Shown piece by piece: positions 1 to 64,000 of a DNA stretch of 64,000 nt. The translations under genes were made by a program, and so were the position numbers. Position 1 is the stretch's first letter. Every line of letters begins with the position of its first letter. The notes beneath the pieces were generated by a model. That model saw only the letters and a list, made by a program, of their open reading frames with translations. It made no database searches and was not told where the DNA came from. Source of the DNA: Malacoraja senta (Eukaryota); NCBI GenBank assembly GCA_038087875.1, contig CM075987.1, positions 22,446,001 through 22,510,000 of the forward strand, read 5' to 3'.

Positions 1-640
1 ATTCATAGCAAAAGGATTTGAGTATAAGAGCAGGGAGGTTCTACTGCAGTTGTACAGGGTCTTGGTGAGACCACACCTGGAGTATTGCGTACAGTTTTGG
101 TCTCCTAATCTGAGGAAAGACATTCTTGCCATAGAGGGAGTACAGAGAAGGTTCGCCAGACTGATTCCTGGGATGGCAGGACTTTCATATGAAGAAAGAC
201 TGGATAGGCTCGGCTTGTACATGCTAGAATTTAGAAGATTGAGGGGGGATCTTATAGAAACTTACAAAATTCTTAAGGGGTTGGACAGGCTAGATGCAGG
301 AAGATTATTCCCGATGTTGGGGAAGTCCAGAACTAGGGGTCACAGTTCAAGGATAAGAGGGAAGTCTTTTAGGACCGAGATGAGAAAATCATTTTTTACA
401 CAGAGAGTGGTGAATCTGTGGAATTCTCTGCCACAGAAGGTAGTTGAGGCCAGTTCATTGGCTATATTTAAGAGGGAGTTAGATGTGGCCCTTGTGGCTA
501 AAGGGATCAGGGGGTATGGAGAGAAGGCAGGGATGGGATACTGAGTTGGATGATCAGCCATGATCATATCGAATGGCGGTGCAGGCTCGAAGGGCCGAAT
601 GGCCTACTCCTGCACCTATTTTCTATGTTTCTATGTTTCT
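1..640 (+). mobile_element. CR1-clade LINE 3' end (ORF2 C-terminus, (TTTCTATG)n tail)
   Basis: LVRPHLEYCVQFWSP...TRGH...FFTQRVVNLWNSLP is the CR1 ORF2 C-terminal signature; tandem octamer tail. Confidence 0.95.
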
Positions 641-3600
641 CCAAAAACTCAAGCACTGCATGAGTGGTTCCATCGCAGGTTAGAAAACAAGACAGAGTTC
701 TCTCCAAAATGTCCCATCAAACGATCCAAGGATGTATATGGTGCCATCTAAAATTGTCCATCTCAATCATATTCCATTCTTAGCTTGAAATGTATCGTAA
801 TTCTTCATCATTGCTGGGCCAAAATACGAGAACATCCAGGACACCTAAAGGCACCATGGAGGTACTCTTCATGACAAAGACTACAGGTCTGTACAGGTGG
901 CTCACTAGCACCTTCTCCAGGGTACTTGGGGAAGGGCAACAGTAAATGTTTATGATTCTTAAAAGTAACATGTTACATGTAATTCTATGCCCACGTCATG
1001 TTCCACTCAAAACCCTTTCCATCTCTTACATCTAACTCGCTCAGCAGAATTCTCCCTCATTTGCTTACTTATCCTCACCTTAAATACATCTGCTCTATTC
1101 ATTACCAACCCTCTTTCGTAACAAGTTCCATATATTCACCATTTCCTGCAGCATCGCCTGGATTGTTTGGTCAAGTTTCTACAGTAGGACTTGAACCCCA
1201 GAACTGTAATCAGGTTTTAACCTTTACTCTACCTGTTCTGGTTTAATAGTTGGAATCATTCATGGTTTGTGGACATTGCTGGCAAGACCACCATTGCCCA
1301 TCCTTAATTGTCCTTCAGACAGTGGAGGTGAGCTGCCTCCTGAACCAGGAGTGCATTACGCTGCTAGAAATGTGGTCTTTCAAAGGATGTGTGTAGATTG
1401 CCTACACTTACAATTGGATATAAATGATCCTGTGGCACTGGTTTGAAAGTTCTGGTCAATAGTTATCTTCTAATCAACATGGTCATAATCTCACTGTTGC
1501 ATTCAAAAACCTGCCGCATTGAAAACTGACCTCCATTTCATCACATCAGGGAGACCATCTTAAAGATTCTTATCTGTCAGAAGTGCTTGGGGGTGCGCTG
1601 AAAGGGATGCAAAGGGGCTATATAAATGCAAGCCATTTGCTGGCGAACTCGAAAAGTCTGGTTCCAAATACTTCCATATTCAAACACACAAGGAATTGCA
1701 GATGCTGGAATGTTGCATAGAACACAAAGTGCTGAAGTAACTCAGCACATCACTGGAGGATGAGATAGGCGGCGTTTTGGGTCGGGACCCTTCGTCAGAC
1801 CACAAATGCAGTATTTGTTTGGGCAAGTCTTTGGTAGATTGTCGAGAGGTGGTGAATCATAGAATCCTATAGCATGGTAAGTCCATTCAATCATTTGGGT
1901 GTGTGTGTACCAGCTATTTGAAAGGGCTTTCCAATTAATCTCGACAATATTTACAATTCATTTTTGAAAACTAGAGTGGAATCCACTTCTGTGTTGGTGC
2001 CACTGCAGATTTAAGAAACAGGATGCTTCATAAGGATGGGTCTTGACCCGAAACGTCACCCATTCCTTTTCTCCAGAGATGCTGCCTGTCCTGCTGTGTT
2101 ACTCCAGCTTTCTGTGTCTTTCTTTGCTTCATAAAGAAATTGTTTTCACTGAGGAGTAACAACTGCACCAGAATTACACAGGGTACACGCACTGAGTGTG
2201 GTAGAACTCAGAATTCAATACATGGTATGCTGTACGTTTGTGTCTGAGTATCTTGTGGTTGCAGACTATCCCAGAACACAGGAATTGTAAGCATTTTAAT
2301 GTACTGCAGAACATTGGTGCAGCTTACTTTTTTTCCTCTTTCTCTATCTTGCTCACATTCTCTCGCCCGCTGTATCTTTATCATCCTTTTGTCTTTCTAT
2401 CCACCCTCTCTGACTCTCTCAGTCCCTATCCCCGTCAAGCAAATACATTGTGGAAAATAAAATGGGTCAGGACATGTGAAGGGAGAATTTTCTCTTCATA
2501 AACCCCTGCTTGCATTTTCAATGCCACTTCCATTTTCTCTTTCGCTCTCTCTCATTCCTTTCCTCTTTTAGTCTCTCTTCACACTCCGTTTTAAAAATCC
2601 TTTCTGTTTCTCTTTTATGCAATCTCTCTACCTCTCCACTGCTTTTAGTTGCACTCAGCCTCTCCCTTCATTTCAAATCCTCTCACCCTTTGTTTTTTTC
2701 TTTTTCTCTCTCCCGCAATATGTTTTACATTCATTTTTTCATTTCAGATTCCTCACTCTTTCCAATCCTCCCTCCAGGTTTATCCCTCCCACGGTCTTTT
2801 TTCCCCCCAGACTGTCTCACTCCCTCTAATCCTCTCCCCAGTTCTCTCTCTCACTCTCTCTCCAGTCTTTCTCTCAAACCCACGCCTTCTCCCTCCCCTC
2901 CCCCGCCTGCACGGCTTCAGTCACCACCCTCGCCTTTCATCCCCGCCTTCTCTTCCATAATTCAAACCCCTGTCAGGCCTGTTCCAGACGAGTGGCGCCA
3001 ACAGCTCACAGACTCTCGTCAGGAAGAGAGGGGGGGAAAATGAAAAACGTATGAAGAAACAAAGACCCAGGGAAATAAAAACAAAAAAATTATAAAATTT
3101 ATGTAATAAAAAGAAATGTGTAAAAGAATTAACATCCACCTTTTTTCTCTCTCTGAGACTAATGGATATCAGAAGCTGGTTTTCACAGAATTTCTGAGAA
3201 CAAAGTTCTTTATTGGGCTTATGGAGCTGGAGTTGATGAATTGATTTCTCTGGAGAGCCCTCTCTCTCTCTCTCTCTTTCACACAGCATCACTGCTGCAG
3301 CTTGCCTTATGCTACCAGCCAAACTTCACGATGCTGCAGTTCCCCCACCCACCCTGCTCCCTGCATCTCAACAACTTGCACGTTGAAAGCCTGCCAGCCA
3401 AAAGCTCCCGCTTCTGATGGTGACTGAAATCTCAAAGTGAAAAACTCAGGATAAATAAGAAATGAAAGAATGTGCATTTATAATGCACCCGACACCACCC
3501 CAGAAAGTCGCATAATACATGACAGCCAACGAGACGCTGCTGAAATGTGGTCTCTTATTTTAATGTAGGAAGCACAGCATCCAAGTTATACACAGCATGA

Positions 3601-4334
3601 TCCCACAGCATTGTTCTGCTCCCACCTCTTTTTCCGTTTTCTCCCCCGGCTACAATCTGTCAACAGAAGGGCCCCGACCCAAAACATTGCCTGTCCTTCC
3701 CTCCACAGATGCTGCCTGGCCCGCTGAGCTCCTCCGGCACTTTGTGCTTTCATCATGATCCCACAAACAATGTGGTAATGATCACAAGATCTTTCTTAGT
3801 TACCAATACAAGTTCCAGGGACTTTGAGATAGTTCTTTATCATTTTAATTTTTCTGCCTTTCACCTATCACAGATTTTCATGGGTTCACTAATTCCCTTC
3901 CCCCTTTTCTCTGTTCCCTGTTCCGATGAATGGTCACCAACCTGAAATGCAAACTCAATTTTCTCTCCACAAGGGTCATGACAGAATATCAACCATCCTT
4001 TTGCTTCCACAGATGATCCTTAGCCCCAGCAGCTCTCTCTCCACAGATCCTGCCTTACCTACTGAGTATTTCCACCAATTGTATTTTTATTTTAGATTTC
4101 CAGCACCTGCAGTTACTTTGCTTTGCACTGGGAAGAACTTCCGTAATTTCCTTTTGATTTTCAGCCATACGGTCCTTTGCACCCACCTGAGATGTCAGAC
4201 AAGGCTTCAGTTTAACGGGGCATCTAATCAGAAGATAGCAACTCCACCGTGGAGGCCTCTTGTCAGTAGTGCACTGCAGATGTCATGGAGTTGTATTGCA
4301 TCAAAATATGCCCTTCAGCCCGCTCTATGCTGAC

Positions 4335-4859
4335 CAATAGACAATAGGTGCAGGAGTAGGCCATTCTGCCCTTCGTGCCAGCACCACCCATTCAATGTGA
4401 TCATGGCTGATCATCCCCAATTAGTACCCCGTTCCTGCCTTCTCCCCATATCCCCTGACTCCGCTATTTTTAAGAGCCCTATCTAGCTCTCTCTTGAAAG
4501 CATCCAGAGAACCTGCCTCCACCGCCCTCTGAGGCAGAGAATTCCACAGACTCACCACTCTCTGTGAGAAAAAGTGTTTCCTCGTCTCCGTTCTAAATGA
4601 CACTCCTTATTCTTAAACAGTGGCCCCTGGTTCTGGACTACCCCAACATCGGGAACATGTTTCCTGCCTCTAGCGTGTCGAAACCCTTAACAATCTTATA
4701 TGCTTCAATGAGATGCCCTCTCATCCTTCTAAACTCCAGAGTGTACAAGCCCAGCTGCTCCATTCTCTCAGCATATGACAGTCCCACCATCCCGGGAATT
4801 AACCTTGTAAACCTACGCTGCACTCCCTCAATAGCAAGAATGTCCTTCCTCAAATTAGG
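4335..4859 (-). mobile_element. CR1-clade LINE 3' fragment ((ATTGTCT)n tail subfamily)
   Basis: ORF2 C-terminal peptides in ORFs 4638..4883 and 4421..4603. Confidence 0.92.
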
Positions 4860-6989
4860 TCTCACGACCCCTGGTTTACACAACCATGCCTCTCTATACT
4901 AATCCCACTTGCCTGCATTAATTCCATGTCCCTCAATGCTCCCCTCATTCAAGTACCGATCCGGAAGTCTCCCCCAATCTTGTTCCTGATCGTAACTCCA
5001 CCATCTCCTCTATCATCTCTTCGTGTGAGAAATTTACCACAGATCCCCTTTAAACTTCCTCCTCCTAACCGTAAGCCTATGACCTTTAATTTTACATACC
5101 CCTACACTGGAAAAAAAAGATTGTTACCGTCTACCTATATATGATTTTATAAACCTCTTCCCCACGCCACCCCTTCTCCGCCCCTCTATTGTGCCCCAGC
5201 TGGACTCGCACCCACTTCTCTCCTCCCCTCCCCCACCTACATTACATCCTTTGGCTTCACAGCTAACTCTTTACTCCATCTGAGACTCATATCACCTGCT
5301 TTTATCTCTGATCTTTGTGCAAAAGATCTGCCTATCAACCCCCCCCTCCTCATCTATGTCCACCTGCCATGCTTTATCCTGCCTCCTCTCTCCTCCAGCT
5401 TTCTTCACCCCCCCCCACAATCAATCTGAAGAAGGGTCCCAACACAAAACGTCACCTATCCATGTTCTCTAGAGATGTTGCCTGACCCGCTGAGTTATGC
5501 CAGTACTTTGTGTCATTTGGTGTAAACCAGCACTTGCAGTTCCTTTTTTCTACTGGATGGTATTGAGCTTGGTTGTGATGACAACGGCAATGAAGTACCT
5601 GGCTCACACTCACCACATGCATGATTAAAGGCATCTCAAACATTGGGCAATGGTACAGCCACTGTACAGATACAAAAAATGTGGGTTATTAAGGAAAACA
5701 AATGCATTTTGTGCAACACCATAGAGCAGCTTCCAGTAAAATCACAATTATTACTAAGGCTAACAATGCAACAATTGCAGATCCTGCAAACATTAAATTA
5801 AAGAAAAACTTTTCTTGGGATATGGCCATCAGTGGTAGGGCCAGGATTTATTTCACTGAGAAGATAAAGGTGATCTCACAAAGCTGTTAAGCTGAGAGTG
5901 CCAAATTTTCAATTTGGAAGACAAGAAAAAAAAAATGGAGTTCAGGGCCGGGGCAGTGGGCCTGTGGAGATGTTTCTTGTAGTGGGCAAGGATTAATGGA
6001 GGTAGGGAAGGGAAACAGCAGAGGTTGCTGAATGGATAATCTCAATGTTAATGCCAAAGAAGTCTGTGAGCTTCTGCACTGGTTAAAAGTTTAACCGTTG
6101 TACATCACCCACATTGCACTGTGGCTGCTTTCAAAAGCTTGAATGCACACACCACCAGACTCAGGAACACCTTCTTCCTCTCAGATTTCTCAATTGTCCT
6201 TCCATAAGTGAGGGTCTAGTTCCAATCTTCCCATCTACCACATTGCAGATATTGGGTGGTTTATCTGGAACTGTCATGCTACAATGCTAAAAACTTATAT
6301 TCTGCACTCTGCTATTTTTTTTCTTTGCTCTACCTGTTGAATTTGTGTATGACTTGTTTGTATTCATAAATGGTATTAATTGATTTGATTGGATAGCACA
6401 CAAACAAAAGCTTATTGTTGTATCTCTGTACACGTGTGTACATAAACCAATGCCAATACCCTACTTCATGTCTCATCGTCCTTTCTAACTTGGTGTTTGT
6501 TATATTCATCAATTACATAATAGATAAAGATCAACATGAAATTCTGGGGAACACCATTTGCAACATCTACATAGGACTGTGATTTGCCCTATTTATTGAC
6601 CATGAGAGTATGGGGACAACAGGGAGCTGGGGAAATTAGTGTTGAATGTTCTGGGAGTCACTATGGATCAATGGATTAACCCATAACCAGAAGTCAGGAA
6701 AGACAAAGTAGTTCTTAGAGACCTGTCGCAGCATTGCAGCTCTGGGGTGTTTCTGGATTGTGCACTGAGAGACAGGTTTGTGTGTGGACTCATGGATAAG
6801 CATGTTCAGTCTTAGTTACCAAGATCTAGTATAGACACAAAATGCTGGAGTTACTCAGCGGGACAGGCAGCATCTCTGGAGGGAATGAATGGGTGATATT
6901 TTGGGTTGAAACCCTTCTTCAGACTGAGAGTCAGGGGAGAGGGAAACTAGAGCTATGGAAGGGATTCAAAGAGAATGTAAGGTGTAAGA

Positions 6990-7768
6990 ATGTAAGACTA
7001 TTATCTAAATGGTGGCCGATTAGGAAATGGGGAGATGCAGCGAGACCTGGGTGTCATGGTACACCAGTCATTGAAAGTAGGCATGCAGGTGCAGCAGGCA
7101 GTGAAGAAAGCGAATGGTATGTTGGCCTTCATAGCAAGAGGATTTGAGTATAGGAGCAGGGAGGTTCTACTGCAGTTGTACAGGGTCTTGGTGAGACCAC
7201 ACCTGGAGTATTGCGTACAGTTTTGGTCTCCAAATCTGAGGAAGGACATTATAGCCATAGAGGGAGTGCAGAGAAGGTTCACCAGACTGATTCCTGGGAT
7301 GTCAGGACTTTCATATGAAGAAAGACTGGATAGACTTGGCTTATACTCGCTAGAATTTAGGAGATTGAGAGGGGATCTTATAGAAACGTACCAAATTCTT
7401 ATGGGGTTGGACAGGCTAGATGCAGGAAGATTGTTCCCGATGTTGGGGAAGTCCAGGACAAGGGGTCACAGCTTAAGGATAAGGGGGAAATCCTTTAAGA
7501 CCGAGATGAGGAAAAACTTTTTCACACAGAGAGTGGTGAATCTCTGGAACTCTCTGCCACAGAGGGTAGTTGAGGCCAGTTCATTGGCTATATTTAAGAG
7601 GGAGTTAGATGTGGCCCTTGTGGCTAAGGGGATCAGGGGGTATGGAGAGAAGGCAGGTATGGGATACTGAGTTGGATGATCAGCCATGATCATATTGAAT
7701 GGCGGTGCAGGCTCGAAGGGCCGAATGGCCTACTCCTGCACCTATTTTCTATGTATCTATGTTCTATG
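6990..7768 (+). mobile_element. CR1-clade LINE, 5'-truncated, same subfamily as 1-640
   Basis: Uninterrupted 211-aa ORF 7035-7670 (QRDLGV...RPHLEYCVQFWSP) with the same tail. Inserted in a Penelope remnant. Confidence 0.95.
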
Positions 7769-8244
7769 TAAAAAACACAGGTAAAAGCAGACGATGATAA
7801 ATGCAATGTTCATTGTTGGCTGAGGGGAAGGTGACAATGAGGCATACAAACTAGCCAAGACCTAGTGATTGGGCATGCAAGATGTCTTAGGAAAATTGAC
7901 CTCTGGAAATGTGAGGGAATCGCAACCCATGCAGACCACTAGTGTACATGCACTGTATGGGTTAATGGGTCTGAGTCACGTGAGCATAAGTGGTGTGAAA
8001 ACGGGTCTACTGGGAGTTTCTCTTCCATGGAAATGCGAGTTAGTTAGCAAAAGTGTGTTAGTTCAGAGCAGTAAAGTGTCGCAGTTTTGGAACCCACATG
8101 GTACACCAAGCTCATTCAAGCAATGTCTCCCTTCGATGGAAAACGATTACAGTGTAACTCCAGAAGGGAGGTTTACACAACACAGACTAATGTTAGAATT
8201 GAGAGCAGTTGACAAAAGGCTGCAGCCAGTTAAGGAGTTAAGGG

Positions 8245-8349
8245 TAGACAAAAGTGCTGGAGAATCCATAGATGCTGCCGCACCCGCTGAGTTTCTCCAG
8301 CACTTTTGTCTACCTTTGATTTTCCAGCATCTGCAGTTCCTTCTTGAAC
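8245..8349. mobile_element. Palindromic Penelope-derived short element with 13-bp TSD
   Basis: TSD aaggagttaaggg at 8232-8244 and 8350-8362; short inverted 5' arm. Confidence 0.8.
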
Positions 8350-9557
8350 AAGGAGTTAAGGGAATCACCTGAAAACCTAACAAAGTGACTGTGCACCAGC
8401 AGTGTCCAATATTAAATTAGAAATCAGACGTTGCCAAAGAGATAATACCATTTCACCACAATTTTTGTAGAAAGATGATCCTTTCTTTTGCAAAACGCAA
8501 AGTGCTGGAGGAACTCAATGGGTCAGACAGCAGCTGTGGAGGGAATGGATCGCTGACGGTTTGAGTCGGGACCATTCTCCAGACTGATTGGAAAGGGTGG
8601 CAGAAAGCTGGAAAAGAGAGGTGGGGGCAGGACAAAGCCTGGCAAGTGGATACAGAGGAGAGGGAATTGATTGGCTGATGGGTGCAGTGAGTGACAAAGG
8701 AGAAAAAAAAGGTGTCAGATTTCCCAATATGACTATGATAATAAATGCAGAGCTTCCAATTTAAACGCCTCTTTTGAGGCCACTCAGTGATGAGCCCACG
8801 ATACCCTCCACGTATTGGAAGACTATTTCCCAATCACAGAAGTAGAAATTGTTTGAGCTGCACAGAAGAACCTGTTTTGAAGTGCGTATTAATACACATT
8901 TAGCGGTTGGGCAGGTTTGAGTTTGAACAAAGACATGTTATTTCAATGAAGACACTATGAATTGTCCACTAATTAGGGATCCAGAAGGTGTGCAGTGTGC
9001 CAGGATCGCAGAACACTGACTCTGAAAGCATCGCTCCAAATATGAAAATTTAAAACAAAAATTGCTGTCACTGCTAATCTGAAATCAAGGAGCATCTTTG
9101 GAAAGTGAAACAAAGTTAACATGCTGGGTCTGAGATTGGGAAAGAGAAAATTAGTTCATTTATAGTTTCAGTGAAGAAGGTGGCATGATGGGAGAACAAG
9201 TCGAATATCTCTGGTAGGCTGAGACCAGAGACCAGAGACCAGTCTGAAGAAGGGTCTCGAACTCAAACGTCACCTATTCCTTTTCTCCAGAGATGCTGTC
9301 TGACCCGCTGAGTTACTCCAGCTTTTTGTGTCTATCTTCGGTTTAAAATAGCATCTGCAGTTCCTTCCTACACACCAGTTGATTTGATGGAACAATTAGA
9401 ATCAGGTGATGCTTCCTCATCGGTGTTACGTGTTGTTAATAGCAAGCCTGAGGAATGTGTAGATCAGGACAGACTGTACTAATAGAGAGAGAGAAAAACT
9501 GAGCTTTTTTGACAGGTAGAAATTGCCAGCTCCGATACAGAAAGAAAGAGAGAGTTA

Positions 9558-9875
9558 AACCCCTGTCCCACGGTACGAGTTCATTCCAAGAGCTCTCCCG
9601 AGTTTGCCCTGATTCGAACTCGGAGATTTACGGTAATGGCCACTCGTCGGTACCCGGGGCTCTCGTGGACATTTTTCATCATGTTGAAAAATCTTCACGA
9701 GTCTTCCCGTATTTACCTGCCGTTAGCGAGTCTTCCCGAGTACCTGCCGTTAGCGCTAAGAGACGTCCCCGAGCTCCGACGTACCGCTAGTTCATTCTCC
9801 GTGCTTACCACGAGTTTGATTTTTTTAAAACTCGGGAGAGCTCTTGGAATGAACTCGCACCGTGGGACAGGGCTA
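9558..9875. mobile_element. MITE with ~46-bp terminal inverted repeats (PIF/Harbinger-like)
   Basis: cccctgtcccacggtacgagttcattccaagagctctcccgagttt vs its reverse complement at 9829-9874 (2 mismatches). TTA/TAA flanks; no coding capacity. Confidence 0.8.
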
Positions 9876-10914
9876 TAAGTTACCCACAGTTGGATCTTTT
9901 GTGGTTGCATGCCATGACGTTGGGTGGAAGAGTCGATCAGTGAGTTACCAAGGAAGCAATCCCTTCAAGGAGAAGACAGGGGACAAAGAATCGTTATCTG
10001 AATCTCACAGCTACCTTACCCCGAGCAGAAATATTCCCTTTCTTTTTATCCATCCTTCCTCCATGTTCTCTGTTACTGAGAACTAACTTGTTTTCTAAAT
10101 TATTTTGTAAATTCGGGCAAAGGGCAATGTACCTGAAACATTAATCCTGTTTCTCATTCCACACACCTGTGAATATTTGCTGCATTTTTCTAACTCCAAG
10201 TAAGACCATTCCAGTAGTTCCATATGGATTATTGCAAATAAAAGAGTGGACAACCTCTCATTATTTACTGACAACTATATAAACGGTTAAAAGTGCAGGA
10301 TGCGGGATGATGTACCACCGCTGAAAGCACGATAGGGGTTCAGATAGGGGTCCATCTTTGCTCCACACAGATGTCCTGAAGCAGTCCGATCAGTTAAAGT
10401 CCATGGTTTAGATTTTCTCAATTAAAAACATTCATGAATTCAATGGAATAACACACAAATTTCCTTTTCCTACTACCCAAACAGAAGAAATTGAGGTTAG
10501 AGTCATAGAGTTGTACAGCATAGAAATGGGTCCTCTGGTCCCACATGTCCATGCTAACTGTGATGCCCATCCACACTAATCCTGTCTCCCCACATTCAGC
10601 ATGTATCCCTCTAATCCCTTCCTATTCATATATCTGTCAAATGCATTTTAAATGCCACAATTGTATCTGCCTCCAGCATTTCTTGTGGCAGCATGTTCCA
10701 TATACCCACTACCCTCATTCTCCTCAGCTCTCCTTGAAAATTTCCCCCTCTCATCTTAAACCCATGTTGTCTAGTTTTAGATTATCCTACCCTAGGTAAA
10801 AGACTGACGACGTATTACCTGATACATGCCTGGATTGAATTGCATCTGCTACCACTTTGCCCAACTTTATAACTGATGTACAACGCTCTGTATCCTTTCA
10901 TAATGTTCTTAGCT

Positions 10915-11440
10915 ATCTATGACTCTGCCAATTTTTTGTACTGCCAGTGTTCTCAATATCATCTTGATTGTTCCTTCTCCACTTCCTATGGTCAAGGGCC
11001 AGACATTCCCAAGAGTCAGCGGGAACGTTGCTGTCTTTCCCCAAGTTGGCTTTGAACATATTCTTGAATCCTTTCCTCTGTTCACCAACTAATTTCTTCA
11101 CATGGCCGAGCTTGAAATAGAGCGTCTGTTTCTGGAGCCTGGTGTCAGGCATGCAAATGATGTGAGCTGCTCACTGGTCCGACTGAATCAAACCAGTCTA
11201 GGGGATATTGTCCTGGGAGAGGATCCTAACAATGATTTGCTTCTCCTTCCAGTGAGTTTGGAAGAGTTTGAGGAGACACCTTTGGAGTGCCTGCTGCAGG
11301 TCCCAGAAGTATAACGAGGCAGGGCTTAAGGCTGCCTTGTAGACCATGAGTTTTACACCAGATCTTGGGTCTTAATCTTCATATACCCTTTTCCTCAATC
11401 ACATTAAAGCTGAGCTTGGACATTGAGGGTTATGGTAAAT
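10915..11440 (-). mobile_element. RTE-clade (BovB-like) LINE 3' fragment, degenerate
   Basis: KQTLYFKLGHVKKLVGEQRKGFKNMFKANL...WECLALDHRKWR resembles the RTE C-terminus; KLMVYKAA lies upstream. Confidence 0.65.
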
Positions 11441-11914
11441 GTCATCATGCTTAGATTAGGTTTGGGTTTATTATTGGCACATGTAATGACTTACAGTGAA
11501 GAGCTTTGTTTTGCATGCTATCCAATCATTAATATGTAATATTATACATAAATACAATGAAGCCGCAATAGGTAGAGCGAAAGGGCAGATACAGTGTGCA
11601 GAATATAGTTCTCAGCATTGTAGCGCATCAGTTCCATAGACAAAATCAATATCCACAACGAGGTAGAGGAGAATTTGGACAGTGCCTAGTTTATGTAAAG
11701 GGCTGATCAGAAGCATGATAACAAAGGGGAAAAATGGTTTCTGAGTCTAGTAGTGTGCGCTTTCATGCTTCTGTATCTTTTGCCCAATGGGAATGAGGAG
11801 TAGAAGGAATGACTGGGGTGGGACAAGTCTTTGATTATGTTGGCTGGTTTTTCTGAGGTGGCATGAAGTGTAGATGGGGTCAGTGGTGGGGAGTCTGGTC
11901 TCTGATGGACTGGG

Positions 11915-13575
11915 TGCCTTTGCCAAAAGGTGGCTCTTAAAATGTGGGAGGTGGTTCAGGTTTTCCAGCCATGAGCTTTGTCATCAGAGGGCGGCATTGC
12001 ACAGAATTGTGGAGGATAGACTTGGCCTCATTGCCATCCAATGTTCCATTCAGCTGGTCAATGCCATGTTACCTATTCTTCATGGAAGATTTCTTTCAGA
12101 AAAACATCTTTGACCACAAGTCTATGAGGCAGTGGTCAGCACGGAACATCCTGCAGATCTTGTGGGTCAAAGACACGAATGGATATTGAGGGGCGTTTCC
12201 CTGAGCAGATTACCCAAAACATCTGTCAGAATTCTTCATGATCGGAACTCACCAACAAGCACTAAGACCTTGCTTGGCTGGTATTGAGGGGGCCTTCCTT
12301 GTCAGATCCCTCCTGTTAAGTTGGAATCTCAGTCACAATGCACCCTGCTCTCATGGTGGCTGCGATGAGAATGGGACAGTTGCTCACTTCTCTGTGGACC
12401 GTGCATTTGCAAAGAAGGTATGAAGAAGGATGCAGGGAGCCTCGTTGCAGTTCACCTCGAGCAAGTGAACAACAGAAGACTCTGTTCCTAGTACTGCAGG
12501 AAGGTCATCAACTCGGTGAAAGAGATACTTTGTTCTGCCCGGAGCTTGTTGGTCTTCTTCTTCTTGCATATGGCATGCACAGCCTAAAGTTGTAGGACAA
12601 CTTGTTCTATTTGATCATATTTGATTGTGCACGCTAGGTTGATTGCATTTGTTGAAACAAGGCGGACCACGTGAAGGTTGCAATCTCCCACCCCAGCTTG
12701 TTGGTGTTCTGGTGCAACAAGATGTCCATTAGGGAATGCTGCCAACCAACACATTGCAGACTGCAGGAGTGCATGCTGAGGGACAGCCAGCAAAAGTTTT
12801 GTGGGGAAGGACTGGAGTATAGGTTCTTCTGCCACTGGACATTGATGGCTTGGTGTAGTATGGAAGCCTCTTAAACACTTGAAGTCTGTGTTGTCCCAGG
12901 AGCCCATGAGTGCCAATGATGCATAAATATGTTACACTCATCATCTGTGATCACTCGGAGTCGAGTATAATGATCCTCCCAGTGGGGTTCTCCAGTTGGA
13001 CACCTCTGTGTGACATCTTTTAACATGGGGAGACTGGTGCACAGACCGCTAACACATGTCCTTGACAGAGACAATCCCGGGTCCAATGCCATGGACTCCG
13101 CATGGATACTTCTGTTGGATCTCTTCTGCCGCCTTCTTCTGTCTTCTCAGCCATTGTGATTTATCATCTGCTAGTCAACCACGATCTATTTAAGGGTCCC
13201 TACCTGTAATATTGCCTATCCATTCCATCCACATATGCTGCCTGACCCACTGAATTGTAGTGAAAAGCATGTGGTGTTTTGCTCAAATCAGCATCTACAG
13301 TTCTTTATGTCACTATCCTCCACCTGTTTCACTGTTGAGGTCTTCTTGGACTGTAATTTGTCAGGAACCTCCCCCTCGACCTGCCAACCAAGGGTGACCA
13401 TGCCATGAGCATATCTAGTACAAGATCCTGTGCGCATTACACTTCCAATGTATAGAGCTGATTACACTGAATGTATGGACTGCACAACACCACCAATGGA
13501 AAGAGGCCCATGCACTATATTTTTGGTAATTCTATATTTTTTACAAATAAAGTTTATTTTGAAATTTAAAAAAAC
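11915..13575 (+). mobile_element. Tx1-clade LINE 3' remnant with internal insertions
   Basis: Frameshifted zf-RVT-like peptides (HQ..DLAWLVLRGA, TVAHF..DRAFAKKV, RECCQ..HCRLQECMLRD). Ends in aataaa plus an A-rich tail near 13546-13575. Confidence 0.55.
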
Positions 13576-13617
13576 AGGTTGATGGAGCACCTTTGTCTTG
13601 CAGATGATGTATTCAAG

Positions 13618-13917
13618 CAGCATCTCATATTTCGCTTGGGTAGTTTACACCCCAACGGTATGAACATTGACCTCCAATTTTAGGTAGTCCCTGCTTTCTC
13701 CTTCTTTCCCCTCCCCTTCCCAGCTCTCCCACAGCCCACTGTCTCCGCCTCTTCCTTTCTTCTTCCCGTCCCCCCCATCCCCACATTGTCTGAAGGGTCT
13801 CGACCCGAAACGTCGCCTATTTCCTTTGCTCCATAGATGCTGCTTCACCCGCTGAGTTTCTCCAGCATTTTTGTCTACCTTCGATTAATTCCAGCATCTG
13901 CAGTTCCTTCTTAAACA
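13618..13917 (+). mobile_element. 5'-truncated Penelope-like element with TSD
   Basis: QHLIFRLGSLHPNGMNID.. ORF end, pyrimidine-rich UTR and terminal repeat. Flanked by tattcaag at 13610-13617 and 13918-13925. Confidence 0.8.
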
Positions 13918-16900
13918 TATTCAAGGCACAACCTCTCTTCTGCTTCAGAAGATGAGCCAATGGCTTGGAGAAAGCAAACACAAGTGTGCTCTGCATAACG
14001 CAGCACAATTCCCAAGGTTTGGGTGACCTTGGTTGGGGAATGCAGTTGCCACAGTTGAAGAGTTTTTCACTAACTCTGGAGATTAACTCCAGTCCCCCAG
14101 GAAGTTCATTGCAGACGAAGTGCAGCATCGCAGAGATAATGATTGCAGAAAATGTCAGGACAGTGATGAAGCTTGTTCGAGGATGGTTCTTACTTAGATT
14201 GGCTCTGTTGACTGGGAAAATACCTTGCATGCCATCATGAAACAAACACAAGATCAGGATTAATTTTTATGGGGAATCAAATTTGAGGAGAGCATACCAC
14301 AGAATCTTCTTGATGCACAATAGGACATGAAGTGCTGGGGTGACTCAGCAGGTCAGGCACCATCTCTGGAGAACATAGATAGGTGACGTTTTGGGTTGAT
14401 ACCCTTCTTCAGCCTGTAGCTCTCGACTCGAAAAGTAGCCTATCCATGTTCTCCAGAGATGCTGCCCAACCTGCTGAGTTGCTCCAGCACATTAGGTCAT
14501 TTTGTGCATTAATCGGCATCTGCAGTTCTTTGTTTCTGCATCTTCATGATGAAGGAAATTCCACAATAGGATTATTCCTAATGAAATGTTCATGAATATT
14601 AGACTTAGAATGCTGTTGTGCCTCAGCTCAGTAATTTGCAAGAGTAAATAGATGACTAAGACAGGGAATCATTCAACACAAGCTGCAAAGAGAATTCAAT
14701 CTGAACCACAGAGGTTGCGTCCTGAGATCTTGGACAAGGTGCACACGAGACATTAGGAAATAGCCGCCCGCGCATGCAGATTGAGAAATTATCGTGCAAA
14801 AGCTGGAGAGAAATTTGGTGAAGTCCACATTGACCACTTAATCCTTGTGAATGATATCTGGGAAAATAGCATAGGACTGTAGGATCGAAGATGTTTCTGA
14901 AACGTCCAACTATTGATCAAGAGAAGTACACATGTGATGTTTCTAGCAAGAGTCAAGGTGAATCGACATCACTAAGTCTGGAATGGGAGTGCCTGCACCA
15001 ACATCTAATGAATCTATGTCTTCAACACGTAACAGCAGCACCACTGTGAACATCAGAGTGTGGAACTGCTGACTTGGCTACGTTTGTAAAATTTGTAAAT
15101 ATGCCAAATCAATGTTTTGTTTTGTTTTAAAGAGCGTAGTCTATGTAATATTGATTGTGCTCAGTGATTACTATCTTAAAGGCTTTCACCCTTTAAGGAT
15201 TGTGTCATGTGACTAACTGCTCTCTGGGCTGCAAACAATGCTCACAAAAAAGTTCTAGAGACAGTCAGTCTACGATGAGCACTCAAATAAACCACATGCA
15301 CTCTGCTTAAGCCCCCTCAGCACCCCCATATCCCTGTGGATTCTGCAAAGGAGGTTGAGAACCCACTGAGCGCATTGTCTTCAGGGACCAAGCATCAGTG
15401 AGGAATCAGGCAACAGAGTTGAGTGAAATCAAGTTCACAGGAGGTTGAAATTACCACAGTAAATTGGGTTTAGAAATAACTTAAACATGGTTCAGCTCTA
15501 TTTCCTCTCAAGCTGGAAAATTTGTGATATCCATTGATGGTGATCATTACGTATACTTTTAGCAACAGACAGGAGAGAAAGACAGCGTAGCAACTTGGTT
15601 TTAATGTACAAAAATGTCCCAAAGTCGTTCACGGTGACAGCATTAGACTCTTCAACCCCTTTTGTCCATTCGGCCATTCAGTTAGATACTAGCTGGTCAG
15701 TCAACATCTTGATTTCATAACACCAAGCTAATACAATGTTGTCAATCACAACAACTTTAGTGCTTTAAATTGTCCCATGTTTACATAAATATTAATGATA
15801 GGCACAAAGAAAGGCTTAGTAAAAGAGGTGGTTTTATGAAACATTGTTAAAAAAGAAAGAGACGGAGGCAGTGGGGAGGGGGGTGGAATTAGAGAGAGGT
15901 TTAGTGCTCAGGGATCGTAGAGTTGGAAGCTATGTCAGAATGATAAATAAAGGTACAAAACTGCATTTTGAAGAGAGTTCTGGGTTGGCATCATCCTTTA
16001 GATGAAGGATTGTTTTCTGACTGCACCCACTCCTCATGTGCTCCTTTTCCATTCCAACCAGTCCACCTCAGTTCTCTCTTCCTTTGTTCACCTTTTCAAA
16101 ATCCCACAACCCACTTTAGATTCATTAACCGCTTCCACTGGTTGAACCTGCCCCTCAGCCACACACCTATCCATCTTGGCTTCTTCTCCTCAAGTCTACT
16201 TTCCCATCGCCTCCCCCATCAGCCCATATTCCTCCCTTATCTGGTTCTGCTCGTTACCTTTCAGCCTCAATCTCCACGTTCTCCCCCACCACATTCCACA
16301 AACCTGGCTCCACCTGGCCATTTATTTTTATTGGGGAAGGGTCCCGACCCGAAACATCACCCGTCCATTCCCGCCCCAGATGCTGCCTGGCCTGCTGAGT
16401 TACTCCAGCAGTTGTATTTCACTCACGATTCCAGCATATGCAGTTTCTTGTGTCTCCAATTTTTTTAAATTTATATAAACACTTCGATTATAATATAACA
16501 TAAGCTTCCATGTTTCATTTAAACTGTTGTATTAACTTAAGCATTGTAGTGCCAAAGAATAAGGACAAAAAAAAATGAACTTGGGAGTCAAAGACAGATT
16601 ATTGCACAGTTGATCATGGGCTTGCACAAAGAAGGATCTCAAAGGAGGAGATGGAGTTAGCGAGGAAGAGATTTAGGTCTATATCGAGGCAGCTGAAGAT
16701 GATGGTGTGGCGCTTGGGGGGGTTGGAAAAAACTGCGCTTGCCATTAGGACTACATTCCCGTCCATCAGCGCAGCCTGGAGACCTAGTGTGTCGGAAGTG
16801 CAGCTGGTTATTATCTCTCTGCACTTACTGGAGTCAACTGCACTGATGATATTCTGCTCTTTAGCAACAAAAGAGGAAAAGGCCACCTACCCTCATTACA

Positions 16901-17629
16901 GGCAGACTCTGGAAGGAGGCTGACAGATCCAAGCAGACAGAGACAAACTCAGCAGCACTACCTCGATTCCTCACAGTACTGTCTACTTTGTACCATGCTG
17001 CCAAACTAAAGAGAAACACTTTTGTGGTTTGCAAATAACGTCAGTTTGACCTAAAGTGACATTCTGTTGGGTTGTGCATCCTGTGTGACACAGTTGGTGG
17101 TGCCTTGGATTTCTAAGCATAAGGACATCTGAGTTTTTTTGGTTATAAAGATATGCATCAGAATTTAAAAAAACTTTTTATTTTCAATAATTTACTTCTC
17201 ACTCTCTCTCCAAAGACAATGGTAGGTACCTGAAACTTGTTGCTGGGGGTGAGGTGGAAACAGTTTATAATGGTGACATTTAAGAGGCATTTAGATAGAC
17301 CTATGTACATGCAGGGAATGGTGGGATATGGATCATGTGCGGACAGACGGGATTAGTTTAATTCGTCATCATGGTTGGCACAGACATGGTGGGTGGGAGA
17401 TCTTTTCCTGTGCTGTGTTCTCTGGGATTAGTGCAGGAAAGCGGAGCTTATGTAAAATATAAGCCATGATTTTACTGAATGGTGGAGTAGGTGTGACAGG
17501 AACAAGTGGACTACTACAGCTTTTATTTCTGATACACACAATTCAGACAGACACGACAATGAACGATCTCAGCGATGCTAGACTTTGGAGCGGATGTTAA
17601 ACCAAGGCAGGTGTCAAGGATGCAATGAT

Positions 17630-17940
17630 TGATTGAAAGATGCAGCATGAAAACAGGTCCTTCAGCCCATGCCATCATCGATCACAGTTCTCACTGGTTG
17701 TGTGTTACCCCACTGTTGCACCCATTCCCTATACACACTTGGGGAAATTATACAGAGACCAATTAACCCACAAGCCTGCACGTCTTTGGGATGTGGTTGG
17801 AAACCAGAGTACCTGGAGGAAACTCACGAGGTCGGTGAGAACATGCAAACTCCACACAGACAGTACCCAAGATCAGGATTGAACCTGTATCTCTTGCGCT
17901 GGGAGACAGCAGCTCTACCAGCTGTGCCACTGTGCTGCCC
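17630..17940 (-). mobile_element. tRNA-derived V-SINE (HE1-like)
   Basis: A box TGGCACAGCTGG, B box GGTTCAATCC, V-domain GTGGAGTTTGCATGTTCTC, CR1-like 3' tail. Confidence 0.85.
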
Positions 17941-18183
17941 CAACAATGCGACCAGTTCAAAGAAGCGCAAGAAAATCTTCCCCAGTGCTCTCATCATAGT
18001 TACCATTCATCAGAAACTCAACCATCTTGTGTGAAAATTGGTTACAGTATTTTTTCATATTGCGACAGTGACAAAATACTTTTGTGCATCCCGAGATTGT
18101 CAAAAGAGGTTTGTAATCAAGGTATTTCCTTTCTCCACACCTCCCAGTTCCAGGCATAGCTAATTTCAATCAGATGTAGTCAT

Positions 18184-18256
18184 GAACCAGTTAGATGGTT
18201 GATGATGAAATTTAGTTTCAATTAAAGTCAATTTATACTTTAACCCTGTTTCTTTC
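18184..18256 (+). repeat. 73-bp inverted repeat, left copy
   Basis: Reverse complement of 21841-21913 with 3 mismatches. Confidence 0.9.
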
Positions 18257-19335
18257 ACTGACTATGTACAATAGTTAGGTAATTTAAATATTAACAATAC
18301 AAGTCATTTCCAATGACCTATTAATTAAATGCTGTGCATGTGCAGTCTAGATCCATAGATCCAGCTTTGTTTCATGGTCATTAGGTATAAATGTACATTT
18401 AGAGAATGAGAAAAGAAGATTTTGCATGGTTTCGTCCTGTACATTGTCTACCTTTGAAATTAATGAAGTTATTTTAAAGGAATCATTGTCATAATTACCT
18501 CAACCATTCAAACCCCTAAATCATCTATAACATCGCAGAATGATTGTGAAGAACGGAGCTACCTAAACCATCCAAGCTTATAGGGCAACCAAAATATCTG
18601 AAGATCCCGATTAACTAAAGCACACAAGGTTGTCAAACACCCTAGAGACCAAATTAGGGGAAAAAACACATTTTCCAAGGTTGCAAAGGCAGATATCACG
18701 CAAGAAACAAATAAATATTACACACCCTGAACGGTTAAATTGTCCAGTTTGTGGAAAGAAGCGAACAATTCCAAACTGACCAATCCATTCCAAATACTAA
18801 CAACTAGCATCTTTGGTAGTGGATGCAGTCTGCGCTATTTATAAAATGCCCTTCAATTACTTGTCTAGGCTACTTCAAAAATGCATCTCTAACCTGCAAA
18901 CGCTATCACCGTGGAGGATAATGGCAGCCGCCACATATGAGCACATCAGCTGTAGGTTCCCTTCCTGATTTGCAAATATATTGTCTGTTCTTCAGCAATA
19001 TTAGGACTACCATTAGAAGGGGCTCAAGAAGGTGGCTTACCACCATTTCTCACATCTTTAAAATGAGGGATGGGCAATAATTGCTGGGTTTGTCAGAGAT
19101 GTACAGAAAATGAATATGCAAAAAAATATATTAAACATCAGAAGGGTCTCAACCCTGAAACGTTACCCATTCTTTCTATCCCGAGATGCTGCCCGTCCTG
19201 CTGAGTTACTCCAGTATTTTGTGTCCAAATGCACTTTCCAGGATGGTGACCAATACCATTTGATGCAAAGTCAGCAAGAAGATGTTAGGGCAGAGAGGAG
19301 AGAAGGAGAAGGGGGGGGAGGGATAAAGGAGGTGC

Positions 19336-19489
19336 TTAAGAAAGAACTACAGATGCTAGAAAAATCGAAGGTAGACAAAAATGCTGGAGAAACTCAGCGG
19401 GAGAGGCAGCATCTGTGGAGCAAAGGAATAGGTGACGTTTCGGGTCGAGATCCTTCTTCTGACTGATCTGGGGTTTTGGGGTTTGCAAT
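19336..19489 (-). mobile_element. Penelope-derived short element with 10-bp TSD
   Basis: TSD aaggaggtgc at 19326-19335 and 19490-19499; terminal repeat on the minus strand. Confidence 0.75.
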
Positions 19490-20864
19490 AAGGAGGTGCA
19501 ATGTCTTTCGGGTTCCAGGCAGTTAAAGGCAACAACTGAATAACTGAATTCCAGGATGCAAAGTGAACAGAATTGGAGCAGCACAGCTATCTTGGAGAAC
19601 CAAAAGATGTAGAGTCACAAAAGGTTGAAAACAAAGATGAGAATTGAAGCATAAAGGTAAACAGTAATAGGCGTGTTAGGATATGGGAAGCCTTAAAATA
19701 CTCAATCTACAAACCGTCTAAACCATTTAGATCACACCAACCCATTTAAACCACAACACATCAAAGCCGCAAAAGATTTTTTTAAAGTGAGAACACTGCA
19801 AGTCAAAGCACTCAAAGCAATGGTAAAAGGTTGTCTCAATCCAAAAGACTCAAATTAGTGTAGATGAAAACATTCTTAACCATTACATCTGGTATAACAC
19901 AAACCATCAGAACTCACCAAATTAACAGAATCACCAAAGCATCTGACATCTGAAAACTATAATGTTTTATTCTTAATTGTTTACTGTATGTCATGTTGTT
20001 ACTTGCGAGCGGAGCACCAAGGCAAATTCCTTGTATGTGTACATACTTGGCCAATAAACTCATTCATTACTTAAACTATTAGGGAAAATAAACAAGAAAA
20101 CCAATGAAAATGTACTAAATCATTAGAAGCTCACTAAAATAATTTGAATATTGGCAACATATTTGAGGATGTTGCCAGGATTTGAGGGGCTGAGTTATAG
20201 GGAGAGGAGACTCTGCAGATAATTTCTAGAGATCCTCGAACCTGCAAGAGATGTGCAGACCCATGGGCTGACTATGAGCTGTCCCATGCTCTCTAGTGCA
20301 GTAAATAAAGGAAGGCAGTCTCCAGCACTAAGGACAGTACTGCAAATTCTTGCTAGACACAAAATGCTGGAGTAATTCAGCAGGACTGGCAGCATCTCGG
20401 GGGAGAAGGAATGGGTGACGTTTGCGGGTCAAGATCCTTCTTCTTCTGAAGGGTCTCGACCCAAAACGTCGCACATCCCCCCCCCCCCCCCCCTCCTCCC
20501 TCCTCCCTCCTCCCAAGAGATACCGCCTGTCCCGCTGAGGTACTCCAGCATTTTTGTGTTTTATCTTCGATGTAAACCAGTTCCTTCCAACGCATTTCGG
20601 CTGCAAATCCTCGCTAACTTGATGCGCGCGGCCTCAAAATCTGCTGCCACCCTCAAGGGTGTAGGAAGGAACTGCAGGTGCCAGTTTTACACCGAGGGGT
20701 AGCCACCAAAAACGCTGGAGTAAAGTTGTTTGTGCCTATCTGCAGCCCCCAGGGGGGGCGGTTAGATGTTACTCTGCAACATAATAATGGGAGAGTGTGC
20801 ATTGAAATATCTGCGCACATTCTGGGTTGTAGGAGCGATTCTTCTACCTTTTTTTTTTAGTAAT

Positions 20865-21290
20865 ATGTGAGCGCAGCCGGCCGGGCCGGGCCGCGCCAGG
20901 CCCTGGGCCTCCATCTCTCATGACTAATCATGCTCTTTGTTGTGTTGGATGGGTGCCCGCTCCGCGCACGTGACGCGCGTTGCCCGGGCAACGGAGCTCT
21001 GACTAATCATTCGCGCGCTGACCTTTATTCCCCGGGGGAGGAGGGAGGGAGGAGGAGAGGAGAAGCTGCTGACGCTGAAGCTGCTGCCTGCCTGCCGGCT
21101 GCAAGAGCAGCCCCTCGCCCCGCTTTAACTCCTTCCACCCGCTTTGCAAAAAAAAAAAAAAACACCCCAAAAAACGGATGGATTTTTGCAGCTAACCCGG
21201 GCATCGAGCGGCTGCAAGCTTCCACCGTGAACCGGAGAAGGAGAAGGAGAAGGAGAAGGAGAAGGAGAAGACGGACCCGCTCCACTGTCA
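20865..21290. promoter_or_regulatory. CpG-rich promoter-like island with E-box, RFX X-box and repeated TGACTAATCA
   Basis: CACGTGAC at 20967-20974; perfect palindrome CGTTGCCCGGGCAACG at 20978-20993; TGACTAATCA at 20921 and 21000; dense CpG. Confidence 0.6.
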
Positions 21291-21305
21291 GATGCTTGTG
21301 CAATT

Positions 21306-21517
21306 AGATAAGACACACAGGCCAGGGGGCAGGCAGCATCTCTGGAGAGAAGGGATGGGTGCTTCTTCAGAAGAAGGGTCTCGGCCCATTCCTTCTCTCC
21401 GGAGATGCTGCCTGTCCCGCTGAGTTACTCCAGCATTTTTTTTGTGTGTGTGCAAATCAGGGCAAATCGGCATCTGCAGTGTAGTGTAAATCAGCATCTG
21501 CAGTTCCTTCATACACA
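21306..21517. mobile_element. Palindromic Penelope-derived short element with 11-bp TSD
   Basis: TSD cttgtgcaatt at 21295-21305 and 21518-21528. Confidence 0.8.
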
Positions 21518-21840
21518 CTTGTGCAATTGTTTCTCATCTGGTGTGTAAAAAAAAACACGTGTAGGAAGGATCTGCAGATGCTGGTTTACACCGAGGATAG
21601 ACACAAATTGCTGGAGTAGTTGAGTGACTCCGGCATGTTGAGCCTATCTCTGGGGAATAAACGCGTTTGAATGTGTTGCTGTAATGTGCTGGGGTTTGTA
21701 GATTTGGCACAAGTTGGAAGCGCGAAAGCCTAGTGCTTTGGATGTTGAGAGTCCCAAATAAAAACGCAACGCTGGAAACGACTGTCAAATATGTTTTATT
21801 TTAACATGTCCCAGATAGAACAATGAAATTCTTAATTGTA

Positions 21841-21913
21841 GAAAGGAACAGGGTTAAAGTATAAATTGACTTTAATTGAAACTAAATTTCACCATCAACC
21901 ACCTAACTGGTTC
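21841..21913 (-). repeat. 73-bp inverted repeat, right copy
   Basis: Reverse complement of 18184-18256. Confidence 0.9.
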
Positions 21914-22065
21914 CCTGGTCACAGATGCTGCCTGGTCTGAGAGTTTCTAGCATTTTTGTTTTATTACAATAGTGATTTGCTGCTGAGCTGAATCCTATAA
22001 ACATTTAAGTCACCATTGGCTGAGAATTTAGATTTTTTTGGAAAAAAAATACACATTACTGAGAT

Positions 22066-22191
22066 CTGAAGAAGGGTCTCGACCCGAAACTTCGCCAATT
22101 TCCTTCGCTCCATAGATGCTGCCTCACCCGCTGAGTTTCTCCAGCATTTTTGTCTACCTTCGATTTTCCAGCATCTGCAGTTCCTTCTTAA
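22066..22191 (+). mobile_element. Penelope-derived short element with 14-bp TSD
   Basis: Begins at CTGAAGAAG. TSD acattactgagatc at 22053-22066 and 22192-22205. Confidence 0.85.
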
Positions 22192-22284
22192 ACATTACTG
22201 AGATCCGGTCTCATACAGCATAGAAAGAGGCTTTACAGCCCAACTTGACTGACATGCCACATCTAAACAAATCCTATTTACTTT

Positions 22285-22377
22285 CTGAAGAAGGGTCTCG
22301 ACCCGAAACATCACCCATTCCTTCTCTCCATAGATGCTGCCTCACCCGCTGAGTTTCTCCAGTATTTTGTGTCTACC
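22285..22377 (+). mobile_element. Penelope-derived short element with 13-bp TSD
   Basis: Begins at CTGAAGAAG. TSD tcctatttacttt at 22272-22284 and 22378-22390. Confidence 0.85.
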
Positions 22378-25300
22378 TCCTATTTACTTTGTTTGGCCCT
22401 TATCCCTCTAAATCTTTCCAATCCATGTAGGTTAGTTTAGTTTAGAAATACAGCACGGAAACAGGCTCTTTGGCCCACCGAGCCCATGCCAACCAGCGAT
22501 TCCTGAACACTAGCACTATCCTACACACTAAGGATAATTTACAAATGTTACCAAAGCCAATTAACCTACAAACCTGTATGTCTTTGGAGTGTGGGAGGAA
22601 ACCGGAGCACCCGGAGAAAACCCACGCAGTCACGGGGAGAATGCACAAACTCACTTGTCCAAATGTCTTTTAAATGTTGTTATTGTATCCGTATCAATTA
22701 CTTCCTCTGGCAGCTCGCTCCATACATCCACCACTGGAAAAAAAATGGCCCTGCGGTTTCTATTAAATCTTTCCTCTCTCACCGTATGCCTATGTCCTCT
22801 AGTTCTTAATTTCCCCATTCTATGACAAAAATACTATGCATTCACCCTGTCTATTCCCCTCATTATTTTAAGCACCTCTCTAAAATCACCCTTACGTCTC
22901 CAGCGCACCAAGGGATAAAGTCCTAGCCTATACAATCTCTTTCTATAGCTTAGGTGTTTGAGCCATGGCAACATATTTGGAAATCTCTGCACCCTTTCCA
23001 GCTTAATGGCATCTTTCCTATATCAGGGTGTCCAAAACGACATAATACCGCAAGTGAAGCCTCACCAACTGGGTTATTTTAAAGAACAGATACAAAGGGT
23101 GGCGGGTGAATGGAACAAGCTGCCAGAGGAGGTCGTTAAGGCAGGGACTATCCCAACATTTAAGAAACAGTTAGACAGGTACATGGATAGGACAGGTTTG
23201 GAGGGATATGGACCAAGCGCAGGCAGGTGGGACTAGTGTAGCTGGGACATGTTGGCTGGTGTGGGCAAGTTGGTCCGAAGTGCCTGTTTCCACACTGTAT
23301 CACTCTGTGACCCGATGACTCTATCAGATGATATCTTTGATGTATAGTGAGTTTTTCTTTTGAATTGATCCCGACTGCTTTGAAAGCCCAGGATGGATGC
23401 CAAAACCTAAAGACCAGAGCCAGAACGTTGAGGAAAGGTTAGGCAACATTTTTTCACACGGATGGTATAAATTTGCAACTCTCTTCCATAAATTGCAGTT
23501 GATGCTATGTTAATTTATATGTACTCAAAATTTGAGAGTGTTAGATTTTTGGTAGCCAAAGTCTTTAAGATTATGGAGTGAGATCACAGATTAGCCTCGA
23601 ACTCATGGAATGTTGGAAGGGGTTCTAAGAGCTAAATGGCTTCCTGTTCTATTTTCACTTACACTCTCATGCACACAGCTTTAAGATATCTTACATTTCT
23701 CTGGAATCATAAATGTGGGAAAACATCCTAAGGTGTTTCAGTGGCGGGCAAGAGGGGGTTACAAAGTCAAAATGGGAGTGTTGCTCAATCGATGGCAATG
23801 TGGGTCCGTGAACTCAGAGGAAATAGGTGCATAGGTAAACATCAGGATGTTGGATGAAGTCAAATTTGCGAAAGATGGAGGATTGGTGCCAATCAAGAAT
23901 GCTTTGGAATTGTCATCAAGAGGCACAAAGGACATGGAAGAGTTTCAGCAACAAAGAGTTGGGACTACACCAGAACTGATTAATAGAGGTGTAAGTATGT
24001 GGTTTCATTGGTGCACAACTATGTGCTCATAGCTCAACCTAGGGTTAGATACTATAGTAAATAAGTCAGGTTCGGTCTCAAGACAATTAATGAGAGAAGG
24101 ATAGAGATTGTGATTGCAAAACTGAGGGACTGAAATTCAGGATTTAGGCCATCATACCCAACTCAACCACTACTTGATATCAGACTGGCATTTTGAACAT
24201 TTAGATACAGTTGAAAGTTGAATGAAGGGCAGTAATGAATGTTGTGATTCATACTAATATCCATATCCATATTAATACTTGGTCACCAATTCTCTAAGAT
24301 TGCAAACATTTTACAGTGGATGAAGGTTATTTATTGCTTTGAGTCTGCACCACTTAGAAAAGCACTACCCAACCTCTTACTCCTTTGGGAAGGAATTAAT
24401 AACATTCTGGTTCCCTGCAGCAGGACTGTGAGTGGAGAGGGAATATAGCTAGTAAAATGAGAATAAGAGGAGGGATGAAAGAGGGGGCAGTCAGTGATAG
24501 GTGGACAGAGGAGGACTGAGGGAGGATTGGTAGGGCAGAGCAAGGCGGGGAGGAGACAGCTGGGGTTTGGATACAAAGGAGGATGGGTGATAGGTGGAAA
24601 CAGAAAGGAACCTGGTTCCCTACAATTTTGCTGTTGCTTCTTTAACATCGTGGTACATATTTCACCTGGGCTTCGGCATTCACCCACTTCGAAGATGACT
24701 AATTAATTAAAGTTCCTTACCAAGCCATTTAATATTTCACACCCGTCCTCTGTAGTTACAACAGCATCAAACCTCTGATGTGAAATTGACCACAAAGTAC
24801 TCTTCAAGATGTTTAGGCACATCCTCTGCTCAGATAACTTAGTTATCTTCTAACACAAAGGGCTAGAATGTTTAAATCATTTTGGGGGGTTTATTTTACT
24901 TAAAAATATTTTTCAATTCTCTTTACACTTTCTCAATTTCCCTATTAATTTCACCCCTTCATTTCCTTTACTCTTTGAAAATTTCTGCAGTAATCCCCGG
25001 AGTCTGCAGGGATTAAGGATTAATCTCGGCTATGAGCCAATGATAAAGATGTGAAGCGTGAAACAAATATCCTCAACATATTGGTAATCATGGATAGACG
25101 ACTTGTGTGAGTCATAAGGTCATAAGTGATAGGAGAAGAATTAGGCCATTCGGCCCATCAGGTCTACTCCGCCATTCAATCATGGCTGATTTATCTCTCC
25201 CTCCTAACCCCATTCTCCTCCCTATAAACCCTGAAACCCCTGGGAGGTTGGAAGTGAGAGATTCTGAGATTCAACTTCTAAGTATTCTCTTAATTCGTAT

Positions 25301-25419
25301 TGGCGACACCAATTCAAACAAGGAGACTAATTTTTATATATTTGTCCACAGTGAACATTGAAATTGCTCAACAACCTCTATTACTGAGAAACCGTTGTCA
25401 ATGGCCAAATCCTAAACTA

Positions 25420-25870
25420 GAAGAAGGAGGCTTTGGGGAGGATGTAGAAAGGGTTCACTGGGATGTTGCTTGGATTAGAGTCTATTAACTATAAGGAGAG
25501 TTGGACAAATTTGGATTATTGTCTCTGGAGCACCAGAGACTAAGGGGCAACCTGATGGCAGTAAATAGACATAGATAGGGTAGAGAGTCAGAGTCATTTT
25601 CACAGGGTAGGTGCGGCAAGAAGGTGAGAAGGGGATTGTTTAAAGAAGATTTATGAGGCAAGTATTTTTGTACAGAGTGGTAAGTGGCTGGAATGTGCTG
25701 CCGGGGGGAGTGGTAGAAGCAGAAACGATAGCAATGTTTAAGCGGTAATTAGACAAACACATGAACAGGCAGGGAATGCAAGTAAAGAGATCATGTGCAG
25801 TTTAAATTGGCATCATGATCAGCACAGACATGGTAGGCCATAGGGCCTATTCCTGTGCAGTTCTGTTCCA
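25420..25870 (+). mobile_element. Older degenerate CR1 3' fragment
   Basis: Degenerate match to the ORF2 end and gggcctattcctgtgc tail. Similar copies at 50500-50910, 62680-62996 (+) and 10500-10830, 27526-27860, 28692-28890, 35007-35285 (-). Confidence 0.7.
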
Positions 25871-26152
25871 CGTTTGACGTTAACAAGTGTATTTCACTCT
25901 GTGGGTTATGCATGCCATGGCAATCACAGAATTTACAGCCGAAGGTTGAAAGGAAAGCCTAAAACTTTGTAAGGTGTATCACCTCCAAGTAATTGAAAGG
26001 ATTTAAGCTTGTAGATCTCTTCCCTTCTCATCCCTTGACACCCTCCATGAAGTGCAGTGCCCAGCAAAAGCACTCCAATTGGGGCCTAAACTGTGAATCA
26101 TGAAGATATCGCTGAACTTCCTTGGCAAAGGAAAAACGAGCAGGATAAATAT

Positions 26153-27180
26153 CTGACACAAAGTGTTGGAGTAACTCGGCAGATTAGGCAGCATCTCTGG
26201 AGAACATGGATAGGTGACATTTCAGGTAGGGGCCTTTCTTTAGACTGAAGATATAGGTGAGGGGGTTTGATTGGGTGATCGGTTGACAAAGGCTGGAGAT
26301 GAAAAGAAAACAAAAGGATGTGAGGTAAGGAGAGAGAAGGGTGGAATGTGAAAAAGAGGAGAAGTGTGAAAAGAAGCATCTTCTGTCTTGGGCCTCCTCC
26401 ATTGCCTGAAAGACGCCACATAGACTGGAGGAACAGCCCTTCATATTCCGTTTGGGTAGCCTACAACCTAACGGTATGGACATTGAATTCTCCAATTTTA
26501 GGTAACTAACCAACAAATCCCTTCCCCCCCCCACCCCCATCTCTCTTCTATGCCCCCCCCCCCTTGAAGCATACCCATTTCTCCCACTATCGTGGCACCC
26601 TTTACCTTTCCCCTTCCCAGGGTCCCCTTGCACCTATATCCTTTCCTCTGGTTTCACTTTCCACCCCTCCTCTCCCTATCTTGCATCCTTTTGTCTTCTT
26701 TTTATCTCTAACTTTTATAAGATTATTAAGGGTTTGGACATGCTAGAGGCGGGAAATATGTTCCCGATGTTGGGGGAGTCCAGAACCAAGGGCCACAGTT
26801 TAAGAATAAGGGTAAGCCATTTAGAACGGAGATGAGGAAACACTTTTTCACACAGAGAGTTGTGAGTCTGTGGAATTCTCTGCCTCAGAGGGCGGTGGAG
26901 GCAGGTTCTCTGGATACTTTCAAGAGAGAGCTAGATAGGGCTCTTAAAGATAGCAGAGTCAGGGGATATGGGGAGAAGGCAGGAACGGGGTACTGATTGT
27001 GGAAGATCAACCATGATCACATTGAATGGCAGTGCTGGCTCGAAGGGCCGAATGGTCTACTCCTGCACCTATTGTCTAACTTTTGTCTGCCTATCTGCCA
27101 TTCAAATCCCCCTCACCTATTATTTGCCTGGCTTTGTCCTGTCCTCATTTCTCTTCCAGCTTTCTCTCCCCTACTACAAT
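26153..27180 (+). mobile_element. Penelope-like remnant: inverted pseudo-LTR, endonuclease end and 3' UTR (interrupted by CR1)
   Basis: 26153-26375 is the terminal repeat on the minus strand. 26380-26506 encodes SVLGLLHC..RLEEQPFIFRLGSLQPNGMDIEFSNFR*. A CR1 insert lies at 26715-27078. Confidence 0.75.
26715..27078 (+). mobile_element. CR1-clade LINE 3' fragment
   Basis: Same sequence family as 41540-41898. Confidence 0.9.
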
Positions 27181-27380
27181 NNNNNNNNNNNNNNNNNNNN
27201 NNNNNNNNNNNNNNNNNNNNNNNNNNNNNNNNNNNNNNNNNNNNNNNNNNNNNNNNNNNNNNNNNNNNNNNNNNNNNNNNNNNNNNNNNNNNNNNNNNNN
27301 NNNNNNNNNNNNNNNNNNNNNNNNNNNNNNNNNNNNNNNNNNNNNNNNNNNNNNNNNNNNNNNNNNNNNNNNNNNNNNNN
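27181..27380. other. Assembly gap (200 N)
   Basis: Run of N. Confidence 1.
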
Positions 27381-29609
27381 CACTCATAATCGTAGAAGGT
27401 CTGACCAAAATGAATATGACAGAACCATTGCCATTGCAGGAAGTGTTAAGTACCAGATAATATAGATTTAATGTTATAAAGCAATGGGCTAAAGTGGCTC
27501 AAGAATAAAGCGTGACATTGAATCGTAGAGTCATACAGCATGGAAACAGGCCCTTCGGCCCAACTTGCCCATACCGACCAACATGTGCCATCTACATGTC
27601 CCACCTGCCTGCATTTGGTCTGTATCCCTTGGATCTAAACCTGTGCCATCCATGTACCTATATAAATATTTCTTGAACGTTGCGATTGTCCTGTCACAAC
27701 CACCGCCTCCAGCAGCTCGTTCCATACACCCACCACCCTTTGTGTGAAAACGTTACACCTCGGGTTTGTATTAAATCTATCCCCCCTCATCTTAAACCTG
27801 TGTCCTCTACCCTGGGTAAGAGACTCTGCGCGTTTACCCGATCTATTCCTCTCATGATTTTGTGGACTGAGGAAATAAAATTCACAGCAAGTAATTGTGA
27901 TCAGGAATTCATTGCAAGAAGGAATTGTGGAAGTATATTTCATACACACATATTAAATAGATAATTGAGATAGAAAAAATAAAGGGCATAGGAAGTGTTT
28001 TGGACTTTTTTTGCTTTTTCCTTTACAATGACCACTTTTCCATTCAGAACAGATGCAAAATTCTGACTCAGAACGTCAGTATTCCCTCTGATTCCAGATC
28101 TGGTGTGGTGCTTGTTCGATCTCCCTGTGACCACATGGGTTCCTTCCAGTGCTCCGGTTTTCTCCCACATTCCAAAGACAGGTTTGTAGGTTAAGTGGCC
28201 TCAGTAAATAAGCCCCTAGTGTGTAGGGACTGGATGCAAAAGTGGGATTATATAGAACCGGTGTGAATGGGTGAGCGACAATCGGTGTGGGTTTGGTGGG
28301 CCGAAGAGCCTGTTTCCATGCTGTATCTTTCAATTAAAAAAGACGCCCCTCATTCCTTTGATTCTCGCCCTTGTCTGAAACATTACTCCTCAAAATGCTT
28401 ATTCTGTTGACTAAAATCTTTATTCAAGTGTTGTATCAAGGTCTTGAACTCCTTCCTTCTTAACTCATCATTTCTAATATTTACCATAACAACAGTCCCT
28501 CGTCCCCCCTCTAATGTTCAGCCATGATCATAATGAATGGCGGTGCAGGCTCGAAGGGCCGAATGGCCTACTCCTGCGCCTATTTTCTATGTTTCTATGT
28601 TTCTATGTTCTGCATCTTTCCAGTCATCCCTTTACCCAGTAGTATGTAATGCAAGGCACAATGTGGGACTCACTTTGGCTGTTGATGTTTAAAATGTAGA
28701 ACAGTACAGCACAGGGGAAGAGGCCCTACAGTCCACAATGTCGTGCTGAATATAATGACTAATCTTAGTGCCTGGCTGCACATGATCCATACCCTGCATA
28801 TCCATGTGTCTATCCAAAAGCCCCTTAAATGCCACTATGGTCTCTGCCTCCAATACCACCCCTGGCAGTGCGTTCCAGGCACCCACCACTCTTCGTCTTT
28901 CTTCAGTCCATTTCCTAAAGACTGAACCCCTGACAAGGTCTAAACTCCAACAATGTGCAGCCCTTTGTCCAAAGGAGTTGTATTATTTTATACACCCCCC
29001 CCCCCACCCCCTCCCTCTCCCAACTCCCTCGCTTAGAAAGCAGCCAGTATATCATAGCCAGGCTATTTATTATTGAAAATATAAGTCACTTGAACTCACT
29101 TCCAAGTTTGTTAATCAATGTGTAAACATCCTAATCCCTCAAGTAGATTTCATCCTGTGACGCTCTCCAAGATTCTCGCTATTTTGTATAACAGACCACA
29201 CAAACGCCCAGATTAGATTCCAAATAGTAATTCACTCGCGGGTATGTGTTATTCTAGATATAAACCGCCCAAAACGCTCCATCAGGTTCGAGTCTGCATC
29301 TCACCCCCGGCACCGTTAATCCTTGTATCCAAGGCTCCATACCTGGATTGAATCTTAGCCTCTGTAAAAGGGACACATCAGTCCGTTATTCCACGTGGAA
29401 ACCACCAAACCCCGGGGACACGTTCCAAGACCCAGTTGCGGACGGCAGCGATTCCCTGGCACATCATATTGGGCAACACCAGGGGCGAGGAGGGAGGGGA
29501 GGGGAGGGGACCATTTTATTATCGTCTGCTTTTGGGTTTTTTTTAATTTAAATTGTTTTTTTGGAGCTTTCTGGCGGAATTTCAAAATCAGGAGTGCTGT
29601 TGTTGCGGG

Positions 29610-30145
29610 TTGGGGAGGCGGGGGGAGGGAGAGGGGAGAGGGGGTGAGAGACAGAGGGGGTGAGACAGAGGGGGTGGGAGGGAGGGAAGGAGAGAGAGAT
29701 GGGAAAGGCGGAAGGGAAAGAGGGAAGGGGAGAATGGAAGGAGAAAGGGAGTGAGGGGAGAAGGGGGAAGGAGAGAGGGAATGGAAAGGAAGAAGAAGAC
29801 GGTGGAGAGGGAGGGGGAAAGGGAAGGGAAGGGAAGGAGTGATGGAAGGGGGAGCGAATGAAGGAGAGAGGGAAGGGGGAGAGAGGAAAGGGGGAGGAAA
29901 AAGGAGGGAGGGGGGAGAGAGGGAAGGGAGGGACGGAGAAGGGAGGGAGAGAGAGGGAAGGGAGGGACGGAGAAGGAGGGGAGGGAGAGAGAGGGAAGGG
30001 AGGGCCGGAGAAGGAGGGGAGGGAGAGAGAGGGAAGGAGGAGAGAGGAAAGGGGGAGGAAAAAGGAGGGAGGGGGGAGAGAGGGAAGGGAGGGACGGAGA
30101 AGGAGGGAGGGGAGAGAGAGGAGGGATGGAGGGAGGGAGGTGGAG
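29610..30145 (+). repeat. Polypurine (GA/GGGA) low-complexity tract upstream of Prrx exon 1
   Basis: Nearly pure A/G over ~530 bp with recurring gagagagggaagggagggacggagaa units. Confidence 0.9.
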
Positions 30146-30479
30146 ACAACGTTTAGCCCCGGCTGAGTCACGGCAGAGGTTAGAGTGGGCGGCGGTGGCG
30201 GCGCTAGGAGTTGTGTAACAGTCCCGTGGGGGGAGTGGGCGGCAACAACTGACAAAACTCCTGAAAGACTTCTTTTCGTATCCGTCAGCAAGAAGTGGGG
30301 AGAGTTCGGCAGCGAGACAAAAGTTGTGAGAAGTTGTGAAGAGTTGTGGGGGACTGAGGGGTGGAGGGGGGGGGTGGGGGGATCTGTGTCGACCACGGGC
30401 CGGGGGTCAGGGTCGGGGCCGGGTTGGGGAGGGGAGGGGAGGGGAGGGGAGGGGAGGGGAGGGTGATCTGTTCAAACTG

Positions 30480-30720
30480 ATGGAAAAACCGGTCTCTCTG
30501 TGTCCGGCCGGGCTGGGGACGCCGGAGGCCGTTCAAAACAGAAAGAGTTTCTCGGTCAGTCATCTGCTGGATCTGGGAGAGGCGCCGGGCATGAACGGTG
30601 GCACGGAGCCGACCAGGGGGGCGAGGGAGAGCGGCCGGAGAACCAGGGATCAGCCCGGCGGAGGCGGAGGAGGAGGAGGAGGAGGAGGAGGAGGAGGAGG
30701 GGAGGCGGCTCGGCAGAACG
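30480..30720 (+). CDS. prrx2: Prrx-family (PRRX2-like) paired-related homeobox gene, coding exon 1
   Basis: ATG at 30480. Translates MEKPVSLCPAGLGTPEAVQNRKSFSVSHLLDLGE...QP(G)15EAARQN; FSVSHLLDL is the Prrx N-terminal eh1-like motif. Ends at canonical donor AACG|GTGAGT (phase 1). Paralogue assignment is provisional. Confidence 0.9.
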
Positions 30721-31076
30721 GTGAGTGATGGGTGGGGAGGGGGGTTGTTTAGGACTCGGGACTGGACGGGGCGACGTGGAACCTACCCCGAGCCCACCCG
30801 GTAACTACAGCCCACAATAATGTCAGACATCAATGTAAGAAAGAAGGATCCCAACTAAGGGAATCTGAAGAAGGGTCCCAACCTGAAACATTCCCTCCCC
30901 AGATGCTGCCTGACCCTCTGAGTTCCTCCAGCACTTTGTGTTTTGCTAAAGAATTGCAATATATTAGGTAGAAAGGAACTGCAGATGATGGTTTAAACCG
31001 AAGATAGATACAAAGTGCTGGAGTAACTCAGCGGGTCAGGCAGAGTCTCTGGAGAAAGGGAATGGGTGAGTGAAGT

Positions 31077-31104
31077 CTGAAGAAGGGTCTCGACCCGAAA
31101 CGTC
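31077..31104 (+). ncRNA. Minimal hammerhead-ribozyme-like core in a Penelope pseudo-LTR
   Basis: CTGAAGA-A-GGGT(CTCG)ACCC-GAAAC-GTC: conserved CUGANGA and GAAA boxes, 4-bp stem II, palindromic ACGU stem III, GUC triplet. Confidence 0.7.
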
Positions 31105-31880
31105 ACCCATTCCTTCTCCCCAGAGACGCTGCCTGTCCCGCTGAGTTACTCCTGCATTTTGTAATTGTAACATGGTAAATATAATTCAAATTGGAAGTGA
31201 TTCCTGGGTGTTTGTAGATTAATATGCTGGCGGATCAGTGTGAGATGCTGAGGGGTTTGACAGGCTTTGGGTGGGGGTGGGGGTAATTGTTCCCTCCTGT
31301 GAGAGGGTTCGGAGCGAGGGGGTCACAGTTTATGGATCAGGGGGCTTCTCCCGGTTATGAAAGCGACGAGACGATTGTCCATTCTCCCCGAGGATACTGA
31401 GACTTGGGTAAGACTCTGCATCGAAGCGCGGCAGAAGCAGAGCCTTGGAATGTGTTTCTTAAACATAGAGGTAGATAAACACTTGATAAGCAAGGAGGTG
31501 AAAGGTCACTGGAGGAGAGGAATGCGGAGTTTACAATCACACCAGCCACGATCTTGTCAGAATAGGCTCGAAGGGCCGAGTGGCTTACTGCTGCGCCTGA
31601 ATTCAGATGTAGAACTATGTTCAAGAGTCTGAAGAAAGGTCCCGACCCAAAACCTCGCCTGTCCACCTCCCCCCCCACACACACCCCCACCCACACCCCC
31701 CACACACACACCCCCACCCACACCCCCCCGCCCCACCCACACCTCCCCCACCCACCCCCCACGCCTGTCAACAATTCGGGTCGAAGAATTCCATCCAACA
31801 ACTTTGTCTTTTAGTTCTGCGTAGTTCTGCTCCAGAGTCAAAAGTATGCCTTTCATTGGAGTCAAAATACTAATCTTAAG

Positions 31881-32032
31881 TCAGTCTGACTTAACCAGTC
31901 TGAGGAAGGGTTTCGGCCCGAAACGTTGCCTATTCATTCCCATCGCTCCATAGATGCTGCTGCACCCGCTGAGTTTCTCCAGCACTTTTTGTCTACCTTC
32001 GATTTTCCAGCATCTGCAGTTCCTTCTTAAAC
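31881..32032 (+). mobile_element. Penelope-derived short element with 12-bp TSD
   Basis: TSD actaatcttaag at 31869-31880 and 32033-32044. Confidence 0.85.
31900..31927 (+). ncRNA. Hammerhead-ribozyme-like core, variant subfamily
   Basis: CTGAGGA-A-GGGT(TTCG)GCCC-GAAAC-GTT; stem II kept via U-G wobble with a UUCG loop. Same variant at 51696-51723. Confidence 0.65.
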
Positions 32033-33697
32033 ACTAATCTTAAGCAATCCGGTGACCCCAATATATTTCCTAGAATTTGTTTCGCTGTCCAGACACTGCA
32101 ATTTTTTTTTCTGATTTGTTTGTTATTGAGGAAGATTAGTGACTCAGACTTGCCCGGTCCCCACTTCCTGCTAACGTGTCCCTCTCCCCCTGTCCCTCTA
32201 TCCATGTACCTATCCACCCGGGTCCAATAGCGCACTGCTATCACGCTGCACTGGTTGGGATCCAGAGACAAGAACGTGGCTTTAAATCCACCCGGCAACT
32301 GTCTTAAATCATGTATCTGCAATTAAAAGTTAATATCAGTAATGGTGGCTGTGGGCAGACAGGGATGAAGGGGGATCAGCCAGGCTATTATCAAGTGCTG
32401 GAGCAGGCTCGGGAGAGCGAGTGGATTAGAGTAAAAAGCAGGGATCAGTGAAAGTGGCCGTGAACCTTTCAAATTGTGGTTAAAACTCCACATGGTTCAC
32501 AGTTGCCTTTGGGTTAGTCTGACGGTTCCTCCCCTAATCTCAAGCAGTGCGATTCCAGACCCAGAGGATATCTACCCCACTTAATTCAGACGCATTTAGG
32601 GTCCTTTAATTTATAACAACCAGGATAAAGGTGTAAGGAATGGTGCTAAATTATTGCAGGGCCAGGGGTGGAGGGTAAAAACCAGGGGTGGGGAAGCTTT
32701 TCATGTTGGAATGCCACATTAAGTTAGCTGTAATCTAATAAGGCCAAGAAACTTCAATTAGATATACTTCAAAATGTACATAATATTGTTAAAATAGCCC
32801 TCATGCCTTACTGATGTTTTAATTGTGGCCGTCAGTCAGGGAGGATTATTTTGTTGAATTTTCTTTTTCCTCTTTAGTATTTTAAATACGTTCATTTTAA
32901 GATTAAAATAAAAATAATAAAAGACAAACAAAAGCATATTAATAAAAATAAAAGGATTTGTTCTACAAAATTTGGATTCATTCAGAAGGCCTAGAAGGCC
33001 GCAGGTTCCCCACCCCTGGTATAAACCTTCAATATGCCAGGATCTTATATGGGGGGAGAGAGCAACAGGCAGAGGAGAATGATCGCCTCAGGGGAGAGAG
33101 CAACAGATGGGAAAAAGGGAGACTGCGGTACTGTGGGAGAGGGATAAGTTTGGCGGAGAAAGTAACAGAATGGGGAGAGAGTGACCCTTCACGATTTCCA
33201 TCCACCATTATTTTATTTTTAGGCTGTGCGGTCCGATGATTATCATTTAGATAGATTCTACTTCATGGAAAGTCTGTGTCCAAACTTTACAGAGTTTTAA
33301 GTTTCAAAAACTCACAGGCATGTTTCTAGAGGTTTCGAATCACACCATTCAACAGCTTTCAACGTGTTCCTCTCTTGTGCTGTCTTAATAAGGTTGCTGT
33401 TCTGGCTTCAGTTATGTGTACTCTCTTCCATCTCAGCTTCCAACTCTGTTTCCACCATCGCACTGATTCTCATCTTCAGTTTTCTTCTATTTATTGCAGT
33501 GAGTGCCATTTTGAACATTTATTTTTGAACAGATTCTTTCATTCTGTCTATACAAAGCTGGCCGCCTGTCTAGCACTTTAACAGATGCCTGGACTACACC
33601 ACAAGCCACTGTGTGTGTTCTCTCTTCATCACTCTTTCCTGAAGCATTCTCACCTCCATCTTACTCAGTATCCTTGCTTGAAGTTTCTCCAGCGAGT

Positions 33698-34055
33698 CAC
33701 ACACTGGCCACTGCATCTTCTCCCCTCTCCCATCAGGCAAAAGGTATAGAAGTGTGAAAACACACACCTCCAGATTCAGGGACAGCTTCTTCCCAGCTGT
33801 TATCAGGCAAATGAATCATCCTACTACACCCAGAGAACAGTGCTGAACCACTATCTACCTCATTGGTGATTCTCAGACTATCCTTGATCGGACTTTGCTG
33901 GCTTTACCTTGCACTAAACGTTATTCCCTTATCATGTATCCCTACACTGTATATGGCTCGATTGTAATCATGTATTGTCTTTCTGCTGACTGGATAGCAG
34001 ACAACAAAAGCTTTTCCCTGTACCTCAGTACACGTGACAATAAACTGAACTGAAC
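33698..34055 (+). mobile_element. Rex1/Babar-clade LINE 3' end
   Basis: HTGHCIFSPLPSGKRYRSVKTHTSRFRDSFFPAVIRQMN plus aataaa(ctgaa)n tail. Related copies at 6100-6455 (+) and 11455-11912 (-). Confidence 0.8.
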
Positions 34056-37000
34056 AGAGGCCAGATCTTCACTCCGTACAAAGTTGCTGCATGCACACAT
34101 GTGTTTTAGACTTTCTTTGCAGTTTCACCGATCCTGACTCAACACAAACGGTCCTCACTGCCAAATTCCACATTGCCCATGCTGATATTATTTGATGATT
34201 CAGTTTCTCAACTAACCGCGCATCTAGCTGAACATTTGACCCCGGATATTTGAACTCGTCAGCATAGGGAATATTTACAAACCGGGGTTTTGAAAGTTAT
34301 TAAAACCTTCAAAACAATATTAAATATTTGTGCATTATAAACTTGCATAAAGCAACAATGGGATAATGATGAAATATATCCTCTCCCACCCTCCGTCTCT
34401 CTCCCTCTCCTGACAGTTACTCTTACCACCTACAAGTCAGTCACTATCCACCTACAAGTACGTCATTGCCCCCCCCCACCCCCCCCGTCTTGCATTCTCT
34501 CTTCCCCAACCTGTCACTCTCCCTCCTTCCAGTCTATCGCTTTCTCCCCTGAGTTGGTCACTGTCCCTCCAATCTCTCACTCTTCACCCAGCCTCTCACT
34601 CTCCCCCCATCCTGTTACTCTCTCCCCCAAGCCTGTCCCTCTCCCCCCAGTCTCTCCCTCTCCCCCCGTCTCACTCTTCCCCCCAGTCTTTCACTCTCCC
34701 CCCATTCTGTACTCTTCCCCCAAGCCTGCCACTTCTATGCATCGCCCTCCATCCTCCCCATCTATCACTCTCCCCCCTGAGGCTATAATTCTCCTATCTG
34801 TCTCTGTTGTTTTCTCACCCCCATCTATCACTCTCCCCTTGTCTGTCACTCACCCCCCACAGTCTGTCAGTCCCGCCACCAGTCTCTCACCCTCCCCATC
34901 TCAATTTGTTCTCCCATCGGCCCATGTCCCTGGCCTGCAGAGTCGCCCTGTGTTTGATCACCCCTCACTCACTTCCACTACTCATGCCCCCAACCAGTTA
35001 GTAGCTTAGAACATAGAACAGTACAGCACAGGAACAGACACTTCAGCCCATAACATCTGTGCCGTACATGATGCCAAGACCAAGTCTTATCTGCCTGCAT
35101 GCGATCCATGCCCATCCATTCCCTGCACATCCACATGCCTATCTAAACATCTCTTAATCACCACTATTGTATCTGCCTCCAACATCCCCGGCTGCATGTT
35201 CCAGGTACCCACCATCCTGTGTAAAATAACTTGCCCCCAATGTCTTCTTTAAACATTGCCCCCCCCCCTCACCTTAAAACGATGCTGTGAAGCTTATTCC
35301 CCTTCAGATGGTGGGTCCTCATCTCCTGCTTACCGTAAAAATCAACCTCATGCCTCGTTATCTATGTCTATCTAATTCTACATAACTTTCTCTCTGAATT
35401 TTGCACATGCATATCCTTGTCTTTCTGCCTGTCTGTCTGTCTCTCTCCAGTTATTGCCTCCCTTCAGCTCTCCCTTTCCCATCCCTCCCCTTGTTTGCCC
35501 GTCTTTCTCTCTCTGCTCCATCTCCTGTTTCCTATGGAGTGCAGCTGGAATGGTAAACACTGAACCGATGCTGAGGAAACAGCCGTCCTGGTGTTCTGCT
35601 GAAACGCTCCATGTTCACGTGGACTCGCAGAGTAAATATCACTGGGAAGGAGGTCATTTAATCGTCGGAACAATGGAGATACAAGCTAACTAACCCTGCA
35701 GATCGAATGAATTCATTCCACTCAATAAGTCCATTATTTTACTGAAAGAAAACTTTCAGCCAAATGGGACGGAAGGTTTATTTCAAAGCCAACAGTGTGG
35801 AATTAAACTTAATTCTGAATTTAGCAGGCTGTGCCGACTAAAGTCTTACTTGTCGATCCCACTGTTTAACAAATACCAGAAACTCCACCAGAAATCTTGT
35901 AGCATTGGGAGTTTTTTTTTTCAAATTAATGTTATTCATTCTCGAGATGTAGGCTGGTAGATGGTATTAAAAAAATAATTTCATGGCCAATGGTATGTTA
36001 GCCTAGGGTTGAAATACAAAAGAGGCGGAAGTTAGGATACTGTTATATAAAGTTCTGGTTAACCTCCCCGTGGAGTCATTATACTCGGGTCTGGGCACCG
36101 TGTCTCAGAACGGAATATTGGTCTTGGAGACATGCAGAACGAGAATCAACAGATCCATCCCTGGGTGGGGGATTCAGTTAGAAGGCAGGTAGCATGGTCT
36201 GAGTTCTATTCCTTTGAATATCAAGGTTATGATACCAGCTAATTGTGATCCATGCCAACAAGAGAAGTCCTGACCCATAAAAGGGTCCCGACCTAAAATC
36301 ATCACCTATCCATATTCTCCAGGATGCTGCCTGAACTGTCGTGTTACTCCAGCATTTATGTCTTTTTCTTAGATGGCATCTATTTCCTCATTTGGGGGCA
36401 CTTTATAAAAGGGGACATAATCTTTGAGTTAGAGTTTTGCTGGTCACTGGTGATCTCAGCAGGGATTTCTTCACACGGGATAATAGAACAAAGTACAACA
36501 CAGGAACAGGCCCATCGGCCATAATGTCCATGCCAAACATGAAGCCAAGATAAACTAATCTCCTCTGACTGCCGGTAATCCATATCCCTCCATACCCTGC
36601 ATATTCATGTGTCTACCCAAAAGCCTCTTAAACAGTGCAAAGTAGGAACACTCATTTATTACGTTAACCACTGAATTTGAAGTTTATTAAACATTTCCAA
36701 ACTTAGATTGGTAGAATTTTATTTTTTCAGGAACCCAATTTTGTTTTACCAGACCAAATTTGACGTAACCTAAGGCATTATTATGGATGACCGAATCCTT
36801 TTCCAATATGCTGAAGGCATTTTATGTATTTGATGTCCGAATTAAATAAACTGGTTTGATGGGTCACTTCAGATAATAATTAGGCAGATGGGTGAAGTGA
36901 AATTCAGGCCCAGACAGGGAAAGAAGGGCAGTTTCCATTCTCTGAAGAATATTAATAAAGTAATGAAGGTTCACTCCTGACCTCAGGTGCTGCCCCTGTG

Positions 37001-37162
37001 GAGTTTACGTGTTCGCTCTGTGACCGCGTGGGTTTCCTCCGGGTTCTCTGGTTTCCTCCAACATCCCAAAGTCATGCGGGTTTGTAGGTTATTTGGCCTC
37101 TATAAGTTGCCCCTGGTGTGTTGGGAGTGGATATGAAAGTGGGAAAACATGGAACTAATGTG

Positions 37163-37710
37163 CAAGAAACAACTGCAGATGCTGGTTTAAATCGAAGATA
37201 GACACAAAAAGCTGGAGTAACTCAGTGGGACAAGGCAGCATCTCTGGAGAGAAGGAATGGGTGACGTTTCGGGTCGAGACCCTTCTCTAGACTGGTTAGT
37301 GATTTGGGAAACGAGAGATATAGACGGAGATGTGGAGAGATAAAGAACAATGAATGAAAGATATGCAAAAGATGATAAAGGAAACAGGCCATTGTTAGCT
37401 GTTTGTAGCTCTTTGGTTTGTAGGGTGAAAACGAGAAGCTAGTGCGACTTGGGTGGGAGAGGGATAAAAAGAGAGGGAATGCCAGGGCTACCTGAAGTGA
37501 GAGAATTCAATATTCATACCACTGGCCAAGCGAAATATGAGACGCTGTTCCTCCAATTTGCGTTTAGCCTCACTCTGACAATGGAGGAGGCCTAGGACAG
37601 AAAGGTCTGTGTAGGAATGGGAAGGAGAATGAAAGTGTCCGGTAACCGGGAGATCAGGTAGGTTCAGGTGAGCTGAGCGAAGGTGTTCCGCGAAACGATC
37701 GCCCGGTCTG
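37163..37710 (-). mobile_element. Penelope-like retroelement 3' fragment (GIY-YIG endonuclease C-terminus plus pseudo-LTR), inserted in a SINE
   Basis: Peptide GDRFAEHLRS...LPVTGHFHSPSHSYTDLSVLGLLHCQSEAKRKLEEQRLIFRL..GMNIEFSHFR* resembles the end of PLE GIY-YIG domains. It is followed by a pyrimidine-rich UTR and the common terminal repeat. Confidence 0.85.
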
Positions 37711-38307
37711 TAAATGGGCAATCGATGGTTGTCATAGACGATGTGATAAATGACCTGTTTCCATGCTGTACCTTTCAATCAATCAAATAAGAAATCAACT
37801 TTATCATGTTTATTTATTACAATTCTTTATTCCAGATTCTTAAAGACTAAATTCAGATCCTTATAATGTCCCAGTGTGGGATTTGAAAACATATTGTCTG
37901 GATTTATAATCCAGTATCAGAATCACAGTGCCCCAGAGTTGAAATCCTATGTAAAGGAATCAATGACATTTCTGAAGAATGCAATCCCTATCAGAAATAC
38001 AACACATTTAGATCTAATATAACCAAGGTCTCTTTATACATTTTAAATGGTTCAACCGTAAGTTAAATGTCATTTGTAGAAACAAGGAACTGCTGATGCT
38101 GGTTTACACAAAAAGTCATAAAGTGCTGGGGTAACTCAGTGGGTCAGGCAGCTTCTCTTGGATAGGTGGTGTTTCGGATCTGAAGAGGGTCCCGATACGA
38201 AACATCACCTATCAATGTTCTCCAGAGATGCTGCCTGAATCACTGAGTTATAGCAGAACTTTGTGTCCTTTCTATTTAAGTTGTACATGTTAGTTCAATC
38301 CCGTTCC

Positions 38308-38400
38308 AAGTGGGGTGGGGTGGACAGGTGGGGTGGGGGGTGGACAGGTGGGGTGGGGGGTGGACAGATGAGGTGGGGGTGGACAGGTGGGGTGGGGGAA
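38308..38400 (+). repeat. G-rich ~19-bp tandem repeat (gggtgggggtggacaggtg)
   Basis: 4-5 units; quadruplex-compatible G runs. Confidence 0.8.
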
Positions 38401-38416
38401 CTACAGATATGGGGGG

Positions 38417-38697
38417 ACAATAGACAATAGGTGCAGGAGTAGGCCATTTGGCCCTTTGAGCCAGCACTGCCATTCAATGTGATCATGGCTGATCATCCCC
38501 AATCAGTACCCCGTTCCTGCCTTCTCCCCATATCCCCTGACTCCACTATTTTTAAGAGCCCTATCTAGCTCTCTCTTGAAGGCATCCAGAGAACCTGCCT
38601 CCACTGCCCTCTGAGGCAGAGAATTCCTCACACTCACAACTCTCTGTGAGAAAAAGTGTTTCCTCATCTCTGTTCTAAATGGCTTACTCCTTATTCT
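38417..38697 (-). mobile_element. CR1-clade LINE 3' fragment
   Basis: KPFRTEMRKHFFSQRVV...GYGEKAGTGY* plus tail. Confidence 0.9.
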
Positions 38698-40367
38698 GAG
38701 GAAGAGAGAGAAAGGGACGGTGGGAGGGGGGAGTGGGGGGGAGTGGGGGCTGTAATTGGAAGTACATACCATTGGATTGTAGACCACCCAGGCAGACTAC
38801 AAGGTGCTGCCCCTCTAATTAAGCCGACCTGTCTGGCAGTGAGGTGGCCAATGACAGGCAGCTGGTGAGGGACTCACATTGGGGTGGGCAGAGGGGGGGG
38901 CTTTATTTGGAGGTGAGGTGGGGGGTGGGTGGAGAAGGCTCATGATGCACACCCACCCCTCCCCCAGAGGAGAACGAGTAATTCCTGATCATCACTATTG
39001 ATGGGAGTCACAGAGTCAGACAGCACGGAAACAGGCCCTTCGACCCAACTCGTTCATGCTGGCCAAGATGCCCCATCTTAGATAGTCCCATTCGCCCGCG
39101 TATGGCCCACGTCCCTCCAAACCTTCCCAGTCCACGTACCTGTCTAAGTGTCCTTTGAATACTTTTACAGTACCAGCCCAGACCCCAAAAACACTGGAGT
39201 AACTCAGCGGGTTATGGTTCCGACCCGAAACGTCAGCCATTCCTTCCCTCCAGAGATGCTGCCCATCCCGCTGAGTTACTCCAGCATTTTGTGTCTATCT
39301 TCGGTGTAAACCAGCATCTGCAGTTCCTTTCACTACCTCCTGTGGCAGCTCGTTCCATACACCCCCACCCGGGACGGGGACAGGGGGGTGGTCCGGGGGG
39401 CGGGGAGGTGTAGCGGAGGCCGGGGGCCGGGGCCGAGGGCTGGGCGGACGCCAGCGCTGGGTCACCCCGTGTGTGCGGAGAGGTCCCAGCTGCACAGGCT
39501 GCAAACCTCGGGTCCTATCCTCCCGCTGGCCCGCCTGTAATCAATGTGAAAGCATACCATGCCTTGACCAACAGTATCCAGTGCATTTATACAGCACCTG
39601 CGCTACTTCCAATAAATTGAAACCAAAGACTTCGGAGAAAAAAGTACAAACTCTGTACAGACAACACCCGAAGTCGGGATTGAACCCGGGTCTCTGGCGC
39701 TACAACTCTACCGCTGCTCCACCGTAGCTGTCCACACCTTGATGTGGCGTCAGGCAGAAAGAGCGGCGTCCAATTTGACCCCAACAAACCCCACTGACAT
39801 TGCCAACCTGGGGGGAAAACACTTTGTGGGAAAACAAAACAATAACACAATTCCTACTGCCCCACCCCGGGAGCCACACATTTCTCTCACTATTCCACCC
39901 CTCCTTCTCCACCCCTCCATCCCCTTCCATCTACATCCCTCCCTCTGGCTTCCCATTTCATTCCTCTTCCCGCCTTGTCTGACAGCCTTTTGTATTCTTT
40001 TCAACTCTAACCTTTGTCATTTACTCCATCCATCTATTCCCCACCCCGTGAGCTGTATCCACCTATCACTTACCTGGTGTTGTCCTGCCCCCATCTCTTA
40101 TCCAGCTTTCTTCCCCCCCCCCCCCCGACAACAATCAGTCTGAAGAAGATCATGTATCCATGTTCTCCACAGATGCTGCCTGACCCGCTGTGTTACTCCA
40201 GCACTTTGCGCTTTGCTCAAGTTTCCAGCATCTGCCATTCCTTGTGTCCCACACATAACAGCGTGGTTTCCATTGGGTAATCTGGTTAAATGATATTGGT
40301 TGAGTGGTAATATTGCCCTATATCTGGGAGTGAGAGGGAACTTGTTTGATATCCCCACCTTCACTGA

Positions 40368-40630
40368 TGAAGTGTGAATTCACACCTGCTCCTGCACTGT
40401 GGGAGTGTGAACTCACACCTGCCATTGCACTGGAAGTGTAAGCTCACAACTACCCCTGCACCAGCAGTGAGCTCACACCTACCCCTGCACCAGAGGAGTG
40501 GGTGGACTCACAACTACCCATATACCAGAAGTGTGAGCTCACACCTACCCCTGCACCAGAGGAGTGGGTGGACTCACAACTACCCCTACACCAGCAGTGT
40601 GAGCTCACACCTACCTCTTGCACCAGGAGT
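40368..40630 (+). repeat. Minisatellite, ~31-35 bp monomers forming a 66-bp dimer
   Basis: gtgagctcacacct recurs at 40467, 40533 and 40599. Confidence 0.85.
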
Positions 40631-41361
40631 GTGCCTTGGGAATCGCCCCTCTTGCCAATGGTGTTGCCTCTCTGTGTGTGAAATGTTCCCTGAGTACCGA
40701 CCCTCCGATCTTCCCTTCCCCCACCAAGATAGCGCTCGCCCTGTCCTGCCCCTCTAGCAGGTGCATGCTTTGATCCATCCATGCTCTCTTTCCCAGAGTA
40801 GGGAGAAAAGAAAGCAAAAACAGTGCATTAAATTCAAATCAAAGGGAACCTTGCGCTAGACAGTAGCAACATCGGGCCTGCTGAGTCTGCTGGAGACAGC
40901 AGGACATGTGTTAATCAAGGCCCAAGCTCACATCCAGCTCCTGATTGAACGTGTATCCCGGCTAATGAGAGCAAGGCAGCCAAAGATATTTTAATTGTAA
41001 AACAAGGCCGAAAGTGTGAGTCAAAACTTTGGCAAATCTCGCAATCCTTAATTGAAAACACTTTGGTTTGTGAAGCACAAGGGGAAAAAAAACCTCTCCT
41101 TGTCTGGGCCAGAGAACTAAGGCCTTGTTTGCATTGACTGTAATTCTCGTCTGTCGGGATTTACATCAGGGGTTCAAAAATATTATTTTTTTTACAAAAT
41201 AAATTGAAATCCCAATCAGGGTTCATAGATTCCTGAGTTTACAACTGAGAGCTGGATGATGTACATCGCATTAACAAGGCCACTTGTGCGGGGACTATGG
41301 CCAGACAAAAGTGGCACAACCTGGTGAAAATGATCCAAATGTTTAGTCAAAGGATTAATGA

Positions 41362-41898
41362 ATTGTGTGCAGTTTTGGTCCCCTAATTTGAGGAAGGACA
41401 TTCTTGCTATTGAGGGAGTGCAGCGTAGGTTTACAAGGTTAATTCCCGGGATGGCGGGACTGTCATATGCTGAGAGAATGGAGCAGCTGGGCTTGTACAC
41501 TCTGGAGTTTAGAAGGATGAGAGGGTAACTCATTGAGACATATAAGATTGTTAAGGGCTTGGACACGCTAGAGGCAGGAAACATGTTCCCGATGTTGGGG
41601 GAGTCCAGAACCAGGGGCCACAGTTTAAGAATAAGGAATAAGCCATTTAGAACGGAGACGAGGAAACACTTGTGAGTCTGTGGAATTCTCTGCCTCAGAG
41701 GGCGGTGGAGGCAGGTTCTCTGGATGCTTTCAAGAGAGAGCTAGATAGGGCTCTTAAAAATATCGGAGTCAGGGGATATGGGGAGAAGGCAGGAACGGGG
41801 TACTGATTGGGGATGATCAGCCATGATCACATTGAATGGCGGTGCTGGCTCGAAGGGCCAAATGGCCTACTCCTGCACCTATTGTCTATTGTCTATTG
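41362..41898 (+). mobile_element. CR1-clade LINE 3' fragment ((ATTGTCT)n tail) in Prrx intron 1
   Basis: CVQFWSPNLRKDILAIEGVQRRF..., same 3' UTR and tail as 4335-4859. Confidence 0.92.
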
Positions 41899-42198
41899 AA
41901 TGAAGGAAACTTTATTATCACATGTGACATGTCACAGTGAGATTCTTCATTTTGCGTACACAAGGTATGCAAAGAGTCGCCACCTATAGGGCACCGACAA
42001 TGTTACAGAGCACAAAGGGAGAGGTTTTAAGGAGGTTTTAAGGAGCATCTTAACAATGGAGAGAGGGAGGTGGGTGGAGAGGTTCAAGAAGGAATTTCCG
42101 ATCGCAGGCCGCTGAAGGTAAAGCTGCCAGAGGAGAAACTATTAAACGTAAGGGGTTCTGTACAGAGAAAGCACAGAAACGTACCTCAGATTTGGAGA

Positions 42199-42389
42199 TA
42201 AACAAAAATGCTGGAGAAACTCAGCGGGTGAGGCAGCATCTATGGAGCGAAGGGAATAGGTGACCTTTCGGGTCACCCGAAACGTCACCTATTCCCTTCG
42301 CTCCATAGATGCTGCCTCACCCGCTGAGTTTCTCCAGCATTTTGGTCTACCTTCAATTTTTCCAGCATCTGCAGTTCCTTGTTAAACAT
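42199..42389. mobile_element. Palindromic Penelope-derived short element with 13-bp TSD
   Basis: ~70-bp inverted arms centred near 42273. TSD tcagatttggaga at 42186-42198 and 42390-42402. Confidence 0.85.
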
Positions 42390-43597
42390 TCAGATTTGGA
42401 GAGATATGTTGGAGCAAACATGGAGGGAAAAGGGCAAGGAGAGAGATGAACATGAAGGAGAGCATTACATAAATTCTGAAGGTGGTCTCGACCCGAAACA
42501 TCACCCATTCCTTCGCTCCAGAGATGCTGTCTGACCCGCTGAGTTTCTCCAGCTTTTTTGTGTCTATGTTCGGTTTAAACCTGCATCTGCAGTTCCTCCC
42601 TACACTATATAAAACGTTGACAGGATGCACACGGAACTGCAGGTGCCAGGATCTTGCGTTGAACGCAAAGTGCTGGAGTGACTCAAAAGATCGGGAAGCA
42701 CCTCTGCAGGACACGGATGGGCGACCTGTTGGGTGGGGAGCTTTCTTCAGTATGAATGTTGTCAGGCCTGGAGCAAGGTAGTTAATCGGCTAATGGGACT
42801 CGTACAAGAATGAATCGTTTAAAAAATGAGATGGAGGCAGAGTAAGAGAGCTGAGGTTGGGTGTGTAGGAAGGAACTGCAGATGCTGGTTTACACCGAAG
42901 ATAGACACAAAATGCTGGAGTAACTCAGCGGGTCAGGCAGCATCTCTGGAGAGAAGGAATGGGTGACGTTTCAGGTCGAGACCCTTCTTCAGACAGAGCC
43001 AGGGGAGAGGGAGACTGGAGATATGGAAGGGTACAAAGAGCATGTAAGGTGTGGCTTGGCATCGGTCACCATTTGCAGGTAACCTCCACACTTCCAGCAC
43101 CTTTTGCCCAGAACAATGTTTCCTGACTTCACCCTGAGAGATTTAGCTCTAAAATTCAGCTAGCATGCATCAGCCTTAGAGCCCCCCATCAGGATCTCTC
43201 TATCTCACCTGCTGGTTCCATTTAACTTCAATCAGATATTCTTTTAGCTGTCTAAGTTCCTCGCAATATAACCATAGTTTGTGTAACAGCTTCCCATAAT
43301 TGAAGCCTTGGAATCCATGGATTGTACACTCGATTCAATAATTCAGAAATAAAATCATATTGGGTTCATTTCAAATGGTAGCGTTTGATATATATTTGAA
43401 GTAGAAACTTGGATGTAAAGATGTTTTCACTGAGTTCCCTATTACATTCATTTGGGACTCTCTCGGACATAAGCTGAAGAATTATACACTAGGAACGCTC
43501 ATTCATCATATTTCTGCCCAAAAAGGAGACCTTTCGGACGAAACATTGCCACTAGTCCCATCCCTCATTTATTTCCCTGTAACCTATTCTCTCTCAC

Positions 43598-43730
43598 CCA
43601 CACACACTGACCCTCACTGGGGTACAGGTCCTACACACACACACACACACACACTGACCCTCACTGGGGTACAGGTCCCACACACACACACACACTGACC
43701 CCCACTGGGGTACAGGTCCCACACACACAC
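43598..43730 (+). repeat. (CA)n-tgaccctcactggggtacaggtcc minisatellite, 3 units
   Basis: Direct reading; ends ~65 bp before the exon 2 acceptor. Confidence 0.9.
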
Positions 43731-43767
43731 TTGCTCTTTACTTGTGTGGGGATGTTGCCGTTTGTAA

Positions 43768-44112
<345 letters not shown>

Positions 44113-44890
44113 TGACTATTTTCAAGCCTCCCTTGAATTCACCGATACTGTTCGCTTCCACCTTAAGGCAGCAGATTCTTCACCTGATGTACTGACTTGC
44201 CCCCGTCCCCTTCCATAGCCTGTGCAGTGCATCGGAACGTGGAACTCAAACCTTTCCCTTTGCCAAACCATGTGATTTTATTTCACGGCGCAGCCCGATC
44301 CACAGGAGATCTGTGATGGACGCCTCGTAAGAAAAGTTGGATAGAAACAGCAGAGAATAGATCTCTGTCGGTTCTGCCTGCATCCAGATCCCTCCGTGGA
44401 TGCACCATCTCAGTCACCTTGTCCAGCCCTAGAACTATTGGAAATATCTCTGCCCCTCCAATTATGTGCTCTCACAAATCCACCATTTCCAACGCACCAG
44501 ATTCAGCTACTTTGACCCAGACCTTGGGCACCTCCTTTCTAGAACTCTCCATCTCACCCTGCTCCTTCAAGACACTTCTGAAAACTTACTTCAGTGGAAT
44601 GTGAGGTGTAGGAAGGATATGGATCACGTGCAGCCAGAGGGGAAGAGTGTAACTTGGCATTATGTTCGGCATGGACATTATGGATTGTAAGGCCTAATCT
44701 TGTGCTGTATTGTTCTATGTTCTGTGTTCATAGTCTATGTTCTCTGCTCCATGTTCTATGTTTCAAGAGCCGTGTGGATTTGGCTCAGAAACTGTTGCTG
44801 CCGATTGTAATACTAAGGGTTGACATGAAACTGGATGACAGAATGCAGCTCCATCTCTCACCCCCTCACCTCCCCCCGTTACTCCCGCAG

Positions 44891-45069
44891 GTCTGGTTTC
44901 AGAATCGGCGAGCAAAGTTCCGGCGGAATGAACGCGCCTCGCTGGCCAGCAGGACGGTGTCGCTCCTCAAATCCTACGGCACGGAAGCTGCGGTCGAGCA
45001 GCCGGTCGCCCCCCGGCAGCCTTCCCTGGGCGCGGAGTTTCTCTCGTGGTCGGCCAACTCTTCCTACAG
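44891..45069 (+). CDS. prrx2: Prrx-family homeobox gene, coding exon 3 (recognition helix)
   Basis: Acceptor cccgcag|GTCTGG. Encodes VWFQNRRAKFRRNERASLASRTVSLLKSYGTEAAVEQPVAPRQPSLGAEFLSWSANSSY; donor TACAG|GTAAC (phase 2). Confidence 0.95.
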
Positions 45070-45305
45070 GTAACGGCCCAGCGGCCACACCCACGGCTGC
45101 AGCCCCTCCCCCCCCGCTCGCGGTCGCATGTCATTGTAACTGTCCCTCCCACTCTCGCACCCAACACATCCGTTTCGGCCTCGCCCATCGCCAGAGAGAG
45201 GCCTAACGCAAAATGGCAGAACAATACCTCGTATCTCGAAGGTAGACACAAAGTGGTGGAGTAACTCAGCGGGACAGGCAGCATCTCTGGAGAGAAGGAA
45301 CGGGT

Positions 45306-45333
45306 GACGTTTCGGGTCGAGACCCTTCTTCAG
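45306..45333 (-). ncRNA. Hammerhead-ribozyme-like core in an inverted Penelope pseudo-LTR
   Basis: Reverse complement is CTGAAGAAGGGTCTCGACCCGAAACGTC, identical to 31077-31104. Confidence 0.7.
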
Positions 45334-45561
45334 ACACGGGCAGCTGGTACTGAGTGGTTTGTACATTGAACTTTCCAACTTCAGATAGCCCATGCCCTCA
45401 TGTTCCTCTTCCACACACCCTCACCCATCCATGCTGTTTTCTCATTTTATTCATCTCTCCCATCCTCCACCCCTAACTGATTCCACCTGCCCATCATCCC
45501 CTCCCCCCCTCTAGTTCAAGCTATCACCCACTGGTCTCTATCCCCTCCCTCCCGCTCTTAT

Positions 45562-46585
45562 ATTAGCAATGTTACAACATTTTGAGATTTTAAAAATCAA
45601 GTCTGTAATTTATCCCATCAGGTAAAGCATAAAAAGACGTTTAATTTGACACCTAATTCACTTTCATATCTTCAGTATTAAAAAAGTTATGGCCATTTTC
45701 ATACTTGGAAATTAGCATCTTGTTCCCTATTGCTTTTCCATTGACTTAACACAAAAGCTGTGATCGAGGACAGTCAAAAGCCAATAACTTTCTTATAAAT
45801 TAAGAGAACTGAAAGAAATTTTCAGTTATTATAGATTGAAGCATTCTGAAACAAATATGAAACAATCTTACTTAGATGACACGAAATTAAAGCATAGCTA
45901 ATTACAAAATTCAATTACTAGATCTAAACATCTATCAATTTCTTAAGAATAGATTAACATTTTTAAATAGCCTGTGTCCAAATAACATTCACACAAGAAT
46001 TCACAATATAACATAATTTTTAAATCTCATTGTCATGGATTTATAGGCCAAATGGAAGGAATTTAATGTATAATACCTGTAAATTAATGGCCATTTAAAT
46101 CATCTTGCGAGTGGGGTTTTCTGGAACGCGATCATTTGGAACGTTGATTTGCGGTGAATTTAACCCTGTATCGGCATGAAAAATACTGCCGGTTAGTTCG
46201 GGGGAAAAGAATCACCGTTTCGCATTTTAAAATGTGAATTAAAGGCCTCTTAAGAAGCACTTTTAAACATAAAATAAACGGCTTTCGTTTACCTGTCCCG
46301 TGCGTGAAATCCGTCCCCGTTGTCGGCGTTGACGGCTTTAGAAGCTGATTTTAAAATAACTCCAGCGCTGAACTTGTCGGGCGAATAAAAATAAAAAATA
46401 CACAAAACGCCCGTCGGAACGATTCTTCAGCAAAAGCTTGCACTCCAACGAAATATAATTCAGGACAAGGTAGGAGAACCGCGTTTTAACCCGCCCCCCC
46501 CCCCCCATAAAGGCGTCAAAATCGCGCACACGGCCAGTGGCAGAATTGCAGCGCCGCTGAAGGTAAGTATTGTAACATACCTACT
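45562..46585. mobile_element. ~1 kb non-autonomous DNA element with short imperfect TIRs (Kolobok-like?) nested in a Penelope remnant, Prrx intron 3
   Basis: ATGTTACAA (45569-45577) / TTGTAACAT (46570-46578); TTAT/TATA flanks. The Penelope UTR resumes on both sides. Confidence 0.55.
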
Positions 46586-46814
46586 TATATACTGGCAATC
46601 ATTCCTCTTCTCACTCTGATGCAGGGCTTGACTCGAATTGTTGATCATTTCTCTGCCTCCTCAGATGCTGTTTGACCGTGGAGTTATTCCAGCATCTGTT
46701 TCTTGTTCCAGATCCCAGCATCTGCATTCTCTTTTGTCTTCATTCAACAGGAGAGATTTTTGAAAACCTGCCCTCCCCTCATCCATCCAACTTCCACAGA
46801 CAGACACGTATCTG

Positions 46815-46845
46815 CACACACACACAAACACACTCACACACACAC

Positions 46846-46891
<46 letters not shown>

Positions 46892-47170
46892 ACACACTCA
46901 CACACACGCATGCACACACGCACACACACACACAGACATGCACACACATGCACGCACGTGCACACACACATGCATGCGCACATACAAACATGCATGCACA
47001 CACGCATGCACATATATGCATGCACACACACATGCACACAAACACATGTGGGCACACGCAAATGAACGCACACACGCACATGAACAAACACGCACGCACG
47101 TGCGCACGCAAATGTGCATGCACATGTACACACACATACACACATGAACGAGCATATATACACACACACA
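46815..47170 (+). repeat. Compound (CA)/(CATG)/(CACG) microsatellite
   Basis: Alternating purine-pyrimidine tract ending ~23 bp before exon 4. Confidence 0.95.
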
Positions 47171-47193
47171 ACGATTGTTCTGTGGTTTTACAG

Positions 47194-47329
47194 CCCGGTG
47201 CCATCTTACACTTCGAATGGATCGAATGGCAGCAGCCCAGGAGTGACCATGGCGAACAGCATTGCCAATCTACGGCTGAAGGCCAAGGAGTTCAGCCTCC
47301 AGAGGAGCCACGTCACCCCCATCAACTGA
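47194..47329 (+). CDS. prrx2: Prrx-family homeobox gene, coding exon 4 (OAR domain, stop)
   Basis: Acceptor ttttacag|C, phase 2. Encodes SPVPSYTSNGSNGSSPGVTMANSIANLRLKAKEFSLQRSHVTPIN* with the OAR motif SIANLRLKAKE. The four exons sum to 747 nt in frame. Confidence 0.95.
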
Positions 47330-47851
47330 TCCCGGGCTGGCCTGGGACAAAGGCAAGTGCTGGGGACATTCTGACACGGACACGTTCTCACCCAGGTCAG
47401 TGTGCTCGGCACACTCTCTCATCCAGGATAATGTATGGTACATTCTGACCCGGGACATCGCGTTTGGACACGTGGATCCAGACCAGCCTGCCCAGGACTA
47501 TCCAACCTAGGGCAACATGCTCGCCACATCCTGACCCAGGATAACCTGCTTGGGACTCCCCGACATGAGACAATGCGCTTGGGACTCGGCTATCCCGGGT
47601 AACGTCAGACCCTAATCTTGGACAACGAGGCCAAGACACACCGACCCAAGGTGATGGGCTTGGGCAGCACTCTGACTCAGGGCAACATGCTGGGGACAAC
47701 ATGACTTCAATATGTTCCAGCTCCATACAAGCCATCTACCAAGTGACTCAGGTTGTAGAAACAAGGAACCGCAGAGGCTGGTTAATACACAAGAGGGCAC
47801 AGAGTGCTGGATAGTTCATGGGGAACATTGACATCCTTGCTTTCAGGAGAG

Positions 47852-48120
47852 GGCTGTACCGTGGAGCAGCGGTAGAGCTGCTGCCTTACAACGCCAGATA
47901 CCCGGGTTCAATCCAGACTACGGGTGCTGTCTGTATGGAGTTTGCACCTTCTCCCCGGGCTTGAGTTTTCTCCGGGCGCTCCAGTTTCCTCCCACACTCC
48001 GAAGACATACAGGTTTTATTGGCTTCGGTAAAATTGTAAATTGTCCCTTGTGTGTAGGATACCGTGAACTCGGTGGGTCAAAGGTCCTGTTTCCACTCTG
48101 TATCTCTAAACTTAAACTAA
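47852..48120 (+). mobile_element. tRNA-derived V-SINE in the probable Prrx 3' UTR
   Basis: B box GGTTCAATCC at 47905-47914, V-domain and tail. Other copies or fragments at 22439-22650(-), 28104-28332(+), 36985-37790(+), 39640-39730(-), 48636-48740(+), 49637-49885(+), 57378-57606(-). Confidence 0.85.
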
Positions 48121-49513
48121 AGATGCTGCCTGACCTGTTGAGTGACTCCAGTGGTTCTGGTTACTCCATTACAGATCGTACACTCACTCAACACATCTCC
48201 TTGGATACACGGACAGGCAGCGCGAGTTACCTGTTGCTCAATGTGTCGTGAGATGATTGCAAATGTCACTTTGGACGTTTCTCAGTGTGGTATATTGGAG
48301 TCTACAGGTTAATTAGTTGCTGAGCTTCTGTCCAATTGTCTCTTTTTCCCGACCCCATTCAAAATGGAGTCCAAGTCATTCCTCCTTCATTTTGCATCAC
48401 GTTAGAGGAGCTACGGTATACTCAGACTGGGGCATGGGGCAACAGTTTCTCACAGCTCCAGCCCCCTCTAAATGCAGCAAGATGCAAGCTCCCCTTGCAC
48501 AGCTTCTCACCAGGGTTTGGCTTCCATGGCCACCAGTGGTCCACTGGCCTTGTACCTGCAGGTGCCTCTGCTTCACCACACCCCAGTCGTAAGGGCAACA
48601 GAGAGTTGGTTTAACTGGTGTGGCTCCAAGGAGCTCAGGTGCTGTCTGCCTGGAGTTTGCATGTGCTGCGTATTGCCGCGCGGGTTCTCCAGTTTCCTCC
48701 CAAGGACCCATGGATCAGCAGGTTAATTGGGTACTGTAAACGGCCCCGAATGCACATGAGCGATACAATCTGGGAAGTGTTGAGGGCCATCTGGTGAGAA
48801 TGAATAGGGTATAGAATGAATATAGAATGAACGATGGGCTGAATGGCCTAATTCTACTCCTATGACCGATGAAATGTGATTGAAGTAGGATGAGTGCAAA
48901 TGGGTGCTGATGGTCAGTATTTGATTCAGTGGGCCGAAGGGCCTGTCCGCATACTGTATGACTCAATGACATTGAGCAACAAGAGAGAGAGATGCTGCAT
49001 TCACAAAATACCCACCCTCATCGCTTCTACCCCATTCCCCTCTCCATGAATCATCTTCAAGGGTGATTCCAGCATCCTAGCAGATGGATAACAGCCCTCT
49101 GTGAAGAAACGTATAATCCTGTCTGCGACTTGTGGCCAATTATTTTATATCTGTCATCTTTGAACTCACTTACTAGAGAAAGCATTTTCTCATTATCGAA
49201 TTTATTAAAACTTCTGATAATTTTCTTTCTGAACTTTGGCCATGTGAAACATGAAATAAAACTATGTTCAAAGGCCTCACAGAGACACACACAGGTCTGT
49301 GCAGCCCAGCCTGAGTTTCAACCATGAACCCAGAGGTGAAAGATCAATGCTTGTGGCTTGGGTCAAAGTGTCATCACAACTTAAAAATACTTTGCCCCAT
49401 GATACAAACATGAATGGAACAAAGGGTGAAGCAAGGATGATACTTGTACAGAGCGTTACTTTGCAATGAATGTATGCATGTCATGTTTAACTGTTTAAAA
49501 AACAAATCTGTTG

Positions 49514-49519
49514 AATAAA
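49514..49519 (+). terminator. Candidate polyadenylation signal of the Prrx gene
   Basis: AATAAA after an AU-rich, non-repetitive block (49430-49545). Another AATAAA lies near 49255. Confidence 0.35.
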
Positions 49520-49887
49520 TAATGTTTAAATATTATATTGTAAACTGCTCCGAGAGACACAGATCTTTTGTATCATTGATCATTTGGATATCATTCTATA
49601 TATTTATCCTATTCTTCTACTGCGAGGATTTAAACCAGAGACCCGGGTTCGATCCTGACCTTGGGTGGTGTTTGTGTGGGGAATGCACGTTCTCCCTGTG
49701 ATTGTGTGGTTTCCTCCAGGTGCTCCAGCTTCCTCCCTCATCCCAGACGTGTGGGTTTTTAGGTTAATTGGCCCTCTGTAAAATTACCCTCAGTGTGTAA
49801 GGAGTGGATGCGAAAGTTGGATAACATAGGACTAGTGTGAATGGGTGATCGATGGTTGGCATGGACTCGGTGGGCTGAAGGACCTGT

Positions 49888-49897
49888 TTCCATTCAT

Positions 49898-49976
<79 letters not shown>

Positions 49977-50019
49977 CTCCTTCTCTCTTTCTCTCTTTCT
50001 CTCTTTCTCTCTTTCTCTC

Positions 50020-50060
<41 letters not shown>

Positions 50061-50131
50061 TTCTCTCTTTCTCTCTTTCTCTCTTTCTCTCTTTCTCTTT
50101 CTCTCTTTCTCTCTTTCTTTCTTTCTTTCTT

Positions 50132-50184
<53 letters not shown>

Positions 50185-50278
50185 TTTTCTCTCTTTCTCT
50201 CTTTCTCTCTTTCTCTCTTTCTCTCTTCTTCTTTCTTTCTTTCTTTCTTTCGTTCTTTCTTTCTTTCTTTCTTTCTTT
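49888..50278 (+). repeat. Compound (TCTG)/(TTTC)/(TC) microsatellite grown from a SINE tail
   Basis: Direct reading. Confidence 0.95.
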
Positions 50279-51834
50279 ATTGACGTATCACAGCCAAGAG
50301 GTGGGAAAGGGAGGGAATCCCAGGCTTGGGTCCCAGGTAACCGAAGATTGGTGCAGCAGGAAAATCTGGATGTTCAAGAGGCCCAAATGGAGCCACGCCA
50401 TTGGACCTTAAAGCATGAGAAAGTTACTGCCCGGGGAAGGGGTCTTGTCACCGAGAGTTCAGGGTTCAATTTTAAAATATGCATAAACACTCAAGCAAAC
50501 ATAGCGAGGTTGAACAAACTTACATTGTTATCTCTGGAAGGTTTTAGGTGGAGAGGAGACCTTATAGAAGTATATAAAATGACGAGAGGCGTAGTTAGGT
50601 TAGACAGTCAGAATCTTTTCCAAGTGTGGGAATGCTAAAGACTAGAGGGCACAGCTATAAGGTGAGAGGGGCAAAGTTTAAAAGAGATGATCAGGGCAAG
50701 TTTTTTAACCACAGGGAATAGTGGGTGCCTGGAACGTGCTGGCAGGGGTGGTGGTGGAGGCAGATCTGAAAGGGGCTTCCAGCCTCGTTTGAGAGGCTTT
50801 TTGATGGATATGCAGCGTATGGAGGGGTGTGGATCATGTGCATGCGGAGATTAGTTTAACTTGGCATCATAATCAGCATGGACATTGTGGCCGAAGGGCC
50901 TGTTCCTGTTACAATAACCTATAGCTCTTTAAGCACAGTGTGTATTAGCACAGCGTACAATGTCCACTGGGGGCAGTGTCCATGCAGTCTGCACCTTGCT
51001 GGGTTAGGGGTTGCAGTGAAGCCTTTAGTTGGGCTGAAGGGCCTGTTCCTGTGCTGTACTGTTCTGTGTTCTAAGCTATAAACACCTCACCCTTCCATAT
51101 CTCTGGCCTCCCTCTCCCTCGACTCTCAGTCTGAAGAAGGGTCTGGACCTGAAACGTCACCCATTCCTTCTCTCCAGAGATGCTGCCTGAGTTACTCCAG
51201 TCTATCTTCAGTATAAACACATTGGGCTGTTTTAATTAATCTGCTGCACGCAAGAGCTGACATGTAAAAAAAATGCGTATCAAGTAGTGATTTTACCTGC
51301 TGGTACCATCCACGTTTCAAGCACGTTGCCAGGCTGGAGTGAATTGTTCCCTCTTTGTCCCGTCTGCATCTGGGCCTCTCTCTCCCTCTCACTCACTTTC
51401 TCTCTCTCTTGTTTTGCTTGGCAATCCTTCTCTTGGACAGAAGATTTTAATAACTCTGGGACTTTGATAACGATTCCCAAAAATCATTATTGAGGGGAAA
51501 AATATCCAGTAACGACCTAACTATTAAATATAAGAACAATCCCTTGAGCAGTGGCTGGAGCCAGACAGAAAGCAGACACACTGGAGAAGGCCTGGACTTT
51601 AACGCCTCTGATCCATCGCTACTCGTGTATTCCAACTTTGTTAGAAACATCATGAGAAACAATTAGACACATCTCATTGGACTATGATACTGAGTCTGAG
51701 GAAGGGTTTCGGCCCGAAACGTTGCCTATTTCCTTTGCTCCATAGATGCTGCTGCACCCGTTGAGTTTCTCCAGCACTTTTGTCTACCTTCGATTTTCCA
51801 GCATTTGCAGTTCCTTCTTAAACACACAGATTCC

Positions 51835-52034
51835 NNNNNNNNNNNNNNNNNNNNNNNNNNNNNNNNNNNNNNNNNNNNNNNNNNNNNNNNNNNNNNNNNN
51901 NNNNNNNNNNNNNNNNNNNNNNNNNNNNNNNNNNNNNNNNNNNNNNNNNNNNNNNNNNNNNNNNNNNNNNNNNNNNNNNNNNNNNNNNNNNNNNNNNNNN
52001 NNNNNNNNNNNNNNNNNNNNNNNNNNNNNNNNNN
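51835..52034. other. Assembly gap (200 N)
   Basis: Run of N. Confidence 1.
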
Positions 52035-55000
52035 GTGCTAGACAGGCGGCCAGCTTTGTATAGACAGAATGAAAGAATCTGTTCAAAAATAAATGTTCAA
52101 AATGGCACTCACTGCAATAAATAGAAGAAAACTGAAGATGAGAATCAGTGCGATGGTGGAAACAGAGTTGGAAGCTGAGATGGAAGAGAGTACACATAAC
52201 TGAAGCCAGAACAGCAACCTTATTAAGACAGCACAAGAGAGGAACACGTTGAAAGCTGTTGAATGGTGTGATTCGAAACCTCTAGAAACATGCCTGTGAG
52301 TTTTTGAAACTTAAAACTCTGTAAAGTTTGGACACAGACTTTCCATGAAGTAGAATCTATCTAAATGATAATCATCGGACCGCACAGCCTAAAAATAAAA
52401 TAATGGTGGATGGAAATCGTGAAGGGTCACTCTCTCCCCATTCTGTTACTTTCTCCGCCAAACTTATCCCTCTCCCACAGTACCGCAGTCTCCCTTTTTC
52501 CCATCTGTTGCTCTCTCCCCTGAGGCGATCATTCTCCTCTGCCTGTTGCTCTCTCCCCCCATATAAGATCCTGGCATATTGAAGGTTTATACCAGGGGTG
52601 GGGAACCTGCGGCCTTCTAGGCCTTCTGAATGAATCCAAATTTTGTAGAACAAATCCTTTTATTTTTATTAATATGCTTTTGTTTGTCTTTTATTATTTT
52701 TATTTTAATCTTAAAATGAACGTATTTAAAATACTAAAGAGGAAAAAGAAAATTCAACAAAATAATCCTCCCTGACTGACGGCCACAATTAAAACATCAG
52801 TAAGGCATGAGGGCTATTTTAACAATATTATGTACATTTTGAAGTATATCTAATTGAAGTTTCTTGGCCTTATTAGATTACAGCTAACTTAATGTGGCAT
52901 TCCAACATGAAAAGCTTCCCCACCCCTGGTTTTTACCCTCCACCCCTGGCCCTGCAATAATTTAGCACCATTCCTTACACCTTTATCCTGGTTGTTATAA
53001 ATTAAAGGACCCTAAATGCGTCTGAATTAAGTGGGGTAGATATCCTCTGGGTCTGGAATCGCACTGCTTGAGATTAGGGAGGAACCGTCAGACTAACCCA
53101 AAGGCAACTGTGAACCATGTGGAGTTTTAACCACAATTTGAAAGGTTCACGGCCACTTTCACTGATCCCTGCTTTTTACTCTAATCACTCGCTCTCCCGA
53201 GCCTGCTCCAGCACTTGATAATAGCCTGGCTGATCCCCCTTCATCCCTGTCTGCCCACAGCCACCATTACTGATATTAACTTTTAATTGCAGATACATGA
53301 TTTAAGACAGTTGCCGGGTGGATTTAAAGCCACGTTCTTGTCTCTGGATCCCAACCAGTGCAGCGTGATAGCAGTGCGCTATTGGACCCGGGTGGATAGG
53401 TACATGGATAGAGGGACAGGGGGAGAGGGACACGTTAGCAGGAAGTGGGGACCGGGGCAAGTCTGAGTCACTAATCTTCCTCAATAACAAACAAATCAGA
53501 AAAAAAAATTGCAGTGTCTGGACAGCGAAACAAATTCTAGGAAATATATTGGGGTCACCGGATTGCTTAAGATTAGTGTTCAAGAAGGAACTGCAGATGC
53601 TGGAAAATCGAAGGTAGACAAAAAGTGCTAGAGAAACTCAGCGGGTGCAGCAGCATCTATGGAGCGAAGGGAATGAATAGGCAACGTTTCGGGCCGAACC
53701 CCTTCCTCAGACTGATTAAGTCAGACTGACTTAAGATTAGTATTTTGACTCCAATGAAAGGCATACTTTTGACTCTGGAGCAGAACTAAAAGACAAAGTT
53801 GTTGGATGGAATTCTTCGACCCGAATTGTTAACAGGAGATAGGGAACTGTAGATGCTGGAGTCTTGAGCAAAACACAAAATGCTGGAGGAACTCAGCGGG
53901 TCGGGTGGAGTCTGGGGCGGGGGTGGTGGGTGGGGGGGGCGGGGTGGGTGGGTTGGGGGCGGGGGGGGTGGGGGGCGTGGAGGTGTGGGTGGGGGGGGAT
54001 GTGTGGGTGGTGGGCGGGGGTGTGTGTGTGGGTGGGGGTGTGTGGGGGGGGCGAGGTGGACAGGCGAGGTTTTGGGTCGGGACCTTTCTTCAGACTCTTG
54101 AACATAGTTCTACATCTGAATTCAGGCGCAGCAGTAAGCCACTCGGCCCTTCGAGCCTATTCTGACAAGATCGTGGCTGGTGTGATTATAAACTCCGCAT
54201 TCCTCTCCTCCAGTGACCTTTCACCTCCTTGCTTATCAAGTGTTTATCTACCTCTATGTTTAAGAAACACATTCCAAGGCTCTGCTTCTGCCGCGCTTCG
54301 ATGCAGAGTCTTACCCCAGTCTCAGTATCCTCGGGGAGAATGGACAATCGTCTCGTCGCTTTCATAACCGGGAGAAGCCCCGCTGATCCATAAACTGTGA
54401 CCCCCTCGCTCCGAACCCACTCACAGGAGGGAACAATTACCCCCACCCCCACCCAAAGCCTGTCAAACCCCTCAGCATCTCACACTGATCCGCCAGCATA
54501 TTAATCTACAAACACCCAGGAATCACTTCCAATTTGAATTATATTTACCATGTTACAATTACAAAATGCAGGAGTAACTCAGCGGGACAGGCAGCGTCTC
54601 TGGGGAGAAGGAATGGGTGACGTTTCGGGTCGAGACCCTTCTTCAGACTTCACTCACCCATTCCCTTTCTCCAGAGACTCTGCCTGACCCGCTGAGTTAC
54701 TCCAGCACTTTGTATCTATCTTCGGTTTAAACCATCATCTGCAGTTCCTTTCTACCTAATATATTGCAATTCTTTAGCAAAACACAAAGTGCTGGAGGAA
54801 CTCAGAGGGTCAGGCAGCATCTGGGGAGGGAATGTTTCAGGTTGGGACCCTTCTTCAGATTCCCTTAGTTGGGATCCTTCTTTCTTACATTGATGTCTGA
54901 CATTATTGTGGGCTGTAGTTACCGGGTGGGCTCGGGGTAGGTTCCACGTCGCCCCGTCCAGTCCCGAGTCCTAAACAACCCCCCTCCCCACCCATCACTC

Positions 55001-58000
55001 ACCGTTCTGCCGAGCCGCCTCCCCTCCTCCTCCTCCTCCTCCTCCTCCGCCTCCGCCGGGCTGATCCCTGGTTCTCCGGCCGCTCTCCCTCGCCCCCCTG
55101 GTCGGCTCCGTGCCACCGTTCATGCCCGGCGCCTCTCCCAGATCCAGCAGATGACTGACCGAGAAACTCTTTCTGTTTTGAACGGCCTCCGGCGTCCCCA
55201 GCCCGGCCGGACACAGAGAGACCGGTTTTTCCATCAGTTTGAACAGATCACCCTCCCCTCCCCTCCCCTCCCCTCCCCTCCCCAACCCGGCCCCGACCCT
55301 GACCCCCGGCCCGTGGTCGACACAGATCCCCCCACCCCCCCCCTCCACCCCTCAGCCCCCCACAACTCTTCACAACTTCTCACAACTTTTGTCTCGCTGC
55401 CGAACTCTCCCCACTTCTTGCTGACGGATACGAAAAGAAGTCTTTCAGGAGTTTTGTCAGTTGTTGCCGCCCACTCCCCCCACGGGACTGTTACACAACT
55501 CCTAGCGCCGCCACCGCCGCCCACTCTAACCTCTGCCGTGACTCAGCCGGGGCTAAACGTTGTCTCCACCTCCCTCCCTCCATCCCTCCTCTCTCTCTCC
55601 CCTCCCTCCTTCTCCGTCCCTCCCTTCCCTCTCTCCCCCTCCCTCCTTTTTCCTCCCCCTTTCCTCTCTCCTCCTTCCCTCTCTCTCCCTCCCCTCCTTC
55701 TCCGGCCCTCCCTTCCCTCTCTCTCCCTCCCCTCCTTCTCCGTCCCTCCCTTCCCTCTCTCTCCCTCCCTTCTCCGTCCCTCCCTTCCCTCTCTCCCCCC
55801 TCCCTCCTTTTTCCTCCCCCTTTCCTCTCTCCCCCTTCCCTCTCTCCTTCATTCGCTCCCCCTTCCATCACTCCTTCCCTTCCCTTCCCTTTCCCCCTCC
55901 CTCTCCACCGTCTTCTTCTTCCTTTCCATTCCCTCTCTCCTTCCCCCTTCTCCCCTCACTCCCTTTCTCCTTCCATTCTCCCCTTCCCTCTTTCCCTTCC
56001 TCCTTTCCCATCTCTCTCTCCTTCCCTCCCTCCCACCTCCCTCTGTCTCACCCCCTCTGTCTCTCACCCCCTCTCCCCTCTCCCTCCCCCGCCTCCCCAA
56101 CCCGCAACAACAGCACTCCTGATTTTGAAATTCCGCCAGAAAGCTCCAAAAAAACAATTTAAATAAAAAAAAAACCAAAAGCAGACGATAATAAAATGAA
56201 GTCCCTCCCCTCCCCTCCCTCCTCGCCCCTGGTGTTGCCCAATATGATGTGCCAGGGAATCGCTGCCGTCCGTAACTGGGTCTTGGAACGTGTCCCCGGG
56301 GTTTGGTGGTTTCCACGGGGAATAACGGACTGATGTGTCCCTTTTACAGAGGCTAAGATTCAATCCAGGTATGGAGCCTTGGTTACAAGGATTAACGGTG
56401 CCGGGGGTGAGATGCAGACTCGAACCTGATGGAGCGTTTTGGGCGGTTTATATCTAGAATAACACATACCCGCGAGTGAATTACTATTTGGAATCTAATC
56501 TGGGCGTTTGTGTGGTCTGTTATACAAAATAGCGAGAATCTTGGAGAGCGTCACAGGATGAAATCTACTTGAGGGATTAGGATGTTTACACATTGATTAA
56601 CAAACTTGGAAGTGAGTTCAAGTGACTTATATTTTCAATAATAAATAGCCTGGCTATGATATACTGGCTGCTTTCTAAGCGAGGGAGTTGGGAGAGGGAG
56701 GGGTGGGGGGGGGGGTGTATAAAATAATACAACTCCTTTGGACAAAGGGCTGCACATTGTTGGAGTTTAGACCTTGTCAGGGGTTCAGTCTTTAGGAAAT
56801 GGACTGAAGAAAGACGAAGAGTGGTGGGTGCCTGGAACGCACTGCCAGGGGTGGTATTGGAGGCAGAGACCATAGTGGCATTTAAGGGGCTTTTGGATAG
56901 ACACATGGATATGCAGGGTATGGATCATGTGCAGCCAGGCACTAAGATTAGTCATTATATTCAGCACGACATTGTGGACTGTAGGGCCTCTTCCCCTGTG
57001 CTGTACTGTTCTACATTTTAAACATCAACAGCCAAAGTGAGTCCCACATTGTGCCTTGCATTACATACTACTGGGTAAAGGGATGACTGGAAAGATGCAG
57101 AACATAGAAACATAGAAACATAGAAAATAGGCGCAGGAGTAGGCCATTCGGCCCTTCGAGCCTGCACCGCCATTCATTATGATCATGGCTGAACATTAGA
57201 GGGGGGACGAGGGACTGTTGTTATGGTAAATATTAGAAATGATGAGTTAAGAAGGAAGGAGTTCAAGACCTTGATACAACACTTGAATAAAGATTTTAGT
57301 CAACAGAATAAGCATTTTGAGGAGTAATGTTTCAGACAAGGGCGAGAATCAAAGGAATGAGGGGCGTCTTTTTTAATTGAAAGATACAGCATGGAAACAG
57401 GCTCTTCGGCCCACCAAACCCACACCGATTGTCGCTCACCCATTCACACCGGTTCTATATAATCCCACTTTTGCATCCAGTCCCTACACACTAGGGGCTT
57501 ATTTACTGAGGCCACTTAACCTACAAACCTGTCTTTGGAATGTGGGAGAAAACCGGAGCACTGGAAGGAACCCATGTGGTCACAGGGAGATCGAACAAGC
57601 ACCACACCAGATCTGGAATCAGAGGGAATACTGACGTTCTGAGTCAGAATTTTGCATCTGTTCATAATGGAAAAGTGGTCATTGTAAAGGAAAAAGCAAA
57701 AAAAGTCCAAAACACTTCCTATGCCCTTTATTTTTTCTATCTCAATTATCTATTTAATATGTGTGTATGAAATATACTTCCACAATTCCTTCTTGCAATG
57801 AATTCCTGATCACAATTACTTGCTGTGAATTTTATTTCCTCAGTCCACAAAATCATGAGAGGAATAGATCGGGTAAACGCGCAGAGTCTCTTACCCAGGG
57901 TAGAGGACACAGGTTTAAGATGAGGGGGGATAGATTTAATACAAACCCGAGGTGTAACGTTTTCACACAAAGGGTGGTGGGTGTATGGAACGAGCTGCTG

Positions 58001-58329
58001 GAGGCGGTGGTTGTGACAGGACAATCGCAACGTTCAAGAAATATTTATATAGGTACATGGATGGCACAGGTTTAGATCCAAGGGATACAGACCAAATGCA
58101 GGCAGGTGGGACATGTAGATGGCACATGTTGGTCGGTATGGGCAAGTTGGGCCGAAGGGCCTGTTTCCATGCTGTATGACTCTACGATTCAATGTCACGC
58201 TTTATTCTTGAGCCACTTTAGCCCATTGCTTTATAACATTAAATCTATATTATCTGGTACTTAACACTTCCTGCAATGGCAACGGTTCTGTCATATTCAT
58301 TTTGGTCAGACCTTCTACGATTATGAGTG
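52035..58329 (-). repeat. ~6.3 kb inverted duplicate (copy B)
   Basis: Starts at the first base after gap 2. Reverse complement of 27381-33576 with scattered SNPs and indels. Confidence 0.95.
55003..55234 (-). other. Second copy of Prrx exon 1 (12-Gly variant) inside the inverted duplicate; probably the other haplotype
   Basis: Reverse complement of 30480-30720, 9 nt shorter in the GGA run, with intact ATG and GT donor. No downstream exons before the gap at 52034. Confidence 0.85.
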
Positions 58330-58564
58330 CTGCTAGCAAATTAGAGTTCATTCTTCACTGCTTTGAGAGCAATACTAGTTACCCCAGTTCTAATCACTTA
58401 TTGAAGTTCTTTAATCCCCAGTTACAAAGAATGTATTATATTGGTTCCATGTAATTCTTTGCACTCTTTGCCTTAGTTCATAAATCCTAGCAGCTCGAAT
58501 GCTATTTTGCTTCTTTTGACCTGTCCTTTATCAAATATTTGTGAGCCTACCATTGGGAAGAAGA

Positions 58565-58872
58565 CAATAGATAATAGGTGCAGGAGTAGGCCATTTGGCC
58601 CTTCGAGCCAGCACCGCCATTCAATGTGATCATGGCTGATCACCCTCAATCAGTACCCCGTTCCTGCCTTCTCCCCATATCCCCTGACCGCTATCTTTAA
58701 GAGCCCTATCTAGCTCTCTCTTGAAAGCAAAGATCCTATAGCGGAGCTTGAAAGTATCCAGAGAACTGGCCTCCACCGCCCTCTGAGGTAGAGAATTCCA
58801 CAAACTCACAAGTCTCTGTGAGAAAAAGAGTTTCCTCATCTCCGTTCTAAATGGTTTCCCTCTTATTCTTAA
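58565..58872 (-). mobile_element. CR1-clade LINE 3' fragment
   Basis: LRIRGKPFRTEMRKLFFSQRLVSLWNSLP plus conserved 3' UTR. Confidence 0.9.
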
Positions 58873-59629
58873 AATAGAAGGTACGGGAATCTGAAAACTA
58901 TGACTACCAGTATTAGGAACAGCTTCTACCCAATAACCATCTGGCTCTTGAACACTTAACACTAACCTCAACTATGAAATATGGACTGTCATTGGTTTCT
59001 CTAAGCACTTTGCATTTTTGTACTAGTATCGTGGTTGTTAAAGTGTGTTATTATTTGGGCATCTCCCTTCACTGGTGTTTTGTTGGGTGAGAAGGGTCAA
59101 CAGTTGGTTCTGGCGTCTCAGAACAACCCCCCTCAATACCTGCTCTCACCACCTATGCTACCAATATCTACTAAATACAGGAAACTACAAATGATTAATT
59201 CACACAAACAAATGTTAAACACTCGCATCCTGTCTTACACATATCCCAACCCATCATTAAACAATTGTAGTGCCACAAATATCAACCTCACATATAAAAC
59301 CGGGATACACTTACACGGAATACACTTACAAAAAGATACACTTACCGCGCGCTATACATTTCCTTTCTGCCCAACTGACTCTGTTTCATCTCCACCAAAT
59401 CCACCTACTATATATTATCTGCATGTATTGTATTTACAGGCCTGTTATGTTGCTGCAAATAAGAATGTAATTGTTCCGTTATTGATACATATGACAATGA
59501 AACACTCATTACTCTTGACACCCAGTTTCTCTTGATGACGTACAACGTTTTGTAATTATACTCTTTACATTACATCATCTTTGCTTGTTCTTCCCTTTGG
59601 CGGGTGTTTCTGTTTTTTATTTTTTATCT

Positions 59630-60230
59630 TTGTATTTATTTATTTATTTATTGGAAGCAAATGTACAATTGTAGAACCAACGGCATATAAAGTTATACAG
59701 TTATTGTACAGCTTCAATTTTTAACTTTTTAGCTTTGAATTAGAAGAAAAGAAAGGAGAAAAAGCAAGAAAGAGAAAAAGTGAGATGTGCAAAGATAGGA
59801 CCCTGAGACTACCAAAGTAGTGGAGCCAAAGAGTGAATAAAAGAAAGAAAGAAGAGAGGAATAGAAAAAAATAAAAGGACAAAAGGAAAAAGAGAAAGAA
59901 AAGTGGTGGTCTACCTGCCTCTCGTCCCTCCCCACCCACCTCACACAACCCATAGTTAGATTTAAATACAAAGTTGTGTTGCGCCATACTACCCTTGTAA
60001 AAAATCAATGAATGGTGTCCATGTCTTGGAAAAATGATCTGTTTTTTCTGCCAAGGCAAGTCTAATATTTTCAAGATGTAGTGTCTCGGACATGTTTATA
60101 ATCCACATCTTTAGGGTAGGGACTGATGCATGTTTCCAAAATTTAAGTATTCATTTTTTCGCCGTTATCAGGCCATAATTAAGGAAACGTCTTTGAAATA
60201 GTGATAGCTCAGAACAGGCTTCTGAAGTAC
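59630..60230 (-). mobile_element. L1-clade LINE 3' end
   Basis: Minus-strand FLNYGLITAKK*ILKFWKHASVPTLKMWIINMSETLHLENIRL...FSKTWTPFIDFLQG* resembles the fish-type L1 ORF2 end. T-rich UTR and (AATA)n tail. Confidence 0.75.
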
Positions 60231-60670
60231 CTAGAGTGCGGGTGTTTCATCTACCATTTGTCCAATAGCCTGTTCAATTCCACAAAGTCCATCGCGATTT
60301 CCCTCACTGTTTGCTACATTTCCAAGTTGTACATCATCTGCAGATTTTGAAATGGTGCCCAATGCATCGACGTCCAAGTCATTAATATGTATCAAAAATA
60401 ACAGTGGTCCTGATATCAACCATTGGGAAATGAAGTGCTCACCACAACTCTCTGGTTCCAGCCCCTAAGCCAATGTTTTATTCATGCTGCCTCTGCCAAA
60501 TGTATTCCAAGGGACTAGATTTTCTTGCAAGTGTGTTATGTAGCATTTTTTCAAACATCCTTTAAAGTCCATTTATACAAATTAGCGTTATTTTCCTAAT
60601 TAACTATCTTTATTACCTCTTTAAAAAAAGACATTCAAATTAGTTAAGCATGATTTGTTTTTAACCAGGC
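60231..60670 (-). mobile_element. Degenerate CR1 reverse-transcriptase core fragment
   Basis: GPLLFLIHINDLD...ISKSADD matches the GP(L)LFLIYINDL / (F)ADD RT motifs. Confidence 0.75.
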
Positions 60671-61098
60671 AAGCTTCAAGATTCAGTCTTTATTCATCTA
60701 ATGCACCTCTGCTTCCCACAGATACACCCCCTGCCACTCTACTCCACTGTGTCACTCTTCAAAATCTTCTATATTTCAATAGGATTACCTGTCAATTGCC
60801 TCAGCTCCAGACAGAATGGAGAATCTTACTAAATCTCTACGTATAGGCAAGTAAATATTTCCTATGGCATAGGCACCAAAACTGCACATATGTAGAGGTG
60901 TATACGATTATTGATGGCATGAATGCACCACATTTGTTTTCACAGGGTAGGGGAATCATGGATTAAGTGAGAGGAGAAGGATTTAATAGGAACCTGAGGG
61001 GCAACTTTTTCATACAGATGGTGATGTGTATATGGAAGGTCCTATGACAACATAGGCAGGTACTGAGACAACATTTAAAAGACATTTGGACAGGTACA

Positions 61099-61380
61099 TA
61101 GAACATAGGTGCAGGAGTAGGCCATTCGGCCCTTCGAGCCAGCACCGCCATTCAATATGATCATGGCTGATCACCCAAAATCAGTATCTCATTCCTGCTT
61201 TTTCCCCATATCCCTTGATTCCGTTAGCCCTAAGAGCTAAATCTAACTCTCTCCTGAAAACATCCAGTGAATTGGCCTCCACTGCCTTCTGTGGCAGAGA
61301 ATTCCACAGATTCACAACTCTCTGGGTGAATTTTTTTTTTCTCATCTCAGTCCTAAATGGCCTACCCCTTATTCGTAAAC
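61099..61380 (-). mobile_element. CR1-clade LINE 3' fragment
   Basis: Conserved CR1 3' UTR and ORF2 end on the minus strand. Confidence 0.85.
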
Positions 61381-61640
61381 CTCAAGAACGGAGTAGGGAG
61401 AAGTTAAAGATGTCTGCAAATACTCTCGCTAGCTGGTCCGCGCAGCTACTAAGGACACGGCCAGGAGCTCCGTCTGGGCCAAATGCTTTTCATGGGTTTA
61501 CCCTCAGGAAGGTCGATCTAACCTCAGCACCAGTCACCCTGGGGAGAGGCACATCGGAGTCTGAAGGGCCAGGTGTCACCGCCCTGTTGGCCTTATGCTC
61601 GAAGCGAGCATAGAAAGCATTCAGTTCATCGGGTAAGGTC
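61381..61640 (-). mobile_element. Rex1/Babar-clade RT fragment
   Basis: Minus strand ..[29 protein letters not shown].. Confidence 0.75.
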
Positions 61641-63658
61641 GCACTATCACAATGATATTGCCGGACTGTGCCTTGCAGCCAGTTATCTTATTTGGACCGT
61701 GCATCGAAAGGAAAGAGGGATGTGGGCCAAATGCAGGCAGATGGGACTAGGTTAGATGAGGCATCTTGTTCGTGCATGGCCATGTTGGGCTGAAGGGCCT
61801 GTTTCCGTGCTGTATGACTCTCAGATTAGACAAAAATACCGGAGAAACTCAGGGGTGAGGCAGCATCTATGGAACGAAGGAATAGGCGACGTTTTTAGTC
61901 GAGACCATTGTCCTATCTACTTCAGATTTATCTGTTATGACCTAAGCCTGCAGTTTGTGGCCTTCATCACTGTCGACCTTTACGTCCCCTCAATAAAAAC
62001 AACCATCTTCCTAATTACCAGTTTCTGGTAATGAATTTGTCGTGATTCATGTGGAAGAACATCCAAGCTTCTCTGAAAACCAACATCTAATCACTCTAAA
62101 CATATGAATATATTCAGCTTTCTGCTTGTCCACAACAGCTAACAGCCTCAAAAATGCCTCACCATTTTCCACTTTATACTCTGACCGATGTCCGCGCCCA
62201 ATCACTCCATCCCTCTACATCCTAAATTATGAACAAAATGTAACTATTTTTAATCTTTTTAATTTATTTTTAATTGTCATGCTTCCTGGCATTTTTTTGT
62301 TCTGGTTTATCCTGCCCTCAATATCACTCATCAGCCAGGGTTCTTTGGACATCCTGTCTACACCTTTCGCTAATACAAGACCAGGTTGACCCTGTACGCT
62401 CTTTATTTCACCATTCTCCTGTTTGTCCATGTAAACCTACCTGTACGTGGCTGCTGACTCTACACATTTGCCAGTTCCGGTTTTTATGATAATGAAATGC
62501 ACTGATCGTTGTGGTGCATCACAGATAAAAATAGACCAAACTAAAAATGAAGCATTTATTCCTAGTTGTTTGTCCTTTGTGTAATTACCTATATTTTTTT
62601 ACCTATAATTACACAATCCTGTGAGTCCTTATTTGTGAAATGACCTTTCATGTAAAATTCATGAGAGGCAAAGAGAGAGGGGAGACAACCAGAACCCTTT
62701 TCCCAGGATGGAATAGCTTTAAGGTGAGAGGGGCAAAGATTAAAGGAGATGTGCAGGGCAACCTTGTACACAGATGGTGGGGAGTGCCTGGAACGTGTTG
62801 GCAAGGATAATGGTTGGGGCAGGTATGATGGTGGCATTTAAGAGGCTTTTGGATCGGCACATGGATATGCATGGAATTGAGGGATATGGATTATGCACAG
62901 GTTGATAAGAGATGCTCTTGGCATTATGTTCACCGCAAACATTGTTGGCCATAGGGGCCTGTTCTTGTGCTGTACTGTTCTATGGTCTATGTTCCATGTG
63001 GCACTTTATCAAATGGCTTTAAGAATCACTCGTCCCCATTACTTACTGCTGGTTACATCACTAAACATGTCTGGACATCTGCCAAACATAATTTCCCTTC
63101 CATAAAACACGTAGATTTTGCTTATTATATTATGATTTCTAAGTGCCTTGCCACTTTCTCAAATGTGAATTCTCTTATTTTGCCAACTACTAAAGTCAGG
63201 CTAGCAGGCCTATGGTTCCTTATTTCCTCTTTCCCCCAGGTAACTTTGTTAAGTTTGCTATTGTTCCTTCTACGTCGGATCTTGTCTAAATGTCGTAAAT
63301 GCGGGTTGATCATTCATGACACGTCCAGTACGTCTGTGCTAAGCTCCTCTGAACACTGAGACAGTTTTTAATCCCATCCCTTAGCTTTCTTTTATTAGTG
63401 ATCACTTTAAGTTCCTCATGCTCATTACTTTGCCACTGATTTGGATGTTATTTGTTTCTCCTGCTGTGAACGTTTAAAACAAAGGCGTTCTTTAATGTTC
63501 TATCCTTTTCCTTATTCTAATTTCTCTGGTCTCATTCTCTAAGTGATCCACATTTACTCTGATTGCTCTCTTACATTATACATATTCATTATCAGTTTCG
63601 ATAGTTATTGCTAATTTACCATCAAGTTGCGAATTTACCATATAATATATGGTAATGA

Positions 63659-64000
63659 ATCCTGGTGACTGCGCAGGACTGGCAGCTTTCTGTAGACCTG
63701 GTGAAACAGCTGATGTTTCCACTGCGCATTGCCACGACCACCCTGAGGCCAGACATCCTCCTGGTCTCAGAGGCAACCAAAAACATCGTCTTGTTGGAAC
63801 TGACAGTGCCGTGGGAGGATCGTCTGGAGGAGACCCACGAGAGGAAGATGACCAAATACGAAGAGCTGGTCTTAGACTGCCGTAAGCAGGGCTGGAAGGC
63901 AAGGTGTATCGAGGTTGGCTGCAGAGGTTTTGCAGGGCAATCACTCTACAAAGCCTTGAGTGCACTGGGCATCAACGGAGTGGCGATGAGAAAGCCATCA
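63659..64000 (+). mobile_element. Hero/NeSL-type non-LTR retrotransposon, restriction-like endonuclease (RLE) domain; runs off the window
   Basis: Open frame LVTAQDWQLSVDLVKQLMFP..TTLRPDILLVSEATKNIVLLELTVPWEDRLEETHERKMTKYEELVLDCRKQGWKARCIEVGCRGFAGQS (RPD..ELTVPWE..K..KY..EVG.RG motifs). Confidence 0.85.

Follow-up and report, generated by a model that had tools for sequence, protein, structure and literature searches.

A minimal hammerhead-type motif carried by a highly amplified Penelope-like element of Malacoraja senta

A 28-nucleotide sequence that recurs along a 64-kb stretch of Malacoraja senta DNA (the window) raises three questions: whether it is a hammerhead ribozyme, what element carries it, and whether it cuts RNA. 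At 31077-31104 on the plus strand it reads CTGAAGA-A-GGGT-CTCG-ACCC-GAAAC-GTC. A preliminary description, made from the letters of the window, had pointed to this site as a hammerhead-like motif, had given coordinates for further copies and had put their number above 20, and all of this was borne out. When at most 2 mismatches are allowed, the pattern CTGANGANGGGTNNNNRCCCGAAAC has 22 matches on both strands of the 64-kb window; in 100 dinucleotide-preserving shuffles of the window the mean was 0.00 and the maximum 0. A 27-mer search that tolerated as many as 6 substitutions gave 26 sites. Copies with zero mismatches to the degenerate pattern lie at 22066, 22285, 31077, 31900, 45309(-), 51696 and 54622(-). 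Those at 22066 and 22285, earlier called near-intact, deserve the label, their changes being confined to the ACGU/GUH part (GAAACTT and GAAACAT).

The sequence is abundant far beyond the window. The exact 28-mer occurs 9,309 + 9,419 = 18,728 times in the 1.94-Gb assembly, and the reversed string 0 times. A profile of the motif and the conserved tail that follows it (159 positions, built from 28 seeds) finds 129 copies in 224 kb, made up of the window and 160 kb elsewhere. The window contains 53 of these (9.4% of its bases) and the 160-kb sample, sixteen arbitrarily chosen 10-kb stretches on other chromosomes, contains 76, 38 per strand (4.8% of bases). The claim that this genome is saturated with the family is well supported by these figures. 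By extrapolation the genome would hold on the order of 0.9 million tail copies, the copy statistics resting on the window and 160 kb of arbitrarily chosen loci. The entire motif is still covered in 74 of the 129 profile copies. Of the strictly intact motifs, 5 lie in the window, where a duplicate block accounts for one, and 3 in the 160 kb; a strict hammerhead descriptor gives 34 matches in ~330 kb and 0 in the reversed sequence.

The hammerhead motif and its copies in the window

The motif contains the CUGANGA ... GAAA ... NUH boxes in type-I order. An extra A follows A9 in 95% of 127 copies, and the G10.1-C11.1 pair is present in all strict copies. Pair 11/32, followed through 61 decayed copies, is GC in 36, GU in 10 and AU in 4. 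Helix III is replaced by the loopless palindrome ACGU (15.2-16.2), as first described, and C15.2 and G16.2 are lost mainly through CpG decay. Helix I consists of 2 bp, GU with AC or, in the second subfamily, GU with GC, which agrees with the ~2 bp given originally; 74.6% of its cells are paired and further positions are unable to pair. The cleavage triplet is GUC in one subfamily and GUU in the other. The reported loop II variants (CUCG, CCCG, UUCG, CUUG) were all found, as was the A-U/G-U swap in stem II, which replaces U-A by U-G at 10.4/11.4 of the helix.

At gathering score, Rfam found no hammerhead family in the whole window. At E <=10, searches of 1.3 kb and of 60 nt around the motif gave no hammerhead and only microRNA-like hairpin noise. 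The missing match is expected because the motif has no helix III, and it is a negative result all the same. The Rfam family Hammerhead_1 (RF00163) shares with the motif the catalytic core and the type-I order of elements; its covariance model is unmatched by a motif without a closed helix III or a real helix I. No other hammerhead family with a different helix II was found in the ~330 kb searched.

Minimal hammerheads (min-HHRs) were described in 2014 in the pseudo-LTRs of Penelope-like elements (PLEs) from fishes, amphibians and reptiles (Cervera and de la Pena 2014, PMC4209133); a literature search judged by titles and abstracts found none on PLE hammerheads in cartilaginous fishes. The likeness between the motif and the min-HHRs of metazoan PLEs (PMC4209133) extends to several levels. 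First, the CUGANGA and GAAA boxes, the unpaired nucleotide at A9/G10.1 and the G10.1-C11.1 pair are common to both. Second, both have no loop III and are palindromic at 15.2-16.2, which implies a dimer. Third, the hammerheads occupy both pseudo-LTRs and fall into consensus families within one genome. Fourth, they occur as thousands of dispersed single copies and as opposite-strand pairs 100-700 bp apart. There are also differences. Helix II is 4 bp here compared with 7-8 bp in the Schistosoma families, and helix I is 2 bp compared with 4-5 bp, a D. virilis variant also having 2 bp; the range for helix I in PLE hammerheads is 2-5 bp, with 2 bp as its lower bound. Sequence variety is low here, two variants predominating, and the family greatly exceeds the 2,000-9,000 copies per genome reported before (PMC4209133). 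By its identity the motif is very probably a minimal type-I hammerhead of the kind found in PLE pseudo-LTRs.

The copies and element fragments of the window are collected in Table 1.

Table 1. Hammerhead motif, element copies and element fragments in the 64-kb window
Feature	Position	Strand	Remarks
Minimal type-I hammerhead motif	31075..31104	+	Predicted cut after 31104; parts: GU (helix I 5' side), CUGAAGA, extra A, GGGU/ACCC with loop CUCG, GAAA, ACGU, GUC
Short element copy, motif and ~115-nt conserved tail	31073..31217	+	Profile positions 5-146
Inverted, 5'-truncated arm	30960..31069	-	Profile positions 35-144; pairs with copy at 31073
Decayed copy; helix II and stem III altered at CpGs	30861..30954	+	
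Second-subfamily copy (UUCG, U-G at 10.4/11.4, GUU)	31895..32043	+	11-nt direct repeat on flanks
Short copy within 14-nt target-site duplication	22063..22201	+	Start <=1 nt from C3 of CUGA box
Short copy within 13-nt target-site duplication	22283..22386	+	Start at C3; shorter 3' end class
Intact copy, antisense to homeobox exon 140 nt away	45209..45336	-	
Intact UUCG/GUU-subfamily copy, ending at assembly gap	51691..51827	+	
Copy running on upstream into element 3'UTR and ORF end	37149..37295	-	
Decayed GIY-YIG C-terminal fragment of PLE ORF	37491..37778	-	End ~200 nt upstream of motif
PLE ORF C-terminal fragment	13570..13680	+	Motif ~105 nt downstream of its stop
Copy linked to the 13570-13680 fragment	13792..13920	+	CUGANGA box hit by deletion
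PLE ORF C-terminal fragment	26379..26502	+	3'UTR interrupted by repeat 26706-27080, then N run 27181
Four copies duplicating 30861-32043	53566..54862	-	Inside 6.2-kb inverted duplicate

Because they lie inside a ~99%-identical inverted duplicate, the copies at 53684, 54067, 54620 and 54832 repeat those at 31900, 31629, 31077 and 30865 and do not count as independent. The 6.2-kb block 27381-33576(+) recurs in reverse complement at 52035-58329, and each of the two blocks starts directly after a run of 200 Ns (27181-27380 and 51835-52034). An artefact of scaffolding or of haplotypes is the probable cause; otherwise the arrangement would be a very young inverted duplication. C-rich, CCCCCACACACA-like low-complexity tracts occupy 31666-31770 and 53913-54058, in place of the tail of the decayed copy 31624-31662.

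The window copies had been thought to lie, several of them in sense orientation, in intron 1 of a Prrx gene. The sense orientation is no bias, the window copies being 31 plus and 22 minus (binomial p = 0.27). The gene assignment is not established. For one homeobox exon, 44887-45069(+), the Pfam Homeodomain score is just under the cut-off and the sole PDB match, to PRRX2, is weak (E = 0.008). In runs X5 and X6 this exon forms part of longer spliced contigs.

Linkage to a Penelope-like element

The motif is a physical part of a Penelope-like element that encodes a reverse transcriptase (RT) with a C-terminal GIY-YIG domain, and it is present in both pseudo-LTRs of the element. Decayed frames upstream of three window copies end in ...LEEQ.LIFRLGS..NGMNIEFSNFR-stop. 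Pfam searches of 101 ORF pieces from the window found neither RT nor GIY-YIG. Because the window fragments are too short or too decayed for Pfam, BLASTP against an ORF of the genome itself (P0121) was used, and fragments 13570-13680+, 26379-26502+ and 37491-37778- match its C-terminus with E = 1e-8, 8e-10 and 7e-29, respectively. Three copies had originally been described as linked to GIY-YIG C-termini; all three fragments are real, and the motif is seen downstream of only two of them (13787+ and 37264-). The 3'UTR of the third fragment, 26379-26502+, reaches the gap at 27181 exactly at the expected motif position. The segment 26706-27080 is a different interspersed repeat, inserted in the 3'UTR of a PLE copy.

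P0121, which lies at locus L022 and is itself decayed, has YIDD, a CxxC linker and LIY...YIG, and aligns with P0007 over 475 residues at 48% identity. P0007 itself has 893 aa, and both Pfam domains exceed their cut-offs there (RVT_1, 30.9 bits against 29.6; GIY-YIG, 28.0 against 22.6). In a genome search with P0007, 51 of 68,561 first-look candidates were scored. All 51 span residues 163-891, and 49 of the 51 have no internal stop, with open frames of 754 to 1,302 aa. The PLE family therefore seems to have been active recently.

The motif lies 114-200 nt past the ORF end at L022 (two copies), L023, L024 and L041-L045. At the five loci with long open ORFs a strictly intact motif is present in every case, and in all five the triplet is GUU. 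A full tandem unit was found at L046 and L041, L046 being the upstream extension of L041, with the motif and tail upstream of the ATG too. The order is the ORF end of the upstream unit, a pyrimidine-rich 3'UTR of ~115 nt, the motif, a tail of ~130 nt, another ~35 nt and then the ATG, which lies ~165 nt downstream of the motif; the 3'UTR, motif and tail come again after the second ORF. Such a partial-tandem, or pseudo-LTR, organisation defines PLEs. The ORF linkage, the motif in both pseudo-LTRs and the min-HHR traits together support the original view that a hammerhead-bearing PLE family is present.

Two features of the coding region are recorded here. At L041:46-3690 it consists of 368 aa, a stop and 846 aa, and at L043:49-3687 it is a single 1,213-aa frame; the layout could be an upstream ORF1 or a read-through arrangement. 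The linker of the homologue P0007 is C-X4-C-X2-C, of which the decayed P0121 keeps only CxxC. An extra Zn-finger-like linker, CX2-5CxxC, between RT and EN is typical of the Neptune and Nematis clades of PLEs. As a lead only, the CX4CxxC of P0007 suggests a Neptune-like and not a Poseidon affiliation. Locus L024 also carries, at 2034-3050(+), a 339-aa frame with Tc1/mariner-type transposase domains (HTH_Tnp_Tc3_2, 3e-25; DDE_3, 2e-12).

The layout matches that of PAc, the Poseidon element of Anolis carolinensis. In the accessible part of its description (PMC11167929), PAc shares with the present element the tandem pseudo-LTR, a hammerhead near the pseudo-LTR/ORF junction, insertions that end shortly downstream of the hammerhead, and inverted structures. 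It differs in that, according to the same portion of that source, the ORF of PAc starts inside the hammerhead, in helix II, and not downstream of the motif as it does here.

Boundaries of the short copies

The aligned copies have in common the motif and ~100-145 nt downstream of it, and their upstream sequences differ. Among 70 copies of the unbiased sample that reach the 5' edge of the motif, 22 continue into the element 3'UTR, 18 meet an inverted arm and 30 meet unrelated DNA; thus 48 of the 70 stop within ~6 nt upstream of C3. In the 30 copies with an unrelated flank, similarity fades over -1 to -6, T(-1) being present in 24, G(-2) in 16, A(-3) in 20 and C(-4) in 14. A conserved TCAGT adjoins this edge directly upstream of the motif, and we take it to resemble an initiator. 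Direct repeats of at least 11 nt flank 7 of 116 copies tested compared with 2 of 576 mismatched controls, and they put the first element base at -1 to +1 of C3 in 4 of 6 independent cases, the others being at -12 and -19. The hot spot of 5' ends shows at 22063 and 22283 of the window, at L011:815 and L025:7099, and at other sampled copies; short copies with 12-15-nt target-site duplications start at -1 to +1. Thousands of assembled contigs from four runs and three organisms match the tail, and their homology to the family stops 2 nt upstream of C3; being contigs, they show neither RNA ends nor transcription. At the other end, copies terminate in classes near profile positions 105-109, 130-134 and 140-149, which fits internal reverse-transcription starts at more than one site.

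The inverted arms produce conspicuous hairpins. The segment 31010-31160 (also bounded as 31009-31163) forms a hairpin of 150 nt with almost perfect pairing (-101.8 kcal/mol, z = -12.6). It is the head-to-head pair of 30960-31069 (minus) and 31073-31217 and not a property of the family. Similar head-to-head pairs lie at 14285-14533, 20336-20586, 21285-21526, 38080-38270 and 42159-42393. Inverted pairs have been described for PLEs (PMC4209133, and in the accessible part of PMC8557442), and have been explained in vitro by extension from both target strands, as given in the part of PMC11167929 at hand. Judging from such in-vitro work on the Anolis PLE, reverse transcription would start inside the tail and both target strands could prime. 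Short copies of motif and tail would result, as would inverted pairs placed head to head, of which the hairpin at 31010-31160 is an example.

It is rather unlikely, in our estimate, that the dominant unit is a defined RNA of ~100-145 nt, with its 5' end within ~6 nt of C3 beside TCAGT, and not a random truncation of the PLE. If the edge were a transcription start, the internal RT start in the tail would be the first one met on every element mRNA. Short cDNAs of motif and tail would then be the default product, which would account for about a million copies and also for the need of PLEs for tandem units to copy their ORF. RNAs of this kind would be without any helix I, and the motif would be kept for a purpose other than cis-cleavage. 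Only one feature may be new, namely that the short copies have a defined 5' boundary at the hammerhead edge, which is described here and not explained.

Constraint, cleavage and alternative readings

The majority of copies are dead and their decay is neutral, with CpG to TpG or CpA in CUCG, CCCG and ACGU as the most frequent changes. At the level of copies the covariation signal is nil: in 64 copies, 78.6% of cells are paired compared with 79.1% in shuffles, 410 of 500 shuffles being at least as high, and the covariation score is 0.178 compared with 0.181. The ~330 kb contain a single stem II sequence type, with U-A to U-G as the sole change, so that no compensatory change is available. The retention of stem II noted at the outset therefore stands in that its change is compatible with a wobble pair, and does not amount to covariation.

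A signal of constraint was found at the level of subfamilies. In a test on 180 copies, from which 11 seed-selected copies and the duplicate-block copies had been dropped beforehand, non-CpG variants reached at least 15% at 0 of 21 hammerhead-constrained positions, at 3 of the 7 free ones, namely H17 and two sites in loop II, and at 19 of 65 tail positions. With subfamilies few and related, Fisher tests gave p = 0.011 for constrained versus free positions and p = 0.005 for constrained versus tail. Changes that distinguish subfamilies fall only at N7, in loop II, at the U-A to U-G pair and at H17 (C to U), all of them positions at which a hammerhead tolerates change. Where the subfamilies differ does speak for selection on the motif in master lineages. 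The motif is not uniquely conserved, as the tail has invariant runs of its own of up to 11 columns.

Folding of the monomer RNA is no better than that of shuffles (z from -0.9 to +1.1), and the minimum free energy structure often pairs GAAGAAGGGU with the tail instead. An alternative fold drawn from these predictions, GAAGAAGGGU with ACCCAUUCCUUC, is not conserved and was rejected, because its 3' strand falls where the tail varies most and its 5' strand is invariant. A distal helix, in which upstream ATCTCT would pair with AGAGAT of the tail and so close helix I, was seen, by eye, in only some 3'UTR subfamilies and was also set aside.

In a lone copy helix III would be unable to close and helix I would have 2 bp only; therefore two sense copies per transcript would be expected to pair. 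Joined through their ACGU palindromes, they would form a dimeric hammerhead, which could cut after GUC or GUU and so process multi-unit element transcripts. Templates cut in this way might leave copies that begin at the predicted site. The 5' starts of 190 copies are at the motif 5' edge in 115, at 10-29 in 48, at 30-34 in 6, at 35-39 in 5 and at 40-44 in 0, with no pile-up at the predicted cut (profile 36/37). In other PLEs in-vitro cleavage is weak and dimer-dependent (PMC4209133). As far as the accessible text of PMC11167929 goes, hammerhead mutants insert normally in vitro and RNA-seq reads ending at the cut site are absent. No sign of cleavage appears here, and a catalytic role is therefore no more than an inference. 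Self-cleavage in vivo may be real, the chances lying at or slightly below even.

The strongest competing explanation is that a hammerhead-derived shape has been kept which is no longer a ribozyme here, its 28 nt serving the element in some other way. This could be as a promoter-proximal transcript start, or as an RNA recognised by the RT or the endonuclease. The sharp edge favours such a role: 48 of 70 copies stop there, the 4 of 6 duplication-flanked copies that start at -1 to +1 of C3 would derive from RNAs without the 5' strand of helix I, and the apparent likeness of TCAGT to an initiator points the same way. The lack of covariation and of any fossil trace of cleaved templates among the 190 copies is likewise consistent with it. 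So are the mutants without effect on in-vitro insertion (PMC11167929, in the part available) and the success with which PLE clades without hammerheads proliferate (PMC8557442, likewise in part). A promoter or binding role alone would not, however, predict exactly the CUGANGA/GAAA/NUH pattern, and all subfamily changes fall at hammerhead-tolerated positions. The same core is also kept in PLEs from fungi to vertebrates, some of its versions being active as monomers (PMC4209133). Loss of the ribozyme function is, on these grounds, improbable.

Alternatively, the short unit of ~100-145 nt could be a separate non-autonomous parasite of the PLE machinery, similar to a retrozyme or a SINE. Its 5' boundary is sharp at the motif, the edge being reached by 115 of 190 copies with only 22 of 70 unbiased ones going on into the 3'UTR, and animal retrozymes have been argued, in the accessible part of 10.64898/2026.07.22.740005, to derive from PLE pseudo-LTRs. 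Insofar as the available portions of PMC7229834 and 10.64898/2026.07.22.740005 describe them, metazoan non-LTR retrozymes share with the present copies the type-I topology, the kinship to PLE pseudo-LTRs and the short non-coding units, and are distinguished by tandem arrays, circular RNAs and canonical hammerheads. The present copies carry a minimal motif and are scattered, either alone or in inverted pairs. A search of the window for head-to-tail arrays repeating every 100-500 nt found none, which tells against the retrozyme-like alternative of the preliminary description; neighbours on one strand, 212-565 nt apart, were inserted separately, and two of them have target-site duplications of their own. 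In addition the short copies are co-linear with the pseudo-LTR of the ORF-bearing units and matched to it by subfamily, and the hammerhead is of the minimal PLE type, that of retrozymes being a canonical type I in which loops make contact. A separate parasite is thus very unlikely. A chance resemblance to the hammerhead core in an unrelated SINE or LINE tail, for which the absence of an Rfam hammerhead match might be cited, is scarcely credible in view of every core box and four independent min-HHR traits being present, the position in PLE pseudo-LTRs, the 34 descriptor matches against 0 in reversed sequence, and the ORF linkage that contradicts it.

The whole is probably explained by a min-HHR in the pseudo-LTR of a canonical PLE, with RT and C-terminal GIY-YIG, whose amplification has produced about a million tail copies. 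The motif is real but ordinary, of a known PLE kind and in a hugely amplified family. The value of this genome lies in scale and freshness: intact motifs run to tens of thousands, long stop-free frames persist in dozens of the element copies scored, and the tail makes up ~5% of the sampled DNA. It offers a natural data set for the in-vivo cutting of the motif, for PLE transcript starts and for the dominance of short copies of motif and tail. There is also a consequence for annotation, as many long perfect hairpins formed by these copies mimic microRNA precursors in Rfam-type scans; the paired-tail hairpins of the window give weak microRNA-precursor hits, with E down to 6.5e-09 and far below gathering scores.
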